A stretch of 64,000 nt of DNA from an uncultured Candidatus Bathyarchaeia archaeon (GTDB lineage: Archaea > Thermoproteota > Bathyarchaeia > 40CM-2-53-6): assembly GCA_964598845.1 (NCBI GenBank), contig CAZRDM010000002.1, positions 35,428 to 99,427 on the forward strand, in the 5' to 3' direction. Below the pieces are notes generated by a model that saw nothing but the letters and a program-made list of their open reading frames with translations, ran no database searches and was not told where the DNA came from. Positions 1 through 64,000 of this stretch are shown here, piece after piece; within the stretch, counting starts at the first letter, position 1; every line of letters starts with the position of its first letter. Both the position numbers and the translations under genes were made by a program.

Positions 1-33
1 GGCACTACGGATGCCGTACATCTTTTCGCACGA

Positions 34-1215
34 CTATTGAGACAACACTGGCGTTCCCTGGAATGTGAGCGATTGCAGCAGTGTCTCGTCTGCCTTGACG
101 ATGTTGTCAGGCAGAGGTACGTAGATCAGGTCTGGCGAGTATTTCTGGCCGTCGTGAATTGCCCACCAGAGGAATTTCGCGAGGGCTTCAGCTTTTGCCC
201 TGTCCATGTTGGGCTGCGACGACATCTCTCTGTAGATCAAGATGTACGTGTAGGTTGCTATTGGGTAGGATTGGTCTCCTGGGGCGTTCACTATGTGCAC
301 CCTTAGGTCGCTGGGGTCTGGGTTTCCTGTTGCGGCTGCCGCTGCGTTCCTGATGGTGTCGAGTGTTGGTACGATGAAGTTGCCCGCGGCGTTCTTGACC
401 GCTCCGATACCCAGATGCTGCTGGGCTGCGTAGATCACGTCCACGTAGCCGATCGCGGCTGGTGTCTGGAATACCGTTCCAGCAACGCCCGCGTTGCCTT
501 TGGCTCCCACTCCTGCGCCGAGTGTGTCAACAGGCCAGGTCACACTTGTACTGCGGCCGACGGCGGTCTTCCAGTCGGAGTTCGTTGTGTATAGAAAGTC
601 CGTAAAGGCGTATGTGGTTCCGCTCCCGTCGGATCTGTGTACTGCTGTTATGGCTGCGTCGGGTAGCTTGACGTTCGGATTGAGTGCCTGAAACGCTGGG
701 TCGTTCCATTTGGTGATCTTGCCCATGTAGATTCCCGCGAGGATGTCGCTGGTGAAGTTGAGTGTGGTGCTGTTCGATATTCCGTAGGAGTTGAGGTTGT
801 AGGTTATTGCTACCCCGCCTAGGGTTTCTGGCATTAGGACGAGGCCTGTTGCGTTTCGCAGTTGAGCGTCGGTTAGTGGTGCGTCTGAAGCTCCGAAGTC
901 CACGGTCTTGGCGGTTATCTGCTGTATTCCTCCACCGCTTCCAATCGGGTTATAATTGATTGTGACTGATGGGTTGAGGGCGTGGTACTCTACGGTCCAC
1001 TTTTGTATCAGTGGGGCTGGGAATGTTGCTCCCGCGCCGAGAATTGTTACGGGCTGCGCTGGTCGTGTTTGTGACGTTTGCCCTGTCATGCTCGTTGTCT
1101 GCTGTCCTGAAGAGTTCATTGCTTGGTATCCGAGAGCGCCTGCAATGACGGCTACTATGACGATGCCGATGATCGCCAGCGTTCTCGTGTTGCGTTTAGC
1201 TGATTTGTTCGACAT
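34..1215 (-). CDS. pstS: Phosphate ABC transporter substrate-binding protein PstS. The ORF extends to 1287, but the likely start is the Met before the signal/TM segment MSNKSAKR...IIGIVIVAVIAG.
   Basis: Translation contains the PstS-like motifs GAGATFPAPLIQKW and GASDAPLTD, preceded by an N-terminal signal anchor. It lies divergent to pstB-phoU. Confidence 0.8.
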   Translation of the reverse strand: MSNKSAKRNTRTLAIIGIVIVAVIAGALGYQAMNSSGQQTTSMTGQTSQTRPAQPVTILGAGATFPAPLIQKWTVEYHALNPSVTINYNPIGSGGGIQQITAKTVDFGASDAPLTDAQLRNATGLVLMPETLGGVAITYNLNSYGISNSTTLNFTSDILAGIYMGKITKWNDPAFQALNPNVKLPDAAITAVHRSDGSGTTYAFTDFLYTTNSDWKTAVGRSTSVTWPVDTLGAGVGAKGNAGVAGTVFQTPAAIGYVDVIYAAQQHLGIGAVKNAAGNFIVPTLDTIRNAAAAATGNPDPSDLRVHIVNAPGDQSYPIATYTYILIYREMSSQPNMDRAKAEALAKFLWWAIHDGQKYSPDLIYVPLPDNIVKADETLLQSLTFQGTPVLSQ

Positions 1216-1417
1216 ACGAATCAACGAGAACGCGCGATAACCGGATGAACTATAAGGCGAAATACCATGCGTTTTCCGGCACATCACGTGAATCTATACG
1301 ACTCACATAACTCACATTCACTAAGCCGGTTGTGCCGGTAGAAAACGGTAGAGGGCGATGCTTGCGTCGAATACTCTTACGGAGTTGACACCGAGCAGTG
1401 AAAAGGATACGATAGTC

Positions 1418-2185
1418 ATGGGCGATCTAAAATCGAAGTTAGCCTGCGAGAATCTGGGTGCAGGATTTGGCAAGAAGAAGGTTCTTGACGATATTTCACT
1501 GGGATTCAAAGAGAACGCCGTCACGGCCATCATCGGCCCGTCTGGGTGTGGGAAGTCCACGTTGATACGTTGCTTGAACAGGATGCATGAGGTGACGTCT
1601 GGCGCGTGGGTGACAGGGCGCGTGGTTCTGGACAACGAGAACATCTACGATCCCAACGTGGACCCTGTGACCGTTCGACGAAAGATCGGAATGGTGTTCC
1701 AGAAGCCCAACCCCTTCCCAACAATGTCGGTTTTCGACAACGTGGCCGCTGGACTCCGCCTGAATGGAATCCGGGATCATAGAGTGGTTTCTGAGAGAGT
1801 CGAAGAGAATCTGAGGAAGGCGTTCCTGCTTGAAGAGATTGGGGACAGAGTCGACGAGTCGGGTGCAAGTCTTTCGGGTGGTCAGCAGCAGAGGCTCTGT
1901 ATTGCGCGTGCGTTGGCGGTGGAGCCAGAGGTGGTTCTGATGGATGAACCGTGCTCGGCGCTGGACCCGGTGGCGACTGCGAAGATTGAAGAGTTGATCA
2001 TCAAGTTGAAAGAGACTTACACAGTAATCGTGGTCACTCACAACATGCAGCAGGCCGCTAGGATATCCAACCTTACCGGATTCCTGTATTTGGGCAAGTT
2101 GATTGAGTATGGGCCGACGGAGCAGATATTCTCGAACCCCCACAATGAGCTTACGGAGCGGTATATCAGCGGAAAGTTTGGTTGA
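1418..2185 (+). CDS. pstB: Phosphate import ATP-binding protein PstB. The ORF begins at 1358; the likely start is MGDLKSK.
   Basis: Walker [13 protein letters not shown] signature [14 protein letters not shown], Walker B VVLMDEP and H-loop VTHN. The size and motifs are typical of PstB. Confidence 0.9.
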
Positions 2186-2191
2186 ACGCAG

Positions 2192-2818
2192 TTGCCTCGT
2201 CTAATGGATATGGGACTAGAACGGCTATCTAACGCTATTGCGGACATGTCGAATCTCGCACTTGACTCTGTGATGAAGGCGATTCAGGCCTACACTAAAG
2301 GAGAGAAGATCACAAAGGAAGCTCTGGATCGAGCGCATCAATTGTCGATGCTTGGAACAGAGGTTGAGGAACTCGCTGTCGAACTTATAGCAAGATACCA
2401 ACCGGTAGCAACAGATCTTCGCTATATCAAATCCTGCTTGGAGATTTCATATGGCTTCTCGAGGTTTGGGAGATACGCTTACGACATCGCCCAAGTGCTG
2501 GAAATAGCTGGAGACCTTTCAGGATGCGACAAATCAGTCGTCGAAGACATGAGCGCAAGAGTAACCAAAATGATTCAAACTAGCATCAAATCATTTCAGA
2601 CAAGAGACAACAAGGCCGCTCGTAGCCTCCGCCACGAGGACGACATAGTTGACGAGACATACTTAGAGTACACGAGGAAGCTATTCCATGACACTTCTAC
2701 CCCTACTCGCTGTGCCTTGGCTTCAACACTCGTCTTGAGATATCTCGAACGAATCGCCGATCACGCCTGCCACATCGGAGATTCAGTCATATACATAACG
2801 ACTGGGACGAAGATATAG
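2192..2818 (+). CDS. phoU: Phosphate transport system regulator PhoU
   Basis: A 208-aa protein with two PhoU-like helical repeats (conserved D/E..Y, RIADHA-type ERIADHACHIGD motif). It follows pstB directly. Confidence 0.85.
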   Translation: MPRLMDMGLERLSNAIADMSNLALDSVMKAIQAYTKGEKITKEALDRAHQLSMLGTEVEELAVELIARYQPVATDLRYIKSCLEISYGFSRFGRYAYDIAQVLEIAGDLSGCDKSVVEDMSARVTKMIQTSIKSFQTRDNKAARSLRHEDDIVDETYLEYTRKLFHDTSTPTRCALASTLVLRYLERIADHACHIGDSVIYITTGTKI

Positions 2819-2836
2819 TAACAGAAAAGCAGTAAC

Positions 2837-3964
2837 ATGAAATATGCCTCTTCTATAGGCATACATGTGAATGAGTTGAAAGAAACGGAACGATCCTACG
2901 AGGATAGGTATATCCGAAGAGTCCAGCTCACCGGCAGAGGGTCGTACATTGTCTCAATCCCGAAGCAATGGGTTGAGGAAGCTGGACTGAAGAAAGGAGG
3001 CCGTATTGAGTTTAGTAGACAACAGAATCAGGGTTTGTTACTGATACCATTTGAACGATCGAAATACGAAGACGAAAGGTCGCGTTGTTCAATCTCGATC
3101 GCGCCCGATTCAGACCCAGATGCAGTTACACGGATCATAATTTCCCTCTACGTAACCGGTTTCTCAACCATTGAAGTCAATTCAAAGTCTGGCAATCTAA
3201 GCGCCGCAGTTAGAGATAGCATCAGAGACGTCGCTAGAAGCAAGCTAGTCGGGACCGAGGTCGTCACAGAATCATCAAGGAGCGCGACCCTTCAGGTGTT
3301 GCTCAGCTACCCACAATTGCTTGTTCCTGACGCGGTGAGACGAATGAGTTCCATCGAGAGCTCCATGCAACAAGACGCAATGCAGGCTCTTACTAACCGC
3401 GACCATGACTTGGCGAGACAAGTGCTGAAGATTGATGACGAAATCGACAGGTTCAGCCTGTACATAATACGGCAGTTGAAATGGGCTGTTCGGCATCCGC
3501 CCCTACTCGAAAGAATCGGGCTCAGAGTTCCAGTTGAATGTTTAGGATACCGGATTGTCACGAAAAGCGTTGAACGCTCAGCAGACCATGCCGCACGAGT
3601 AGCCCAGAACTGTTTGCTATTACAACAACCCCTAAACCCTGCATTGCTCAAGGAGAGCAATGCGCTTAGTCAGCTTTCCCAACGGATGATGGAGAACGCA
3701 TTACGGGCTCTCTTCGCCGACGATTATCAATTAGCTGAGTCAGTCCTTCTCGAAAAGGAGAAAGTGTCCTCAATAGAATCGAGATTCGTGGAACGGCTAC
3801 TCAGAGAGAAGATGCCCCCCGCCGACCTGTCAGCTTTGCGTCTAGTGTCCGAAAGCCTCAGAAGGATAGGCGAATATGCAACCGATATAGCTGAAGTCGT
3901 CCTAAACCTCACCGTGCAAAAATTCGTTGAACCACACCTCAGAACGCCACCTGTCCAAGGTTGA
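2837..3964 (+). CDS. Phosphate uptake regulator with an N-terminal AbrB/SpoVT-like DNA-binding domain fused to tandem PhoU domains
   Basis: The N-terminus VQLTGRGSYIVSIPKQWVEEAGLKKGGRIEF resembles an AbrB/MazE swapped-hairpin domain. Two PhoU-like repeats follow (RIGEYATDIAE). This architecture is known in archaeal pst loci. Confidence 0.75.
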   Translation: MKYASSIGIHVNELKETERSYEDRYIRRVQLTGRGSYIVSIPKQWVEEAGLKKGGRIEFSRQQNQGLLLIPFERSKYEDERSRCSISIAPDSDPDAVTRIIISLYVTGFSTIEVNSKSGNLSAAVRDSIRDVARSKLVGTEVVTESSRSATLQVLLSYPQLLVPDAVRRMSSIESSMQQDAMQALTNRDHDLARQVLKIDDEIDRFSLYIIRQLKWAVRHPPLLERIGLRVPVECLGYRIVTKSVERSADHAARVAQNCLLLQQPLNPALLKESNALSQLSQRMMENALRALFADDYQLAESVLLEKEKVSSIESRFVERLLREKMPPADLSALRLVSESLRRIGEYATDIAEVVLNLTVQKFVEPHLRTPPVQG

Positions 3965-4114
3965 CAAGCACCACATCCCCCTCCCCCAGCAACCGCCTGC
4001 TCCGACTCTCCATCCCCCTAGTCCTCACCGTCATGCTGGGCCTTTAATTCGCGCTCTTAAAACGCCGCAGACAAGCAACTTCCACACTCGGGTTCCACCA
4101 CCCGCATGACCTTG

Positions 4115-4140
4115 GTGGGCCCGGAGGGATACGAACCCTC
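4115..4140. repeat. 26-bp direct repeat (copy A), a partial duplicate of the T-arm and acceptor 3' end of the tRNA at 7317-7421. It includes ACCA on the minus strand.
   Basis: gtgggcccggagggatacgaaccctc matches 7316-7341 gtgggcccggagggattcgaaccctc at 25 of 26 positions. No matching tRNA 5' half is found nearby, so this is a fragment rather than a gene. Confidence 0.7.
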
Positions 4141-4323
4141 AATATTGAGGGTTCGAGAGCTTACGCATGCTGTGGGGCCGATGGGATTTTACCCCACCAT
4201 TTGGTGAAATTATTGGTCTGCTGGAGATCTGTTTCGTTTCTGGTTAAGTCCGCGGCCCTCGTACCACTAGGTGACACACACACAAAGGACGGTTCAAACT
4301 GCGATACCGGCACCATAAATTGT

Positions 4324-7104
4324 TCACAGAGTAGTCGTAGGGATTAATCGCCTTCGTAGGAGTTTCCGAGTCTCTTCTACTAGAAGCACCAGGGGCGCTA
4401 GAGAATAGAGGATAACCCAATCCATCCAAGATAATGATGCTGTTCTGAACACCTGTTGAATAATCGGGATGTACACTATTGAAGCGAGAATTCCAATCTG
4501 TGCTAGGATTCCTAGAAATAGCCACTTGTTTCTGAAGGGACTTAATCGAAATGCAGATTGTGAGCTTGTTCGCGCTGAAAAGAAGTTGCCAAGCTGCCCG
4601 GCCATGATGCCTGCCAGTACCACTGTGGTGCCTTTCGCGTAGACTGTTGGGTCTGCGATCGAAGTCTGTCCGAACGCCCATCCTCCGGTCGTCCAAGTGT
4701 GAAAAGCCCAAACTAGGCAACCAACACCTACGATGGCTCCTACGTACAGTGAGCGAAGTAAGGTAGCGGAGCCGATGAGGCGACTCCCGAGGCGGCGGGG
4801 AGGCCTTCCCATTACGTCTGGCTCAGGAGGTTCCATAATTAAGGCCAGAGAGGGAAAAACGTCCATTCCTAAGTCGATTGCGAGAACTTGCACAACTAGC
4901 AGCGGAAGTGGAACTTGAAGGAGTATGAATGCAACGAAGGCGACGAGTTCTGCCCAGTTATGAGTGAAAACGTAGTACACGAACTTTTTCAAGTTGTCGA
5001 ACATGGCCCTGCCAAACTTTACACCCTCAACCAACGAAACGAAATTATCGTCCAGTAATACCATGTCGGCTGATTCGCGGGCAACATCGGTTCCGCCGAC
5101 CCCCATAGCAATTCCGACCTCCGCCTGAATCAAAGCCGGAGCGTCATTAACCCCGTCGCCTGTCACCGCGACTGTTTCGCCTTTAGATTTCAGCGCCCTG
5201 ACTATCTGCAGTTTCTGTTCCGGAGTAGTTCTCGCGAACACGATTTCACGATTATCCAGAATTGCTGATAACTCGTCATTCGTTGCCTTGCTGAGCTCGT
5301 ATCCAGAGACGACCAAGGCCTGCTGGGACGTGACGATTCCAATCCTCTTCGCGATCGCTTCAGCCGTCAGTTCGTGGTCACCTGTCACCATAATTACTTG
5401 GATACCCGCGCCACGGGCTTCTGAAACTGCCTTCTGCATCAAGGGCCTTGGGGGATCGAATAATGCCGCCAGTCCTAGGAACGTTAGGTCGTTTTCAACT
5501 ATTTCGGAGTCAAACCTTTTGACATCATCTGGAAGTACGCGAGAAGCCATTCCAAGTACTCTGAAGCCCTTTGAAGCAAAGTCTTCAATCCGTTTCTCAA
5601 CCATTTCTCTCATGCCATCATCGAAGGACTTATATTCGTTGTCGAGAAAGATTCTGGCACATTTGGGTAGGAGTTCGCGGGATGCTCCTTTCGTGTAGGC
5701 CAAAGTCTTTCCGTCCGGCGCTCTGTGGATGCTTGTCATAAGCCGCCGCTTTGAGTCAAATGGGATCAGTCCTACCCTCGGGTTGAGTGCCAGTGCCTCG
5801 CTTACGTTGAAATCCCCTTTCCCAGCAAAAACAGCGAACGCGCCATCTGTCGGATCTCCCAGCACAGTCCACCTCGGGATCCTGTCTGAAGGCGGGCTAA
5901 GTTTCGCGTTATTGCAAAAGGCGGAAACCTCGAAGAGTGAAAGGACGTGCGGCCTCTCAGCCCTTGTGACACGCCTACCTTCAACCGTTACGAAACCGTC
6001 GGGGCTGAATCCGTCTCCTGTTACCTCGAAAATCTCGCCGTTAGCCCAGAGTTCCTTTAACATCATCTCACCACTCGTGATGGTCCCTGTCTTATCGACG
6101 CACATCACTGTCGCCGACCCAAGAGTTTCCACAGAAGACAGGCGCTTCACTACAACATTCCTCTTGGACATGGCGAGCGCGGTCAAAGCCAACGAGAGTG
6201 ACACGGTAAGTTGGAATCCTTCCGGAACCAGTGCGATCATCACCGCAATAGCGAAGAACAGGCTATCGACAATTGTCAGTTTTAGCAACAGTCCTGCCAC
6301 CGCGAAGAATACGCCACCGACGATCAGGGCAACGACGAAGTCGACCTTGGCCATGTAATCGATTTCTTTCTGTAGGCGACTAAGTGGTTCCTTGACTTCA
6401 CGTGCTAACGACACGATCTTTCCGAATTGAGTATCCTTTCCAGTCTTGAGCACGATCGCCTTGGCGACGCCCGAAACTATTGTGGTGCCAGAGAATATGA
6501 TGTTATGGAAATCTGTAATGCTCTCTATCGAAGTGCCACGGGCGATCGTGGCGAAGCGCCTCTGTGGCTCCGACTCACCTGTGAGGATAGAGTTGTCCAC
6601 GGAGGTTTCGAACGCGGTCGTCAACCTGGCGTCTGCCGGGACTCGATCCCCTTCTTCTAATGCGATCATGTCGCCGGGGACTATCTGTGCCACATTCAGC
6701 TCCTTGAATTCGCCATCACGCAGGACCTTCGCGTTCGCTGGAACAAGATTCGCTATTGCCTGTACAGCTTTTTCCGCCCTATACTCCTGAATCACGCTGA
6801 AACAGGCGTTGACCAGAACGACCCCCAGAATTGCGAAAGCCATTTGGAAGGAGGTCGGGTCGCTGTATACCCAGCCTGTCAGGAACGAAAGCAGTGAGGC
6901 AACTAGCAAAACAACATTGAACAGGTTCTTGAATTGGACGAGAAACTTCTCTGCAGGGTGCGGTCGCTTTGCGGAAGGTAGAACATTAGGACCGTATTCT
7001 TCGAGCCTTATCTTCGCCTGAGTTGATGAGAGCCCGTCGGGTGATGATCGAAGGTCATCAAAGACGCTCTGTATATCTGCGAATGCTGTTTGATCATAGG
7101 ACAA
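4324..7104 (-). CDS. Cation-transporting P-type ATPase (926 aa; type II/III-like, Ca2+/Mg2+/H+ family)
   Basis: Phosphorylation motif CVDKTGTIT, hinge motif VAVTGDGVNDAPAL, TGES-like actuator motif LTGESEP, and about 10 predicted TM helices. Confidence 0.9.
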   Translation of the reverse strand: MSYDQTAFADIQSVFDDLRSSPDGLSSTQAKIRLEEYGPNVLPSAKRPHPAEKFLVQFKNLFNVVLLVASLLSFLTGWVYSDPTSFQMAFAILGVVLVNACFSVIQEYRAEKAVQAIANLVPANAKVLRDGEFKELNVAQIVPGDMIALEEGDRVPADARLTTAFETSVDNSILTGESEPQRRFATIARGTSIESITDFHNIIFSGTTIVSGVAKAIVLKTGKDTQFGKIVSLAREVKEPLSRLQKEIDYMAKVDFVVALIVGGVFFAVAGLLLKLTIVDSLFFAIAVMIALVPEGFQLTVSLSLALTALAMSKRNVVVKRLSSVETLGSATVMCVDKTGTITSGEMMLKELWANGEIFEVTGDGFSPDGFVTVEGRRVTRAERPHVLSLFEVSAFCNNAKLSPPSDRIPRWTVLGDPTDGAFAVFAGKGDFNVSEALALNPRVGLIPFDSKRRLMTSIHRAPDGKTLAYTKGASRELLPKCARIFLDNEYKSFDDGMREMVEKRIEDFASKGFRVLGMASRVLPDDVKRFDSEIVENDLTFLGLAALFDPPRPLMQKAVSEARGAGIQVIMVTGDHELTAEAIAKRIGIVTSQQALVVSGYELSKATNDELSAILDNREIVFARTTPEQKLQIVRALKSKGETVAVTGDGVNDAPALIQAEVGIAMGVGGTDVARESADMVLLDDNFVSLVEGVKFGRAMFDNLKKFVYYVFTHNWAELVAFVAFILLQVPLPLLVVQVLAIDLGMDVFPSLALIMEPPEPDVMGRPPRRLGSRLIGSATLLRSLYVGAIVGVGCLVWAFHTWTTGGWAFGQTSIADPTVYAKGTTVVLAGIMAGQLGNFFSARTSSQSAFRLSPFRNKWLFLGILAQIGILASIVYIPIIQQVFRTASLSWMDWVILYSLAPLVLLVEETRKLLRRRLIPTTTL

Positions 7105-7254
7105 CGAAATAGACCTTCTCTGAACGGTCTCATGCCTCGAAGCCTTTAGTCCGAACCAGTCCAGAATCCTCTATAATAGGCATGCGTCGCATCCAGGAAC
7201 GAAGTGGTGGCAGTCCAAAACCAGCACGCACAGAAAATGAGGAACATCGCGGTG

Positions 7255-7275
7255 AGGGCGGAGGGATTTGAATCG
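7255..7275. repeat. Weak third copy of the tRNA 3'-end motif (gggcggagggatttgaatcgg)
   Basis: About 17 of 21 positions match the tRNA T-arm and acceptor region. It sits between the ATPase start and the tRNA. Confidence 0.3.
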
Positions 7276-7316
7276 GAAATGTTCCGGTCGACCCGGTCCT
7301 GTGTTCAAAGGCGAGA

Positions 7317-7421
7317 GTGGGCCCGGAGGGATTCGAACCCTCGACCAGCAGGTTGCTCCGTTGCAACTTATGAGCTTCGACCCATGCTTTCTGTCGCTCT
7401 AGCCTGGCTGAGCTACGGGCC
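7317..7421 (-). tRNA. tRNA gene of about 105 nt, so it very likely contains an intron. The candidate anticodon loop CTCATAA would give CAT/Met, but this is tentative.
   Basis: The minus strand reads GGGCCCG-TA-GCTC-AGCCAGGCTA-GAGC...GAGGG-TTCGAAT-CCCTC-CGGGCCC-A. Acceptor, D-arm and T-arm are canonical, and 47 nt lie between the D-arm and the variable loop where 17 are expected. Confidence 0.75.
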
Positions 7422-7961
7422 CTCTGAGCGGTCAGGAGATTGTACTTGCTTTCGCTCAAAAAGCTTCTCAGGCTGTATGGGAAGCACCAGCGTTCAAGTT
7501 GACTGGGTAGACGTTTGAGTGGCGATTTGCGGTCGACGGCTCCCCGTGCGATGAACAGTTCTGGGAGGATTCCTGCAAAACACGGACCCGATAATCATCG
7601 ACTCTTCCTGCGCCTTTTGACCTGTAACAGAAGGAGTGAGACCTCATGTCGGGTTGTGGATTCGAAGAATTGTATACCAAAATGACCGAAGCATGGAGTA
7701 GGCTTTTCAGGCCTTGGTTGTGGACAATTAAATGGTGGTCGACAACATCGGCGGTGGCGATGGCTGAAACACCGGAACTGCGGGCACGAGAATGCCCCCG
7801 GCAATTACCATCAACAAGTAGATTGCAGTCCTGTTGGCGAACTTCAAATCCATTGTTACCAGCTCTTGATTTTCTTCCCGTCAACTGACACAAGGTATTG
7901 CCTCAGCTGGGGAGCGAGGATCGCTGTAACGGCTAACTTCTGCGGGAGTTGGGGTGCCAAG

Positions 7962-8477
7962 CTATCTGAGATGTTGGTTTCCCTCTAACATTTTTTGCCA
8001 GTAGTTTGCGCGCGCTATTGATGGCAAACAGATAGTAACCTGGCTTGCAGTTTGCACGATGTTGTCCGCCTGAAGTTCAAATGTGTCGGTGACCCCATTC
8101 ACTCTCACCGTATAGACTCCTGCCTTCAGTCCGACGACATCTAATGGAATGACCTTCTCGAAGGGAGTAATCACCTGTGCACACACCGCGTCAGCCGGGC
8201 GGGTGGTACTTACTGTGATTATGAATGTGGTGGGTTCGCGCTTCGTTCTTATGTTTCCGATTTCTGTGCAACTATCTGTAAGTTCACCGTACACAACCAC
8301 ATTTACTTGCACTGGAAAGGATTCCAGAATAATGATTCGAACACTCTTGACATTCGCCAGTCCCTTGATCGTGCCTGTATCTTTTCCTTGCTCACTGGCA
8401 TACCACACAGCCATCGAAGAGGCAGCTAATACAAGAACTATTGCAGTTACTGAAACAAGAACGACTCTTCTTGGCAT
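7962..8477 (-). CDS. Hypothetical secreted or membrane-anchored protein (ORF to 8561; likely start MPRRVVLVSV)
   Basis: An N-terminal hydrophobic signal anchor (VVLVSVTAIVLVLAASSMAVW) is followed by a beta-rich domain. No family was recognised. Confidence 0.45.
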   Translation of the reverse strand: MPRRVVLVSVTAIVLVLAASSMAVWYASEQGKDTGTIKGLANVKSVRIIILESFPVQVNVVVYGELTDSCTEIGNIRTKREPTTFIITVSTTRPADAVCAQVITPFEKVIPLDVVGLKAGVYTVRVNGVTDTFELQADNIVQTASQVTICLPSIARANYWQKMLEGNQHLR

Positions 8478-9024
8478 ACCGTATCGTACAATTGCTAAGC
8501 TCCATATCATAAGATTCTTGCCTATGGAACATCTGTTCCAAACCGTACGACAAGCGATCATGCTAAGCTTGGTATGGCCTAGTCAGTGCTGTGATGGTTC
8601 TCAGAGGAGAGTTGCCGTGATAAGATGAACGCTTCCGGATCGTGGCCTTGCATAGAGCAAAGTCGCGTGTTGTTTGGCGGCCGTGCTGCTATCGGCATCG
8701 GTTGGTTATCTGATTGCGTTGCATGTGCCAGCTGGGAAGCCTCAGCATAAGTAACCCTTTCATGACCTGAAAGCCGAACTTGCTGTAAGAGTTGACGTTC
8801 CCGCGTTTGTCGGTTTCCGAATAGTCAATCTCCGCATGCAACAGTCACTACTCGTCCTAGATTGTGAGTTTGCGTCGCTAAAACGACGCCACGCTGCAAC
8901 TCAGAGCCTGTTCTCTGCAAATCTGCCGATTCTCTTAGATCTCAGCGGTGTTGCGACACGCTGGTTATGGATTACAGACCAACGCCTTGTGTTGACACCA
9001 ATGGCTAGAAACTAATGTGTGGGT

Positions 9025-9187
9025 GGTGCTCCGGGCGGGATTTTCAGCGCTCATGCGCTTTTGAACCCGCGTCGCTGGCTCTCCCCTTACTCGAGAGGCC
9101 AACATACTCTCGGTGGCAGACGCCTTGACCGGGCTATATTCGGTAGCGGCGAACGCTTCTACCGGAGCCCCAGAAGCCCGGAGCAAT
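9025..9187. ncRNA. Candidate structured non-coding RNA of unknown family in a ~700-nt ORF-free region
   Basis: Nested perfect helices: GCTCCGGGC (9028-9036) pairs with GCCCGGAGC (9176-9184). Other stems are GCGGG/CCCGC, GCGC-TCAT-GCGC, CGAGAG/CTCTCG and CGGTAG/CTACCG. No ORF covers the region and the strand is undetermined. Confidence 0.35.
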
Positions 9188-9272
9188 CCGAGTAAGCAAG
9201 TTACACGATATTTTAAGGGTGTGCAAAGTCGCGCTGACGCGTAGGCTGGAAAAAATCGAGAGGAAATGTGGC

Positions 9273-10901
9273 TTAGTATTCCGGCATTTCTCCGCCTCTC
9301 GGTGGTGGAGTCGGAGGTGGCTTCGCTGCTGCGATCACGTCGTCAATACGCAGTATCATCGATGCGGCTTCGGCTGCGGACTTGATGGCCTGTTCCTTGA
9401 CTCTTGTTGGATCAATCACGCCTTGTTTCTTCATGTCCCTAACGCCGCCCTTGAAGACATCAACGCCGTATGCGACGCCTTCCTTTTTCTCGTGTGCCGA
9501 GCGAAGGGCCACTGTGATGTCAATCGGATCGAGACCAGCGTTCTCCGCAAGCGTCTTTGGAATCATTTCGAGGGTGTCAGCGAAAGCCTCGATTGCGAGT
9601 TGCTCTCGCCCACCTACCTTACTGGCGTATTCCTTCACCCGCTTTGCGAGCTCACCCTCGATTGCGCCTCCGCCGACGACAACCTTGGGCTTGTGCACCA
9701 CATCGGCCACAACCGAAAGAGCGTCCTTCATCGCTCTTTCAGCCTCATCGACTAGGCGCTCGATACCTGCTCGGATTAGGATACTGACCGACCTTGGATC
9801 TTGGCATCCCTCTATGAAGACCATCTTGTCGTCGCCGATCTTTCTTTCCTCCGCAAGGCCCGCTTTGCCAAGATCTTTGGACGTCAAGTCATCTAAGTTC
9901 GTCACGATCCTTCCACCTGCAGCCCGTCCAAGCTTCTCCATGTCCGATTTCTTAATTCTCCGTACAGCAAGTATTCCTTCCTTTGCCAAGTAGTGCTGAG
10001 TGGTATCGTCGATGCCTTTCTGGCATAGTACGACATTAGCGCCAGAGGCCTTGATCTTATCGACCATCTCCTTCATCATGCGAGCCTCTTCGTCCAAGAA
10101 GGCTTTCATTTGGGATGGATCGTTGATTCGGATTTCCGCGGACATCTCCGTCTTCTCGATTTCCAGCGCGCAGTCAAGTAAAGCGATCTTCGGGTTCTTG
10201 ACCATTTTCGGCATGCCTGGATGAACAACTTCCTTGTCGATGATTATGCCCTTGATCAAATGCGTGTCGAGCAGGCTGCCGCCTTCCTTCTTGACGAGTT
10301 GAATGTTGTCGATGTCTGCATACCAAGAATCTCCACGTTTCTCCATGATCTGTTGGACGGCTTCGACGCCGATATCGGCGAAGTGCTCACGAGCCGCGCC
10401 CAGACCTTTGCTGTGCATTGCGGTGACAGCAACTTTCTTCAGCGTAGCCTCGTCTTCCAGCTTAACCGGCTCGGACATGGAATTCAAAGTTTCGACCGCT
10501 TTGTCTGCAGCTTTCTTGTAACCGGCGACGATCGTCGTCGGGTGAACGTTATCATCTAGAAGATTCTCAGCTCGTTTCAGCAGTTCGCCTGCAAGAATTA
10601 CCGCGGTCGTTGTTCCGTCACCGACTTCATCATCCTGCGTCTTGGCGACTTCGACCATCATCTTGGCTGCGGGATTCTGGACATCGATCTCGTCTAGAAC
10701 TGTGGCGCCGTCGTTAGTTACAGTCACATCGCCTAGAGTATCGACGAGCATCTTGTCCATTCCCCGTGGACCAAGAGTACTCTTTACAACTTCGGAAACA
10801 ACGATCGCCGCGGTCATGTTACTTCGCTGAGCATCACGACCTCGGTTCCGTGTTGAGCCTTCCTTTAGAATGAGTACCGGTTGACCGGCTAGATAGGCCA
10901 T
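9273..10901 (-). CDS. ths: Thermosome subunit (group II chaperonin)
   Basis: A 542-aa protein with the GDGTTT ATP-binding motif, NDGATVL, VVGGGA and the characteristic C-terminal GGEMPEY tail. Confidence 0.95.
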
Positions 10902-10940
10902 TTTTGTTACCTCGGGTAACCCAGCATTAAAAATCCCGGT

Positions 10941-10948
10941 TATAAGTA
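10941..10948 (-). promoter_or_regulatory. Putative TATA box (TACTTATA on the minus strand) about 40 nt upstream of the thermosome ATG, with a GAGGT Shine-Dalgarno-like element
   Basis: An AT-rich TTATAA element lies in the GC-rich intergenic region at the spacing expected for an archaeal promoter plus a short 5'UTR. Confidence 0.35.
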
Positions 10949-11206
10949 TTTTTCTTTGCTAGTTTCCCTTCGCTTAGACGTACAGATTACGCAACTGCGC
11001 GGACGTTGGGGAGCACAGACCATGGAAGGGGATCAACCTTCTTCAGTGAGCGGTTACCCCATGGGTCATGGCACCATCAGAATGGCCTAGACATTGCTTC
11101 GCCAAGTTCCGAGAGAAGTTATTATAGCAGACTCGCCATTCGAGCGCGAATTGTCTTCTCGATTTCTCGAGAAAGTCTTGGGGAAAAGCAGTTGCCAGTG
11201 AATCTG

Positions 11207-11893
11207 ATGGTTCAAAGGACTAGCGTCCGCAATTCAACCTTGATAACTGGTTTTCATGGAGTGGGAGAAACAGGTTACATCTCAGTCTCATATCTCGTTC
11301 ACGCCCTGAACGCGAAGAGGATCGGGTTTGTAGACGTTGCTCATCCTCCGCCGTTCATAGCAACATCGGAATCCGGCCTAGTTACGCCATTCGAAGTCTA
11401 CAAGTCTGGTAGGATTGTGTTCGTCAAACTGGAGTTCTCTCCCCACAGGAGCGAGGAGGCTGAATTTGCTAAGACTCTTGCACAATGGACGATGGAGAAC
11501 AGATTCAGGGATGCAGTGTTGATCGGTGGACTGGACGGTAGCTTGCAGGCAGGAACGGACAGCATCAGAGTTGTCCCAACGCATACATACCCGCTCAAGA
11601 CGAGGAAAATGAATCACCCTACGCTTGAGGCCGGCCTCTTCGTTTACGGGCCCTTGGCAGTTATGTTGGGTGAGTTCGAGAAGCAGAACTTCCCGGCCGT
11701 CGCAGTATTGCCATACGCCTCGGCCAACCATGCTGACCCTAAGGCAGCCGCTACTGCAATCAGAGCTATTTCGAAAGCCTACCGCCTTATGGTGGACGTG
11801 AAAGAACTGGAGTATGATGCAAAGGATATCGAGCAAGAGGTTGAGAAACGGCTCCAGCAGACCGCGCGTTCATTACGTGGAATGTACGGATAA
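11207..11893 (+). CDS. PAC2-family protein (proteasome assembly chaperone-like, COG1938/DUF75). The ORF begins at 11006; the likely start is MVQRTS.
   Basis: The N-terminal ITGFHGVGETGYIS is a PAC2 hallmark GxxGxG-like motif. The size is about 228 aa. Confidence 0.65.
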   Translation: MVQRTSVRNSTLITGFHGVGETGYISVSYLVHALNAKRIGFVDVAHPPPFIATSESGLVTPFEVYKSGRIVFVKLEFSPHRSEEAEFAKTLAQWTMENRFRDAVLIGGLDGSLQAGTDSIRVVPTHTYPLKTRKMNHPTLEAGLFVYGPLAVMLGEFEKQNFPAVAVLPYASANHADPKAAATAIRAISKAYRLMVDVKELEYDAKDIEQEVEKRLQQTARSLRGMYG

Positions 11894-11953
11894 CTCGACA
11901 ATCATACATACGGATTGCTGAGCCATTCAGACAGACGAATTAGCTGATTACGA

Positions 11954-13213
11954 ATGCATCTACGATTTCTAGGGGCTTGTCAAGAAGTTGGCAGATCCGC
12001 GGTCGCCGTCAAGAGCGACCAGAGTCAAATCCTCATGGATTACGGTGTCTTGATAAACCACGAAGTGGGCTTCCCAGTTCATATATCACCAAAGGATCTT
12101 GATGCAGTCGTCCTCACACACGCGCATTTAGATCATAGCGGACTAACACCGCTCTTCTACCTGCACTCTACGAAGCTACCAGTGTATGGGGTAGAACCCA
12201 CCTTCAAACTGACCAGCGTTCTCGTTAGGGACATGATCAAGTTAAGTGGCTACTACCTCCCCTACGAGTACATAGACTTGGAGAGCATGATGAACCGAAC
12301 TGTCCCAGTTGAATATCATTCACCCTTGAAAGTTGGGGACTTTGACATTACTCTGGTCAATGCCGGTCACATACCTGGAAGTGCACAGATAATCGCGGAA
12401 AACAATGGAAAACGCGTCCTGTACACGGGAGACTACAATCTAATTCCAACCCATCTCGTCCAAGGTGCGGAGAGAGCCTATAGGCACTTGGATGCGATAA
12501 TCATTGAGAGCACCTACGCCAGTGAAGACCACCCTGAGAGAATAGAGGCGGAACGTAACTTCGTCCTAGCATGCAAAGAAATAATTGAAAACGGCGGGAC
12601 GGTACTCGTACCAGCCTTTGGAGTGGGTCGATCCCAGGAAATCATATGCATGCTCTCTGATCATAACTTCTCCTATCCTGTCTTCGTGGACGGCATGGCC
12701 TTGGATGCGATTAGAATGCTCGAGGAACATCCAAACTCTCTGAGGGATGCGGAACGCTTCAGGAAAGCCATGAGGTTGGCGGAGCACATCAATAATTGGA
12801 AAAGCCGACGCCACGCGGCGCAGACAGCTGGAGTAATAGTCTCCCCAGCAGGGATGCTGAAGGGAGGGGCCTCTGTGTTCTACATGGAAAATATTTCTCG
12901 CGATGAACGAAACGGCATCTTTCTTGTAAGCTACCAAGTCCAAGGCTCGCCGGGTAGAATACTGCTAGACGAGGGCCGCTTCATAATCAGAGGCAGACCT
13001 GGGAAAGTCAAAGCGCGCGTTGAGAAATTTGATTTCTCATCGCATGGAGGAAGGATGCAGCTTCAGGAGACTCTGAAGGAACTGGACAACAAAACTCGTG
13101 TCTTCGTAGTTCATGGCGATGAAGCAAATTGTAGGCATCTCGCGGACTGGGCAAATAGAGAACTTGGACTGCAAGCCACAGTACCTGAGCCAGGCGACAA
13201 CTACGATCTCTGA
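11954..13213 (+). CDS. Beta-CASP family metallo-beta-lactamase RNase (aCPSF2/RNase J-like)
   Basis: The THAHLDHSG motif (HxHxDH) is followed by beta-CASP motifs. The protein is 419 aa. Confidence 0.8.
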   Translation: MHLRFLGACQEVGRSAVAVKSDQSQILMDYGVLINHEVGFPVHISPKDLDAVVLTHAHLDHSGLTPLFYLHSTKLPVYGVEPTFKLTSVLVRDMIKLSGYYLPYEYIDLESMMNRTVPVEYHSPLKVGDFDITLVNAGHIPGSAQIIAENNGKRVLYTGDYNLIPTHLVQGAERAYRHLDAIIIESTYASEDHPERIEAERNFVLACKEIIENGGTVLVPAFGVGRSQEIICMLSDHNFSYPVFVDGMALDAIRMLEEHPNSLRDAERFRKAMRLAEHINNWKSRRHAAQTAGVIVSPAGMLKGGASVFYMENISRDERNGIFLVSYQVQGSPGRILLDEGRFIIRGRPGKVKARVEKFDFSSHGGRMQLQETLKELDNKTRVFVVHGDEANCRHLADWANRELGLQATVPEPGDNYDL

Positions 13214-13256
13214 AACCCTCGGCGTAATCCAGTTAGGAGATGCGTCCGATTACTCA

Positions 13257-13742
13257 TTGGAAGATTTGAAACCTCTCCTATCCGAGAAGCTTCCTTGGTT
13301 CAAGGTCCGAACAATCGACTATGTCCCGGGCACGCGCGAGGCCTATGATTCTCTACGTGACCAATTTCATTCAACTCGCATCTTGGCCCTTCTTGAGAGT
13401 GAAATCCAATCTCTGAAGGTGGACAGATTATTGGGTGTCGCGTCATTCGACCTGTATGTTCCGGGCATGAACTTTGTTTTCGGAGAAGCCAGACTTCTGG
13501 GGAGAGTGAGCGTGATTTCGACGTACAGGCTGAAACCACTACTCTCGGACGACTACATCCTATTCCAAGAAAGAGTTGTTAAAGAGGCTGTCCACGAAAT
13601 AGGTCACATGCTGGGCATGAGACATTGCACTGACCACTCGTGCGTCATGTACTTCTCGGAGAGTATAATTGACACTGATAGGAAGAGTTCCGAGTTCTGC
13701 CGCAATTGCCGTTCTGAATTGAAGAGGCTGAGAGTTGAGTAA
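13257..13742 (+). CDS. amzA: Archaemetzincin (zinc metalloprotease, AmzA-like). The start is uncertain (TTG candidates at 13257 or 13266), and the ORF frame overlaps the 3' end of the upstream gene.
   Basis: The HEIGHMLGMRHC zinc-binding motif (HExxHxxGxxH) is followed by Cys-rich CTDHSCVMY...CRNC, which is typical of archaemetzincins. Confidence 0.75.
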   Translation: MEDLKPLLSEKLPWFKVRTIDYVPGTREAYDSLRDQFHSTRILALLESEIQSLKVDRLLGVASFDLYVPGMNFVFGEARLLGRVSVISTYRLKPLLSDDYILFQERVVKEAVHEIGHMLGMRHCTDHSCVMYFSESIIDTDRKSSEFCRNCRSELKRLRVE

Positions 13743-14574
13743 GGAATTTAGAGCAAAGCCTGAACATCTCCTCCCTGAAATCCTGGCGATAGCGCTAGCT
13801 GGGGCTCTTACATACTCCTTGAGAAGTACTCCAGTAGAGCCGCTCACGATCTTTCCTGAAACAACGGGAGGAGTGACCCTTAACGCAAGCATTTTTGTTG
13901 TCCTCATGGCTGCGACGGGAACGATGATGTACCTGTTTGTGAAATTCGGTTTGAAACGAATAGTCAGATACCTGATTAACTTCGCCCTGTTCGCTCTGCT
14001 TTTCTTCCTGTTCACCTGGTACGGTACGCTCTACGCCAATTATATTCCAACTCTTTTCGACTCATCTATGTGGCTACTTGTCAGCCTGTTCGCGTCGATT
14101 GGCTTGGGTTTGGCTATATACAGATCGAAAGGGATCCCGCACCTAGCTGCGATAATTGTTGTAGGAGGAATGACCGGAACCTTCCTGGGCGTCTCGATTC
14201 CTACGCTTACTGCGGTAGCGCTTCTCCTCGCGCTAGCTGGCTACGATCTTTTCGCAGTCTACAAAGGTCCCATAGGAAAGATGGCGAAATCCACTGATAT
14301 AGAAGAGTTCACCGGCGCCGTCTTCACCTACGGGGACTTGACCATGGGTATGGGAGATATGGTGTTCTACTCGATGCTCGCAAGCAATTCGATGAAGAAC
14401 TTCGGTCTCTTTCCATATGTTGCAGCAGGAATCGGACTCGTAGTCGGCGCATACCTAGGCTTCAAAATGCTTGAGGGTCGAGACATGTTTCCAGGATTAC
14501 CATTCGCAATCATACTAGGACTGATTTTCATGTATGTGACGTTCCAGTTCTTACCGCCCCTCAAACCCACATGA
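13735..14574 (+). CDS. Presenilin/signal-peptide-peptidase homolog (GxGD intramembrane aspartyl protease)
   Basis: Multi-TM protein with the YD motif (LAGYDLFAVY), the GxGD motif (LTMGMGDMVFY) and a PAL-like motif near the C-terminus (FPGLPFAIILG). Confidence 0.7.
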   Translation: MSKEFRAKPEHLLPEILAIALAGALTYSLRSTPVEPLTIFPETTGGVTLNASIFVVLMAATGTMMYLFVKFGLKRIVRYLINFALFALLFFLFTWYGTLYANYIPTLFDSSMWLLVSLFASIGLGLAIYRSKGIPHLAAIIVVGGMTGTFLGVSIPTLTAVALLLALAGYDLFAVYKGPIGKMAKSTDIEEFTGAVFTYGDLTMGMGDMVFYSMLASNSMKNFGLFPYVAAGIGLVVGAYLGFKMLEGRDMFPGLPFAIILGLIFMYVTFQFLPPLKPT

Positions 14575-14705
14575 AGAAACGCGTAGACGTACTCGCGAAA
14601 CTGGCGGAAAGCCTCGTACGTCACTCGCGCATTTGACATCAATCCATTCCGGAAAGCATTAAGAAACGCATTCCATTGCATCTGACGTAACGGAAGTGTC
14701 CCAGC

Positions 14706-16043
14706 GTGCCCGCTCAACGAGCGATAATGCTCGCTCTACTCGTTGTTCTACCGAGCATATATGTGGGCTCGCTGGCAGGAACCCAAGTTGCAGCTCAAGC
14801 TACTGCTAATGCTGTGATGAACGAAGTTGAGATGGACCCTCCAGGCCCTGATATTGCAAAGCAGTGGATCGAACTCTATAACCCCACAAACCAAGGTGTA
14901 GATGTCTCTGGATGGAAACTCAGATCCGCAAGTGGAGCTGTAACAACTATGCAGTCTCGAATATCGGTTATTCCTAGTCTCGGATACTTGGTGTTAACTC
15001 TCCCGGGACGAAGCGTCATGAAGACAGGAGATACGGTAACCCTTAGTGATAGGAAGGGCACTGTAATCGATTCGACCCCGAATATCCGTGATGTGTCAGA
15101 CAACAATCTCACTTGGCAGAGGTTTCCCAATGGCATTGACACTGGAGCTCTGAGTGATTGGAGATTCTCACCCTCAACTAAGGGCGCCACAAACGGTAAA
15201 CTTGCTGCCACGTTGACCTTGGCCTCGCCAGTCTCATCTGCAACTTACGGAGACGCGATAACCCTGTCAGGAAAACTGAACTTGACAATGAGCACGAGTA
15301 TCTATCTTCTTATGAGGTTTGGGTCCTCATCAGTAAACCAAACACTTAGCACTACCAATGATGGAACATTCTCTTATGTCTGGAGTCCAAGCTCGGCGGG
15401 AGGTTATACCGCAACTGCCTTCTGGAAAGGAGATTCACTACACGACCCTGCAACATCGTCCACTGTCTCGATTCTCGTCAATAAACTCCAAGCCAAATTG
15501 ACGTTGTCTCCAACATCGATGAACTTGACAGAGCCTGCGCGCGCAACATTCACGGGAGCCATTTCACCGACGATCCCGCAGGCTCTGATCACCATCACAA
15601 TCATCACCCCAAATCAGACTGTGGAGTCACGCGCTGTGCAAACATCCACGAATGGGAGCTTCAGATTCACCTTCGTCCCATCTTTCCCCGGCAATTGGAC
15701 CTTGACTGCTTCATGGGAAGGAGATGCGAACCACTATGGAGATCAAAGCGCAGCATCTATCGTGAGGCTCTCACCCGTCACCGAATTCGACGCCTCACTC
15801 CTCATACTAATCACGATTCCAGTAACCATCGCTGTTGTGGCATTTGTGTACAGATATGCGGGAACTCCCCTTGGTCTGCCTCTAGGCCAGATTCTAAAGA
15901 GACGTGCTCCTCCTCATTTGAGACCACTGCGAGTTCTGAATGGCGCGATATGCCCGATGTGCTTTAGACCAATGATGTATGAACCGAAAGGCGCTGATTG
16001 GCACTGCGAGCACTGTGGAGTCTTTTATGAATCCCAAATATGA
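14706..16043 (+). CDS. Lamin-tail-domain (LTD) surface protein with Ig-like repeats, a C-terminal TM helix and a terminal zinc ribbon
   Basis: After a signal peptide comes the LTD core WIELYNPTNQGVDVSGWKL...GYLVLT. A beta-rich repeat region and the TM segment LLILITIPVTIAVVAFVY follow. The C-terminus carries CPMC...CEHC. Confidence 0.65.
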   Translation: MPAQRAIMLALLVVLPSIYVGSLAGTQVAAQATANAVMNEVEMDPPGPDIAKQWIELYNPTNQGVDVSGWKLRSASGAVTTMQSRISVIPSLGYLVLTLPGRSVMKTGDTVTLSDRKGTVIDSTPNIRDVSDNNLTWQRFPNGIDTGALSDWRFSPSTKGATNGKLAATLTLASPVSSATYGDAITLSGKLNLTMSTSIYLLMRFGSSSVNQTLSTTNDGTFSYVWSPSSAGGYTATAFWKGDSLHDPATSSTVSILVNKLQAKLTLSPTSMNLTEPARATFTGAISPTIPQALITITIITPNQTVESRAVQTSTNGSFRFTFVPSFPGNWTLTASWEGDANHYGDQSAASIVRLSPVTEFDASLLILITIPVTIAVVAFVYRYAGTPLGLPLGQILKRRAPPHLRPLRVLNGAICPMCFRPMMYEPKGADWHCEHCGVFYESQI

Positions 16044-16402
16044 GGAACCCAAATCGAGCGAACTATTACGATCGCACGTTCGCGAAATCGGGTATGCGCT
16101 GACTGCCTTGCTTGTTCCCTTTGGAGTGCGCCTAATACCGGAAGCATTCTCCTATCCATATCCCATCGGCTTCGATACAATCGGCTACTACATTCCGATC
16201 ATGCAATCCCGAATCGCGCTACTGACAAGCCCATCTAATTTCTTCGAGGGCACATGATGAGAAGTCCTTGCGGTTCCATTGAAATTCATAAACAGCTCGC
16301 AGTGGACATCGCGTCGCCGAAGAGTTGTTAAGTTTGTTCATACAAGTTTGACCCGCGGCATGACGTGGATTGACCTGCACTGAGGTTCCTCACGCCGGAT
16401 GA

Positions 16403-16416
16403 GGAGATGCATCTCC
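16403..16416. promoter_or_regulatory. Perfect 14-bp palindrome GGAGATGCATCTCC about 60 nt upstream of hpt
   Basis: An exact inverted repeat lies in the intergenic region. A second GAGGttCCTC palindrome is adjacent. Confidence 0.3.
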
Positions 16417-16475
16417 GCTGACCGCAACAACACTTATAGTGGGAACAGGGTGTTGCCGTAACGAACGGTGCTCTG

Positions 16476-17072
16476 ATGTCCGATTCGCGGAAATACGTTG
16501 CCCCTAGATGGGACAAGATTTACGAGATGCTCATTGACCTCGCTCTCAGGATAAGAGAGTCAGGTTTCAAGGCGGATCTAATTGTAGGTGTCTCGAGGGG
16601 GGGATGGGCACCGGGACGCGTACTTTCAGACCTATTGGAGAACCCACACACAGTCAACATCAAGATTGAGTTCTACACCGGCATTGGAAAGACTGCACGT
16701 ACTCCAATAATCACTCAACCGATAAGCGAAGAGATTTCCGGGAAGAAAGTCCTAGTCGTTGACGATGTAGCTGATACCGGGGAAAGCCTAAGGGTCGCCC
16801 TGGATCACGTACTCTCCAAAGGAGCAGAGAGCGTAAGAACGGTAACCATATACTACAAGCCTCACAGCACGTTCAAGCCGGATTTCTTTGCAGATTCCAC
16901 AAGTGATTGGATAATCTTCCCTTGGGAGAGGTTGGAAGCAACAAAGCTTTTGATCGAGGAAGCACGTTCTGGCGGTCGAAATTTAGACTCTGTCCGCCAG
17001 ATCTTGAAAGGATGCGGTTTTGACGACAAGACCATCGAATCACTACTTCAGCTCGCCATTCCAAGGTCATAG
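16476..17072 (+). CDS. hpt: Hypoxanthine/guanine phosphoribosyltransferase
   Basis: PRPP-binding motif VLVVDDVADTGESL. The size is about 198 aa. Confidence 0.85.
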   Translation: MSDSRKYVAPRWDKIYEMLIDLALRIRESGFKADLIVGVSRGGWAPGRVLSDLLENPHTVNIKIEFYTGIGKTARTPIITQPISEEISGKKVLVVDDVADTGESLRVALDHVLSKGAESVRTVTIYYKPHSTFKPDFFADSTSDWIIFPWERLEATKLLIEEARSGGRNLDSVRQILKGCGFDDKTIESLLQLAIPRS

Positions 17073-17075
17073 GGC

Positions 17076-17642
17076 TTGCTCTTTGAATTTCCGGAACTCA
17101 GATGCTATCTTCGAATCTCCGGATTCGATGCTTCCGCTAGTGATGTGGCAGCAATCCTTCAAGCGGTTCAGGACAAGTTTCCTAGAGTCGCTATCCAGCT
17201 TGTTGACATAGACAGAGTTCCAGGGTCACGGTTTCTGCTTCACGCTGTCTTCAACGCCTGGAAATCATTCCACTCGGGAGACCCGATCTCAAGAACGCTT
17301 GGAATGGAGATACTGCTCTTCGTCGCAGCCAACTCGCAGATAAGCGAGGCGATCAAAGCAGTTGGCGTCACTTCCAATACAAGAAAGATCGCCGCGGTTC
17401 TGGCTGGTCCCTCAAGGGAAGAGGTTTCGGCAGCCGCAGACTTCCTGTCGAACCTCCTCAGGGGGCAAGGCCGGGATGAACTTCTCGAGGAGTGGTCGCC
17501 AGAGAGGATTCAGAATGTGCGTTTCGCCTATCAAATCGGTGGAAGAGAATTCAAAGCAACAGCTCGAAAAGGCGAGGAGATCGTTAAGGTTATAGAACGC
17601 TTAGCAATCGAACGGTCTGCCCTGCTCGCGATCAGGAAATAA
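17076..17642 (+). CDS. cgi121: KEOPS complex subunit Cgi121
   Basis: 188 aa with a Cgi121-like pattern (GFDASAS...HAVFNAWKSF...MEILLFVAANSQISEAIKAVG). Confidence 0.65.
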   Translation: MLFEFPELRCYLRISGFDASASDVAAILQAVQDKFPRVAIQLVDIDRVPGSRFLLHAVFNAWKSFHSGDPISRTLGMEILLFVAANSQISEAIKAVGVTSNTRKIAAVLAGPSREEVSAAADFLSNLLRGQGRDELLEEWSPERIQNVRFAYQIGGREFKATARKGEEIVKVIERLAIERSALLAIRK

Positions 17643-17647
17643 CAGAC

Positions 17648-18175
17648 TCACCCTGTTCGTTTCTCGCGCTCAATCGATAGAACATCGTGCGCAGTAATCA
17701 GAGACACACCCGCCAACTTGCCGATTATCTCAACAAGCATTATCTTGTCTGGCGAGTCGAGGTCGACCGCTCGATCAATCCGTCTAGCGATTGTTTCGAT
17801 AATCGTCTTACTAGACAGGTCAGTGTGGCGTTTCTCCACAGTAATTCTGAATTTCTCTTGTTCGCCGATTCCGCTCACTAGGTTTAGGGCTGCCTGCTCG
17901 ATCTCCTCCAAGTTTGCAGGTACGACCTTCTGCACGGGAACCAGTTTCAACGTGTACTTGAATTCCCAAGGCCTTTCCCTGAGAAGACTTCGAAGATCGC
18001 GAATTGCTTTAATCGGATCCAGCTTAGTCTTGGCAACAACCAATCCTATGACCGATGTAGTTTCGATGATCGAACCCCGGTCTCCTACCTCTCCTAGGAG
18101 ATACCACATCTCGCTACACGTGTTCCGTTCATTACCGCGGCTTGTCGAAATGATGAGATTAAAGTCATCTAGCAT
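17648..18175 (-). CDS. THUMP-domain RNA-binding protein (COG1818-like)
   Basis: 175 aa with a C-terminal THUMP-like region. Its neighbours are t6A-related genes. Confidence 0.55.
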   Translation of the reverse strand: MLDDFNLIISTSRGNERNTCSEMWYLLGEVGDRGSIIETTSVIGLVVAKTKLDPIKAIRDLRSLLRERPWEFKYTLKLVPVQKVVPANLEEIEQAALNLVSGIGEQEKFRITVEKRHTDLSSKTIIETIARRIDRAVDLDSPDKIMLVEIIGKLAGVSLITAHDVLSIEREKRTG

Positions 18176-18222
18176 TGGAGAGACACCAAGAGCGTCGAGA
18201 TTGGACTGCGGAGCATTAATAG

Positions 18223-18846
18223 CTATCCCGTCTCCCGGTGCTTAAGGAACTTCATAATCTCTCCTCTGCTAATCGGACCCTCACGCAAGAGCTCTAACCG
18301 ATCCTTCGACAAGTCGACAACGGTTGAAGCTATTCCAAGAGGAGCTCTACCGCCATCAAGGACAAGGTCAACACGGTCTCCCAATTCCTTCACGACGTCT
18401 TCAGCTGTGATGAGAGGTGATCTCCCAGTCAAGTTTGCGCTTGTCCCAACCAAGTGCCCAGAACACAATCCCAAGAGATCAAGACAGATAGCGTGATCCG
18501 GCCTACGCACGCCCACAGTCCCCTGTGGAACAAGATCGGCTGGAAGCACTTTTCTCGCAGGCAAAACCAGAGTGAGAGGTCCCGGCCAGAACCTCTGCGC
18601 TAGCCTCCTAGCTTGGTTCGAAAGCTCAGCAATCCTTTCCGCGTCCTCGAGGCTCTTCACCAAGACAGGCATGGGCTTCGTTCGCCCACTCTTTGCTTTT
18701 ATCGCCCTCTGAACCGCCGAGGCGTTAAGGGGATCGCAACCCAACCCATATACTGTATCGGTGGGATAGCAGATGAGACCTCCATTTGCCACAACTCGGG
18801 CGGCTTCAGCCAAGCTATCCAAGTCAGGCTTCAACACGCGTACCAA
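18223..18846 (-). CDS. tsaC: L-threonylcarbamoyladenylate synthase TsaC/Sua5 (YrdC domain)
   Basis: YrdC motifs YPTDTVYGLGCD...GTSAN with a conserved N-terminal K/R. Confidence 0.85.
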   Translation of the reverse strand: MVRVLKPDLDSLAEAARVVANGGLICYPTDTVYGLGCDPLNASAVQRAIKAKSGRTKPMPVLVKSLEDAERIAELSNQARRLAQRFWPGPLTLVLPARKVLPADLVPQGTVGVRRPDHAICLDLLGLCSGHLVGTSANLTGRSPLITAEDVVKELGDRVDLVLDGGRAPLGIASTVVDLSKDRLELLREGPISRGEIMKFLKHRETG

Positions 18847-18975
18847 ACGAACTCACCAAACTCTTTGATGCTACCAAAGCTGCAAACTGCTTAAAGATTA
18901 GTCCGCAGACTCGGTGGAATAACTAGAGACTTCGGACTCAGTTGGGAATCAGTGCGAACCTGGGAGAGCTTGAGA

Positions 18976-19926
18976 ATGTCGGCGAAGATAGTCGTTCACG
19001 GTGGGGCTGGCTTCTGGTACAAGAACATCCGGAAAGGTCTACATGGTGTACTCGCAGCGGCCTCAACGGGCAATGACATCCTGAAGCGAGGTGGTATGGC
19101 GCTTGATGCCGTTGAAGAAGCCGTTGCTCTCATGGAAGACAACCCGGTTTTCAACGCCGGAAAGGGCTCGTCGCTTACTGCCATCGAAACGGTTGAGATG
19201 GATGCAGCCATGATGGATGGAAGAGATCTGTCCGCTGGCGCTGTGGCTTTAGTCCGCGAAGTCAAGAACCCGATTCGCCTAGCCCGTCTGGTCATGGAGA
19301 AGACCAATCACGTTCTGCTAGCCGGTGAATGTGCCGAGAGACTCGCTCGCATCTTCTCCCTACCAAGATCCAATCCCGTCACAGCTGAAAGAAGGAGAAT
19401 TCTAAGAAGATACAGGGAAAGGCCTCCTCCCATCAGGGTGGCGTGGATCCGCAGGAACCTGCGTTTGGTCGAAGAACATCCTGAACTCATTCCGCATGAC
19501 ACCGTAGGTGCTGTAGCCGTGGACCATGAAGGGAACTTTGCGGCCGCCACCTCGACTGGAGGTGTCCTAATGAAACTACCCGGGAGAATTGGAGATACCC
19601 CGCTAGTAGGCGCTGGTCTCTATGCGGATAACCTATCCGGTGCCGCCACTGCGACGGGGATAGGAGAAGTAATCGTCAGGTTGGCCTTGTCAAAGGATGT
19701 CTGTTCGATGATGGGAGACGGTCTCCCCGCGACCAAGGCAGCGATCGGGGCGATAATGACGGCATCAAAGCGTCTCAAAGGCGACGCAGGAGTCATAGCT
19801 ATCGACCGTCGGTTACGCGTCGCTGCTGTTCACAATACCCCATACATGCCATGGGCTTTTTCGTCACCAAAAATGCGAAGCGCGAAAGGCAATCCCCGTG
19901 GGACGATCGTGGCAGCATTGCGTTAG
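18976..19926 (+). CDS. Isoaspartyl peptidase/L-asparaginase (plant-type, Ntn hydrolase). The ORF begins at 18952.
   Basis: VVHGGAG, the autoproteolytic site HDTVGAVAVD (nucleophilic Thr) and GAGLYAD. Confidence 0.85.
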   Translation: MSAKIVVHGGAGFWYKNIRKGLHGVLAAASTGNDILKRGGMALDAVEEAVALMEDNPVFNAGKGSSLTAIETVEMDAAMMDGRDLSAGAVALVREVKNPIRLARLVMEKTNHVLLAGECAERLARIFSLPRSNPVTAERRRILRRYRERPPPIRVAWIRRNLRLVEEHPELIPHDTVGAVAVDHEGNFAAATSTGGVLMKLPGRIGDTPLVGAGLYADNLSGAATATGIGEVIVRLALSKDVCSMMGDGLPATKAAIGAIMTASKRLKGDAGVIAIDRRLRVAAVHNTPYMPWAFSSPKMRSAKGNPRGTIVAALR

Positions 19927-20056
19927 AACATTTCTGGTGCGCTTCTTACTGCAAGGGAGCCTGAGGGCTATCACAATCGGCGGAATTGCGGCCAAAAGTT
20001 TTAAAGTACCCGCCTAGGGGGGGTTAGCTCGGCTTTTGGCACAGGAGCCTTTTCTC

Positions 20057-20155
20057 TTGAGCGAAGAGGAAGATTGGGATAGCGAGGAAGAAGACGACTG
20101 GACCGATGATGAATGGGGAGAAGAAGAGGGCTGGGGAGAAGAAGAGGAGTGGTAA
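20057..20155 (+). other. Possible small acidic Trp-rich peptide ORF (LSEEEDWDSEEEDDWTDDEWGEEEGWGEEEEW) with a TTG start in the ABCE1 5' region. It is speculative.
   Basis: A stop-free frame encodes a D/E/W-only peptide ending in TAA 76 nt upstream of the ABCE1 ATG. No ATG is present. Confidence 0.15.
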
Positions 20156-20230
20156 CGTCCAGCCTGATCGCTTCTTCCTCTAGTTGAATTCCCTGACATT
20201 CATTTTCAATCTTTCGAGAGGCCGGTAGTA

Positions 20231-22009
20231 TTGTTACGTGTAGCCACACTAGACAAGGAGCATTGTAAACCCGATGATTGCGGGATCCCGTGCTACAGAT
20301 TCTGTCCTGAAGTTCTGAACAGAAGATACGCAATCAAGTTCATCGCCGGACAGAAGAAACCTGTGATCGATGAAGATCTGTGCACTGGCTGTGGAATCTG
20401 CATAAAGAAATGCCCATTCGAAGCCATCACTATTGTCAAGCTGCCGCAAGAACTGGAAGGCGAATGCATTCACAGCTACGGAGTGAATGAGTTCAAGCTC
20501 TTTCGCCTGCCGGTACCCCGCCCTGGGATCGTTATAGGTCTCATCGGTCGAAATGGCACGGGGAAGAGCACCGCCCTCCGGATTCTGGCTGGTGAACAGA
20601 CTCCAAACTTCGGGATCCCGGGAGCGCAGAGCGGCTGGGACGAAGTTCTGTCTAGATACCGTGGCACACTGCTCTTCGAATACTTCAGTCAGATTGCAGG
20701 AAAGAAACTGAGAGTTGTTCACAAACCACAGCACATCGACAGAATAGGGTCGTTGCTTGAAGGAAAGGTTGAACGAATACTTCGACGGATCGATGAGCGT
20801 GGCAAGCTTCAGGACTTGATTGTAGAACTCGAACTCGAACAAATCCTCGACCGAGAAGCCAAAGTCCTTAGCGGCGGGGAACTCCAACGAGTGGCTATCG
20901 CTGCCGCTATCTCCAAGAATTCCGATGTGTACGTATTCGACGAACCCTCAAGTCACTTGGATATCCATCAAAGGATCCGCGCTGCTAGGAGCATTAGGAA
21001 GCTTGTCGAAGATGGTAAGTCTGTTCTCATCGCAGAGCATGACTTAGCAATGCTCGACTACCTCTCAGACGAGGTCTACCTGCTCTATGGTCAACCTGGC
21101 GCGTACGGAATTGTGTCACATGGCCACCCGACGAGAAGTGGAATCAACGACTACCTGATCGGTTTTCTACCTGATGAAAACATGCGTTTCAGACACCAAC
21201 CGATTCGCTTCCATGTGAGACCCCCAAGACAGATTGATGTTGAAACCGAAACCAAACTCGAATGGCCCATGATAGCCAAAAGAATTGGTAACTTCCATTT
21301 GCAGGTGAAGGCAGGTAGTCTAAGTGCCGGAGAGATAGTGGGAATAATTGGGCCGAACGGAATTGGCAAGACCACTTTCATTAAGGAACTTCTTGAGTAT
21401 TACACGAAATCAACACAAAATCAGTTGCAGGTGAGCTACAAGCCGCAATATATCTCGTCCACGTATGGGGGGACGGTGTATGAACTACTTACAGCCGTCG
21501 GAGGTGACTATGCGTCAAGCCTCTTTAATGAAGACGTCGTCCGCCCGTTATCCATTAACAAACTGCTGGACAGAAAAATAACTGAGTTAAGCGGTGGAGA
21601 GTTGCAACGTGTCGCTATAGCGGCCTGCCTTGGAAAGAGTGCGCAAGTCTACCTGCTGGACGAGCCCAGCGCGTTCCTGGACGTTGAGGAAAGACTGAAC
21701 ATCTCAAAGGCGCTCAGACATCTGATCGATGCACGACAGGCTTTCGCGTTCGTCGTTGAACATGACATCGTAGCGCAAGATTTCCTAGCCGACCGGATTA
21801 TGGTTTTCAGCGGTGTCCCTAGCAGGCGCGGGGAAGGATCGCCTCCCATGCGGCTTAGAGAAGCAATGAACACCTTTCTCTCGGAGATTAGTATCACTTT
21901 CAGGCGGGACCCAGAGACGAAGCGACCCAGAATCAACAAGCCGGACAGCAAACTGGACAAGGAACAGAAAAGCTCGGGAGAATTCTATTACATTGCTGCC
22001 GCCGATTAG
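20231..22009 (+). CDS. abce1: ABCE1/RNase L inhibitor (ribosome recycling factor) with an N-terminal FeS domain
   Basis: The FeS cluster motifs CKPDDCGIPC and CTGCGICIKKC are followed by two ABC domains (GRNGTGKST / GPNGIGKTT and LSGGELQRVAIAA twice). Confidence 0.95.
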   Translation: MLRVATLDKEHCKPDDCGIPCYRFCPEVLNRRYAIKFIAGQKKPVIDEDLCTGCGICIKKCPFEAITIVKLPQELEGECIHSYGVNEFKLFRLPVPRPGIVIGLIGRNGTGKSTALRILAGEQTPNFGIPGAQSGWDEVLSRYRGTLLFEYFSQIAGKKLRVVHKPQHIDRIGSLLEGKVERILRRIDERGKLQDLIVELELEQILDREAKVLSGGELQRVAIAAAISKNSDVYVFDEPSSHLDIHQRIRAARSIRKLVEDGKSVLIAEHDLAMLDYLSDEVYLLYGQPGAYGIVSHGHPTRSGINDYLIGFLPDENMRFRHQPIRFHVRPPRQIDVETETKLEWPMIAKRIGNFHLQVKAGSLSAGEIVGIIGPNGIGKTTFIKELLEYYTKSTQNQLQVSYKPQYISSTYGGTVYELLTAVGGDYASSLFNEDVVRPLSINKLLDRKITELSGGELQRVAIAACLGKSAQVYLLDEPSAFLDVEERLNISKALRHLIDARQAFAFVVEHDIVAQDFLADRIMVFSGVPSRRGEGSPPMRLREAMNTFLSEISITFRRDPETKRPRINKPDSKLDKEQKSSGEFYYIAAAD

Positions 22010-22067
22010 GCTGCTACAGGTTTAACTAGCGCGTCTTTGCCTTAGAGGCTCGGAGAAAAAGCTCGGA

Positions 22068-22280
22068 GTGTCAACGAACTACTGTCTAGAATGTGGTGGG
22101 ATTCTCACCTACGACACCGCTCTGAAACTGTACACATGTAGAAGTTGCGGTCTCACCTTCAACTCTCAGCAGCTAATGGAAGCTCGAATCAAGATGCGAG
22201 AGCGAGAAAGCCCCGAGGAGCAACGCAAGCGCAAGCAGAATGAGTACTTGAAATGGTGGCTTTCAAAGAAGGCAGGATGA
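22068..22280 (+). CDS. Small zinc-ribbon protein with a basic C-terminal tail
   Basis: CLECGG...CRSCG is a four-Cys Zn-ribbon, followed by K/R-rich RKRKQNEYLKWW. Confidence 0.45.
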   Translation: MSTNYCLECGGILTYDTALKLYTCRSCGLTFNSQQLMEARIKMRERESPEEQRKRKQNEYLKWWLSKKAG

Positions 22281-22373
22281 TTGTGTCATATCTGGTGAGA
22301 AGAACTCAGACATCAATCCCGTGAAAAACAATAGTACTTATTATCCATATTCTCACACGGCAACTCCGTCCGG

Positions 22374-23198
22374 GTGTCAAAAGATTTGGAATGCACAGTT
22401 GAGATACTATCCATAGGAAACGAGCTCTTACTCGGAAATACGTTTAACACCAACGCAACATGGATTGCGGAAAGGGTCACTGCACTGGGGGGAAAGGTTA
22501 GACGGATAACCACGGTCGCGGACAACCTGAACGAAATCTCGCAAGCCGTAAGCGAATCAATCAAGAGAAGACCCAGAATTCTGATCACCACTGGTGGTAT
22601 TGGACCAACCTTCGATGACATGACGCTCAGCGGTGTTGCCAAAGCGCTTGGTCTACGTCTGAAGCTTGATAATGTCGCTGTGGCGATGATCAGACAGCAC
22701 TATGCTCGCAGATTTCCGAGACGCCGCATATCACTAACCAAGCCACGTCTTAAGATGGCTCTGATCCCCTCAGGAGGAACACCGATCCTCAATCCAGTCG
22801 GCACAGCACCTAGCGTTAGGATCAATGTGAATCAAATCGCGATCTTCTGTCTACCCGGTGTCCCTAGAGAGGCGAAAGCCATCTTCACTCGTACGCTTGC
22901 CGAAATCATACGTGCGAGAGCGCGAGGAAGGAAGTTTCTGGAGAAATGGATTGAAGTTCGAGGGATTATGGAATCGTCGCTGGCACCCGTTCTCGATGCT
23001 CTCATGCGACGGTCGACTGGTGTCTACATCAAGTCGCATCCAAGAGGTATAGAGGCGGGAGGCCACCCCTTTATCCATCTGCATTTCTCGATGTCGTCTT
23101 CAAATGAAAGAAAGGCTGAGCGAGTGCTCGACCAAGCCGTTTGCGAAGCGATCGAAGGACTTTCTAGGTTGGGCGGAAGAGTCCGTCAAATAGAATGA
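22374..23198 (+). CDS. CinA-like/MoCF-binding-domain protein (MoaB/MogA fold)
   Basis: The N-terminus VEILSIGNELLLGNTFNTNATWIAERVTALG...ILITTGGIGPTFDD is typical of a molybdopterin-binding fold. Confidence 0.7.
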   Translation: MSKDLECTVEILSIGNELLLGNTFNTNATWIAERVTALGGKVRRITTVADNLNEISQAVSESIKRRPRILITTGGIGPTFDDMTLSGVAKALGLRLKLDNVAVAMIRQHYARRFPRRRISLTKPRLKMALIPSGGTPILNPVGTAPSVRINVNQIAIFCLPGVPREAKAIFTRTLAEIIRARARGRKFLEKWIEVRGIMESSLAPVLDALMRRSTGVYIKSHPRGIEAGGHPFIHLHFSMSSSNERKAERVLDQAVCEAIEGLSRLGGRVRQIE

Positions 23199-23494
23199 GA
23201 ACTTGGCAGACATCGAACCTCCAAATTCTCTAAAACGTGAAAATGCGTGATAGTGCAACATAGGTCTGGACAAGAAGCGATTTCAGATTGGTTATGATTC
23301 TACTTTGACAGATCTGAGGAGAAAATTCTCAGTGAATGTTGAGAAACCAAGCCATAATGAACAGCTAATCTTTCGGGTTGCTCTCGAGAGTCATGGTTTG
23401 AATCCACGTCACACGCACTTCGTCGAGTACTCATGTCCCCGGACCAATGATTCAGATCTGCAATGATACCCGAAGCTCCGTTTACTGTCACACA

Positions 23495-24004
23495 TTAAGG
23501 AACCAGTTCTAGGTGCCTATTTTTCCCTGGGTGCGAAATTGTACCAACAACGAGGTTTGACAGTAGATAGGTCAGCAATACATAGGGCCACATATACCCT
23601 GCAAATATGTTCCAGCCAATCAGGATTTCGTCGACTGGTCGACCGAGAGCCAAGCTGCCAACCCATTCGAACATCAAAGTCAAGCTCAGCCACAGAATGC
23701 CAACATGAATCAAATCCTTGGTTTCATATGCCTTGACGAATCGGAGCAGGAAATATGCGAGAACAGAGATGTACACAATCCGAGTGGACATGCCGATTTG
23801 ATGTGCCACGAGAACACCCCATCTCGGTTCGTAGACGAGATTCATCAGTACAAAGAAGTTGAAGCCCGAAATCAAGATCTCCATTAACCAAACGCGAATC
23901 GCGGTCTTCAAGAAGGGAAAGTTCATGAGGAGCCCAGCATTGCGTGTTCGCATATTTAGCAGACGACTATAGTCGTTTCGCCTCAGAATGCTGCAATTAA
24001 TCAA
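23495..24004 (-). CDS. Hypothetical integral membrane protein
   Basis: Several hydrophobic helices are present. No family was recognised. Confidence 0.45.
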   Translation of the reverse strand: MINCSILRRNDYSRLLNMRTRNAGLLMNFPFLKTAIRVWLMEILISGFNFFVLMNLVYEPRWGVLVAHQIGMSTRIVYISVLAYFLLRFVKAYETKDLIHVGILWLSLTLMFEWVGSLALGRPVDEILIGWNIFAGYMWPYVLLTYLLSNLVVGTISHPGKNRHLELVP

Positions 24005-24410
24005 CGAAACAATGGCCCCTAGCTCAAGAATGTCTGGCGAGTTAATGGATGAAGCGCATCGCAGACGACGGCCACTTCCAGAGGCTCAAAGGAATTGTCA
24101 AAGCGTTGACTCTGAACGACATCACAATTGATTCAAGTACGCGTTCAGATGGACACACGTATTGGAGCAGAAGCCAACTGTCAGACAAGCGCCCCCGTGC
24201 ACTCCCTCGGCATAAGTGCTCCTCACAATTACACGCCATGAACGCTTACTGCTCCGGACCCGGGTTCACAGTCACTGTTCCTGTTCTAGCCTGCTCATCA
24301 TCGCAGCGGCCTAGTCTCTCTGCTCTGATTTGGAAAAACCTTGCTCTAGCTGCCATGTAACTAGCACGGTAGACTGATAGGTGAAAGTACCTTGCGTGCG
24401 GGGGAATGTT

Positions 24411-24950
24411 ATGGCTAACGCTGTCTTCGTTCTTGGCATGCGGGATCGGGTAAATCAACTCTCACAGCGGCCTATCGGGAATGGCTCAAGGATTCAGCAT
24501 GAGACGTACTGGTTACAAACCTAGACCCGGGAGGAACAACTCTCTCCTACAATGCAGACATTAATGCTTGACCATACACTCGGACCAAATATTGCCCCAA
24601 TCATGGCATCGGACGTGCTTGCTGATCATTTGGAGGAAATTTCTCCTCTTTGTGGAGCTCAACGCGGCCGTAACCAGAGTTTTAACCCGTGGCGAAGAAC
24701 CTTCCGCGCAATGTTTCATTCCTTGAAGTCCTCTCCGAGTAAATGAGCGAAGCTTCGCGCCATGGAAACCGACGCGCGCCAACATAGGGCAGATCGGGTT
24801 CATAACAAGACCTGATGTAAGGGCATTATGCTTGATAATAGTGCGCCATCCAGATCTCACGAGACAAGAAAACGAATATGCTTTCTGCCAGCACAAGATA
24901 CTCTTCAATCGGCATTAACACAAGCGGAATTGCATGCAACGCATTAAATA
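24411..24950 (+). pseudogene. GPN-loop GTPase pseudogene (at least two frameshifts and two stops)
   Basis: Frame 1 reads MANAVFVLG. Frame 3 then reads GSGKSTLTAAYREWLKDSA*DVLVTNLDPGGTTLSYNADINA*. Back in frame 1 comes LMLDHTLGPNIAPIMASDVLADHLEEI. The P-loop, the NLDP motif and the GPN motif are all present but lie in different frames. Confidence 0.55.
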
Positions 24951-24965
24951 GGGGGGTCAACTCCT

Positions 24966-25460
24966 TTGCAGCATCTCCGAAACCGCGGGTTCAACTTGGG
25001 AACCACGAGCGTTGCTCTGCTCTTGTTGATTATCGTGCTGACCTCCCTCCCCACTGGCTTCGCGCCTGGCCCAAGCGAAGTGAGCAGGATCATCATTACT
25101 CGAGAGGTTCCTTTGACGAGAAAAGTTGTGTTAGTAGGGTTCGATCTGCATACCATTGATCCACAAAGTATCCTGACGGGTAAGTTGGACTTCGGACTTA
25201 GAAGGAGCAAGATCTCCCAAACTAGAGATCTCGTTGATAACGCCTTGGAGAAACACAATTCGATGAAATATGTGCACGCAATCCGAATTGCTGTTCTTGC
25301 TGTTCAAGTTGCGGATGGAGCCCTGATTGCCACTTCGGCAGCGCCGAACGCTGTGACTTCTGTCGGTCTACTCTCCCTAGTATTAGGAATCGTCATCGGG
25401 TCATCACTTATGTTCTTGGTTTTAAGAAGATACTCTCACGAAGTAATTGGAGGGAAGTGA
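24966..25460 (+). CDS. Hypothetical membrane protein (N-terminal signal anchor plus C-terminal TM)
   Basis: LGTTSVALLLLIIVLTSLP and a C-terminal helix LLSLVLGIVIGSSLMFLVL. Confidence 0.45.
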   Translation: MQHLRNRGFNLGTTSVALLLLIIVLTSLPTGFAPGPSEVSRIIITREVPLTRKVVLVGFDLHTIDPQSILTGKLDFGLRRSKISQTRDLVDNALEKHNSMKYVHAIRIAVLAVQVADGALIATSAAPNAVTSVGLLSLVLGIVIGSSLMFLVLRRYSHEVIGGK

Positions 25461-26392
25461 ACCACCCGCGAGGTGCTCAGATGCATTCAGACAAGACCCA
25501 GGCATCGATAGAGCACCTCTATCGTGAACTTGAGGGCCTCAAACAAAACAACGCAGGCAAGAAGGCTCAAATCGCACAACTCCGAGAACAGATTGAAGCA
25601 GCCATCACACAGCGCGATTCGCTCAACGCAGAAGTCAAGGAAATTTTGAACAAGGTCAGAGAACTGAAGTCAATGAGGGATGCTCTCAACGCGAAAGTCA
25701 AGGAGCTCAAACAGAAGCGTGATGAACTGAGAAATGCAGCTTCCGAAAAACGGCAGATGCTCACGAGATTGCTTGAGCATGCGCGGGAAATTTCGGAGCA
25801 AGTGCAGGGGAGTATGTCTGAACTTTCTAGGCAGATCAGGCAGTTAGAATGGTATATTCAAACCAACGCACTTGCACCAAAGACCGAGAGAAATCTTATC
25901 GCGAAAATTGGTACATTGGAAGCCAACTTGACAAAGCATAAGGGACTTGGAAATGTTAGAGACAAGCTCCTTCGGCTGAGGATAGAAGTTGGGGCACTGA
26001 GAATTCAAGCCCAGTCTACTCATGAGGAACTGACTAAGATAGCTCAAGAAAGCGAAGAAGTTCACACCTCCATGCAGGAACTCGTCAAAAATCTAACAGA
26101 GAAAAAGAGGGAAGCTGACCAGAAGCACGCGGAATACCTCGAACTAAGCAAGGAACGCCACGAAATTGTGGGAGCCCTGAAACGGAACCTAGTGAGGATA
26201 GATGAAATAAGAGCCCAGATAGGCGAAACAAGAACGAGCTCTAAGGTTGAGAAAGCCGAGAAGCTCAAGTCGAAGTACAGGGAATCCGCGAATGAGAAAC
26301 TTCGGACAGGCGGCAAACTGTCGCTTGAGGAATTTCAGGCATTGATGGCCGATACACTGTCAGACAGCGATGAAGACTCAAAGGAGTCGTGA
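25457..26392 (+). CDS. Conserved archaeal coiled-coil protein (COG1340-like)
   Basis: About 300 aa of heptad-rich sequence (KELKQKRDELRNA..., EKLKSKYRESANEKLRTGGKLSLEEF) with an acidic C-terminus. Confidence 0.55.
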   Translation: MNHPRGAQMHSDKTQASIEHLYRELEGLKQNNAGKKAQIAQLREQIEAAITQRDSLNAEVKEILNKVRELKSMRDALNAKVKELKQKRDELRNAASEKRQMLTRLLEHAREISEQVQGSMSELSRQIRQLEWYIQTNALAPKTERNLIAKIGTLEANLTKHKGLGNVRDKLLRLRIEVGALRIQAQSTHEELTKIAQESEEVHTSMQELVKNLTEKKREADQKHAEYLELSKERHEIVGALKRNLVRIDEIRAQIGETRTSSKVEKAEKLKSKYRESANEKLRTGGKLSLEEFQALMADTLSDSDEDSKES

Positions 26393-26398
26393 TATTCC

Positions 26399-27172
26399 AT
26401 GCCTAGGATTGCAGTCATAGGGGGAAGCGGTCTCGAAGGGCTCCTAATGGGCTCCCGTGAAATTCGGGTTGGGACACCGTACGGGCCGGCTCCGGCCATA
26501 TCCGTCGGCTCCGCAGGAGTAGAAGAAGTTGCCTTCCTCCCGCGGCATGGACGAAAGCACGACTCGCCCCCTCACAAGGTGAACTATAGAGCAAATCTGT
26601 ATGCTCTCAAGCAAATTGGGATCGAACGTATTCTTGCCACCAATGCCGTGGGAGCGATAAACTCGACTTATAATCCAGGCGACCTAGCTGTTCCCGAGGA
26701 CATCTTAGACATTACGAAATCCAGGGTGACAACATTCTTCGATAGCTCCCCGGTTACTCATGTTGATGTCTCACAACCCTACTGTCCAGAACTCCGCAGA
26801 GCCTTGATCGACGCGGCAAGGGCTGTAGAAGCTAAGACATGGAGTAACTCAATTATGACAGTGACTGAGGGCCCTCGTTATGAAACCCCAGCTGAGATTC
26901 GAATGCTTCAGACGCTGGGAGGCGACATCGTTGGCATGACAGGAGCCCCAGAAGTCTTTCTTGCAAGAGAACTTGAGATATGCTATTCTGCACTGTGTTT
27001 CATCTCAAACAGAGCTGCGGGACAACAGGACAAGCTATCTGCGGTCGAAGTCATGGAGATCGGAAAGAGAGTCATGCCCGAGGTGCTTACGGTGATACGC
27101 AGGGCCATCGAGAAGATCCCTGTACCGAGAGCCTGCCCTTGCGCCAAGGCAATAGAAGAGGCCCAAGTGTGA
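26399..27172 (+). CDS. mtnP: 5'-methylthioadenosine/purine nucleoside phosphorylase (PNP/MTAP family)
   Basis: IAVIGGSG, the phosphate-binding region and TNAVGAIN. Confidence 0.85.
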   Translation: MPRIAVIGGSGLEGLLMGSREIRVGTPYGPAPAISVGSAGVEEVAFLPRHGRKHDSPPHKVNYRANLYALKQIGIERILATNAVGAINSTYNPGDLAVPEDILDITKSRVTTFFDSSPVTHVDVSQPYCPELRRALIDAARAVEAKTWSNSIMTVTEGPRYETPAEIRMLQTLGGDIVGMTGAPEVFLARELEICYSALCFISNRAAGQQDKLSAVEVMEIGKRVMPEVLTVIRRAIEKIPVPRACPCAKAIEEAQV

Positions 27173-27176
27173 ATCT

Positions 27177-27959
27177 ATGTTACCGACCCTGCTCAAGATC
27201 ATAGGAGCCTACAGGTTTTACGAAAGATGGCTTGAAGATACTGTTACTTCAGGTGAGCTACCCGAACATATCGGTGTAATACTAGACGGGAATAGAAGGT
27301 GGGCCTCCGACAGATACGGAGACAAGCTGAATGGTCACATTTACGGGGCGAGGACTGGCAAAGAATTTCTTGAGTGGTGTCTTGAACTGGAAATCAAGAC
27401 TGTCACGCTCTACGTCTTCTCAACCGAGAACTTCCTGCGCCCTCAGGATGAGGTTCGAACGATTCTCAAAATAATCGAGGACGAAGCGAGGAAACTCATC
27501 ACCGATGAAAGAATACATCAATACAGGGTACACGTGAAAGCGATCGGACGCCTAGAGCTCCTTCCGGAATCGCTGAGGAATGTCTTGGTTGAGGTTGAAC
27601 GAGCAACTGCAACATATGATCAACACTACCTGAATATTGCTGTTGCATACGGTGGTAGAGCTGAGATTGTGGATGCAGCGAAGCGAATCATCGACGAAGT
27701 CAAGAGCGGCATTTTGGATGGGAATTCCGTGGATGAAAACATGTTCACCAAGTACCTGTACACTTCTCATCTTCCTAACCCGTACCCTGAGGTAATCATT
27801 CGAACCTCAGGCGAAGAGCGACTGAGCGGTTTCCTGATCTGGCAGGCAGCCTACAGCGAGTTTATCTTCCTTGATGTCTATTGGCCAGAATTCCGCCGCA
27901 TCGACCTCTTGAGAGCTATTAGAACCTACCAGCGTCGCAGGCGAAGATTCGGTAGGTGA
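27177..27959 (+). CDS. uppS: Undecaprenyl/cis-prenyl diphosphate synthase
   Basis: HIGVILDGNRRWA, TLYVFSTENFLRP and IRTSGEERLSGFLIWQAAYSE are diagnostic. Confidence 0.9.
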   Translation: MLPTLLKIIGAYRFYERWLEDTVTSGELPEHIGVILDGNRRWASDRYGDKLNGHIYGARTGKEFLEWCLELEIKTVTLYVFSTENFLRPQDEVRTILKIIEDEARKLITDERIHQYRVHVKAIGRLELLPESLRNVLVEVERATATYDQHYLNIAVAYGGRAEIVDAAKRIIDEVKSGILDGNSVDENMFTKYLYTSHLPNPYPEVIIRTSGEERLSGFLIWQAAYSEFIFLDVYWPEFRRIDLLRAIRTYQRRRRRFGR

Positions 27960-28215
27960 GACAGATAAACAAGCAAGCTCGGAACTGCGAAGTTGAATTT
28001 AGCTTTAAGGCTCCTGTTTCCCTCTTTACTTTCGAACCATGTTGTAGGTTGGTTTCATCAAATCTGTATTGGACACGCAAGTCCGAAAAACAACTGCATG
28101 CCAAGTTTGACATGACTTTATCCATACAAATCATCACGAAAGTGTAACCAAGCCTTATCTTCGCAAGTTTGAAGCATCCGCAGAGTCACGCGAGTCGCTG
28201 AAGTTACAGAATTTC

Positions 28216-31200
28216 GTGCATTGCCCCGGCGAGTTTGGAGAGCTATTGGTCTATATCAAGAGAGTCGACCTGAGAGGTTTCAAGACCTTCGGCAGGAAAG
28301 CAACGATTCATCTGGGCCGTGGGCTCACGATCATTACCGGTCCGAATGGCTCGGGCAAATCGAACATCTTGGATTCAGTAAAGTTCGCCCTCGGCGAATT
28401 GAGTCCCAAAGAGCTTAGAGGCGAAACCATCTCAGACCTCATTCACCGGGGAACACAACAAGCGTCTTCAAGATCCGCATACGTTGCCGTCCAATTCGAT
28501 AACCACGACAGGCGCATACCGATAGATTCTGAGGCTGTTACAATTTCTCGGGAATTCCATAGAGGCGGAGAGGGTGTCTATAGGCTCAACGGCAAGAGAA
28601 TTTCGAGAAAGCAACTCACCGACATCCTCTCCTCCGCAGACATCCAGGTTTCCAGCTACAACATAGTTCCCCAACATGCAATAACAAGGCTTGCCGAGGT
28701 CAACCCTGAAGAACGCCGTAAGATCATAGAGGACATGGTCGGAATAGCCGTATATGATAACAAGAAAGCCTCCGCCCAAGCCGAGCTGCAACATGCCGAT
28801 ATAAATCTGAAGGTAGCCTCAGCCAAGATTGACGAGGTAAGACTACGGGTCGAGTCGCTAGAAAGAGAACGGAATGACTACCTAAAGTATTTACAGATCC
28901 GCAAAGAGATAAACCAACTTCAAGCGAAAGCTGTATCGTACAAAATCCAGAAAGCCAGACAAGAAGCCAACAAGATTGAGGAAGAGATAGGACTACGCCA
29001 ACAGCAGATTCAAGAACTTCGCACAGGTCGGGACGGCTTACTCAAGAAAAAATCCAACGTCGAATCTGAGAAGAGGGAATACGAAGAGTCTGTCACTGAG
29101 AAGGGCAACGCCAAGCTCTTGGAAGTTCAACGTGCAATAGGAGACGTAAGCGCCACTATTGCCAGCCTCAGAGCACAGGCAAGCGCCCTCGAAGCAAACA
29201 TCAAGTCATTTCAGAAGCAAAAAGCTGAGCTTGAGGGAAGCGCCGCCGATATTGTTGAAAAGATTACGAACGCAAGGAAGGAACTGCGTGAACTCAGGAT
29301 TCAACATACCAGATTGCTGAAGGCCATCGAAACCAAACAGGTTCTAGCTGACGAATCGTCCAAACTACTCACAGAGCTTAGGGAGAGGCTCGGGGAAAAT
29401 AGCAGGGAGGCGGAAGAACTTGAGCGCTCGATAAATGCTTTGACTCATAGGACAATCAAATTCAACGCTCAGATCAAGGCAAGCGCGACAAAGATCGACC
29501 TTTTGGAAAATCACATGCACACATTGAGGTCTCGAAAGGAAGAGTACGAGACACTTCTCCGGAGTGTCACGAAACGACTCGAAGAACTCGCACTGATAAA
29601 GAAGGGGGAAGAGACAAGAGTTGAAGAGGCGGATAGGAAGATCGCCGAGTATTCCGAAGTAAAGTCACAGCGTGCACAGGAAATCGTGAACGCCAACGAA
29701 GTCGCGAAGCGAGCTGGGTTCGCTCTTGTTGAGATCGAATCGCAGAATAACCTCGCAGAGAATCTTGCCTCTGAAGATAGGGCACTTAGCCTAATCGAAG
29801 AGATGGCAGAGTCGTGTGCCCTTTCTGGTGTGTACGGAAGACTCAGCGAACTCGTCAGGGTAGGACCAGATTATTCCAAGGCGGTAGAGGCTGCCGCAGC
29901 CGGTTGGATGAAGGCCCTTGTAGTCAAGAACCTCGAAACCGCTGTATCCTGTATCGAGGTTCTAAAGAGAACGAGAATAGGCCGAGTCAAGCTAATTCCA
30001 TTGGAGGATCTGACCAAGTCAAAGAAACTTCGTATTCCCGGCGATCTGAAGGAGATAATTGGCCCCCTCACCGAACAACTCATCTTCGCAGAGCGCTTCA
30101 GGCCCGCGGTGAACCACGTATTCGGGGATACAGTTCTAGCCCTCAACCAAAAATCTGCGTTCCTCGCATCCCTGAAAGGCATTAGAGCGGTTGCAGTAGC
30201 AGGCGACCTCTACGAACCGGGCGGTGCAATGGAAACTGGCTACTACAGACAACCCTTCGACATCTCCAGATTACTCCTCAAGGGTCAAACAGTTCAACAA
30301 CTGAAAGGCACCCTAGCATCACTTGAGAAACTTGCATGCAAGGCTGGAGAGGAAATCGGGAGGTTAGAGCAAGAAGTTCTAGACCAGACCAGGAGTAAGG
30401 CCCATACTCAGAGCCTCATTTGTTCAACGGAAAAAGAGATCGCAAGCTTCACCGAGAGCCTGGAACGCGCACGAAGGATCATCGAAGACACCGACGTTCG
30501 CATTGAACGAATAGTACATGAAGTCGGCACTGAGAAGGCAATGCTAGAGGCGAGCGTATCACAGAAAAGCAAGATACAAGAGCGCTTGCGGAGTTATGAG
30601 CGGGATCGTGCGTCGCTGAAACTTCGGTCGCGATCAGCAACTCTGCTCGAACAGGAAAATGTCCATATGAGGCTCAATCAAGAGCTGAATGACCTAGTTC
30701 GAGTCAGAATCGAGACTGAAAGTCGAATTGGATCACTGACTTCAACGGTTGCAGTCATCGAACCCTCCATAGAGCAGACAAAGATTCAAACTTCAAGCAT
30801 CGAGAGACAAGCTCAGAAAATGGCAAATGACCTAACAGCAACCCAAGCGGAACTCTCAAAGTTTGAAGACCAGCTCAAACAGTTGAAGGAGAACCGCGAT
30901 AAGCTCTCCGAAGAGCTATCGTCCGTTAGGATAAGACGTGCGGAGTACGACACCCAACTCAAGAAAATGGACTCTGAGATAACGAGAATCCTTGACAAAC
31001 TCGATCCTTTGAGCAACGATTTCGCCAATCTGACCGCCTCAAGTAAACAGCTTCAGATGCAGATTGAGTTCCACATTAACGACTTAAAGGAACTCGGATA
31101 CTCTGATGTCTTGGAGGTTTCAGAAGATGAAATTGAGAGAGTGGAGGGAATTCTTCAGACTCTAAAGAAGGAACTGGCTTCTATTGGCGGAGTAAACGAG

Positions 31201-31797
31201 CTTGCAGCCTCACAATACGAGGAAGTCAAAGAGAACTACAAGCACCTCGCTTCGAGGATTTACGGGTTAGAGAAGGAGAAGCTGTCGATCATGCAATTCA
31301 TGAACGAACTGGATCGTCAGAAGCATGAAAGCTTCATGCGAGCGTTCGGCAAGGTCAGCGAATCGTTCAATGAGATCTTCTCAACTGTTACTGGAGGAGT
31401 GGGAAGGCTATTCCTTGAGAAACCTGAAACCCCTTTTGATGGAGGGGCGGACATAAGGCTCCAATTCCCTGGCAAGACGGAGATGGCTATTGGAAGTGCA
31501 AGTGGTGGCGAGAAATCGGTAGGAACAGTTTGCTTCATCTTGGCTCTCCAAACCATCCACCCAATGCCGTTCTACATTATGGATGAGATTGACGCCCACC
31601 TTGACGTAGTGAATTCTCAACGCCTGGCGGAGCTTCTCAAAGCTAAATCGAAGGGGTCACAGTTCATCGTTGTCTCGTTGAAAGATGTAACAATCACGCG
31701 CGGCGACGCAGTCTACGGCGTGTTCGTTCAGGACGGAGTTTCCCAAGTTGTCAGCTTGCCCATGCAGGAGATGAAAATTGTTGGAAGAGCTCGGTAA
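28216..31797 (+). CDS. smc: Chromosome segregation protein SMC
   Basis: 1193 aa with N-terminal Walker A GPNGSGKSN, long coiled coils, a hinge, and the C-terminal signature SGGEKS plus Walker B IMDEIDAHLD. Confidence 0.9.
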   Translation: MHCPGEFGELLVYIKRVDLRGFKTFGRKATIHLGRGLTIITGPNGSGKSNILDSVKFALGELSPKELRGETISDLIHRGTQQASSRSAYVAVQFDNHDRRIPIDSEAVTISREFHRGGEGVYRLNGKRISRKQLTDILSSADIQVSSYNIVPQHAITRLAEVNPEERRKIIEDMVGIAVYDNKKASAQAELQHADINLKVASAKIDEVRLRVESLERERNDYLKYLQIRKEINQLQAKAVSYKIQKARQEANKIEEEIGLRQQQIQELRTGRDGLLKKKSNVESEKREYEESVTEKGNAKLLEVQRAIGDVSATIASLRAQASALEANIKSFQKQKAELEGSAADIVEKITNARKELRELRIQHTRLLKAIETKQVLADESSKLLTELRERLGENSREAEELERSINALTHRTIKFNAQIKASATKIDLLENHMHTLRSRKEEYETLLRSVTKRLEELALIKKGEETRVEEADRKIAEYSEVKSQRAQEIVNANEVAKRAGFALVEIESQNNLAENLASEDRALSLIEEMAESCALSGVYGRLSELVRVGPDYSKAVEAAAAGWMKALVVKNLETAVSCIEVLKRTRIGRVKLIPLEDLTKSKKLRIPGDLKEIIGPLTEQLIFAERFRPAVNHVFGDTVLALNQKSAFLASLKGIRAVAVAGDLYEPGGAMETGYYRQPFDISRLLLKGQTVQQLKGTLASLEKLACKAGEEIGRLEQEVLDQTRSKAHTQSLICSTEKEIASFTESLERARRIIEDTDVRIERIVHEVGTEKAMLEASVSQKSKIQERLRSYERDRASLKLRSRSATLLEQENVHMRLNQELNDLVRVRIETESRIGSLTSTVAVIEPSIEQTKIQTSSIERQAQKMANDLTATQAELSKFEDQLKQLKENRDKLSEELSSVRIRRAEYDTQLKKMDSEITRILDKLDPLSNDFANLTASSKQLQMQIEFHINDLKELGYSDVLEVSEDEIERVEGILQTLKKELASIGGVNELAASQYEEVKENYKHLASRIYGLEKEKLSIMQFMNELDRQKHESFMRAFGKVSESFNEIFSTVTGGVGRLFLEKPETPFDGGADIRLQFPGKTEMAIGSASGGEKSVGTVCFILALQTIHPMPFYIMDEIDAHLDVVNSQRLAELLKAKSKGSQFIVVSLKDVTITRGDAVYGVFVQDGVSQVVSLPMQEMKIVGRAR

Positions 31798-32452
31798 GCC
31801 CTTCTGGCTGAGACCTCCGTACTTAGTACTATTCGATCTCTTGCGTCTTCATAGGGTCAAGCCTTGGGATGTTGATATCGCCTTCTTGTTGAACTCATTT
31901 CTTGCGGAGATGAAAAGGATTGGGTACATTGACTTCTCTGCTTCAGGCACGGCTTTGCTTTCGTCATCGATCGTGCACCGGATGAAATCAGAACTTGTCC
32001 TGAAGATGGAGGAGCCACCAAAACCACCGGCACCAAGGCCTAATGAGGAGATACCCCCTCCGCTGTCTTTCCCGCTGCGATTTGAGTACACGGCCACATC
32101 AGTGGTTGAGATCCTCAGCGCGCTTCAACAGGTCTTGGAGAGTGAGAAAAATCTCTTAGCAAGGAAGCCGTTCGTGCTGACTCCACCATCCGTCTTCGAA
32201 CAAATAGATGAGTTTCTTGCAAACATCCAAGAGAACATTGAGGAGTTCTTCGCGAAACTCATCAAGCTGAGCATCAGAGGATTACCACTCTCATTCAAGA
32301 AGTTGGTTAAGGGCGAAAACCTCCTAGAAATCGTCAGAGTGTTCATCATGCTCCTCTTCCTTGCCAATGAGAAGAGAATCCTACTTGCACAAGACGAACA
32401 ACGTTCAGATATCCTGATACGATTGGGGGAGGTAGCACCATCTATTGCTTGA
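31778..32452 (+). CDS. scpA: Segregation and condensation protein A (kleisin)
   Basis: The N-terminal KPWDVDIAFLLNSFL motif. It overlaps the smc stop in an operon arrangement. Confidence 0.75.
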   Translation: MLEELGKPFWLRPPYLVLFDLLRLHRVKPWDVDIAFLLNSFLAEMKRIGYIDFSASGTALLSSSIVHRMKSELVLKMEEPPKPPAPRPNEEIPPPLSFPLRFEYTATSVVEILSALQQVLESEKNLLARKPFVLTPPSVFEQIDEFLANIQENIEEFFAKLIKLSIRGLPLSFKKLVKGENLLEIVRVFIMLLFLANEKRILLAQDEQRSDILIRLGEVAPSIA

Positions 32453-32486
32453 AACCCCGAGTGAAACATCTCAATTACCACGGAAA

Positions 32487-33038
32487 ATGATGAGCAAAGT
32501 TGTGCTCGTTGAAGCAGCGCTATATGTATCAGGAAGGCCCGTTGACGTTAAGACACTTGGTTCAGTCGTCGGATTCCGATCCGAAGATAAGATCAGAAAA
32601 CTTGCCCGATTTCTCAAGGACAAATACGGAAACGATGGGAGCTCCTTGGAGATCTTGGAATTGAGCGATGGCAGGTTTGTAATGCAACTCAAACCACAAT
32701 TCGTTAGGCACGTCAAGCGCCTCGCTCAGAAACAACTTCTCTCCCTAGGTCCAATGAAGACCCTCTCCTTCATTGCCTACCGTCAACCCATCGTGCAATC
32801 GTACCTCGCAAAGGTAAGAGGAAACCTCACCTATTCGCATGTGAGGCAGCTTAGGGAAATGGGCCTGCTGACTGAGGAAAAAGTAGGTAGAACTAAAGTC
32901 CTCCGGACTACCCCTAACTTTGCTGACTATTTCAATCTGAGCCATGACTTGCAGATGATGAAAAAGCAGCTAGAGAAACTCTTTCAAACCATTAGGGAAG
33001 AGAAATCTACGAAGAAAAGGAGGACTATGTCCATATGA
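32487..33038 (+). CDS. scpB: Segregation and condensation protein B (ORF begins at 32445)
   Basis: Tandem wHTH domains (VEAALYVSGRPVDVKTLGSVVG...LSLGPMKTLSFIAYRQPIVQSYLAKVRG). Confidence 0.75.
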   Translation: MMSKVVLVEAALYVSGRPVDVKTLGSVVGFRSEDKIRKLARFLKDKYGNDGSSLEILELSDGRFVMQLKPQFVRHVKRLAQKQLLSLGPMKTLSFIAYRQPIVQSYLAKVRGNLTYSHVRQLREMGLLTEEKVGRTKVLRTTPNFADYFNLSHDLQMMKKQLEKLFQTIREEKSTKKRRTMSI

Positions 33039-33204
33039 ACAACCAGATAGGACACATCGGGACTGACATCCGCGAAGCCGAGGAATATCAACGAAAGCGA
33101 TGAGAACCATTACCTGCTCACCATACGATCCGAACTTGGAACAACCCTTAAATGAACGACTTATTGCCTGTCCCCCAATACGTTACTCGGAGCTTGATAA
33201 TGAA

Positions 33205-33600
33205 ATGCCTCAGTGGCACGGCGACTTGCATAAGCGCAAGAAGACAGGAGGCAAGAGACATGTCTCCCGAGGCAAGCGCGCTTTTGAGATGGGCAGTGAC
33301 GCTGCTGAGACGATTGTGGGAGAGAGACGGATCACAGAGAAGAGAGGGCGGGGCGGGAAGAGTAAACTCCGCGCCTTGGCCGTGAACTATGCAAATGTGA
33401 CAGACCCTACGACCGGGAAGAGCCAGAAAACTGAGATTCGCGGAGTCATAAAGAATCCAGCCAACGTCGACTATCAGCGCCGAGGCGTCATAACCAAAGG
33501 CGCCGTTGTCGATACTCCCCTGGGGCAGGCGATAGTCACTTCAAGACCGGGTCAACATGGGGTCGTAAACGCCGTGCTCATCCAAGCTTCCGTAAAGTAG
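33205..33600 (+). CDS. rps8e: 30S ribosomal protein S8e (ORF begins at 33100; the start MPQWHGDL is typical)
   Basis: MPQWHGDLHKRKKTGGKRH is the S8e N-terminal signature. Confidence 0.85.
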   Translation: MPQWHGDLHKRKKTGGKRHVSRGKRAFEMGSDAAETIVGERRITEKRGRGGKSKLRALAVNYANVTDPTTGKSQKTEIRGVIKNPANVDYQRRGVITKGAVVDTPLGQAIVTSRPGQHGVVNAVLIQASVK

Positions 33601-33658
33601 CCTTTCTCCACTTACAGATTCTTCCCCGATATTCTCCAGAAATTGGGGCGAATATCTC

Positions 33659-33973
33659 ATGAAACTTCAGGAAAAAATCATTGTCTGGCCTGCAAACCTT
33701 GACTCATCGAAAAGCCGATGTGAAGGCCGCAAGATTCCGAAAGGCATAGCCTTGCAGGCTCCGAGGCTTGAGGAGATAAGAGAAGCCGCAGCGCGACTCT
33801 CGCTTGAGGTCGAGGTTGTTCCTGCCAAATCTAGACCGAGAACTTGGTGGGAGAAAGCCGGCTATGTCATTCTTCCACGGAAGCAAGCAAAAGTCGCCGT
33901 AGTGCGCACACTAGCTAATGAGATCAGAAAAATAAGGTCCGCAAAGACTGCCCCTGAGAAAGATAGGAAGTAG
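33659..33973 (+). CDS. srp19: Signal recognition particle protein SRP19
   Basis: 104 aa with IVWPANLDSSKSRCEGRKIPKGIAL (SRP19 fold). Confidence 0.85.
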   Translation: MKLQEKIIVWPANLDSSKSRCEGRKIPKGIALQAPRLEEIREAAARLSLEVEVVPAKSRPRTWWEKAGYVILPRKQAKVAVVRTLANEIRKIRSAKTAPEKDRK

Positions 33974-33990
33974 TTTTCAAACAATGATAA

Positions 33991-35102
33991 TCACTCTAAA
34001 ACCTCTCCAGTCATCGTAACATCCACTAACTCTCCCGCCTCGAGGGCAGTTACGTTTTCAGGAATCGTCACGATACCGTTCGAAGCAACTATACTCACCA
34101 ATGCGGAAGAACGTTGAAGCTTCAAGGGCTGAGCAACCAATCCCTCCGACGTTTCTCTCACGGAGACTCTTACGAAAGTTCTGTAACCATGCGGTCCGCT
34201 TATCCTTTCGTTGAGCCTAGCCTTCACAACGGGTTCAAACCTTTGCCGAGCATGGAGAACCCTCGAAATCAGAGGTCGGCCGAAGATACGGAAGGCAATA
34301 ATCGCTGAAACGGGGAAACCTGGGAGCGAAAGAGTTGGCTTCCCCTTCACAACTGCTAAGCCGGTCGCGAGAGAGGGACGCATCGCTATGCCGTGCACAA
34401 TCATTCCCGGTTCTCCAATCTTGTCTATGCAGGTTGGGACCAGATCCTTATTTCCTACGGAAGACCCCGCGCTAATCAAGACAGCGTCACATGACCGGAT
34501 ACCTCTTCGAAGCACTCGTATTATCTCGACTTCTTTCGCACAACTCGAATTGACAGCAATCCTAGCAACTTGAAAATCCCAAGGTCTTCAGAACGAACCC
34601 GCCTGCTTTTCCGGAGAACTGAAGTCCCCGGTCTGACATCCTCGCCCTTCCGCGATATGTTCTGTCCCGGAGTAGCGGATGCCTAGACCTCAATTCTTCC
34701 TCCCCGGATGGAGTTGGTTCGCTCCACTGTGACGACCGTGTCAGCACCGCAGGGAATCATGCTACCCGTAGCTACCGCTACCGCTTCCCCTGCCTTTACG
34801 CTGGCTCGAGATGCCTCACCCAACCTGCTCTCTCCAACGACCTGCAAGACAGCTGGATTCTCGTCAGAAGCGTTCCGAGTATCCTGTGAGCGAACGGCAT
34901 ACCCATCCATTGCAGACCGATCTGTGGGTGGGATCCACTGCTTCGCCACAATGTCCTCTGCCAACACCCTGCCAAGAGCTTCCTTGACGTCTACGCGTTC
35001 CGGTTTGATTGATAGAGTCCGAAATGTTCCAAAAAACAGGCGGAGAGCGTCATCCATCTTTGTGACCTCGGTAAACCCTGCACGGTGAAGACGATCAGGC
35101 AT
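33991..35102 (-). pseudogene. moeA: Molybdopterin molybdenumtransferase MoeA pseudogene (in-frame TAG, frameshift and internal deletion)
   Basis: The N-terminal part ends at TAG (34683-34685). The same frame continues ASATPGQNISRKGEDVRPGTSVLRKSRRVRSEDLGIFKLLGLLSIRVVRK, matching the conserved MoeA RPGENIRRKGEDI...VVRKP region. The C-terminal part (RIAVNSS...DAVLISAGSSVGNKD...) is in another frame. About 30-40 residues are missing between the TGDEL region and the GGVSVG region. Confidence 0.7.
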
Positions 35103-35155
35103 CCAGATCACCCGCAACTCACAGAAGAATACGATTAAGCAGATATGCAACACGG

Positions 35156-35419
35156 TTGCCATCTTTGGATATCCAGATTTGTACGATCGACATCCTTGCC
35201 TTGGTCGCAATTGCGCTCTTGGGGATTCTAGTCTTACTGGGACTCCTCGTTTGGTTTGGAGGATCTAGAAGTGCAGCCGCGAGTGAACCTATCATAGAAC
35301 TTGAGAAGTCGGTGAATTGCGTATCTTGCGGATCCTCAATTCCGGAAGAAACTCCTAAGTGCGCCTTTTGCGGCGCTTGGGAAACAAAGGCAGATTCTCT
35401 TGGATCGACCAATCCTTAA
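35156..35419 (+). CDS. Possible small membrane-anchored zinc-ribbon protein
   Basis: TM helix ILALVAIALLGILVLLGLLVWF followed by CVSCG...CAFCG. There is no homology support. Confidence 0.3.
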   Translation: MPSLDIQICTIDILALVAIALLGILVLLGLLVWFGGSRSAAASEPIIELEKSVNCVSCGSSIPEETPKCAFCGAWETKADSLGSTNP

Positions 35420-35467
35420 ATAAAGACCACTGGGCCAAAAGGCGCGAACGCCGCCGTGGTTGCATGA

Positions 35468-35608
35468 GCCGCCGTGTGCGCTTAGGCGTAGACGACAGCT
35501 CAGTGGTTAGAGCAGCGGACCCTGAGATGGCCGTAGGGGGCTGAAGCTGTTAAGCTGGAAGACGCAGCGACCCGTTGGTCGCAGGTTCGAGTCCTGCCGG
35601 CGGCGCCA
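35468..35608 (+). tRNA. tRNA-like gene with a genomically encoded CCA and apparent non-canonical intron(s). It is about 141 nt and the anticodon was not resolved.
   Basis: The 5' acceptor GCCGCCG pairs with CGGCGGC-G-CCA at the 3' end. The T-arm is GCAGG-TTCGAGT-CCTGC and the D-arm GCTC-AGTGGTTA-GAGC. About 21 nt separate the acceptor from the D-arm and about 50 extra nt lie in the anticodon region. Confidence 0.5.
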
Positions 35609-35802
35609 CTACCCATCCGAAATCTGAAGGAGTCCACAAATACGTGCAAAACTCTGTTCTTGAGGAAGCAGTCGCTGAAAATTAGACTATGTGCTCGTGC
35701 AGTAGTTTAGAGATTAAAAGGCAAGGATTGAAGCAGAGCAAATAGTTTGATTTGCCCGTAGTTCTCACATCACTCTCTTCTGTGCGAGTAGGTTGAATCA
35801 GC

Positions 35803-36477
35803 TTGCTAGAAGGGGGAGCGCCGCAAGTTGAGACTAAGGTTCAGAATGTTGTGGCTTCTGGAAATTTGAGTCAACATCTAGACTTGGATTCCATTCTGAA
35901 GGTGACCCCAAGAGCAAACTACGATCCCGCTAAGTTTCCAGGCCTAGTTTACAGACTAAAGAAACCTGCGACAACGACACTATTGTTCAGTACAGGAAGG
36001 ATGATCTGCACTGGGGCTAAGTCCGAGAGGTCAGCCAAGACCGCAATCACGAGAATTGTAAACGAGCTCAAGGATCATGGCATACTTGTTCTAGGGAAAC
36101 CTGATGTTAGAATCGAGAACATTGTGGCTACGGGCGACCTCGGTGGCATTATTGATCTAGAGGATGCGGCAGAGCATCTGGCAAAGACGATGTACGAACC
36201 TGAACAGTTTCCCGGCCTGATCTTCAGGATGGATGACCCGAAGGCTGTGATTCTGATTTTCGCAAGTGGGAAACTAGTTATCACGGGGACCAAGAGGGAA
36301 ATTGAAGTCAAACTCGCCGTTCAGAGACTCCGAGAGACACTCAATAGGCATGGACTCATATTCTGTCAAAAACCACCAAATGGCAGCATTCCAGCGAAAC
36401 TTTCCAGATCGGCTGCTCCGACAGTTTCCGTTGTGCTCTTTGATGATAATGTGCTCAAGAAGAAAATCGCGGCGTAG
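35803..36477 (+). CDS. tbp: TATA-box binding protein
   Basis: Two TBP repeats (NVVASGNLSQHLDLDSI...FPGLVYRL and NIVATGDLGGIIDLEDAA...FPGLIFRM), plus a C-terminal extension of about 30 aa. Confidence 0.9.
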   Translation: MLEGGAPQVETKVQNVVASGNLSQHLDLDSILKVTPRANYDPAKFPGLVYRLKKPATTTLLFSTGRMICTGAKSERSAKTAITRIVNELKDHGILVLGKPDVRIENIVATGDLGGIIDLEDAAEHLAKTMYEPEQFPGLIFRMDDPKAVILIFASGKLVITGTKREIEVKLAVQRLRETLNRHGLIFCQKPPNGSIPAKLSRSAAPTVSVVLFDDNVLKKKIAA

Positions 36478-36798
36478 AGTATTCATGCAACAAGTGAGGG
36501 GGCGCAGTTGCAAGACTTCAGACCCATCCTTCTCAATGCAAAATTCAAGACGGTAGATTCGACTACTGCAGCGCCTACCATCTGCTCTTCCAATTCTTCC
36601 GAACCCCTGTAAGATTGGGGCAAGCTCGAAGAGTCTCTAGCCAGCTCCTGACAAAAGTCGGATGAATTGGAACTGAACCTGACTTCTAGCTCGAAATGCT
36701 CTCTAAGTATTTTGCCTGCATGATAGAAGGGTCAACATTGATTAGAATGCGGAATCGATCACGTGTATATCTAAACCGCTTTGTGAGGTGCGAAACGA

Positions 36799-37101
36799 TT
36801 GAAGCGCTCTGCTTGGGCACTTCTTGCAACGATTGTCATCCTGCCTCTAGTTGTCGGAACATTAACTATTCTGACATTGCCTCGACTGAGTTCTCTCAAT
36901 GCTCCTACTTGGTTATCTGAATGTAGCGCTTACGCTAATCCCTTTGAACCTCCTTACCCCCGAGTTCCTGAGTCATGCAAGTCTCTATTGATACCGCTCC
37001 TCTTGCTCGCTGCGGTTTTGTTCTCTATTGCCACCCTCAGGAGTACGCGGCGGAAAAAGACGAAAGATAGAGTTGTGGGGCCACGTCAGGGTCTCGAATG
37101 A
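36799..37101 (+). CDS. Hypothetical small membrane protein
   Basis: Two hydrophobic helices and a basic C-terminus. Support is weak. Confidence 0.3.
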   Translation: MKRSAWALLATIVILPLVVGTLTILTLPRLSSLNAPTWLSECSAYANPFEPPYPRVPESCKSLLIPLLLLAAVLFSIATLRSTRRKKTKDRVVGPRQGLE

Positions 37102-37117
37102 CTCATGGGATCTGCAC

Positions 37118-37771
37118 CTAGTCCGCAAAGGTCACTTCGAAAACACAGAATTCATGCCCTAGGGATGCACACTCTATCTCGGAACTCGCAGCCGCCTTCT
37201 TGCTGAGGTAAGCTTCCAGATAACCCACAATTCCTCCTCGCACCACATGGCATGTCGGCTCCATGGAGGTACGTTCATAGGAGAGCGGAGTGCCTCTAAA
37301 CTTGACAAGATATAGAGTTCTGCTGCTCTCTTTCCTCTTCTCGAAGACTAAACATCTTCCCCAGCCGCGAAGCCTCGCAACTCTGTCCAAGACCTCACCC
37401 AAATCGTTCTCGGACTTGATATCGTCCTTTGAGTAATGGCAGATGGTGCGTCCCATTTCATTTCCCATGTTGTAGAGCAATATCTCAGCGACTCGCCTCC
37501 CAGCCATTGATACAAGCTTATCCACAAAAGCTTGAAACGTTTTCACTCTAAATGAAACGATTCGGGTGCTATCTTCCAGAATCCAACCGTTCTCTTCGTC
37601 TCTCGTTAGACTACCAAGACTACGTTCAGTTTGTGACAATTGTGAGCTACGCGTTTCGTTTCCTTGGTTGAGTAAAGCCTTGCGACCGATCAGGTCTGAC
37701 GAGACAAGAGAGGCTAGAGATTTAAAGAAGGAAGGCTCTTTTCTCTTAACTTCTAAACTCATCGCTTCCAA
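37118..37771 (-). CDS. V4R-domain protein (predicted small-molecule/hydrocarbon-binding, COG1719-like)
   Basis: C-terminal CHVVRGGIVGYLEAYL...CASLGHEFCVFEV matches the V4R Cys pattern. Confidence 0.55.
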   Translation of the reverse strand: MEAMSLEVKRKEPSFFKSLASLVSSDLIGRKALLNQGNETRSSQLSQTERSLGSLTRDEENGWILEDSTRIVSFRVKTFQAFVDKLVSMAGRRVAEILLYNMGNEMGRTICHYSKDDIKSENDLGEVLDRVARLRGWGRCLVFEKRKESSRTLYLVKFRGTPLSYERTSMEPTCHVVRGGIVGYLEAYLSKKAAASSEIECASLGHEFCVFEVTFAD

Positions 37772-37913
37772 GATCTTATGTGTCCGCCATTTCCTGTCTA
37801 TGAGGGTTCACATGCTTCTAGCGGCTCTTGTCTTTCAGAAAAACTTCTGCAGAGCAAACACGGACCCGCTTCTCCACGATCAAGGGCTTGTGTCGTCCGA
37901 ACCTGTTACGATA

Positions 37914-38999
37914 TCAGGCCATATCTTTGAGGACTCTTAGAACTGTATCGGTTGGGACCAGGTCCGTTAGGAATACTTTGCCTATGGTCCGCGGCAGCAC
38001 CCATCTAATCCGTCCACCCAGAGCCTTCTTGTCTTTCTTTAGCTGTTGAAGGATGTCAGTCGGCTTGATTGGCTGGTCTATCCTGGAGGGAAGGTGCGCG
38101 GTGTCTATTAGACGCTCTTGAAGTTCGAGTGTCTCGTCACTTGTGAAACCGAGCTCGCAGGATATGCTCGCCGCAGCTTTCATGCCGATTGCAACTGCTT
38201 CTCCATGTGAGTAGTGGGCATAGCCAGTCAGAGTTTCGAGCGCGTGTCCGACGGTATGCCCATAGTTTAGGATCGATCTGATCCCGCGCTCCTTCTCGTC
38301 TTCTTCTACGACCCGAGCCTTGATAGAAGAACACCGGGAGATTATTTCGATAACACTCTCACTGGAAAGATTGGGGAATGTATGCAGCGTTGATGCAAGG
38401 ATCTGATAGAGTTCTGGATCTGCGATGATAGCATACTTTATGACCTCGGCCAAGCCGGAACGTAGTTCTCTTTCCGGAAGGGTCCTGATGGTGGAGATGT
38501 CTGACCACACTATTGTTGGTTGATAAAAGGCCCCTATGAGATTCTTCGCCTTCGGATGGTTGATGCCGGTCTTACCTCCGATGCTACTGTCCACTTGCGC
38601 GAGAAGAGTTGTGGGGACTTGGATCAAGCGCAATCCGCGCATGAAGGTGGCGGCGGCAAATCCTGCCACATCACCGATCACGCCTCCTCCAAGGGCGAGT
38701 ATCCCAGAGCTTCTGTCTAACTCGTTCTCGAGCAATCTGTCAAAAATCGCTGTGACAGAGTGAAGCGACTTGGCTTCTTCGTCATCATCTACAAGTGCCA
38801 CTGAAACGTCGAAATGGCTCGACACAAGGGAATCTTGGATTACTTTGCCGTATAGAGACCATACTCTTTCGCTGCTAACTATCATCTGTTTACATCCGAG
38901 TCCAAGCTTGCTGATGGCTTTTCCCAGATCGCTCAGTATTCCGTTTCCAACAACAATCTCGTACGAACGCTCTCCGAGAGATACGGGAATCCTCTTCAA
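37914..38999 (-). CDS. aroB: 3-dehydroquinate synthase
   Basis: GGGVIGDVAGFAAATFMRG (NAD-binding) and metal-binding His residues. 361 aa. Confidence 0.85.
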   Translation of the reverse strand: MKRIPVSLGERSYEIVVGNGILSDLGKAISKLGLGCKQMIVSSERVWSLYGKVIQDSLVSSHFDVSVALVDDDEEAKSLHSVTAIFDRLLENELDRSSGILALGGGVIGDVAGFAAATFMRGLRLIQVPTTLLAQVDSSIGGKTGINHPKAKNLIGAFYQPTIVWSDISTIRTLPERELRSGLAEVIKYAIIADPELYQILASTLHTFPNLSSESVIEIISRCSSIKARVVEEDEKERGIRSILNYGHTVGHALETLTGYAHYSHGEAVAIGMKAAASISCELGFTSDETLELQERLIDTAHLPSRIDQPIKPTDILQQLKKDKKALGGRIRWVLPRTIGKVFLTDLVPTDTVLRVLKDMA

Positions 39000-39012
39000 G
39001 TCGAAAAGACAC

Positions 39013-40029
39013 CTAACGCAACAGACGACCGACAGCTCTTGCGACAGGTTCGAGCTCTTCTACCAGATTTCCGAACTCCTTCAAGTCCAATTGTTGATGG
39101 GAATCGGAGAAAGCTCTCTCGGGGTTTGGATGCGTTTCAATCATGAGGCCATCAGCTCCCGCGGCTACTGCCGCCTTAGCCATCGGCGTTACGAGATCTC
39201 TGCTCCCTGTAGCGTGGCTCGGGTCAACCACAACGGGCAGATGAGTCAGTTTTCTGAGGACCGGAATGGCCGCAAGATCTAGGGTGTTCCGAGTTGCTTT
39301 CTCGAACGTACGGATGCCCCTCTCGCAAAGAACGACATTTGGGTTTCCCTCCAAGAGAATGTACTCAGCGGCCTGCAGCCATTCGTCGATAGTGGCCATC
39401 ATTCCACGCTTCAGAAGGACAGGTATCCTCGATTTTCCAACGGCCTTGAGAAGTGAAAAGTTCTGCATGTTGCGTGCTCCGATCTGCAACATATCGGTGT
39501 ACTTGCTCAGAAGGTCAACCTTTTCGGGGGCAAGGACCTCCGTTACGATGGGAAGTCCGACTTCTTCACGTACCTCGGCCAGTAGCGGGAGGCCTTCGTC
39601 TCCTAGCCCTTGAAAATCGTAGGGCGAAGTGCGCGGTTTGTAGACGCCTCCTCGCAGAAGAGAAGCGCCAAGCCGCTTGGCCGCATGAGCTGTTTCTAGG
39701 AACTGTGTTCGGCTTTCAATGGAGCATGGGCCTGCGATGATGACGAGCTTCATGGCGCCGATGCTTACGTCTCCGACCCTGACTTCTGATGTCTTGCCTT
39801 GAAACTCCTTACTGGCCAGTTGAGCTCTCAGAGTTGAGTTTACGACTCGCTCAGTGATCCCGTTTCTTTCGAGTTCAGCTACCTCCTCCGGAGCGAGCTC
39901 TTGATGAGTAACAAGGAGAGTTTGATTGTTCCAAGCTACGGCTCTTACATCAATTCCTTTCTTACTTAGAAGATCTCGTGCCTCAACGATTCTTTCAGGG
40001 CTCGCATCCTTCCGCAGGACTACTATCAA
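39013..40029 (-). CDS. aroF: 3-deoxy-7-phosphoheptulonate (DAHP) synthase, type I-beta, with an N-terminal ferredoxin-like regulatory domain
   Basis: KDO8PS/DAHPS core motifs ([23 protein letters not shown]) preceded by an extra domain of about 80 aa. Confidence 0.85.
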
Positions 40030-40988
40030 GAGATCTCACTGGCCGTTGCCACTGCAATATTGTCCTTCCGACTAATGGCGCGCCTTGCAGCTTCTGCAAT
40101 ATGAGAGGCCGTTAGGCCGTGGAGCTCCATCAGTTGATGTAAATCCCCGGATTCACCGAACCTGTCTCTGATTCCAATCATCTCAACTGGGATCGGTGTG
40201 TTCGAGCAGAGGATTTCAGTAACGGCCCCTCCTAAGCCGCCGAGCACATTATGGTCCTCGACAGTTACTAGTGCGCCCGTCTTCCGCGCAACCTCTACGA
40301 TACTCTCGACATCTAGGGGCTTGATTGTATGCATGTCGACTACGGAGGCGCTGATCCCTTCTTTACGAAGCAACTTTCCAGCCTCAATGGCCTCTGCAAG
40401 GAGGAAACCAGAGGCGACTATTCCGACGTCTGGTCCGTCGGTAATGCGTCTAGCCTTGCCGACCTCGAATCCATCCTCATCATTGAAGATCTCCGGGATC
40501 TCACCCCTCCCGAGCCTGATGTAGAAAGGGCCGTTCATCTTCACAGCCGCTCGTACGGCTTGTCTCATCTCTGTAACGTCAGCGGGAAGTACCAGGGTCA
40601 TCCCTGGGATGACTCTCATCAATGCAATGTCCTCGAAGGATTGGTGCGATGAACCGTCAGCAGCTGGTGTAATGCCCGAGTGTGTCGCAATCATTTTAAC
40701 GTTTAGAGCGTCCCGAGCGACGCTGTTTCTGATCTGCTCCCAAGCCCGTCCAGCAAGAAAGGTTGCGTAAGTGCTGACGACAGGTATCCTCTCAGCTGAC
40801 GCAAGTCCAGCCGCCGTCCCGATCATATCCTGCTCGCTGATTCCGAGATTGAAGTAACGTTCCGGGAAAACCTCGAAAGCACTCACTCCGGTGGATTTTC
40901 CAAGGTCGCCCGTAATCACAACGAGGTTCTTGTATTCTTTGCCAAGTTCTACGAGAACCCTGCCGAGCTCTTCCTTCAACGAAGGCAT
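40026..40988 (-). CDS. tktB: Transketolase, C-terminal subunit
   Basis: Pyrimidine-binding and C-terminal domains (ISEQDMIGTAAGLA...). The gene is split from the N-terminal subunit, which is usual in archaea. Confidence 0.9.
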   Translation of the reverse strand: MPSLKEELGRVLVELGKEYKNLVVITGDLGKSTGVSAFEVFPERYFNLGISEQDMIGTAAGLASAERIPVVSTYATFLAGRAWEQIRNSVARDALNVKMIATHSGITPAADGSSHQSFEDIALMRVIPGMTLVLPADVTEMRQAVRAAVKMNGPFYIRLGRGEIPEIFNDEDGFEVGKARRITDGPDVGIVASGFLLAEAIEAGKLLRKEGISASVVDMHTIKPLDVESIVEVARKTGALVTVEDHNVLGGLGGAVTEILCSNTPIPVEMIGIRDRFGESGDLHQLMELHGLTASHIAEAARRAISRKDNIAVATASEIS

Positions 40989-41029
40989 GCCGACGCCCTA
41001 CCCGTGTCTCCATTCGCTCGATTCTTGAA

Positions 41030-41893
41030 TCAGGAATAGCGAAGTTCTTCCATAGCCCAGTCAAGGTCCTTTTCGTTGAAGGGGGCATTATGTGCGTTAG
41101 CGTCGCCTTCTAGGAACGATAAGCCTCTGCCTTTCATGGTTCGGGCAACTATTACAGTGGGACGATCCGTGGTCCATTCGGCAACATCAAACGAGTGATG
41201 AATCTGCATCAGATTGTGGCCGTCGATCTCAAGAACCTGCCATCCGAAGGACCGCCATTTCCTGTCTAAGGGCTCTTTTTTCTTGATTCTCTCCGTGGCG
41301 TCATCTGACTGGACACCGTTTCGATCAATGATTGCCGTAACGCTTGATAGGCCCAGATGACCTGCCGTCATGGCTGCCTCCCATATCTGACCCTCGTCGC
41401 ACTCCCCGTCTCCTAATAGAGCAAAGACTCGGTAGCTTCTTCCGTCCATTCTTCCGGCCAGAGCTATCCCATTCGCAATCGACAGTCCCTGACCCAACGA
41501 CCCGGTGGAAACATCGACTCCCGGAGTCTCCCGAGTAGGGTGGCCTTGGAGGATACTGCCTGTCTTTCGAAGAGAGGAAAGAATGCTGCAGTCGAAGTAT
41601 CCGGCGCGGGCCAATGTTGCGTAGAGAGCTGGCGCTGCGTGACCTTTGCAGAGAACCAGCCTATCCCGCTCAGGCCAAGTTGGATTCTCGGGTCGGTGAT
41701 TCATTCGATCGAAATAGAGTGATACAAGGATCTCCACGCATGATAACGAAGGACTCAGATGCCCACTGCCCGCACTTGCTATCATTGCGACTATGTCGCG
41801 TCTAATTCGTTGAGCCATCTCTCTTAGAGATTCCAGTTTGTCCCTCGTGAACTCGAGGCTTTCAGACAATCTATTTTCTGTTGTATATCTCAT
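41030..41893 (-). CDS. tktA: Transketolase, N-terminal (TPP-binding) subunit
   Basis: The GDGECDEGQIWEA TPP-binding motif and GHAAPALYA. Confidence 0.9.
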   Translation of the reverse strand: MRYTTENRLSESLEFTRDKLESLREMAQRIRRDIVAMIASAGSGHLSPSLSCVEILVSLYFDRMNHRPENPTWPERDRLVLCKGHAAPALYATLARAGYFDCSILSSLRKTGSILQGHPTRETPGVDVSTGSLGQGLSIANGIALAGRMDGRSYRVFALLGDGECDEGQIWEAAMTAGHLGLSSVTAIIDRNGVQSDDATERIKKKEPLDRKWRSFGWQVLEIDGHNLMQIHHSFDVAEWTTDRPTVIVARTMKGRGLSFLEGDANAHNAPFNEKDLDWAMEELRYS

Positions 41894-42150
41894 AAGAATC
41901 GCCTTCGCAGCCCGCCAGAGTGTAGTGGCGAGCTAGCGTCTGTAGTAGAAGGAATAGCTCGAGAAGGGCGAAAATCGCGCACAGACAGTGTATACTTCCA
42001 TGAGCTAAGCCTTCATTCCGGCGTGACCCATCTAGAGTTATGCTCGTCTACTTAAAACCAAGTATCGGATTTCGATATGTGGCAAGCGCCTACTCATGAC
42101 GTTGTTCTGAGAGGGTTTAGACTTTATGAGCAACAGTAAGGAAGGTCGGA

Positions 42151-42723
42151 GTGAGTGGCTCGACATTGACGTGGATCAAGACGATTCTTGAGGATAAGGC
42201 GACAGGGGATCTGAAGCGAGCCTATGAGGAAGTGTTGCGAACGCGGGGAAAGATCTCCAACATCATGCGCGCGCAGAGTCTCAACCCCAATGTGTTGAGG
42301 TCTCATCTTGAACTCTATGTGACCCTATTCTTTGGCAAGTCCGGTCTTAGCCGCGCAGAACGTGAGATGATTGCAGTGACCTTGTCCGCCGGCAATCGTT
42401 GCAACTATTGCGTTGCGCACCACGGAGAAGCCCTCAGCTTCTACCTGAAGGATCGCGATCAACTGGAGGTTTTCAAGCAGGGCCAGCAACCCATGGACCT
42501 CCCGCAGAGAACCAAGAGCCTCATTGACTACGCCCTAAGACTTACCTTGGATCCCGGCGGGGTTGTGATGGAGGACTTGGAAGCTTTACGAAGGATGGGA
42601 ATCAGCGATTCTGAGATACTGGACCTAGTCCTACTTACAGCTTACATGAACTTCGTGACTCGGGTAGCACAAGGACTGGGCGTGCAATATGATGAGCAAG
42701 AGGCTCGAGGGTACAAGCCGTAG
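42151..42723 (+). CDS. Carboxymuconolactone decarboxylase-family (peroxidase-related) protein
   Basis: The CxxC-like NRCNYCVAHH motif is typical of the AhpD/CMD fold. Confidence 0.65.
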   Translation: MSGSTLTWIKTILEDKATGDLKRAYEEVLRTRGKISNIMRAQSLNPNVLRSHLELYVTLFFGKSGLSRAEREMIAVTLSAGNRCNYCVAHHGEALSFYLKDRDQLEVFKQGQQPMDLPQRTKSLIDYALRLTLDPGGVVMEDLEALRRMGISDSEILDLVLLTAYMNFVTRVAQGLGVQYDEQEARGYKP

Positions 42724-42891
42724 GGCACAATCGGATTAGTTCCTACGGACATCGGTCTAGTCGCGCTTCCTGCGGAATGCAAGCGATAGACGTCCGAGGG
42801 ATGCGGACAGTCTAGTGAGTAGAGTTGTAATTGTTTCTTGACGTGTCCGGGCTATGGGACGTGACGCGTAGGTGAGGGTGGAAGAACTAAA

Positions 42892-43176
42892 ATGACTCTG
42901 CCCCTCATTGTATTAGGAACTACGATTGTAGGGATGTCACAGATGGTTGTGAAGGCGTGTGTCCTGATTAGGGTACGACCAGGTCAGCATTATAGAGTGG
43001 CTGAGAGGATAGCTTCCTTTCAAGGCATTAGAGCCGCCTTTGCGGTCATGGGCGCGGCCGATGTTGTTGCAAGAGTCGAGGTGAACGATATGAAGTCGCT
43101 CACAGTGCTTGGAACCCAGATAGGGGACCTTGAAGATGTCGTTACTACTGAAACACTGATCGCCGCGGAGGCATGA
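42892..43176 (+). CDS. Stand-alone RAM (Lrp/AsnC C-terminal ligand-binding) domain protein
   Basis: About 80-aa core (CVLIRVRPGQHYRVAERIASFQGIRAAFAVMGAADVVARVEVNDMKSL). No HTH is present. Confidence 0.55.
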   Translation: MTLPLIVLGTTIVGMSQMVVKACVLIRVRPGQHYRVAERIASFQGIRAAFAVMGAADVVARVEVNDMKSLTVLGTQIGDLEDVVTTETLIAAEA

Positions 43177-43179
43177 CCC

Positions 43180-43458
43180 ATGAATAGAGCCGTGATGTTG
43201 ATCAAGAGCGGAGGCAGAGTACCGAAGGCTGTCAATCTCGCTCGGGAGCTGAAGCGCGTTCCAGCTGTGACGGAAGCCTATGCAGTCTTCGGCAGATTCG
43301 ATGTCGTAGCCTTCCTTGAAAGCATGGACGTTCGGGAACTTTTCAGATCTGTTTCTGAGGTCACGAAGCTCGAGGGAATAATGAGTTCAGACACTCTCGT
43401 CGAGGCCCAAGAGAGTCAACATACGCGCGACTACGGAAGGGGCCCCTTCTCAAGCTGA
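43180..43458 (+). CDS. Second stand-alone RAM-domain protein
   Basis: VMLIKSGGRVPKAVNLARELKRVPAVTEAYAVFGRFDVVAFLESMDVREL. It is in tandem with the previous gene. Confidence 0.55.
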   Translation: MNRAVMLIKSGGRVPKAVNLARELKRVPAVTEAYAVFGRFDVVAFLESMDVRELFRSVSEVTKLEGIMSSDTLVEAQESQHTRDYGRGPFSS

Positions 43459-43546
43459 TCTTGACCCACAGGCCTCATTTGAGCAGAACCGCGGCCAAAT
43501 CCTCATCTGCGCCAACAGATTCAGATTCTTGATGTTGCCTCTTCCC

Positions 43547-44503
43547 CTAAGACCGTGTGCCCTTCAACTGGACCCGACCCGTGTCATACACAGGGGTCAA
43601 ATATCCTAGGTACTTTGGGTTCCTACCGCTCACCAACCTTTCATACTCTCGTTGCAGTTGTAATGTCCTCGGACCAGGTTCACCAGCTCCGACTAGCTTG
43701 CGATCAATACTGAGAATTGGAGTGACCTCCGCGGCGGTGCCGGTTAGGAATGCTTCCTCGCATGTGTAGAGTTCGCTTCTGGCGAGCGTTCGTTCAGTGA
43801 AAGGGATTTCAAGGTCGTTGATTATGCTCATGATAGTTTCGCGTGTGATGCCTCTCAAGATATTCGATGAAATACCCGGCGTCGCTATGCAATCATCCTT
43901 CACTAAGAAGATGTTCTCTCCAGTGCCCTCAGCGACGTTTCCATTGTTGTCGAGGAAGAGGGCCTCATCGAAGCCGGCTTCAGCTGCTTCTGTCCTAGCG
44001 AGGACGGAATTGATGTAGTGACCGCATGCTTTCGCCATAGCCGGGACTGATGGATCACCAAGCCGCCGCCAAGTTGAAACGCATACGTCAAGCCCTTGCT
44101 TGTCTGGGTCGAAGTACTTCTCATAGGGTATGGCGATTATGCTTACGGAGATAGGCGTGGCTCTTGCATCGAGACTTATTCCGCCGACGCCTTTGAAAGC
44201 AATTGGCCTGACATACAAGGAGGAGCGAAAGTTGTTCCTCCTAATCAAATCTAACACGCCTTTGCAGATCTCTCCCTCACAGTAAGGAAGGGCAAAGCCG
44301 TAGATCCTTGCAGAATCGACCATGCGTCGAATGTGATCGTTGAGCCTAAACACGAGAATGTCGTCTTCGGCTTTGTATGCTCTTATCCCCTCGAAGACGC
44401 CAGTACCGTAATGCAGGGCGTGTGTGAAAACGTGCACCGTTGCCTTGTCCCACGGTACTATTTCTCCATTCAACCAGACAAATTCAGCGGGAGCTTGAGA
44501 CAT
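43547..44503 (-). CDS. ilvE: Branched-chain amino acid aminotransferase (ORF extends to 44584; likely start MSQAPAEFVWLNGE)
   Basis: Fold-type IV PLP enzyme motifs (EGIRAY, the catalytic Lys region and GTAAEVTPI). Confidence 0.9.
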   Translation of the reverse strand: MSQAPAEFVWLNGEIVPWDKATVHVFTHALHYGTGVFEGIRAYKAEDDILVFRLNDHIRRMVDSARIYGFALPYCEGEICKGVLDLIRRNNFRSSLYVRPIAFKGVGGISLDARATPISVSIIAIPYEKYFDPDKQGLDVCVSTWRRLGDPSVPAMAKACGHYINSVLARTEAAEAGFDEALFLDNNGNVAEGTGENIFLVKDDCIATPGISSNILRGITRETIMSIINDLEIPFTERTLARSELYTCEEAFLTGTAAEVTPILSIDRKLVGAGEPGPRTLQLQREYERLVSGRNPKYLGYLTPVYDTGRVQLKGTRS

Positions 44504-44812
44504 TCGAATCTTCAACCTCAAGGCGGGATTCGCTCGATCCTTCGATCCTGAGAATCGAGCTATTGAAGGATGATGAGCGGACACAGTCTCTGAACTATGA
44601 GAGCTTGAAACCGAAACGAACCCTCGTTACAGATTCTAAGAATAGACGTTCGCAAATCCGCTCTTTGGATTCGGCGGTTACTATGCGTGTCCGATATAAG
44701 GTTAACCGCCCTGGAGGTTGAATCCGAACACGCAGCCAAGAAATATCAGAAATTGAGTCCACACGACGCAAGTACTTTCTATCTCGTGTACAATGGTTGG
44801 AGTAGATTTGAG

Positions 44813-46225
44813 ATGCCACCTCGGACACTCCTCGAAAAAATCTGGAAGAGTCATATCGTAGATCAGGAACCAGATCGACCCAGTTTGCTCTGGATCGACA
44901 GACATCTTATCCACGAAGTAACCTCACCTCAGGCCTTCGAGAGCCTTCGCATCGCCGGCAGAAAAGTCAGGCGGCCAGACTTAACATTCGCGACCGTAGA
45001 TCATAATGTTCCAACCACCGACCGATCATTTCCAATTCGGGATCCCATTTCCGCCATGCAGGTAGAAGTGCTAGAAAGGAATTGTAGGGAATTCGGGATT
45101 GCGTTCTTTGGTATGAAAAGCCCGCATCAGGGAATAGTCCATGTGATCGGCCCGGAGCTTGGACTCACATTGCCCGGGACCACCTTAGCCTGCGGCGACA
45201 GTCACACATCGACTCATGGAGCCTTCGGTGCCCTCGGTTTGGGAATTGGAACAAGTGAGGTAGAACACGTGCTCGCCACGCAATGTCTCTGGCTGGAAAA
45301 GCCAAGGACATTTGAGATTCGCGTCGATGGGAAGCTCGATCGTGGGGTAACCGCTAAGGACATCATCCTTTACATAATCGGTCGGATTGGCACGGCCGGA
45401 GGCACAGGCTCCGTGATCGAGTACAGAGGTGAGACCATCAAGGAACTGTCGATGGAAGAAAGAATGACGATTTGTAACATGTCCATAGAGGGAGGCGCCC
45501 GCGGTGGACTCATCTCACCGGACGAGACAACGTTTCGTTACCTTCGCGGACGACGGTACGCACCAAAGAACGAAGCCTTCGAGGAGGCCAAGGATCACTG
45601 GCTTCAGCTTCCCACCGACAGAGGAGCTACATTCGACAGGAGCATTGCATTTGATGCATCGCGGATCGCACCGCAGGTTACTTGGGGAACAACCCCTGCC
45701 ATGGTAAGCGATGTCACGGGACAGGTGCCGTACCCTGACCATTTTGATGAGCCGAATATGAGGAAGGCGGTCGTCCGTGCCTTGGAGTATATGGCACTGG
45801 AACCTGGGACACCCATACAGTCAATCAACCTCGACAGGATTTTCATTGGGTCCTGCACAAACTCCCGTCTGGAAGATTTGCTCGTTGCCTCGAAGGTGAT
45901 CAAGGGGAAGAAGCTTGCACCGGGGGTGCGCGCGATGGTTGTTCCAGGTTCCCAGCTTGTAAGGTATCAGGCTGAGAAGCAGGGGTTAGACCGGATTTTC
46001 AAAGAGGCGGGGTTCGAGTGGAGGCAATCAGGGTGTAGCATGTGCTTGGGAATGAATCCTGACGTTCTCGCGCCCGGAGAACGATGCGCCAGCACTTCAA
46101 ACCGCAATTTTGAGGGCAGACAGGGGCCTGGAGGGCGAACACATCTTGTCAGTCCAATCATGGCAGCCGCGGCGGCCATTGCAGGACACTTCGTCGACAT
46201 ACGAGATTGGGACATATCGAGCTGA
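44813..46225 (+). CDS. leuC: 3-isopropylmalate dehydratase large subunit (ORF begins at 44687)
   Basis: Aconitase-family FeS ligand motifs ([22 protein letters not shown] and NRNFEGRQG). Confidence 0.9.
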
Positions 46226-46231
46226 TGAGCA

Positions 46232-46840
46232 TTGGAACGCTTTAGGAACTTTACGGGTATCGTAGCTCCTCTGGACCGAATCAATGTTGACACTGACCAG
46301 ATAATTCCGAAACAGTTTCTCAAGCTTATGCAGAGAACCGGATTCGGCAAGTACTTGTTCTACGAGTGGCGGTTCGAACGGGACGGCAGAGTGAAGGCAG
46401 ATTTTGTTCTGAATAATCCTCGATTTGGAGGAGCAAAGATACTGCTGACCCGCGCCAATTTCGGTTGCGGGAGCTCTCGAGAACACGCAGTTTGGGCTCT
46501 CTCTGAGTACGGTTTCAGAACGTTGATCGCTCCATCGTACGCAGATATCTTCTACAATAATTGCTTCAAGAACGGCATTCTCCCAATCATTCTTGCCCAA
46601 GCCGATGTGGATCACTTATTCAGCGAAGTCTCGAAGCAAGAAGGCTATTCTCTAGAGATAGACCTCCCAGAGCAGACCATTCGAAAGCCAAACGGAGAAA
46701 CCATACACTTCGATATCGACTCATTCAGGAAAAAATCCCTGCTGGAGGGCCTTGATGAGATAGCGTTAACATTGCAGCTTGACGCAAAGATCAGAGATTA
46801 TGAGATGACATTGAGCGGCTTCCAACTAGCGCGAGATTAG
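46232..46840 (+). CDS. leuD: 3-isopropylmalate dehydratase small subunit
   Basis: Aconitase swivel domain with GCGSSREHA. Confidence 0.9.
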
Positions 46841-46875
46841 CCGCTCACAGCACAATGGCTTTTCGATGTCCCGAC

Positions 46876-48555
46876 CTAGTTGCAGATCGCCCCCTCGGCG
46901 GCAGAATGAACGAGTTTTGAATACTTGAATAGCGCGCCTTTCTGGTACTTCAGTTCTGGTTGTTTCCAGTTCTTCATTCTTGATGTAAGCTCTTCATCTG
47001 TGACCTCTACTTTCAGCAGTCGACGTTTCACATCAATGGCAACCTTGTCCTGTTCCTGTAGCACCGCCAGTGGTCCTCCAACCTGTGCTTCAGGGGAAAC
47101 GTGCCCAACCATCAGGCCTCGTGTAGCGCCAGAGAACCTGCCGTCGGTAACCAAGGCGACGTTCTCACCGATGCCTTGGCCTACTATTGCGGCGGTGATG
47201 GCTAGCATTTCTCGCATTCCAGGACCCCCTCTTGGTCCTTCATAACGTATGATGACAACATCGCCACCTTGGATCTCACGTCTCTGAACCGCTGCGAAGG
47301 TCATTTCTTCGGAGTCGAAGACCCTAGCTGGTCCTCGATGTTGAAGTCTGGTCGCGCCAGAGATCTTGATGACGGCTCCTTCCGGAGCAAGGTTCCCTCT
47401 AAGAACCACCAATCCTCCTTGTGGGTGGATCGGGTTAGAGACTTCCCTCACTATGTTCTGCGCGTTGCCCTCAAAGCGAATCTCTTTGATGTTCTGATCA
47501 AGCCTCTTGCCCGTCACCGTCAAAGCTTCTCCGTTTAGCAGTCCTGTGTCAAGCAGCTTTTTCATGATGAGCGGAGCTCCACCAACGAGGTCGAGGTCTC
47601 GCATGACGTATCGGCCTCCCGGTCTCAGGTCCGCGATTACTGGAGTCTTTCGCCCTATTCGTTCGAAATCGTCAAGGGTAAGCTTGATTCCCGCTTCATG
47701 TGCGATCGCTGGCAGATGCAGGAAGGCATTCGTTGACCCGCCGATGGCTTGGACGACTGCTATGGCATTCTCGAAAGCTTCGAATGTTAGGATGTCTCTC
47801 GGTCGAATCCCGTTCTCAAGAAGCCCCATCACAGCTAAACCGCTCATGTACGATGCGCTATATCTACGCTCATCAGTTGCGGGGGGTGAGGCCGATCCCG
47901 GCAGCGATAGGCCTACCGCTTCCATGGCGCAGGCCATAGTATTCGCTGTGAAGAGGCCTCCACAGGCTCCCTCTCCTGGACACGCCGAACATTCGAGTTG
48001 GACAAGTTGCTCCATGGTCATTTTTCCTGCAACGTACGTTCCTACAGCCTCGAATACGTCTTGGATTGTGACGTCGCGTCCCTCGAAGTTTCCTGGCATT
48101 ATGGTGCCTCCGTAAAGAAATACAGATGGAATGTTCAGTCTTGCAGCGGCCATCGCCGAGCCAGGTAGGCTTTTGTCGCAACCCGCGACGGTCACGAGAG
48201 CATCGAATCGCTGAGCGATAGCCATAACCTCAATCGAGTCCGCGATGATTTCGCGGCTTACCAGAGAGGCCTTCATCCCTTCGGTTCCCATGGAGACTCC
48301 GTCGCTCACCGCGATCGTGCCGAACTCGAAAGGCGTTCCTTTCGCGGCCCTAACGCCTTCTTTGACCTTCTTCGTGAGTTTGCTAAGGTGAAAGTTACAA
48401 GGGGTGACCTCATTCCATGTGCTCGCAACGCCAACAAAGGGTTGCGTGAAATCTTGGTCTGTATAGCCGATTGCCCGTAGCATTGCACGATTGGGGGCTC
48501 GCTCAGGGCCTTCCGTTATGTCCTTGCTTCTAAGCCTGAAAAGCTTCGAGGTCAT
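46876..48555 (-). CDS. ilvD: Dihydroxy-acid dehydratase
   Basis: ILVD/EDD motifs CDKSLPG and SGGTS-like, with the cysteine triad for the FeS cluster. 559 aa. Confidence 0.9.
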   Translation of the reverse strand: MTSKLFRLRSKDITEGPERAPNRAMLRAIGYTDQDFTQPFVGVASTWNEVTPCNFHLSKLTKKVKEGVRAAKGTPFEFGTIAVSDGVSMGTEGMKASLVSREIIADSIEVMAIAQRFDALVTVAGCDKSLPGSAMAAARLNIPSVFLYGGTIMPGNFEGRDVTIQDVFEAVGTYVAGKMTMEQLVQLECSACPGEGACGGLFTANTMACAMEAVGLSLPGSASPPATDERRYSASYMSGLAVMGLLENGIRPRDILTFEAFENAIAVVQAIGGSTNAFLHLPAIAHEAGIKLTLDDFERIGRKTPVIADLRPGGRYVMRDLDLVGGAPLIMKKLLDTGLLNGEALTVTGKRLDQNIKEIRFEGNAQNIVREVSNPIHPQGGLVVLRGNLAPEGAVIKISGATRLQHRGPARVFDSEEMTFAAVQRREIQGGDVVIIRYEGPRGGPGMREMLAITAAIVGQGIGENVALVTDGRFSGATRGLMVGHVSPEAQVGGPLAVLQEQDKVAIDVKRRLLKVEVTDEELTSRMKNWKQPELKYQKGALFKYSKLVHSAAEGAICN

Positions 48556-48654
48556 TGAAGTCTTCCTCGGAGGACAACGAAGCGCTCCAATCGTTGCATA
48601 CAGCGCTGGCTTTCAAAGATAACTAGCAAATTGCTCTCGATCAAGCTTAGTCAG

Positions 48655-50175
48655 CTATGGTCTCTTGGAAGCGATTCGTATTCGTCTTCGAAGTAGAATC
48701 TTGTTGATCGCTTCAATCATTGCCTCAACGCTCGCAACCACTACGTCTTCTCTGGCTGCACTTGCTGATACAACAGTTCCGCTCGCGTCTTCAACTTTGA
48801 CCAATGCTTCCGCCAGAGCGTCGGACCCACCGGTGATAGCTTCGAGTCTGTACTCTTTCAACCTGACTTGTACGGATGAGTCGGTAATTTTCTGAACCGC
48901 CCTGATAGCTGCATCCACAGGGCCGACGCCCGTCTCAGCGGATGTGTATTCTTTCCCGTCAAGCTGTAGCCGTACTGAAGCCGTCGGCACTAGTCCTTTC
49001 CCAGTGACAACGGCAAGATCGACCAAGTCTAGGACCCGTTCCTTCTGCGAAGCTTTTCCCAAGACGGCCTCAGTTATCGCGATCAAGTCGGCGTCGGTTA
49101 CTGTCTTGCCCTTGTCTCCGATATCCTTGACCCTTGAAACGATTTCAACGAGTTGATTCTTGTCAGGGAAGTATCCAGCCTCCGCTAGCTGTGCTGCTAT
49201 TCCATGAGCACCTGCATGCTTCCCGGCTTGGAACCAGCGTTTGCGGCCAACGAGCGCAGGGTCGTAGGGCTCATAGGTCAACGGCATCTCCGTAATGCCA
49301 TGCGTGTGAATTCCAGACTCGTGGCCGAATGCGTTGTCGCCGACAACCGCCTTGTTCGGTTGGACACGGGCACCCGTGAGAGCGGCCACAAGTCGCGATG
49401 TCTCGTATAGGAGTTCTGTCTTGATGTTCGTCTTTCGATTGTATAGTCGGTGAAGTGACATCACGAGCTCTTCTAGAGAAGTGTTGCCGGCTCTTTCGCC
49501 GAGGCCATTCACAGTCACGTGTGCTTGGCATGCGCCGGACTCGATCGCCGCCAGGCTATTTGCGACAGCAAGGCCGAAGTCATTGTGACAGTGGATACTG
49601 ACCGGCCTCTTAACGGCCGAGACTACCTCTCTTGTGATTGCTGCGATATTCTTCGGAAACGAAATTCCTACCGTGTCTGGGATATTGACGCGATCGGCGC
49701 CTGCGCTTTTGGCAGTCTCGTAGGCCTCTCTGAGAAAACTCTTCTCAGTTCGGGTAGCATCTTCAGCAGAGAACTCAACCTTCACGCCATGCGATTTTGC
49801 ATAGGAGACTGAATCCGTTATTCGTTCGAGGACCTGCTGACGGCTCAGTTTCAGTTTGTGTTCAAGGTGTATGTCCGAGGTCGCGATGAAGACGTGCACA
49901 CAGTTCACATTTGAGCTTATGGCGGCATCAATGTCGATCTTATTCGCCCGAGCTAAGCCTACGACTTCGCATGATAGGCCTGCCTTTGCCACAGCTGAAA
50001 CGGCTTCCTGTTCTCCGTTTGAGGCTATCGGGAAACCTGCTTCTATCGCGTCAACGCCTAGCTTGTCAAGTTGTTGTGCGATTCGAACCTTCTCCTCCGG
50101 AGTCAGAGAGACCCCGGGAGTTTGTTCTCCGTCTCTTAACGTGGTGTCAAAGATCCGAACGGTCATTTCGTCCAT
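48655..50175 (-). CDS. leuA: 2-isopropylmalate synthase (with C-terminal regulatory domain)
   Basis: DTTLRDGEQ and HCHNDFGLAVANSLAA (the HxH metal site). 506 aa. Confidence 0.9.
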   Translation of the reverse strand: MDEMTVRIFDTTLRDGEQTPGVSLTPEEKVRIAQQLDKLGVDAIEAGFPIASNGEQEAVSAVAKAGLSCEVVGLARANKIDIDAAISSNVNCVHVFIATSDIHLEHKLKLSRQQVLERITDSVSYAKSHGVKVEFSAEDATRTEKSFLREAYETAKSAGADRVNIPDTVGISFPKNIAAITREVVSAVKRPVSIHCHNDFGLAVANSLAAIESGACQAHVTVNGLGERAGNTSLEELVMSLHRLYNRKTNIKTELLYETSRLVAALTGARVQPNKAVVGDNAFGHESGIHTHGITEMPLTYEPYDPALVGRKRWFQAGKHAGAHGIAAQLAEAGYFPDKNQLVEIVSRVKDIGDKGKTVTDADLIAITEAVLGKASQKERVLDLVDLAVVTGKGLVPTASVRLQLDGKEYTSAETGVGPVDAAIRAVQKITDSSVQVRLKEYRLEAITGGSDALAEALVKVEDASGTVVSASAAREDVVVASVEAMIEAINKILLRRRIRIASKRP

Positions 50176-50181
50176 TGACGA

Positions 50182-51234
50182 TCACTTTGCCGAAATTCGG
50201 CTTGAGATTGCCTCCCCCATCTCCGAAGTGCTTAGTCTACCTCCAAGATCAGGAGTCACCTCTCCGGCCGCTAAGCAGGCTTCCACTGCGATGCGGATTG
50301 CATGGGAGGCCTTCGCTCCGTTCTGATCGTGTTTCTTTGCACTCAGCCAATCAAGCATCATTGCCGCTGAGAGGATCAGGGATGTGGGATTTGCGATGCC
50401 CTTACCCGCGATATCCGGTGCGCACCCGTGTACAGGTTCAAAGATGGCATAACTTTCGCCGATGTTCGCTGAAGGTGCAAGTCCCAGCCCCCCAACAACT
50501 TGCGCCGCCTCATCCGAAAGAATGTCGCCGAACATATTGGTGGTTACAATAACATCGAATTCCTCAGGATTTCGAATTAGATTCATTGCAGCAGCATCGA
50601 CAAGCATGTCTGAGAGGTGGATGTCGCTGTACGATGCGGCGACCTCTTTGCAGACTGACAGGAAGAGTCCATCTGTTTTCTTCATTACGTTTGCTTTGTG
50701 TATTGCAGTTACTCGCATCCTTCGTTGACGGGCCAGCTCGAAAGCGTACTTTGCAATCCGATAGGAGGCTCTTCTGGTGATCACGCGTGTTGCAGTAGCC
50801 CTTTGGTCGTCGCCCTCTTCTAGGCCCGAATACAGATCTTCAGAGTTCTCCCTGACGATCACAAGGTCTATTTGCGAACTGATACTGGGAACATTTGGAA
50901 GCGATTTCGCAGGGCGAACATTAGCGTACAGGTCCAGTTCTTGCCTCAGACGGACAATGACATCGTAGGCTGATTCTCCAACGGGGCCTTTCAGGCAACA
51001 ATCGCTTTTGCGGATTGTTCGCAGGCTATCCTCAGGTAATGCTTCGCCGCGACTTTTCAACGCCCGGTCCCCCGCTTCGACCGGAATCAAATCCAACGAT
51101 ACGGCAAAGGCACTGCCAACCCGGTTCAGAACGTCTCTTGTTGCTGCTGCCTGCTCAGGGCCGATTCCATCGCCTTCGACAAGTGCAATAGAATAGGTCG
51201 TAGATGGTCCTCCTACTTCTGAAGGCCGGACCAT
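50182..51234 (-). CDS. leuB: 3-isopropylmalate dehydrogenase (ORF extends to 51333; the likely start MVRPS... would overlap the ilvC 3' end by about 22 nt)
   Basis: [23 protein letters not shown] and [12 protein letters not shown] are diagnostic. Confidence 0.85.
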
Positions 51235-52202
51235 CTCCTGATTTCCGCGCCGACTTTTTCTATGGAATGTTGCTCGAGTTTTCCCATCATCTGCTTGAGT
51301 TGCTCGGAAGCCTTCGCGGGCTCTCTGGTCCAAGACTTCGCGAACTTTCCGGATTGGATGTTTCTCAAAACTCTCCTCATGTTCTGGCGGACTTTCCGAT
51401 CGACCACTTTTGGTCCCACAGTCAGACCGCCGAACTTCGCGGTGTCTGAAACTCGACGTAACATCCCCACGAATCCATATTGGTAGACTAGGTCCATTAT
51501 GAGCTTCATCTCGTTGCAGGTTTCGTAGTATGCGAGTTCAGGGGAATATCCGGCATCTACCAGCGTCTCGTATCCTTCAAGAATGAGACACATCAAACCG
51601 CCCACAAGGACTGCTTGCTCCCCGAACAGGTCGGATTCAGTCTCGTCTTTGAATGTGGTTTCAATGACACCCGCTCGAGAGCAACCGATTCCCTTGCAGA
51701 GCGCCAAGACGAGTTCACGCGCTTGTCCTGAGGCGTTTTCATGGACAGCGAACAAGGCTGGGACGCCGAAGCCATTGATGTAGAGTTCGCGCAGTCGCTG
51801 CCCTGGGCTCTTAGGCGCCACCATGATTACATCTACGTTCTTGGGAGGAACAATATCTCGGAAGTGTATGTTGTATCCATGAGAGAAACTCAATGCTTTA
51901 CCCGTTTCGAGATGCGGCTCGATATCCGACTTGTAGACAGAGGGTTGCTGCGGATCCGGAATTAACAGCAAGATCGTGTCTGCTTGGGCAGCTGCGTCGG
52001 CGATCGCGAGGGGTTGAAAGCCATCACTCATTGCTAGCTGCCAAGAATTGCCTTCTCGACGGAGCCCCACAAGGATTTCGGCGCCAGAGTCTCGCAGGTT
52101 CAGGGCTTGGGCTCGGCCTTGACTTCCGTAACCGATAACGGCGACCTTGGCTTGACGAATCGGGGCCTCATCAATATCATTATCGTAGTATACCTTCACC
52201 AT
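51213..52202 (-). CDS. ilvC: Ketol-acid reductoisomerase
   Basis: The Rossmann motif [21 protein letters not shown] and the metal-binding domain. 329 aa. Confidence 0.9.
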
Positions 52203-52717
52203 TTCGCGGCACTCTCCGATGGGACGATTTCGCGAGATAGAGCTACGGCGCCTGTCCTCGCCACCTCCTTGAGTCCAAAGTTTCCAGCAAGTTTGATGAA
52301 AGCGTTGATCTTGTCCGGATCGCCGGAGACCTCGACCGTTAAGGTATCTGGAGATACGTCCACGATATTGCCACGAAACGTCTCAATGTAGTTCATTATC
52401 TCGGGTCTCATTGCGGGAAACCCTGGTGAGAACTTGATGAGGGCCAGTTCACGTATGGTTGCACTCCTTTCTTCTAGTGGCGAGACACTTCGGACATCGA
52501 TCAGTCTATCGATGTTCTTCAACACCTGATCGAATCGATTGTAGTCTGAGAACATTGTGAATGTCATTCTTGCGCAGCCCGGAGTTTCAGCTGGGCCGAC
52601 TGCAATGCTCTCAATGTTGAAGGATTTCCTACGAATGAGGTTGGTGATCCGAAATAACACTCCCGGTTTGTGTTCGACCAGTGCGGATATGATGCGAAGT
52701 TGCGTATCCTGACTCAT
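52196..52717 (-). CDS. ilvH: Acetolactate synthase small (regulatory) subunit
   Basis: ACT domain ([28 protein letters not shown]). Confidence 0.85.
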
Positions 52718-54447
52718 CCGACAATCATCTCCCTAATTCCAGCGCCCGGCGGGAGCATTGGAAGGACGTTTTCTTCGGGTGATATTGGAACGTCGATTAC
52801 TGTTGTGACTGGGGAACGTATTGCCCTGTTGACGGCGGCCTCCAGCTCCGGAATGGTGTCGACGCGAACGCCTTCAGCCCCATAGGCCTGGGCCAGTTTC
52901 ACGAAATCGGGTGATCGACCCAGCTGGACACCTGAATATCGTCGATTGTAGAAAAATCGCTGCCATTGCGCGACCATCCCCAGCATACTGTTGTTTAATA
53001 TGATCACGGTGACGGGAATCTGTTCCTCGACGCTGGTGGCGAGGGAGTTTTCCGTCATTCGGAAGCTTCCGTCGCCAGCTATGTCAATAACTGGAACCTC
53101 CGGTCGTGCGACTTTGGCGCCGAGCGCTGCTGGGAATCCGAAACCCATCGTTCCCAAACCTCCTGAACTAAAGAATGTTCCTGGTTCGATCACTTGGAAG
53201 TGCTGCTCGCACCACATCTGATGTTGACCCACCTCCGTGGTTACTATCGCCTTGGACGGTATGAATCGCCGAATCATCTTGACTGTCTCCGCTCCACTCA
53301 GGCGCGAGCCATTGCCGTCAAATTCGGTGCCTGCCATTACCATCACTTCTTGGACACGTTTGACCCATGCCTCGCGGTGTTGCCCCATCAACTCGACTTG
53401 GACTTCACCTATCAGCGCCTGCAATGCCTTCTTGGCGTCGGCTACCAGTGAAACTACTGGGGCTTTGTAGTTCTTGCCGATCTCTGCTCTGTCCGCATCG
53501 ATGTGAATGACCTTTGTATTTGGAGCGAACTTCTCCATTTTGCCGGTGGTTCTGTCGGAAAATCTCGAACCTATGGCGAAGAGCACATCGCATTCTGGAA
53601 TTATCTTGTTTGTTCGCTCGGAGCCGTGCATTCCCATGCAGCCAAGAGCCAGTGGATGGTTCTCCGGGAATGCTCCCTTACCCATGAAAGAGGTTGCGAC
53701 CGGTGCGACTATGAGTTCGGCCAGCGCTTGGAGCTCATGATATGCGTTCGCGATCTTCACACCCCCGCCAGCAAGTATGATCGGACGCTGCGCGCCAAGC
53801 ATTGTACGAGCAATAGTCTTGATTATTGTCGGATCAGGATCAGGTAACGGCTGATAGTTCGGGAAATCAATATGGTCTGGGAATTCGACGTCGTCCTCGC
53901 CTTGCTGAACGTCTTTGGGAATATCTACTAAGACTGGCTGCGGACGTCGAGCCACCGCTAGGTAGAAAGCTGCCTTGATCGCGTAGGGTATTTCTCGCAC
54001 GCGCAGTGGTTGAAAGGTATACTTTGTTACCGAGGTCGCCATTCCAATCACATCTGTCTCTTGAAATGCGTCTGACCCGATTACGAAGGATGGAACTTGT
54101 CCCGTTATCGCGACGACTGGCGACGAATCCATGTATGCGGTTGCTAGGCCGGTCATCAGATTCGTCGCTCCAGGGCCCGAAGTTGCGATACATACTCCGG
54201 CTTTCCCAGAGACGCGCGCAAAGCCATCAGCCATGTGGGCTGCCGACTGTTCGTGCCGCACTAAGATGTGTCGTATCCCTCTGTAATCTGGCGGGGTGTA
54301 TCCTAGGTTTTGGTAGTCGTAGAGGACGTCGTAGATAGGAATGTTGGCTCCACCTGGAAGCCCAAAGACAACTTCTACTCCTTCTCTTTGCAGGGTTTCA
54401 ATGAGAGCCTGCGCGCCAGACATCTTGCCCAATGTTTGGATTTTCAC
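52714..54447 (-). CDS. ilvB: Acetolactate synthase large (catalytic) subunit
   Basis: TPP-binding GDGSF and FAD-binding motifs. 577 aa. Confidence 0.9.
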   Translation of the reverse strand: MKIQTLGKMSGAQALIETLQREGVEVVFGLPGGANIPIYDVLYDYQNLGYTPPDYRGIRHILVRHEQSAAHMADGFARVSGKAGVCIATSGPGATNLMTGLATAYMDSSPVVAITGQVPSFVIGSDAFQETDVIGMATSVTKYTFQPLRVREIPYAIKAAFYLAVARRPQPVLVDIPKDVQQGEDDVEFPDHIDFPNYQPLPDPDPTIIKTIARTMLGAQRPIILAGGGVKIANAYHELQALAELIVAPVATSFMGKGAFPENHPLALGCMGMHGSERTNKIIPECDVLFAIGSRFSDRTTGKMEKFAPNTKVIHIDADRAEIGKNYKAPVVSLVADAKKALQALIGEVQVELMGQHREAWVKRVQEVMVMAGTEFDGNGSRLSGAETVKMIRRFIPSKAIVTTEVGQHQMWCEQHFQVIEPGTFFSSGGLGTMGFGFPAALGAKVARPEVPVIDIAGDGSFRMTENSLATSVEEQIPVTVIILNNSMLGMVAQWQRFFYNRRYSGVQLGRSPDFVKLAQAYGAEGVRVDTIPELEAAVNRAIRSPVTTVIDVPISPEENVLPMLPPGAGIREMIVG

Positions 54448-54864
54448 TCCTTTAGAATCCAGACCCGCCTTCGAACCGATTCAGTTCGAAAACGAGCTAC
54501 TGAAGAATGATGACTACGAGCGTGACAATCACTGAAAGAAGTTGCAGCGAGTCTTTCTTGAAGCGCTTGAGAGAGTTCGCCATCGCGCTCGTAGACCTTG
54601 AAGCTTACGTCGGCTCACTAGCTCTCTAATAAATCTGTCGTCAATACGCTCCGTCCGTTTCGCGTTCTATTTTTCATGTCTCTCAATCGATTGGGGTGTG
54701 TGTTGAGCACGGAAGAATTTCGTTCCACTTACGGTGACGACACGCGTCCGCATAATTCAGGAAGAAGCCCAAAAGGGTACGCAATGACTCCGGTTGAACA
54801 GCTTGAGAATATTCTTCAAGCAGGCCCACACTCTCAGACATTCTGCCATTCGGTGTCATGCCAT

Positions 54865-55281
54865 ATGCGCATCCGCCGTTTTCAACTTCAGGATTATGAC
54901 AGAGTATTGACGCTCTGGAAAGACGCTGGTTTGCTCCTGCGCCCGGGAGACGAGCTCGAGGGCCTCAAACTGAAACTGCAACGGGACCCTGACCTGTTCC
55001 TGATCGCTGAGGATGAAGGTGAGATAGTGGGGGTTGTACTCGGTGCATGGGATGGAAGACGCGGCTGGATCAACCATCTCGCTGTAAGGCCGAACCACCA
55101 GCGGAAAGGTGTTGGCAGCTCGCTTCTCCGAGAGTTAGAGGCACGTTTAGCAGAGAAAGGGGCCCCCAAGATCAACGCACAAGTTTACCAGTGGAACACG
55201 AAGTCGATTGAATTTTTCAAAGCAAACGGGTATGAGGTCCATTCTGACCTCGTAATGGTGGGAAAATATCTCAAGAGATAG
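54865..55281 (+). CDS. GNAT-family N-acetyltransferase (ORF begins at 54676; likely start MRIRRF)
   Basis: Acetyl-CoA-binding motif QRKGVGSSLL (Q/RxxGxG/A). Confidence 0.7.
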   Translation: MRIRRFQLQDYDRVLTLWKDAGLLLRPGDELEGLKLKLQRDPDLFLIAEDEGEIVGVVLGAWDGRRGWINHLAVRPNHQRKGVGSSLLRELEARLAEKGAPKINAQVYQWNTKSIEFFKANGYEVHSDLVMVGKYLKR

Positions 55282-55356
55282 ACGTACGAACTTATTTGCG
55301 AGAGTGTGCGTTGTAAAGCCCTCTTGTCCATTGCTTACATAGGATGAATTCTGCTC

Positions 55357-56517
55357 TTGTCCCTTCCAAGTCTCCCGAAGTTCGCGGAGGAACTGAGGAA
55401 CAAGCCCATAGATTCATTCATCTCAAGACTGCTGGAGATGCCGCCTGAGAGCAATGTATCGAAGATCATAGGTATGCTTAAGGAAGGTGGGGCATACGAA
55501 GCTTTCTTGCCAGAGGGCTCCCGTTGCGGGATTATCTCTGCCAGAGACGTTTTGAAGACCGCTAACGTTGAAGCTACGAAGCCGTCGGCCCTGATGTCCT
55601 ATGCCCCGGTACTTTCCAGAGAAGCATCGGTCGGCTTGGCTGCGAGACTGATGGCCGATTACAGAATACGAGCCGTTCCTGTAACCGACGGACGCAGGAT
55701 CGTGGGTCAAATAAACTCTGTGAGCCTACTCCAAGAGCTAAGAGGAAAGATCGATCGCGACCTGAGGATATCGTCAATCACTACAAAGAACCCGATCACG
55801 GTCGAAGCAGGGGCTTCGGTTGCGAAGGCCAAGGACATCATGGCAAGAAAAAGAATCGATCACCTGCCGGTTATGAGCAATGGGCATGTAACTGGCATCA
55901 TAACTTCCATCGATATTGTTTCTCGAATCCCTCCACAGGAACGTGTAGGTAGCAGGTCTATGAAACCTGAGATACGACGAAGTTTCGACTTTGCTGTCCG
56001 TGATGCCATGGACCCGACACCCCTGACCTGCGCACCGGAAATAGAGGCAAAACAGGCGTTGGATAAGATGCTAGACGGGGGAAAGACCTACATTCTCGTC
56101 ACGCAATGGGACGAGCTTCAAGGGATAGCGACCTACAGAGATTTTATGACGCTACTCGCGGAACCAGAGCCTGAACCTGAAGTCCCAATGTTCATGGTTG
56201 GGCTTCCTGAAGACCCATTCGAGGCCGAAGCCACGAAAACGAAATTCAAGCGAACGATTAATCAACTACACCGAAGCTTTCCCGACATCCTCGAAGCAAG
56301 GTCGGTGGTTAAGGCCAAGTTCAGTAGACCCGGCAAAGAGCGAGGTCGATATGAGGTGACGGTGCACATCAGAACCTCCAAGGACACGTACACGTACTCT
56401 GAAGGCGGCTGGGAGCTGCCAGCTATATACGACGCGATTACGGACAGACTAAAACGACTACTTACACAGAAACAAAAGCGAAGAAAACGTGAGAGGGAAC
56501 GGACCGAATATATCTGA
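55357..56517 (+). CDS. CBS-domain (4x) protein with a C-terminal HPF/RaiA-like (ribosome hibernation factor-like) domain and a basic tail
   Basis: The CBS pairs are IISARDV/IRAVPVTD and MARKRIDHLPVMSN.../ILVTQWDELQGIATYRDF. The C-terminal ~90 aa (FKRTINQLHRSFPDILEARSVVKAKFSR...RYEVTVHIRTSKDTYTYSEGGWELPAIYDAITDRLKRLLTQKQKRRKRE) align position by position with E. coli HPF/YfiA (VVLKVEK...[40 protein letters not shown]). Confidence 0.6.
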   Translation: MSLPSLPKFAEELRNKPIDSFISRLLEMPPESNVSKIIGMLKEGGAYEAFLPEGSRCGIISARDVLKTANVEATKPSALMSYAPVLSREASVGLAARLMADYRIRAVPVTDGRRIVGQINSVSLLQELRGKIDRDLRISSITTKNPITVEAGASVAKAKDIMARKRIDHLPVMSNGHVTGIITSIDIVSRIPPQERVGSRSMKPEIRRSFDFAVRDAMDPTPLTCAPEIEAKQALDKMLDGGKTYILVTQWDELQGIATYRDFMTLLAEPEPEPEVPMFMVGLPEDPFEAEATKTKFKRTINQLHRSFPDILEARSVVKAKFSRPGKERGRYEVTVHIRTSKDTYTYSEGGWELPAIYDAITDRLKRLLTQKQKRRKRERERTEYI

Positions 56518-56550
56518 TCAAGCTTCAGGCTGCTAAGGGGAGGACTAGAA

Positions 56551-58575
56551 TTGCTCTTACCCGCGAGGATGAGACGAGTCGAAATAATTGTACCGCAAAG
56601 GAACTTTGAAGATGCCATGCTCTATCTTCGCGAGCAGAATGCAATCGAGCTACTCGACGTAAAGGAGATGATCAAAGGATACGGAGGAGGAGTCAGGCCC
56701 GCCCCTGTTTCAGAGAGGCTTTATCGACTAACGACTCTCGAATCGAAAATTAGTTCGTTAGTCAGCACACTCACACTGGATTCGTTGCCTCCGACGCCTG
56801 TCCCCGTGGAGCTGCGCATCTCGGACGAGAAGACAGTTGAGGTCGAGAAAAAGGCCGCAGAGATCGAGCAGCAAGTCACCTCAACTACCAACGAGGCTCA
56901 AGCTCTGGAATCCCTCATCACATACGCCGAGCAACAGTTGAAGCTTAGCATTGAAGACATCGCAAAGATTGAGAATGTGAGCTCGCCTGAAGGCAGGCAC
57001 AGGCTAGAGGAGATAGTTGCCAGCATCTTTCAAACGCTCAAGCCATCCGAAATAGAAGTGGCAGGACCTCTCGGTGACCTAATACAAGCAAAGGCTCTAG
57101 AAGACGCTGTAGTCAAGGACATTACAGACAACGTCGCAAGGATTATGCGTGGAAAACGAGACGAAGGAGCAGTCGCAGACGCCATCACTCAGACTTTGGG
57201 TTTGAAGCTAAAAGCAGCTCTCAGAAGCAAACGCCTAGCATATGAAGCAACAAGTAGGATTGAAGAAGCGAAGAAACGTCTGAGTCAACTCCGTGAGAAA
57301 CTCGCCGAAATAAGCCGTGTCGAGGGGGAGTACCTGCTTGTTCAGCGCGAGGTCATTGCAGCTGAACGGGCCTTCGAACAGGCGAAGGGGTTCTGCGGGA
57401 AGACCGAATCCACGTACATGATCGAAGGATGGATGCCCTCCTCGAAGGTCAGCCGTATCCGATCTGAGCTCAAGGAAATATGTGCAGACGAAGTCATTAT
57501 GAAGGATTGGTCGAGTACACATGCACCAACAAGCCTGCAGAATCCGAAGCTTCCAACTCTCTCGATATTCGAGAAACTCACCGTGGGCTTCGGGATTCCG
57601 AAGAGTGATGAGGTTGATCCGACGGTTCTTTGGCTCGTGACTTACCCGATTTTCTTCGGTTTCATGTTTGGAGACGTAGGGAACGGCCTTGTCGTAATGC
57701 TGATCTCCAGCTTAATTTACCTCTACAAGAAACGCGGGCTAGTGATCCAAGACACCGCCTTCGGCGGATTGGGCGGAGTTTTCAACATGGTCGTTCAAGG
57801 TTCGCCCCTGCTTATACTCAGCGGAGGATCAGCATTCATCGTTGGTTTTCTCTACGGGACTGTTTTTGGGAATCCAGAATGGTTCGAGCTGATAACCGGC
57901 CTACATGGACCTTTATGGTTTGAACCCTTTGAGAATATTCGACTTATGCTCAGACTATCCATAACTATCGGAGTCATCCACATACTGTCCGGACTTCTCC
58001 TGAACGTATTCAACCAAGTCTACGCCAAGGAATACCGCGAATTGATCTCAGGCCCTGTTGTCTGGATCTGGTTCTACGGAGCATTCGGCATAACGCTCCT
58101 ACAGTATGGACTCAGATTTCCCAACTACCTCTTCGACCCACGAAGTGCAACCGACATCTTTCTACGCATGGGCGTTCCGCTGATAGCGATGATGGCCTTG
58201 AAGCTCTGGGCGGAAGGCGGAATGGGGTTAATGCACGCTTTTGAATCCATGTTAGCGTCGCTCTCCCACACGATATCCTACGTTCGAATACTTGCGATGA
58301 AGTTGATCGACGATGTATTCCTTCGCCTATTTTTGGGAGTCTTGGCATTCTTCACCGCCTGGGGTAACCTAATGGGAAGCGCGATTGGTTGGGTTCTGTT
58401 CGCGGCACTGACCACTATCCTCATACTGATACTGGAAACCGCCTTCGTCTTCATGCAATCGCTTCGACTTCACTGGGTGGAGTGGTTCCTCAAATTCTAC
58501 ACCGGAAGCGGAACAGCCTTCAAACCGTATGGAATCGAGAGAACCTACACGAAAGTACAGACTGGCCTGATGTGA
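56551..58575 (+). CDS. atpI: A-type (V-type) ATP synthase subunit I
   Basis: 674 aa with an N-terminal cytoplasmic coiled-coil domain and a C-terminal membrane domain of about 8 TM helices containing the conserved Arg region (RLHWVEWF). Confidence 0.85.
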   Translation: MLLPARMRRVEIIVPQRNFEDAMLYLREQNAIELLDVKEMIKGYGGGVRPAPVSERLYRLTTLESKISSLVSTLTLDSLPPTPVPVELRISDEKTVEVEKKAAEIEQQVTSTTNEAQALESLITYAEQQLKLSIEDIAKIENVSSPEGRHRLEEIVASIFQTLKPSEIEVAGPLGDLIQAKALEDAVVKDITDNVARIMRGKRDEGAVADAITQTLGLKLKAALRSKRLAYEATSRIEEAKKRLSQLREKLAEISRVEGEYLLVQREVIAAERAFEQAKGFCGKTESTYMIEGWMPSSKVSRIRSELKEICADEVIMKDWSSTHAPTSLQNPKLPTLSIFEKLTVGFGIPKSDEVDPTVLWLVTYPIFFGFMFGDVGNGLVVMLISSLIYLYKKRGLVIQDTAFGGLGGVFNMVVQGSPLLILSGGSAFIVGFLYGTVFGNPEWFELITGLHGPLWFEPFENIRLMLRLSITIGVIHILSGLLLNVFNQVYAKEYRELISGPVVWIWFYGAFGITLLQYGLRFPNYLFDPRSATDIFLRMGVPLIAMMALKLWAEGGMGLMHAFESMLASLSHTISYVRILAMKLIDDVFLRLFLGVLAFFTAWGNLMGSAIGWVLFAALTTILILILETAFVFMQSLRLHWVEWFLKFYTGSGTAFKPYGIERTYTKVQTGLM

Positions 58576-58603
58576 GAACGGAAAACTTAAGCTGCGATTA
58601 GAA

Positions 58604-58880
58604 TCAGGCGCGAATCGGAGAACTGCTCAGAAGGCATTCCCTGTGACTCTGAATGATCCTGTCCAGTTCAGCCCTTAGTCTGGAACTTGGGATGTAGCCG
58701 ATAACCTCGCCTATCACGCGGCCTTGACGGAACATCTTGATTGTGGGAAGCCCCACGATTCACCCTCAAATTTCGTCGGGGTCTTTCTCGGTTTTCTGGT
58801 CATCTCAGTCGCATGGAAATAGATGAACCAGCCGCAACGGTTTGACGGCTTCTGTTTATATTGAGCTCTGTCGCTTTCCT
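58604..58880 (-). pseudogene. trx: Thioredoxin pseudogene (frameshifts; active-site region degraded)
   Basis: The minus strand reads ...TPTKFEGES then, after a frameshift, VGLPTIKMFRQGRVIGEVIGYIPSSRLRAELDRII. That matches the thioredoxin C-terminal half (..PTLLLFKNGEVV..VGA..K..L...I). The upstream VKPLRLVHLFPCD resembles a corrupted vlVdFwA.WCGPC. Confidence 0.5.
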
Positions 58881-58909
58881 ACCAGACATAGGACCAGGAA
58901 GACAATCCA

Positions 58910-60229
58910 GTGAGTCGTTCCAGTTCAGTTCAGGTACAGGCGGCAAGTGACGTTGTCGCGGAGTTGCAGGAATATGGGATCACAAGAAACGAGGCCCGGG
59001 TCCTCGTATTCTTGGCGAAGACAGGCCCCTCGAAAGCAAGCGAGGTGGCCCGGGCAGTTCAGATTAACCGGACCGAAACATACAGGACCATAAGGAACCT
59101 GCAGCGTCGAGGTCTTGTAGAAGCCACGTTAGAGAGACCGGTTCGATTTCAGTCCGTCCCCTTTGACAAGTGCTTACAGGTCCTTATCGACGAGAGAAAG
59201 GCCAAGCTAAGACTTCTTGAACAGCGGGGCGAAACCCTCCGTCGCCAGTTTGAGGAGATACGTGTCGAGCCCTTTGCACGAGAGCTTGAGCGATTTCAGG
59301 TTGTTGAAGGGCGACTCCGAATAGAGCAAAGGCTCCAGAGCATGTATGCGAAGGCGGAGAAATCGGTGATGGGTGTCCTTTCGTCCTCCGAACTTCTGCG
59401 TGCAGATACTTCCGGACTTTTCGATTTGTTGGCACATGGCGCGAGTTTGGGTTTGAGAGTCAGAGTAATCACAGCGATAACAAGATCCAATTTGGATGTT
59501 GTGGAGAAACTTCAAGAGACCTTTGAGGTCAGACACCTCGACCTGAAGGCTAAGCCAATTCCGAGGGTCTCGATCATTGATGACAATGAGGCTCTGTTCG
59601 AAATAACGACGGCTGATGAGACTCCACGTACAGGCGAGGAAGTCGCGCTTTGGATTAACAGTCGGGCCTTCATAAGGAACCTTCAAGCTTACTTTGAGGA
59701 GATGTGGAACTCAGCCACGCCAGCTGAAAGCCGCATCGAAGCTCTGCGCAAGGGAATACCTCCCGATGAGCTTAGAATCTTCAAGGGCAGAGTGGAGGTA
59801 ACTGAGAAACTCAACGAGATGATCTCATCTTCCGATCGGAGTGTGGAGATTTGGACGACCGAACGTGGAATCCAAGCGTTAGCGGATTTTCACTTGGAAC
59901 AACTTAGACAAGCCAAAGCTCGTGGCAGTAAGATCCGAATCATTGCTCCCATCACTAGTGAAAATACAGAGGGTGCCAGAAAACTAGTTCCCGTTTCGGA
60001 ACTTCGCTACTCTGAAGCCCTAGGCCCAGCAGGAATCATGATCCTTGACCAAAGGGAGTTGATGCTATACGAACGACTTCCAGACGACAACAGTAAAGAT
60101 GTCGGAGCCGACGTAGGATTTTGGACTAACAGCACACGTTTCATCGAAACGATGAGTAGACTTTACGATTCGATGTGGAAAGGCGTGTTTGCGATATATG
60201 CTCCCAGACGCAGAGGTCTCCATCGATAG
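58910..60229 (+). CDS. TrmB-like transcriptional regulator (N-terminal wHTH, extended C-terminal domain)
   Basis: The N-terminus GITRNEARVLVFLAKTGPSKASEVARAVQINRTETYRTIRNLQRRGLVE is TrmB-type HTH. 439 aa. Confidence 0.55.
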   Translation: MSRSSSVQVQAASDVVAELQEYGITRNEARVLVFLAKTGPSKASEVARAVQINRTETYRTIRNLQRRGLVEATLERPVRFQSVPFDKCLQVLIDERKAKLRLLEQRGETLRRQFEEIRVEPFARELERFQVVEGRLRIEQRLQSMYAKAEKSVMGVLSSSELLRADTSGLFDLLAHGASLGLRVRVITAITRSNLDVVEKLQETFEVRHLDLKAKPIPRVSIIDDNEALFEITTADETPRTGEEVALWINSRAFIRNLQAYFEEMWNSATPAESRIEALRKGIPPDELRIFKGRVEVTEKLNEMISSSDRSVEIWTTERGIQALADFHLEQLRQAKARGSKIRIIAPITSENTEGARKLVPVSELRYSEALGPAGIMILDQRELMLYERLPDDNSKDVGADVGFWTNSTRFIETMSRLYDSMWKGVFAIYAPRRRGLHR

Positions 60230-60414
60230 TCAGTCAAAGAAGAACCTACGAGATTGCAGCCACTCTACTCGCATTTGACTCTGCTGCAAATGGTCATATC
60301 TCTTGGGGGTCCCGGCTCGTGGTCAACACGGGATTCTCAGAAACACGCACGGCGCAGTCCTCGTTTAGATTCAAACGCGTTACTACCGAACACGAATTCC
60401 CAGCACATTAAAGT

Positions 60415-61518
60415 ATGCTCGACAACGCCCCCCACGTCACACTACTAGAAGCGTTGCTAGGCGAGGTACGGCCTGACATGAAGCGCTCAATGAAGCTCTT
60501 CGAGCGGCTCTTAGATACTGATGTTAAGGCCGACCTTCTGACCCTCTTTCATAACAACGCCAAGTTAGCAGACACACCGGAGGAGCTCGCCAAGAGGATC
60601 GGGCGAAGCTCGACGGAGGTCCAACGTGAACTCGAAGACCTCGTTGAACTGGGAATTCTGAAGAAAAGCGAAGTATATTCTTTTGCGATGGAAAGAGACA
60701 AGGAGATCCAAGATGCCATATCAAAGCAACTTGCCCTAGGAGAGGTAGTAGCACCAGAGTTCGGTCGGCCGGACTTAGCGAGCTCTATTGGAGTTCATGC
60801 GCTGACGACTAAAACTGGACTTGATATTCTGGATGGGATTCTAACCAACGGTCTTCCCGCGAGTTGCACTGTCTTGGTCCTGAGCGATCCCGGAGCAGGA
60901 GAGGAAAACCTCCTAACCCATTTTGTCAGCACACAAATGCAAGCTCGGAGGTCGATCATCTACATAACTCTGGACAATTTCCCGGCAAATATTCGACAAC
61001 TGACACTATCCCGTTTCAGGGAGGAAAGAGTCGATTGGTCCTCGCTCATCATCATCGACTGCTACTCAAAGACTGTCGGAGTAGAGAGTGAGGAACCTTA
61101 CATAGTTGATCCCGAGAACCTCTCAGCAATCAGCATCGCTCTGTCGGATGTAATGACCAAAAGGGCTGTTTCGCTGATGATTCTAGACTCCTTCAACACC
61201 TTGATTCGCAAGAGAGGTATCCGCTCAGCTCTTGAGTTTCTCCGCGTCCTTGTCGCTCGCGCGCGCCAAGCAAAATGCATGTGTCTGATTACTATGAACA
61301 GAAAAGCCTTCCATGTCGCGTATGTTGCATCTGCACAGGATGTCGTCGACGGTGTGATAGAACTCAGGGTTGAGGAAAGCTACGAAGGAATCGCTCGCTC
61401 TCTCCGGGTTCTAAAGATGGTAGGCGCAAGGCATCTGACAACGTGGATCCCATATGAGATCTCAGATGATGGAGTTCTTGTGAAGACTCATCAGAGAAGA
61501 TTACTGGGGACGCCTTAG
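60415..61518 (+). CDS. HTH-fused KaiC/RecA-superfamily-like protein with a degenerate Walker A (probably a non-catalytic ATPase)
   Basis: The N-terminal wHTH is LTLFHNN...PEELAKRIGRSSTEVQRELEDLVELGIL. The RecA-like core has SDPGAGEENL in place of GxxGxGKT, with no lysine. A Walker B-like hhhhD (LMILDS) is retained. Confidence 0.5.
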   Translation: MLDNAPHVTLLEALLGEVRPDMKRSMKLFERLLDTDVKADLLTLFHNNAKLADTPEELAKRIGRSSTEVQRELEDLVELGILKKSEVYSFAMERDKEIQDAISKQLALGEVVAPEFGRPDLASSIGVHALTTKTGLDILDGILTNGLPASCTVLVLSDPGAGEENLLTHFVSTQMQARRSIIYITLDNFPANIRQLTLSRFREERVDWSSLIIIDCYSKTVGVESEEPYIVDPENLSAISIALSDVMTKRAVSLMILDSFNTLIRKRGIRSALEFLRVLVARARQAKCMCLITMNRKAFHVAYVASAQDVVDGVIELRVEESYEGIARSLRVLKMVGARHLTTWIPYEISDDGVLVKTHQRRLLGTP

Positions 61519-62747
61519 CGTCCTTTCTTGACTAGGACCCCAAGCGATAAGCCGGCCAGCAACGAGAGAACCGCGCTCATTAGGAACGGCGTGTGAGCCC
61601 CAAAGAATTCCCAAAGAGCTCCAGCAATAAGTCCGGCTGGCAATGAGGCGATTCCGATTGCCGTGTGTAACATGCCGAAGGCTGTGCCGCGGACTTCTGA
61701 TGGGATCAATTCAGGGATCACCGCTCTCTGAAGCGTGTCAACGATAGCGTAAGAGACCCCATATGCAACAAATAGAGGCACCACCCAAACTACTGAACGT
61801 GCCATCGCGAAACCTACCATCGTTAGGCCGAAAGTGAAGTAGCCGCTCACAATGATCCAAAGCTTATTCGCCCGATCACCGAGCAAACCAAAAGGATAGG
61901 CGGCTAGTGCGTAGGTCACATTGAAAACTAGGTAAAGACCTACTGTAAAGGTTGGTGGAACACCTAGTGATGTCGCCCTCAAGAGAAAGAAAGCGTAGCT
62001 GAAATTTGCTATTGAGAACAACAGTACTATGATGGTGTACAACTTGAACTTCATTGCGAAGTCCACAGAACCGAAGATTGTTCGCTTTGTCGTCATCTTC
62101 GGCTTTCCAGTCTCCTTCACGCCGAGCCCAAGAGGGATTGTCGCAAGAAGTCCCGGAATCAGTGACAGCAAGAAGATCGTGGTATAGTAGGTTTTGGACG
62201 TAATAACCACCGAAAGTGTCAATGCAACAATGGGTCCCAGAATTGCTCCGACCGTGTCCATGGATCTTGTCAAACCGTAGACTTTGCCCAATATTGTTGA
62301 ATTGGCGAAATCTGCGATTAAGGCATCTTTAGGTGCGGTCCTCGTACCTTTGCCAATACGGTCGAGGACACGGACTATGAAGACATCGGCAAGACTTGTG
62401 GCCATCGCGAAGAATGGTTTGCTTAGAGCAGAGAGAGTATAGCCGATTATTGCGATTGGTTTTCTGCGATGCACTCTATCCGACAGCCATCCCGAGGCAA
62501 CCATGAGCAGACTTGTTGTTGCGGCGGCTGCACCTTCAACTCCCCCTATTGAAACCATGTTCAGCCCCAATACGAATGCCATGAATGTCGGCAGAATTCC
62601 GAACACCATCTCACTACTAACATCGGCAAAAAGACTCGTTAGGCCAATGTACCATACTGGTCGTGGGATGCTCTTACTCTCTGGCAATCGCGCGCTGCCT
62701 CGCAGATTGATCAGCCGATTGGCAGATACTGTGGCGAGGTCAGCCAA
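61515..62747 (-). CDS. MFS transporter
   Basis: 12 predicted TM helices with an MFS-like GRLSDRVHRRK motif between TM2 and TM3. Confidence 0.8.
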   Translation of the reverse strand: MADLATVSANRLINLRGSARLPESKSIPRPVWYIGLTSLFADVSSEMVFGILPTFMAFVLGLNMVSIGGVEGAAAATTSLLMVASGWLSDRVHRRKPIAIIGYTLSALSKPFFAMATSLADVFIVRVLDRIGKGTRTAPKDALIADFANSTILGKVYGLTRSMDTVGAILGPIVALTLSVVITSKTYYTTIFLLSLIPGLLATIPLGLGVKETGKPKMTTKRTIFGSVDFAMKFKLYTIIVLLFSIANFSYAFFLLRATSLGVPPTFTVGLYLVFNVTYALAAYPFGLLGDRANKLWIIVSGYFTFGLTMVGFAMARSVVWVVPLFVAYGVSYAIVDTLQRAVIPELIPSEVRGTAFGMLHTAIGIASLPAGLIAGALWEFFGAHTPFLMSAVLSLLAGLSLGVLVKKGR

Positions 62748-63834
62748 TTTCCCTAAGTTTAGCGGGGAGATACTTGTCTACAATGTAAGCTAGTCCGTAA
62801 CGACTAAAAGCCTCCTGCTCTGACTTGCGTTCTACTTTCAGGAATGTTTCGATTTCACGCTTCCAGAGTTTACCTTCGTATCTCGGATCCTTCTGAAGCT
62901 CGTAGAGCCTCTTGATGTCAAGCTCAGTAAGTGGGTCACTGGGCAGCTTGTACTCCACGATATCAGAAGCCCAGACACCAGCCCACTTAGCGTCGGGTGT
63001 GTTGAGCTCTCTGAGATGAGCAGCATTCGCAGAGCCGGAAATAATTACGTTGGCGATGTGCATTCCCCACGGATCTGCGTCGCAGAAAATGTAAACAGTA
63101 AGACCCAGCTCTTGACTCAGCCTTCGGATAAGGGCTCTAGTAGCACGAGGCGCCTGACCTGCCGTGTGGATCAACAGGGCCTTATACTTTTGGTGGACTC
63201 TTTCCTCAATGAAGCGAGTGAAAAGGCCGCCCTTCTCGATGACGATGACCTTGTCTGCCTTGCATCCCACAAACTCCGAGTTTGTGAGGGCGGGGCCAAT
63301 CATCATTCCGTCTGGGTGCGAGGACAGATTGAGTTTCTTTCCTTCATAGCCACGGACAGTGTATTCGATAGTCAGATCTCCAAATATCGCGCTCCGTTCC
63401 TCGGGGAAGACGTTGAAATCTTCTCTGGCGTGTTCAAGGACCGTCTCTAGATCGGTGATTATGTCGTCGCTCTCGGCTTGGTCAGCGAAACTCATCTCGT
63501 AGGCCTGGGCCGAGTAGAAGACATCTCGGAGCGTTGACGTCTTGCCTTCCCTCGTGAGTTGATCGACGAAGGATCCCGTCCAGACAAGCTGTGTTAGGGG
63601 ACGGATGTGCCTGACGTTTCGCGCACTCCGTCGGACGTTGCGATCTCCGAGCACATATTGTCGAGTCTTCTGATCGTAGCAGATATTGTTCAATGAGCGG
63701 CTCGGCATCTTGACCCAAGGCCACTGTCTCTGAGAGAGTTGAGAATAGAGAGTCTCGCCTAAGTGTTTGAGACTGGATAGAACAGACTGTTTCTTCTGTT
63801 CAATCCGACTCGCTGTCTTGCTCTTCTTCCTCAT
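62740..63834 (-). CDS. top6A: DNA topoisomerase VI subunit A (Spo11-like)
   Basis: 5Y-CAP catalytic Tyr region TSTLRDVFY. Toprim motifs KVIVIEKGGLF...IHTAGQAPRATR...YIFCDADPWGMHI. Confidence 0.85.
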   Translation of the reverse strand: MRKKSKTASRIEQKKQSVLSSLKHLGETLYSQLSQRQWPWVKMPSRSLNNICYDQKTRQYVLGDRNVRRSARNVRHIRPLTQLVWTGSFVDQLTREGKTSTLRDVFYSAQAYEMSFADQAESDDIITDLETVLEHAREDFNVFPEERSAIFGDLTIEYTVRGYEGKKLNLSSHPDGMMIGPALTNSEFVGCKADKVIVIEKGGLFTRFIEERVHQKYKALLIHTAGQAPRATRALIRRLSQELGLTVYIFCDADPWGMHIANVIISGSANAAHLRELNTPDAKWAGVWASDIVEYKLPSDPLTELDIKRLYELQKDPRYEGKLWKREIETFLKVERKSEQEAFSRYGLAYIVDKYLPAKLREIG

Positions 63835-64000
63835 GACTCAAAACACTCCTGAGTAACGGGGAAATGTCTGGTGCCTTGGCTTTCCTTGCCAGCTTCGAAG
63901 AGAAGGATGCGATCTTTGGAAGATATTTCTCAAAAACATCTAGTCTACGTCGTTGTTGCGCCAAGTGAACCTTTTTAGAGAGAAATAGGGAGAGCCGACG
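63835..64000 (-). CDS. Partial ORF (3' end) whose stop overlaps the top6A start (ATGA). It is possibly top6B, truncated by the window edge.
   Basis: An open frame on the minus strand ends with TGA overlapping the top6A ATG. Identity was not verified. Confidence 0.3.

Follow-up and report, generated by a model that had tools for sequence, protein, structure and literature searches.

A P-type ATPase islet between tRNA-Met(CAU) 3'-end repeats in an integrase-less tandem island of a Bathyarchaeia archaeon

Described tRNA-anchored elements and the Bathyarchaeia locus

In archaea, the att repeats of integrated elements are found at the 3' ends of tRNA genes, intron-containing ones included, and re-use of the same site gives rise to arrays (PMC6563490). 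Work on Firmicutes has defined the cis-mobilizable element (CIME) and described tandem accretion at tRNA genes (PMC5704250). Islands anchored at tRNA genes, with partial tRNAs, older elements pushed inward and a cargo of phosphate and metal genes, have also been reported (bioRxiv 10.1101/2020.12.28.424599). The locus compared here with these systems lies in a 64-kb stretch of DNA from an uncultured Bathyarchaeia archaeon, which was analysed as a whole and is referred to as the window. It consists of an intron-containing tRNA-Met(CAU) gene, a displaced copy of the 3' end of this gene, and a P-type ATPase gene between the two.

CIMEs derive from ICE/IME and can be mobilised by a related element that integrates alongside them. 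Like a CIME, the window unit has attL and attR derived from a tRNA 3' end, carries no integration or transfer genes and stands in tandem with another att-bounded segment, and it may be called CIME-like on the basis of this att anatomy. Unlike a CIME, it is archaeal, has one cargo gene, and a related partner element with an integrase was not found. The Prochlorococcus tycheposon islands resemble it in that each new integration at a given tRNA moves the older units further inward and partial tRNAs are left scattered, in their cargo for nutrient and ion uptake (phosphate, metals), and in having some genes outside any functional element. The window island differs from them in its archaeal host, in its intron-containing tRNA-Met(CAU), in having no integrase or replication module, and in being described from sequence only. 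The cryptic integrated elements of Thaumarchaeota and other archaeal iMGEs share with it the insertion at the 3'-distal part of tRNA genes, intron-containing ones included, the direct repeats, and sizes down to 2.6 kb (PMC6563490). Such tRNA-targeting iMGEs and CIEs are defined by their integrase, whereas the window unit, from a host of the class Bathyarchaeia, combines att repeats and an intact tRNA with no encoded integrase.

The tRNA-Met(CAU) gene and the copies of its 3' end

The sole tRNA gene of the window lies at 7318-7422 on the minus strand and corresponds to a tRNA(CAU), of either the elongator Met or the Ile2 type, that is interrupted by two introns of 15 nt each. Read along the minus strand, exon 1 (7422-7391) is followed by intron 1 (7390-7376), a 7-nt micro-exon GCUCAUA (7375-7369), intron 2 (7368-7354), and exon 3 (7353-7318). 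The gene scores 47.6 bits against Rfam RF00005, reaching the gathering score with an intact cloverleaf, and ARAGORN in intron mode identifies it as tRNA-Met(CAT), while the default mode misses it. When the gene is aligned with its orthologues in two relatives (L068 and L070), the exons are the same throughout while the introns diverge, and a strain SNP at 7366 falls inside intron 2. The tRNA gene that had been proposed from the sequence is real, with coordinates one base off from those first assigned (7317-7421), and it is of the intron-containing archaeal type.

The repeat is a 26-mer that spans the 5' strand of the T-stem to the discriminator A73, plus C74. Its proximal, attL-like core (7317-7342, minus strand) is an exact GTGGGCCCGGAGGGATTCGAACCCTC, corresponds to tRNA positions 49-73 with C74, and then runs into the foreign trailer TCTCG. 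The displaced, attR-like copy A has its core at 4115-4140 on the minus strand and agrees at 25 of the 26 positions, the mismatch being an A for T at 4131 (A58 to U, in the T-loop). Copy A continues as C75-A76 (4114-4113), the encoded CCA present in the relatives, and thus extends over 4113-4140. The original prediction of a T-arm and acceptor-end repeat with one T-loop mismatch, whose second copy is a mere fragment lying downstream of the tRNA in the same orientation, is borne out on all these points. Similarity flanking the 26-mer is at shuffle level on both sides, the observed scores being reached in 64 and 301 of 500 shuffles, and the repeat edges are therefore sharp. Within the window, the 26-mer does not behave as the widespread tRNA-like motif that was to be feared: no site other than these two matches it with three mismatches or fewer; 100 dinucleotide shuffles gave no match either (chance expectation 0). 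Across 871 kb of retrieved loci, occurrences of the 14-nt core CCCTCCGGGCCCAC are confined to tRNA-Met genes and tRNA-end fragments.

Split and multi-intron tRNAs exist in archaea, and the tRNA of the window itself has two introns, which leaves room for reading copy A as a tRNA pseudogene left by a decayed duplicate, or as a 3' half that belongs to a split or trans-spliced tRNA, with no att site involved. This is very improbable given that similarity does not go past the 26 bp, that a tRNA model search returned nothing covering copy A even at E<=10, that the conserved A58 is mutated, and that neither a complementary 5' acceptor strand nor a leader was seen.

The bases following the acceptor strand read GGGCCCA-CCA-TG in L068, GGGCCCA-CCA-TC in L070, GGGCCCA-CCA-AGG in copy A, and GGGCCCA-CTC-TCG in the functional tRNA. 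Because CCA follows copy A and the relatives' tRNA, while CTCTCG follows the functional tRNA, copy A and its flank appear to be the older 3' end; the CCA argument is weak when alone, with a 1-in-16 chance per site. The foreign trailer of the working tRNA starts exactly where the core ends.

Two degenerate tRNA-3'-end-like fragments lie inside the insert, both on the minus strand. The one at 7252-7277 (18/26, ...GAUUCAAAUCCCUCCGCCCUCACC), 39 bp into the insert counted from the proximal core, has an acceptor strand unlike that of tRNA-Met and corresponds to a weaker third copy that had been placed near 7255-7275. The other, at 4172-4197 (19/26, GUGGG-GUAAAAU-CCCAU-CGGCCCC-A-C), is absent from the original prediction. 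Its T-stem pair 2 is altered on both strands (A-U to U-A), which suggests a different or older tRNA end as its origin. A further tRNA-3' fragment is located at 20462-20487 of L001. Five window sites match the 26-mer at 18 or more of 26 positions, compared to a mean of 0.34 and a maximum of 3 in 200 shuffles. A perfect 24-bp palindrome at 4132-4155 (CGAACCCTCAAT followed by ATTGAGGGTTCG) has the T-stem/loop part of copy A as its outer arm and insert DNA as its inner arm; given a T at 4131, the base in the tRNA, it would reach 26 bp. The calculated expectation for palindromes of this kind is about 0.004 per 64 kb.

Independent metagenome assemblies break near copy A (4126, 4132, 4150, and 4254) and near the tRNA end (7325, 7343, and 7346). 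A circular form and an empty allele were considered as causes of these breaks and rejected, as neither model reproduces all contig ends.

The ATPase cargo and its mode of insertion

The inserted segment occupies 4141-7316 on the minus strand and measures 3176 bp, or 3202 bp with one core. Its sole convincing gene, in agreement with the single ATPase originally predicted, is an intact type II P-type cation ATPase of 926 aa (4324-7104, minus strand), assigned by Pfam, NCBIfam, and motifs (TGES at 175, DKTGT at 337, and GDGxND at 649). Pfam recovers the N-terminal, E1-E2, P-domain, and C-terminal domains, and the features of a type II P-type ATPase are all present; the top NCBIfam matches are to IIC/IIA families, every one under the equivalog cut-off. 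The cargo presumably serves cation homeostasis. The promoter and 5' UTR (7105-7193, minus strand) include a TATA-like CCTATTATAGAGG near 7160, and the ORFs in the interval arms of 183 and 212 bp are only shadows of the ATPase gene.

Copies of the ATPase occur in three unrelated contexts (91.5%, 88%, and 79% identical). The homology to these other loci is confined to window positions 4322-7193: the 7105-7193 region is conserved there as well, the match ends at about 7193, and the roughly 300 bp adjoining the cores have no counterpart. Neither tRNAs nor repeats were found flanking the ATPase copies in other genomes, so the ATPase is not generally an att-bounded cassette, and no ATPase relatives were found in viral contigs. 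Comparing the GC content and codon usage of the ATPase with those of the host, one of the checks initially suggested, gave no foreign signal: the gene resembles its host in GC, in GC3, and in codon usage, and GC skew is likewise without signal.

The window and its relatives have the gene order thermosome, non-coding block, and tRNA in common; past the tRNA the genes differ. No ATPase and no pst genes were found downstream of the orthologous tRNA-Met in the relatives, whose flank past the tRNA-Met is also unlike that of the window. The nearest relatives are about 75% identical in protein. Ten core proteins of the syntenic relative L068 are 61-86% identical to those of the window, and the best non-self match of the thermosome is 88% identical. 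The insertion reading is favored because ATPase copies 88-91.5% identical exist elsewhere, against 61-86% for core proteins and at most 88% for the thermosome. An empty site was searched for with PhoU-AbrB (in genomes and metagenomes), the thermosome, p182 homologues, and exact-protein look-ups on both flanks as anchors; none of these searches brought up an empty site or a closer relative in the databases. In the comparison with related genomes suggested at first, the relatives have no ATPase after the tRNA, and a strict empty site turned up neither in any of them nor in the same-species contigs (sets of 12 and 7), none of which is without the insert. The relative L068 has a small islet of its own at this tRNA: the fragment TCCCTCCGGGCCCACC lies 1577 bp past the tRNA-Met of L068, and between the two are a pair of unrelated genes and no integrase. 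The same tRNA end has been used repeatedly, in the window locus, L068, and L048.

The interval is probably an integration scar, in which circular ATPase DNA recombined into the 3' end of tRNA-Met by means of a recombinase that was supplied in trans or lost. The site-specific integration into a tRNA 3' end that was first proposed is supported by the sharp edges, the CCA polarity, the relatives without the ATPase, and the ATPase copies elsewhere. We infer that the intermediate was circular, that a tyrosine recombinase catalysed the reaction, and that events took the following order. The incoming circle would have brought in the promoter and the ATPase gene together with 26 bp matching the 3' end of tRNA-Met(CAU), from the T-arm to C74. 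Once the circle had recombined with the tRNA gene of the chromosome, these 26 bp would complete the working tRNA, followed by foreign DNA, and the 3' end present before, encoded CCA included, would be displaced 3.2 kb downstream to become copy A. A tRNA-specific tyrosine integrase is the most likely recombinase, and it would have acted in trans or been deleted later.

The tRNA fragments might instead be scars of older, unrelated integrations whose elements were lost, the ATPase having arrived otherwise, by rearrangement or homologous replacement. Fragments of different tRNA ends in one region do point to a multi-event history of the site, the homology between ATPase loci covers the promoter and ORF but not the roughly 300 bp beside the cores, and an integrase was not found. 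We regard this explanation as rather unlikely, as copy A, at 25/26, would be better preserved and more recent than any other scar, with the ATPase alone between it and the tRNA, and as the foreign trailer begins right at the core edge.

Scans of the interval, of 38 further ORFs across the window (all but a few large ones at 14-58 kb), and of the genes called in the 5.7 kb past the left edge returned no integrase, excisionase, or replication gene. PF00589 and other recombinase domains were not found in the scanned window ORFs or the L001 called genes, and a domain search of the interval returned only the ATPase, which agrees with an interval devoid of integrase. Int(N)/Int(C) fragments of the SSV type are not present at the att sites, the arms having no independent ORF. 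With no recombinase in the scanned genes, the earlier description as a decayed element or minimal cargo islet fits what is now an integrase-less, att-flanked islet.

A recombination by short homology would also dispense with an integrase: the Campbell-type insertion of a circle bearing a tRNA-end fragment gives the same product of 26-bp direct repeats, and no integrase has been found. Very short homology suffices for recombination in some archaea. This route nevertheless seems improbable, considering the reuse of the tRNA end here, in L068, and in L048, the resemblance of the core-like fragments and arm palindrome to recombinase sites, and the typical targeting of tRNA 3' ends by tyrosine integrases (PMC6563490). 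The integration of phages and prophages in tRNA-Met(CAU) 3' ends is exemplified by the IMG/VR contig L071, where the exact 26-mer, followed by CCA, has a tyrosine integrase at a distance of 150 bp, showing the principle. This is the single viral contig with the 26-mer, matches to the 16-mer being mostly bacterial or phage tRNA-Met genes, and it is unrelated to the window, phage-like, with a GC content of 0.66 and no genes in common. Viral-contig searches with the ATPase, the 26-mer, and the 16-mer found no related intact element.

Casposons can target tRNA 3' ends, with tandem insertion possible (PMC6563490), and the 26 bp could then represent the target-site duplication of a transposon or casposon. 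Unlike such elements, the window unit has no casposase and no short duplication; terminal inverted repeats were not found at the insert ends, nor were Cas1, transposase, or PolB in the scanned genes, which makes this origin extremely improbable. To our knowledge, the target-site duplications described so far are all far shorter than 26 bp. An integron cassette (attC) was ruled out, because both an array and intI are lacking and the repeat corresponds to the end of a tRNA.

It is conceivable, but unlikely, that the 3.2-kb unit is still mobile, as an integrase-less single-gene cassette. A recombinase specific for tRNA-Met, with its gene at another place in Bathyarchaeia genomes or in viruses, would then move it in trans. 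The attP region of the circular cassette would be 421 bp long, with three directly repeated tRNA-end-like sites and the perfect palindrome, and the assembly breaks at copy A and the tRNA end would be alternative junctions in populations.

A tandem island at a tRNA-Met hotspot

A second bracketed segment starts in the window (1-4112) and extends outside it, for 7649 bp in all. It comprises pstS (34-1287, minus strand), followed on the plus strand by pstB (1358-2185), phoU (2192-2818), and phoU-AbrB (2837-3964), and, beyond the window, pstC, pstA, an LMW phosphatase, and a 218-aa ORF. The segment ends 7.65 kb past copy A at copy C, a third and shorter copy of the tRNA-Met 3' end (L001 20640-20665) that consists of CCCTCCGGGCCCAC plus CA, with the encoded CCA, so that the pst-phoU cluster is bracketed. 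Conservation of the pst-phoU block extends to about 55 Bathyarchaeia loci, in none of which the ATPase, this tRNA, or the thermosome follows it. Partial tRNA copies in direct orientation thus part successive units downstream of one tRNA, and the 3.2-kb interval is the tRNA-proximal unit of an integrase-less tandem island at a recurrent hotspot. The integration-scar reading would make the ATPase unit the youngest, with the other tRNA-end fragments scattered at the unit borders.

Bathyarchaeia are abundant uncultured archaea of sediments whose mobile elements have barely been described. As an ordinary integration scar, the ATPase islet belongs to a familiar type of feature, found here in a lineage that has received little study, and its mechanism is not new. 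It indicates that flexible genes of Bathyarchaeia, in this case those of a cation pump and perhaps of phosphate uptake, gather at a tRNA-Met hotspot, as in bacterial and thaumarchaeal islands, and that islets of this type can persist without any recombinase. The locus also provides a marker for island mining in Bathyarchaeia MAGs, namely the 14-nt core downstream of tRNA-Met(CAU).

A second copy of the 3' end of a two-intron tRNA-Met gene

The sole tRNA gene of the 64-kb window lies on the minus strand at 7318-7422, with 47.6 bits against the Rfam tRNA model and a large insertion within its anticodon arm; the tRNA of the original prediction was therefore genuine, and only its coordinates (7317-7421) needed correction. 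ARAGORN reported no tRNA in default mode and a tRNA-Met(CAT) in intron mode. Alignment with the orthologues in the relatives L068/L069 and L070 (thermosome 86% identical) shows identical exons and two blocks wholly different in sequence, giving the layout ...GACAG, intron 1 (15 nt), GCUCAUA, intron 2 (15 nt), ACCUGC..., and hence a two-intron gene, interrupted after positions 30 and 37, whose 7-nt micro-exon carries the CAU anticodon. One strain SNP, at 7366, falls inside intron 2. Inspection by eye suggests that GUCGAA, a conserved sequence closing intron 1, could pair with the exonic CGAC and give a bulge-helix-bulge-like motif.

The 26-mer GTGGGCCCGGAGGGATTCGAACCCTC, which runs from the 5' strand of the T-stem to the discriminator A73 plus C74, is exact at 7317-7342 and recurs at 4115-4140 (copy A) with a single mismatch, A for T at 4131, as had been proposed. 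Through this T-loop mismatch, the displaced copy has U in place of the conserved A58, and none of the strains compared carries T at 4131. No other site with up to three mismatches exists in the window, and none arose in 100 shuffles. Outside the 26 bp, the two copies show no similarity on either side (observed scores reached by 64/500 and 301/500 shuffles), so copy A is a sharp-edged fragment and, as predicted, the 5' half of the tRNA is not duplicated. Because the likeness stops at 26 bp, a decayed copy of the tRNA gene is very unlikely. A perfect 24-bp palindrome at 4132-4155, which half overlaps copy A, combines part of its T-arm with insert DNA and would reach 26 bp with the tRNA's T at 4131; it might act as a site for a recombinase or as terminator of the convergent ATPase and phoU-AbrB genes, or have arisen as a by-product of repair.

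In both relatives, an encoded CCA directly follows the tRNA gene (GGGCCCA-CCA-TG and GGGCCCA-CCA-TC). In the window, CCA-AGG comes after copy A, and the working tRNA runs into CTCTCG instead. Judging by these trailers, the former tRNA 3' end appears to be copy A with its flank, and foreign DNA would start at 7316 and extend downwards. Such polarity is expected when a circle that brings a replacement 3' end integrates. In archaea, CCA is added enzymatically, so the window tRNA should stay functional with its foreign trailer.

The ATPase cargo and its genomic setting

The insert contains only the 926-aa P-type ATPase gene at 4324-7104 on the minus strand, in agreement with the original prediction, and no gene fragments are found in its arms (183 and 212 bp). 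The protein is a type II pump whose sequence is intact: the TGES, DKTGT and GDGxND motifs are present, as are all Pfam domains. Its matches to NCBIfam families all stay below the equivalog cut-offs. The homologues nearest to it (amino acid identities of 91.5%, 88% and 79%; nucleotide identities of 86% and 83%) occur in three neighbourhoods that are completely unlike one another, and nothing else is common to those contigs and the window. Homology is limited to 4322-7193, that is, the ORF and about 90 bp with a TATA-like box. The database holds no non-self thermosome more than 88% identical, and identities for ten core proteins of the syntenic relative are in the range 61-86%. Across contexts, then, the ATPase is more strongly conserved than the core genome, pointing to horizontal movement in the recent past. 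The proposed comparison of GC, GC3 and codon usage gave no foreign signal, all being host-like; this is expected if the donors were compositionally similar, since the contigs with ATPase homologues have a GC content of 0.49-0.50.

The source contig (ENA ERZ781360 NODE_10, 127.9 kb), which has near-identical counterparts in several other samples, carries archaeal housekeeping genes around the site (thermosome, PAC2, beta-CASP, ABCE1, SMC/ScpAB, TBP, Top6A), and the relatives found by anchoring on PhoU-AbrB and on the thermosome bear the label Candidatus Bathyarchaeia. The window and L068-L070 share the gene order up to the thermosome, then a conserved non-coding block, then the tRNA, after which the relatives continue with unrelated genes that include neither the ATPase nor pst. 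Beyond copy A lies a pstS-pstB-phoU-phoU/AbrB cluster; this pst-phoU block is 65-80% identical across about 55 Bathyarchaeia loci, where it is never followed by the ATPase, the tRNA or the thermosome. The search for an empty site yielded relatives without the ATPase after the tRNA, and no empty allele among same-species contigs, the databases holding no closer relative.

Other features of the region were also observed. Between thermosome and tRNA, a block of ~165 nt at 9020-9185 (minus strand; L068 ~11715-11880, L070 ~11820-11990) hardly varies among three genomes that differ far more in their proteins (only 61-86% identity). A TATA-like TTAAAATA lies about 25 nt upstream of the block, which is closed by a 10-bp helix (UGCUCCGGGC...GCCCGGAGCA) and is predicted to form 48 pairs. 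It matches nothing in Rfam even at E<=1 and may be a structured RNA of Bathyarchaeia that has gone unannotated. About 1.55 kb between this block and the tRNA promoter (~7445-9010) is missing from L068 and L070 and forms another accessory insertion, located 5' of the tRNA. It holds two small genes: p141 (7468-7893), whose homologue search gave no hits, and p182 (7962-8510), annotated as a chagasin-like 'inhibitor of cysteine peptidase' (PF27154, precomputed annotation). The nearest homologues of p182, at 54-64% identity, are spread over various archaea and bacteria, and its GC3 (0.459) is the lowest of the 46 window genes compared. Farther away, MoeA at 33991-35210 (minus strand) is divided into two ORFs about 170 bp apart (MoeA_N, 34683-35210; MoCF and MoeA_C, 33991-34515), which may mean that the gene is split, frameshifted or a pseudogene.

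Recurrent tRNA ends and the search for a recombinase

An ungapped scan of the window revealed three sites of at least 18/26 beyond the two strong copies (shuffles average 0.34). Two of them, at 4172-4197 (19/26) and 7252-7277 (18/26), each lie within 65 bp of a strong copy in the same orientation, the latter corresponding to the weaker third copy first placed at 7255-7275. Both resemble a T-arm and acceptor 3' strand ending in A-C, with differing acceptor sequences, and in the 4172 fragment one T-stem pair is altered on both sides, from A-U to U-A. The third, at 6206 on the other strand within the ATPase ORF, is probably a chance match.

On L001, a contig reaching past the window's left edge, the tRNA-Met 3' end is present for a third time (copy C), CCA included, as CCCTCCGGGCCCAC followed by CA at 20640-20665 (window-equivalent -3560), 7649 bp beyond copy A. 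A piece of a different tRNA's end, TTCGATTCCCGCCCGGGGCTCC, lies 178 bp before it at 20462-20487 (window-equivalent -3382), both being in an 873-bp intergenic region. Just past this region, the opposite strand encodes GHGTHVA (read by eye), seemingly what is left of a subtilisin-like peptidase gene. The segment between copies A and C contains the pst-phoU cluster, an LMW phosphatase and a 218-aa ORF, and no integrase. Similarly, TCCCTCCGGGCCCACC occurs in L068 at 1577 bp past that relative's own tRNA-Met, the two enclosing a 184-aa ORF and the gene of a class I methyltransferase; this L068/L069 unit (12186-13788, 1.6 kb, tRNA-Met to displaced fragment) also has no integrase. In L048, another Bathyarchaeia contig, an isolated CCCTCCGGGCCCAC+CA at 18891-18904 (minus strand) and a phoU-AbrB paralogue are 7.8 kb apart and oriented to each other as they are in the window. 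In 871 kb of fetched loci, the 14-nt core of the repeat occurs only in tRNA-Met genes and such fragments. Taken together, these sequences point to a recurrent hotspot, with a tandem array of tRNA, ATPase unit, copy A, pst unit and copy C.

Consistent with the predicted lack of an integrase or other mobile-element gene in the interval, no integrase, transposase or replication domains were detected there or in 38 further window ORFs (a few large ORFs between 14 and 58 kb excluded), nor among the called genes of the 5.7 kb past the left edge; the insert ends have no terminal inverted repeats. Outside the window, the full 26-mer, CCA included, is found 150 bp away from a tyrosine integrase on L071 (7687-9058), a viral contig unrelated to the window. 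Several other viral contigs carry 3' halves of tRNA-Met(CAU) as fragments, which on L087 (~5940-5984) and L095 (~470-512) start at the anticodon loop, so this tRNA end seems to be a common att site across unrelated elements.

Assembly breaks and comparison with known islands

Contig ends from independent assemblies fall at or near both insert junctions. SRR5215466 gave contigs 1-4150, 4126-7343 and 7325-10023, SRR5215464 gave 1291-7346 and 7325-9843, and JGI 3300010324 gave 1-4254 and 4132-20817, which have exactly 123 bp (4132-4254) in common; both junctions are spanned in JGI 3300031876. The ends at 4126, 4132, 4150 and 4254 (three assemblies) lie within or beside copy A and the palindrome, and imply that 35-123 bp around the palindrome are present in a second context. 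Those at 7325, 7343 and 7346 (two assemblies) mark the tRNA 3' end, where tRNA sequence shared among community members would cause breaks. Neither a simple circle nor an empty allele accounts for all contig ends, and the pattern points to graph branching, with alternative contexts in the populations.

Archaeal elements generate direct repeats by recombination with the 3'-distal part of tRNAs, including intron-containing ones, and form arrays when one site is re-used; the 'cryptic integrated elements' of archaea contain an integrase by definition (PMC6563490). The window array gives the same picture as the Prochlorococcus islands, in which older elements are pushed inward by new ones, partial tRNAs lie dispersed along the island, and genes for phosphate and metal homeostasis form part of the cargo (bioRxiv 10.1101/2020.12.28.424599). 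The repeat itself is confirmed, and its reading as the footprint of integration into a tRNA 3' end, supported by the sharp repeat edges, the CCA polarity and the relatives without the ATPase, is accepted with good though not full confidence. The feature is an integrase-less, tRNA-anchored islet inside a small tandem island, a known kind of feature newly observed in Bathyarchaeia.

Follow-up and report, generated by a model that had tools for sequence, protein, structure and literature searches.

Results and discussion

Layout of the locus

Within the window (the whole stretch of DNA that was analysed, 64,000 nucleotides), the gene under study is preceded by a gene for a GNAT acetyltransferase and followed by genes for an A/V-type ATPase subunit I and a TrmB-family regulator (Table 1). 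Its product is laid out, from N- to C-terminus, as four CBS domains, an EPEPEPE linker, a C-terminal domain of ~96 aa, and a K/R/E-rich tail. The open reading frame, its length, the linker, and the basic tail had all been named in the original prediction, and their coordinates and composition were confirmed by translation. No second CBS protein was found in the 64-kb window.

Full-length orthologues (more than 120; 61–99% identity) were found in metagenomes and MAGs, and those with an organism name are all labelled Bathyarchaeia. They have the N-terminus MS(V/L)xSLPKY... in common with the product, which supports the TTG start at 55357. The host is archaeal, the orthologues and syntenic loci being those of Bathyarchaeia and related Thermoproteota MAGs. 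In the clade the linker is kept as AExEPEPEV. The tail reads QKQKRRKRERERTEYI (residues 371–386); model confidence (AlphaFold2, pLDDT) is low at its end.

Table 1 Features of the locus in window coordinates. AF2, AlphaFold2.
Feature	Position (nt)	Strand	Extent and remarks	Basis
Upstream GNAT acetyltransferase gene	54865..55281	+	ORF from 54676, probable start M64	Pfam, NCBIfam
Gene very probably of the hibA/AHA family	55357..56517	+	386 aa, TTG start, TGA stop	ORF list, orthologues, collinear HibA match
CBS1	55423..55581	+	about aa 23–75, motif G58-I-I-S-A-R-D64	AF2, Foldseek, conservation
CBS2	55582..55755	+	about aa 76–133, without ribose-binding Asp (G117-Q-I-N-S-V-S123)	Pfam, AF2, column counts
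CBS3	55756..55923	+	about aa 134–189, T183-S184 conserved	Pfam, column counts
Extended loop after CBS3	55924..55986	+	aa 190–210	alignment to 9sr9_H, pLDDT, conservation
CBS4	55987..56160	+	about aa 211–268, motif G256-I-A-T259-Y-R261-D262	AF2, conservation
Acidic Pro/Glu linker	56161..56184	+	aa 269–276, A-EPEPEPE	translation
HPF/RaiA-like domain (predicted fold)	56185..56472	+	aa 277–372	AF2 models, Foldseek, profiles, hhalign
Basic K/R/E-rich C-terminal tail	56473..56514	+	aa 373–386, extends helix alpha2	translation
A/V-type ATPase subunit I gene (atpI)	56551..58575	+	33 nt after the hibA stop	PF01496 E=2e-39
TrmB-family regulator gene	58910..60229	+	third gene of the local block	PF01978, PF11495

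The CBS module

The Pfam CBS family (PF00571) matched the 386-aa protein at E=1.2e-28, three stretches passing individually, the best of them at aa 138–191. In the full-length AlphaFold2 model (pLDDT 83, built from a 45-sequence alignment), four CBS units make up the N-terminal module (about aa 1–269). Foldseek aligned ~280 columns of this model with CBS tetrads, namely 3ddj, MJ1225, SriA/B/D, AMPK-gamma, and Dri (E 1e-17 to 1e-13; target-normalised TM-score 0.67–0.81); the reading of four CBS motifs in the original prediction is therefore right. Among these structures, 3ddj is a CBS tetrad from S. solfataricus with AMP, the SriA/B/D chains are from M. acetivorans on ribosomes, and Dri is from P. 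calidifontis.

CBS1, CBS3, and CBS4 each contain the canonical ribose-binding motif (G-h-h-T/S-x-x-D), which CBS2 lacks. Conserved across relatives are T183-S184 in CBS3 and T259, R261, and D262 in CBS4, T259 being invariant; the position of D186 is variable (D, Q, or H).

A rival and quite unlikely reading is that the protein is a metabolic or transcriptional regulator, like HhpR/CM-3 or AMPK-gamma, with an HPF-lookalike domain that does not bind ribosomes. CBS tetrads do occur in non-ribosomal contexts, and the CBS part has weak NCBIfam matches to regulators (e.g., HhpR, E=9e-5). With AMPK gamma the protein shares the tetrad fold (in Foldseek, E of about 1e-13 to 1e-14 and a target-normalised TM of about 0.7), and nucleotide sites 3 and 4 of AMPK gamma are equivalent to those of the haloarchaeal protein AHA treated below (PMC12934967). 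AMPK gamma, by contrast, is a subunit of a heterotrimeric kinase and neither carries an HPF domain nor associates with ribosomes. The regulator reading is taken up again with the evidence from the C-terminal domain and from full-length homology.

Predicted fold and conservation of the C-terminal domain

Secondary structure was assigned with DSSP on two AlphaFold2 models, the full-length one and one of the C-terminal domain alone (pLDDT 78). The predicted order is beta1 (278–281), alpha1 (287–307), beta2 (311–321), beta3 (331–340), beta4 (344–351), and alpha2 (from 354). When the C-terminal model was compared with the PDB by Foldseek, ranks 1–33 were all bacterial or plastid HPF/RaiA/pY proteins (query-normalised TM 0.60–0.73, probability 1.00), including V. 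cholerae HPF (4hei_A; E=8.8e-6, query-normalised TM 0.69), P. urativorans RaiA (8rd8_D), the N-terminal domain of S. aureus HPF, chloroplast pY, and E. coli HPF (2rql). The C-terminal domain is thus predicted to have the HPF/RaiA fold, in agreement with the original prediction.

Among close orthologues, the HPF-like domain is 80% identical, compared with 56–66% for the four CBS domains. It is the best-conserved part of the protein in this set, a pattern consistent with purifying selection.

Sequence homology of the C-terminal domain to HPF

Searches with the single protein were negative or below cut-off. PF02482, which the original prediction had proposed for checking together with PF00571, gave no match at E<=10 with the 386-aa protein alone, so that of the two families only the CBS one was found. 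TIGR00741 (yfiA) scored 17.7 bits (E=0.004), below its cut-off of 40.9, with profile positions 14–99 of 102 covered. The C-terminal 125 aa gave no pairwise BLASTP alignment to E. coli HPF at E<=100, and phmmer of the C-terminal domain found no matches among PDB sequences. Narrow C-terminal profiles built from close Bathyarchaeia orthologues (A2 and A3) were non-significant both against the PDB and in hhalign to E. coli HPF (E=0.015–0.25); the best match of these two profiles, the Q-beta A1 capsid, was rejected as spurious.

Relatives were recruited more widely with the C-terminal profile, which retrieved 153 at E<=1e-3 from 1.84 billion representative proteins. They are mixed: some are of ~365–410 aa and have the domain at their C-terminus, others are of ~100–140 aa, some of these being stand-alone domains (e.g., P0137). 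Two repeat proteins among the representative matches (P0246, P0260) were rejected as spurious. Of 59 relatives found with just the C-terminal domain, 13 matched PF02482 (best E=2.1e-7). In a PDB sequence search, a C-terminal-only profile of diverse archaeal relatives (A5) ranked bacterial HPFs first: S. aureus 6qbz_A (E=4.1e-6), T. thermophilus 4v8h_AX (E=2e-4), and E. coli 2rql_A (E=8.9e-4). Aligned to E. coli HPF by hhalign, the same profile reached E=7.8e-6 (probability 84%, 21% identity) in the register that had been proposed originally. Only this diversified profile reached significance, and widening the profile strengthened the HPF matches.

Homology of the C-terminal domain to HPF is therefore detectable at the profile and fold level only. 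The original prediction that its sequence tracks bacterial HPF position by position holds at that level, register included; at the pairwise level, where BLASTP is empty, it does not. Since single-protein searches fail, the pairwise alignment first put forward was, taken alone, no better than chance.

That the resemblance to HPF arose by chance or from compositional bias, through a K/R/E-rich amphipathic helix, is extremely improbable. The empty BLASTP search, the E=0.015–0.25 of the narrow profiles, and the ~21% identity of a domain rich in R, K, and E would all suit such an origin, but a widened profile strengthened the HPF matches and put them atop the PDB list, and archaeal relatives match PF02482 at E=2e-7; the Foldseek result, these relatives, the A5 search, and hhalign together effectively refute it. 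Low complexity, named in the original prediction as a possible refutation, does not explain the match, since the matches cover the structured, folded core and not the basic K/R tail.

With bacterial and plastid HPF/RaiA (YfiA, pY) the domain thus shares the predicted fold and profile homology over nearly its whole length, and homology predicts that it binds at the same place, the decoding channel of the 30S subunit. Unlike its bacterial counterparts, it falls below the curated PF02482 and TIGR00741 cut-offs in the window protein, lies C-terminal to a CBS tetrad rather than standing alone, and has no long-HPF dimerisation domain; its last helix is also longer than in bacterial HPF, and it has insertions specific to archaea, both features having been reported for HibA/AHA.

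Relation to the HibA/AHA family

Cryo-EM of hibernating ribosomes from P. abyssi has revealed a protein of this architecture, HibA (Madru et al., bioRxiv October 2025; Nat Commun April 2026, PMC13324472). HibA is PAB0961 in Pyrococcus abyssi and TK1186 in Thermococcus (PDB 9SR9–9SRF, 9T7H), and the P. abyssi protein consists of four CBS domains (aa 1–269) and a C-terminal HPF/RaiA-like domain (aa 270–392). Its C-terminal domain lies in the 30S channel for mRNA and tRNA; its CBS module was seen at three sites on the 50S subunit, at one of which loop 190–207 surrounds a conserved adenine of the PTC. HibA binds AMP with a Kd of 12 uM (ITC), and neither AMP nor ATP clearly affected its binding to the ribosome; deletion of hibA in T. 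barophilus led to smaller 70S pools and delayed recovery, and the family is present in about 47% of archaeal genomes (PMC13324472). The H. volcanii member, HVO_2384, was described independently as AHA (Souza et al., bioRxiv 2026, PMC12934967), with two AMP between CBS3 and CBS4, the HPF domain on the 30S subunit, loop 3 of CBS3 in the PTC, and 3,160 homologues in 17 phyla. Support for the family comes from cryo-EM, ITC, in vitro translation inhibition, and knockout phenotypes, and ribosome binding, inhibition of translation, and 70S preservation have been established in just three species, P. abyssi, T. barophilus, and H. volcanii (PMC13324472, PMC12934967).

As a single sequence, the window protein matched P. 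abyssi HibA (PDB 9SR9 chain H) at E=1.1e-15, collinearly over query 78–376 and target 71–375. With a family profile (A4), the same chain was the top PDB match (E=2.7e-49; query 62–367, target 63–376). In the PDB, chain H of 9sr9 is named 'Dehydrogenase'. The alignment of the family profile with a haloarchaeal ribosome-bound chain (9l96_a) likewise runs through both modules; a literature search for PDB entry 9L96 found no paper. The C-terminal domain of P. abyssi HibA was not retrieved from the PDB at E<=1 by the C-terminal-only profiles, and its hhalign match to the family profile reached only E=0.0026, so that the case for homology to Thermococcales HibA lies largely in the CBS module, together with collinearity and fold. 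In JGI annotation several orthologues are named 'CBS domain-containing protein/ribosome-associated translation inhibitor RaiA', and Bathyarchaeia genomes are included in the genome table of the HibA paper (PMC13324472).

The product of 55357–56517 is, with high confidence, a Bathyarchaeia orthologue of the ribosome hibernation factor HibA (= AHA), an assignment supported by predicted fold, profile homology, and full-length homology to P. abyssi HibA. On the same three lines of evidence, the reading as an energy-linked hibernation factor, put forward in the original prediction, is supported. Membership of a published family (HibA, PMC13324472; AHA, PMC12934967) takes away the claim that such a device was undescribed, and the occurrence of HibA/AHA in about 47% of archaeal genomes contradicts the statement that HPF domains are essentially bacterial and plastid. 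An unaided reading of the raw sequence nonetheless recovered a real and important fusion of an energy sensor with a ribosome hibernation domain, established by experiment only in 2025–2026; the protein is an ordinary member of its family and adds little as a discovery.

This assignment also bears on the regulator reading. In its favour, the window protein on its own matches neither PF02482 nor TIGR00741 significantly. Against it, Foldseek gives HPF/RaiA almost exclusively, bacterial HPFs are matched significantly at the profile level, the protein aligns collinearly over its full length with ribosome-bound HibA, no part of it is better conserved than the HPF-like domain, and it is without a DNA-binding domain. 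A CBS-tetrad regulator that leaves the ribosome alone is accordingly quite unlikely.

Less likely still is membership of another CBS-based archaeal hibernation system (Dri, or SriA-D/ARC-P/ARC-A). The CBS module does match chains of SriA/B/D and Dri in both sequence and fold, and the CBS tetrads of those factors, which are homologous to it, bind ribosomes as well as adenine nucleotides. They lack, however, the HPF-fold domain that is predicted here and have in its stead another CBS tetrad or a short occlusion element; the Sri and Dri chains match the CBS part only, and with the family profile HibA gives the best match over the full length. In published phylogenies the Dri/Sri lineages are separate from HibA/AHA and largely mutually exclusive with it (PMC13324472, PMC12934967).

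Within the HibA/AHA family, the Bathyarchaeia protein resembles P. abyssi HibA in being collinear with it, in the T-x-x-D motif of CBS4, and in the extended loop that follows CBS3 at the same position. CBS3 and CBS4 are predicted to correspond to the AMP/ATP site region of HibA/AHA. The loop (aa 190–210) aligns without gaps to residues 190–207 of P. abyssi HibA, the 'PTC loop'; its sequence is unrelated to that loop, yet conserved within Bathyarchaeia (E195-R196-x-G198), with E195, R196, and G198 invariant among close orthologues. The block has a pLDDT of 56–59 (AlphaFold2), as expected of a flexible loop. Unlike the CBS modules, in which alone sequence similarity to P. abyssi HibA is clear, the C-terminal domains of the two proteins are very divergent; the Bathyarchaeia protein further differs in its EPEPEPE linker and its more basic tail. 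H. volcanii AHA belongs to the same family under another name and likewise combines a CBS tetrad with an HPF domain, but haloarchaeal AHA proteins are acidic, unlike the protein described here. A minor residue of the comparison is a conserved Bathyarchaeia subfamily with the HPF-like signature VGLPEDPFEAEA...RRYEV...GW(E/D)LP and a distinct CBS3 loop.

Proposed mode of action

The present analysis shows how the domains are arranged, which fold is predicted, and that the protein is homologous to members of known structure; ribosome binding, inhibition of translation, and AMP binding by the Bathyarchaeia protein are inferred from the work in P. abyssi, T. barophilus, and H. volcanii. By homology with these, the HPF/RaiA-fold domain and the basic tail would sit in the 30S channel for mRNA and tRNA, where they would overlap the A- and P-site positions, and the N-terminal CBS tetrad would dock on the 50S subunit, occupying tRNA positions. 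The extended CBS3 loop may be able to insert into the peptidyl-transferase centre. As one polypeptide would hold both subunits, the vacant 70S ribosome would be kept assembled, silent, and safe from degradation in starvation or stress; in the clamped, empty 70S, translation would be blocked and rRNA shielded during energy limitation. Adenine nucleotides, AMP preferred, would be bound by CBS3/CBS4, which would tie the factor to the energy status of the cell.

Gene neighbourhood

The GNAT gene noted upstream in the original prediction is real (PF00583, E=9e-20; NF002959, E=4e-36). Since both matches cover ORF residues 64–201, the start of the protein is likely M64 (nt 54865). A conserved GNAT–hibA pair was considered and rejected: a homologue was present in one of 46 genome loci (L013), at a distance of ~3 kb, and in the closest relatives the upstream position is taken by an acyl-CoA-synthetase-like gene, so that the GNAT is not a conserved partner of hibA.

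In H. volcanii, an inactive variant of the GNAT Pat2 co-purifies with HVO_2384, which is lysine-acetylated in vivo at K311 and K313 (PMC12607858); the numbering of 9l96 is incompatible with these two sites. By analogy with Pat2 and HVO_2384, there may be a regulatory link to a GNAT, at low probability. The wider idea, that acetyl-CoA status and lysine acetylation by the neighbouring GNAT might regulate the engagement of HibA with the ribosome, and that hibA and the ATP-synthase stator subunit might be co-expressed as an energy-status operon, is regarded as improbable.

Adjacency of hibA and atpI is kept in the clade (L001–L006, L008–L015, L018, L039, L050, L051). In soil and peat Bathyarchaeia the block runs in the order ADP-forming acyl-CoA synthetase-like gene, hibA, atpI, TrmB; the synthetase-like gene lies 15 nt upstream of hibA in L001, L050, and L051, and before it come PhoU-like, hypA, and hypB genes. 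In place of this synthetase-like/PhoU/hyp block, the window has a minus-strand branched-chain amino-acid cluster and the GNAT gene, and more divergent Bathyarchaeia have a different hibA neighbourhood. The conserved acyl-CoA-synthetase-like/hibA/atpI/TrmB synteny, which is not discussed in the literature searched, is a second minor residue of the analysis; the TrmB protein is 77–82% identical in related loci.

Gene order around hibA

The surroundings of hibA, the gene for the CBS-HPF ribosome hibernation factor HibA (AHA in Haloferax volcanii), were compared with 13 loci carrying homologues (L001-L006, L009-L012, L014, L050, and L051). The conserved block of related Bathyarchaeia runs from hypB and hypA through a PhoU-like and an ADP-forming acyl-CoA synthetase-like gene to hibA, atpI (A/V-type ATPase subunit I), and the regulator gene TrmB; the synthetase-like gene and hibA are separated by 15 nt in L001, L050, and L051. 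In the window, an ilv/leu cluster and a GNAT gene take the place of everything that precedes hibA in this block, and there is therefore a rearrangement breakpoint directly 5′ of hibA. The main text of the HibA and AHA papers (PMC13324472, PMC12934967) makes no mention of synteny, gene neighbors, or operons.

Downstream, atpI adjoins hibA as a lone ATP-synthase gene, with no further ATP-synthase subunit genes adjacent; its neighbors are TrmB, a KaiC-like ATPase, an MFS transporter, and Top6A. As for the GNAT gene, the H. volcanii HibA orthologue HVO_2384 co-purifies with a catalytically inactive form of the GNAT Pat2 and is acetylated at K311 and K313 (PMC12607858).

In two of these loci, the archaeal hibA-atpI-TrmB block lies on contigs from MAGs labeled 'Acidiferrales bacterium' (L011, DATIYC010000034.1) and 'Methylomirabilota bacterium' (L012, DATKOK010000102.1), with identities to the window proteins of 52–59% (hibA), 72–73% (atpI), and 77–78% (TrmB). 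Given this archaeal block under bacterial labels, both are probably mis-binned archaeal contigs.

Features of the window discussed in the text (positions in nt)
Feature	Position	Strand	Remarks
tRNA	7318-7422	-	Sole Rfam match in the window
Branched-chain amino-acid biosynthesis (ilv/leu) cluster	43547-54447		Class IV aminotransferase, leuC/leuD-like aconitase subunits, ilvD, leuA-like, leuB-like, ilvC, ilvN, ilvB
GNAT gene	54865-55281		Immediately 5′ of hibA
Region of block comparison	55282-58575		
hibA	55357-56517	+	386 aa
HPF-like domain	56185-56472		C-terminal in HibA
atpI	56551-58575	+	

Conservation of HibA in close orthologues

In the alignments of close Bathyarchaeia orthologues (A1, A3), the HPF-like domain is the best conserved part of HibA, at 80% identity vs 56–66% for the four CBS domains; its clade signature is VGLPEDPFEAEA(T/A)K.KF ... 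RRYEV ... GW(E/D)LP.(I/V)YD, and the EPEPEPE linker is clade-specific. Two matches from the C-terminal-profile search of representative proteins (P0246, 1524 aa; P0260, 493 aa) were rejected as relatives of this domain, being spurious on inspection: both are repeat-rich and score via many short repeated stretches.

tRNA

The tRNA match spans 105 nt, longer than the 71-position Rfam model, which suggests an intron-containing archaeal tRNA.
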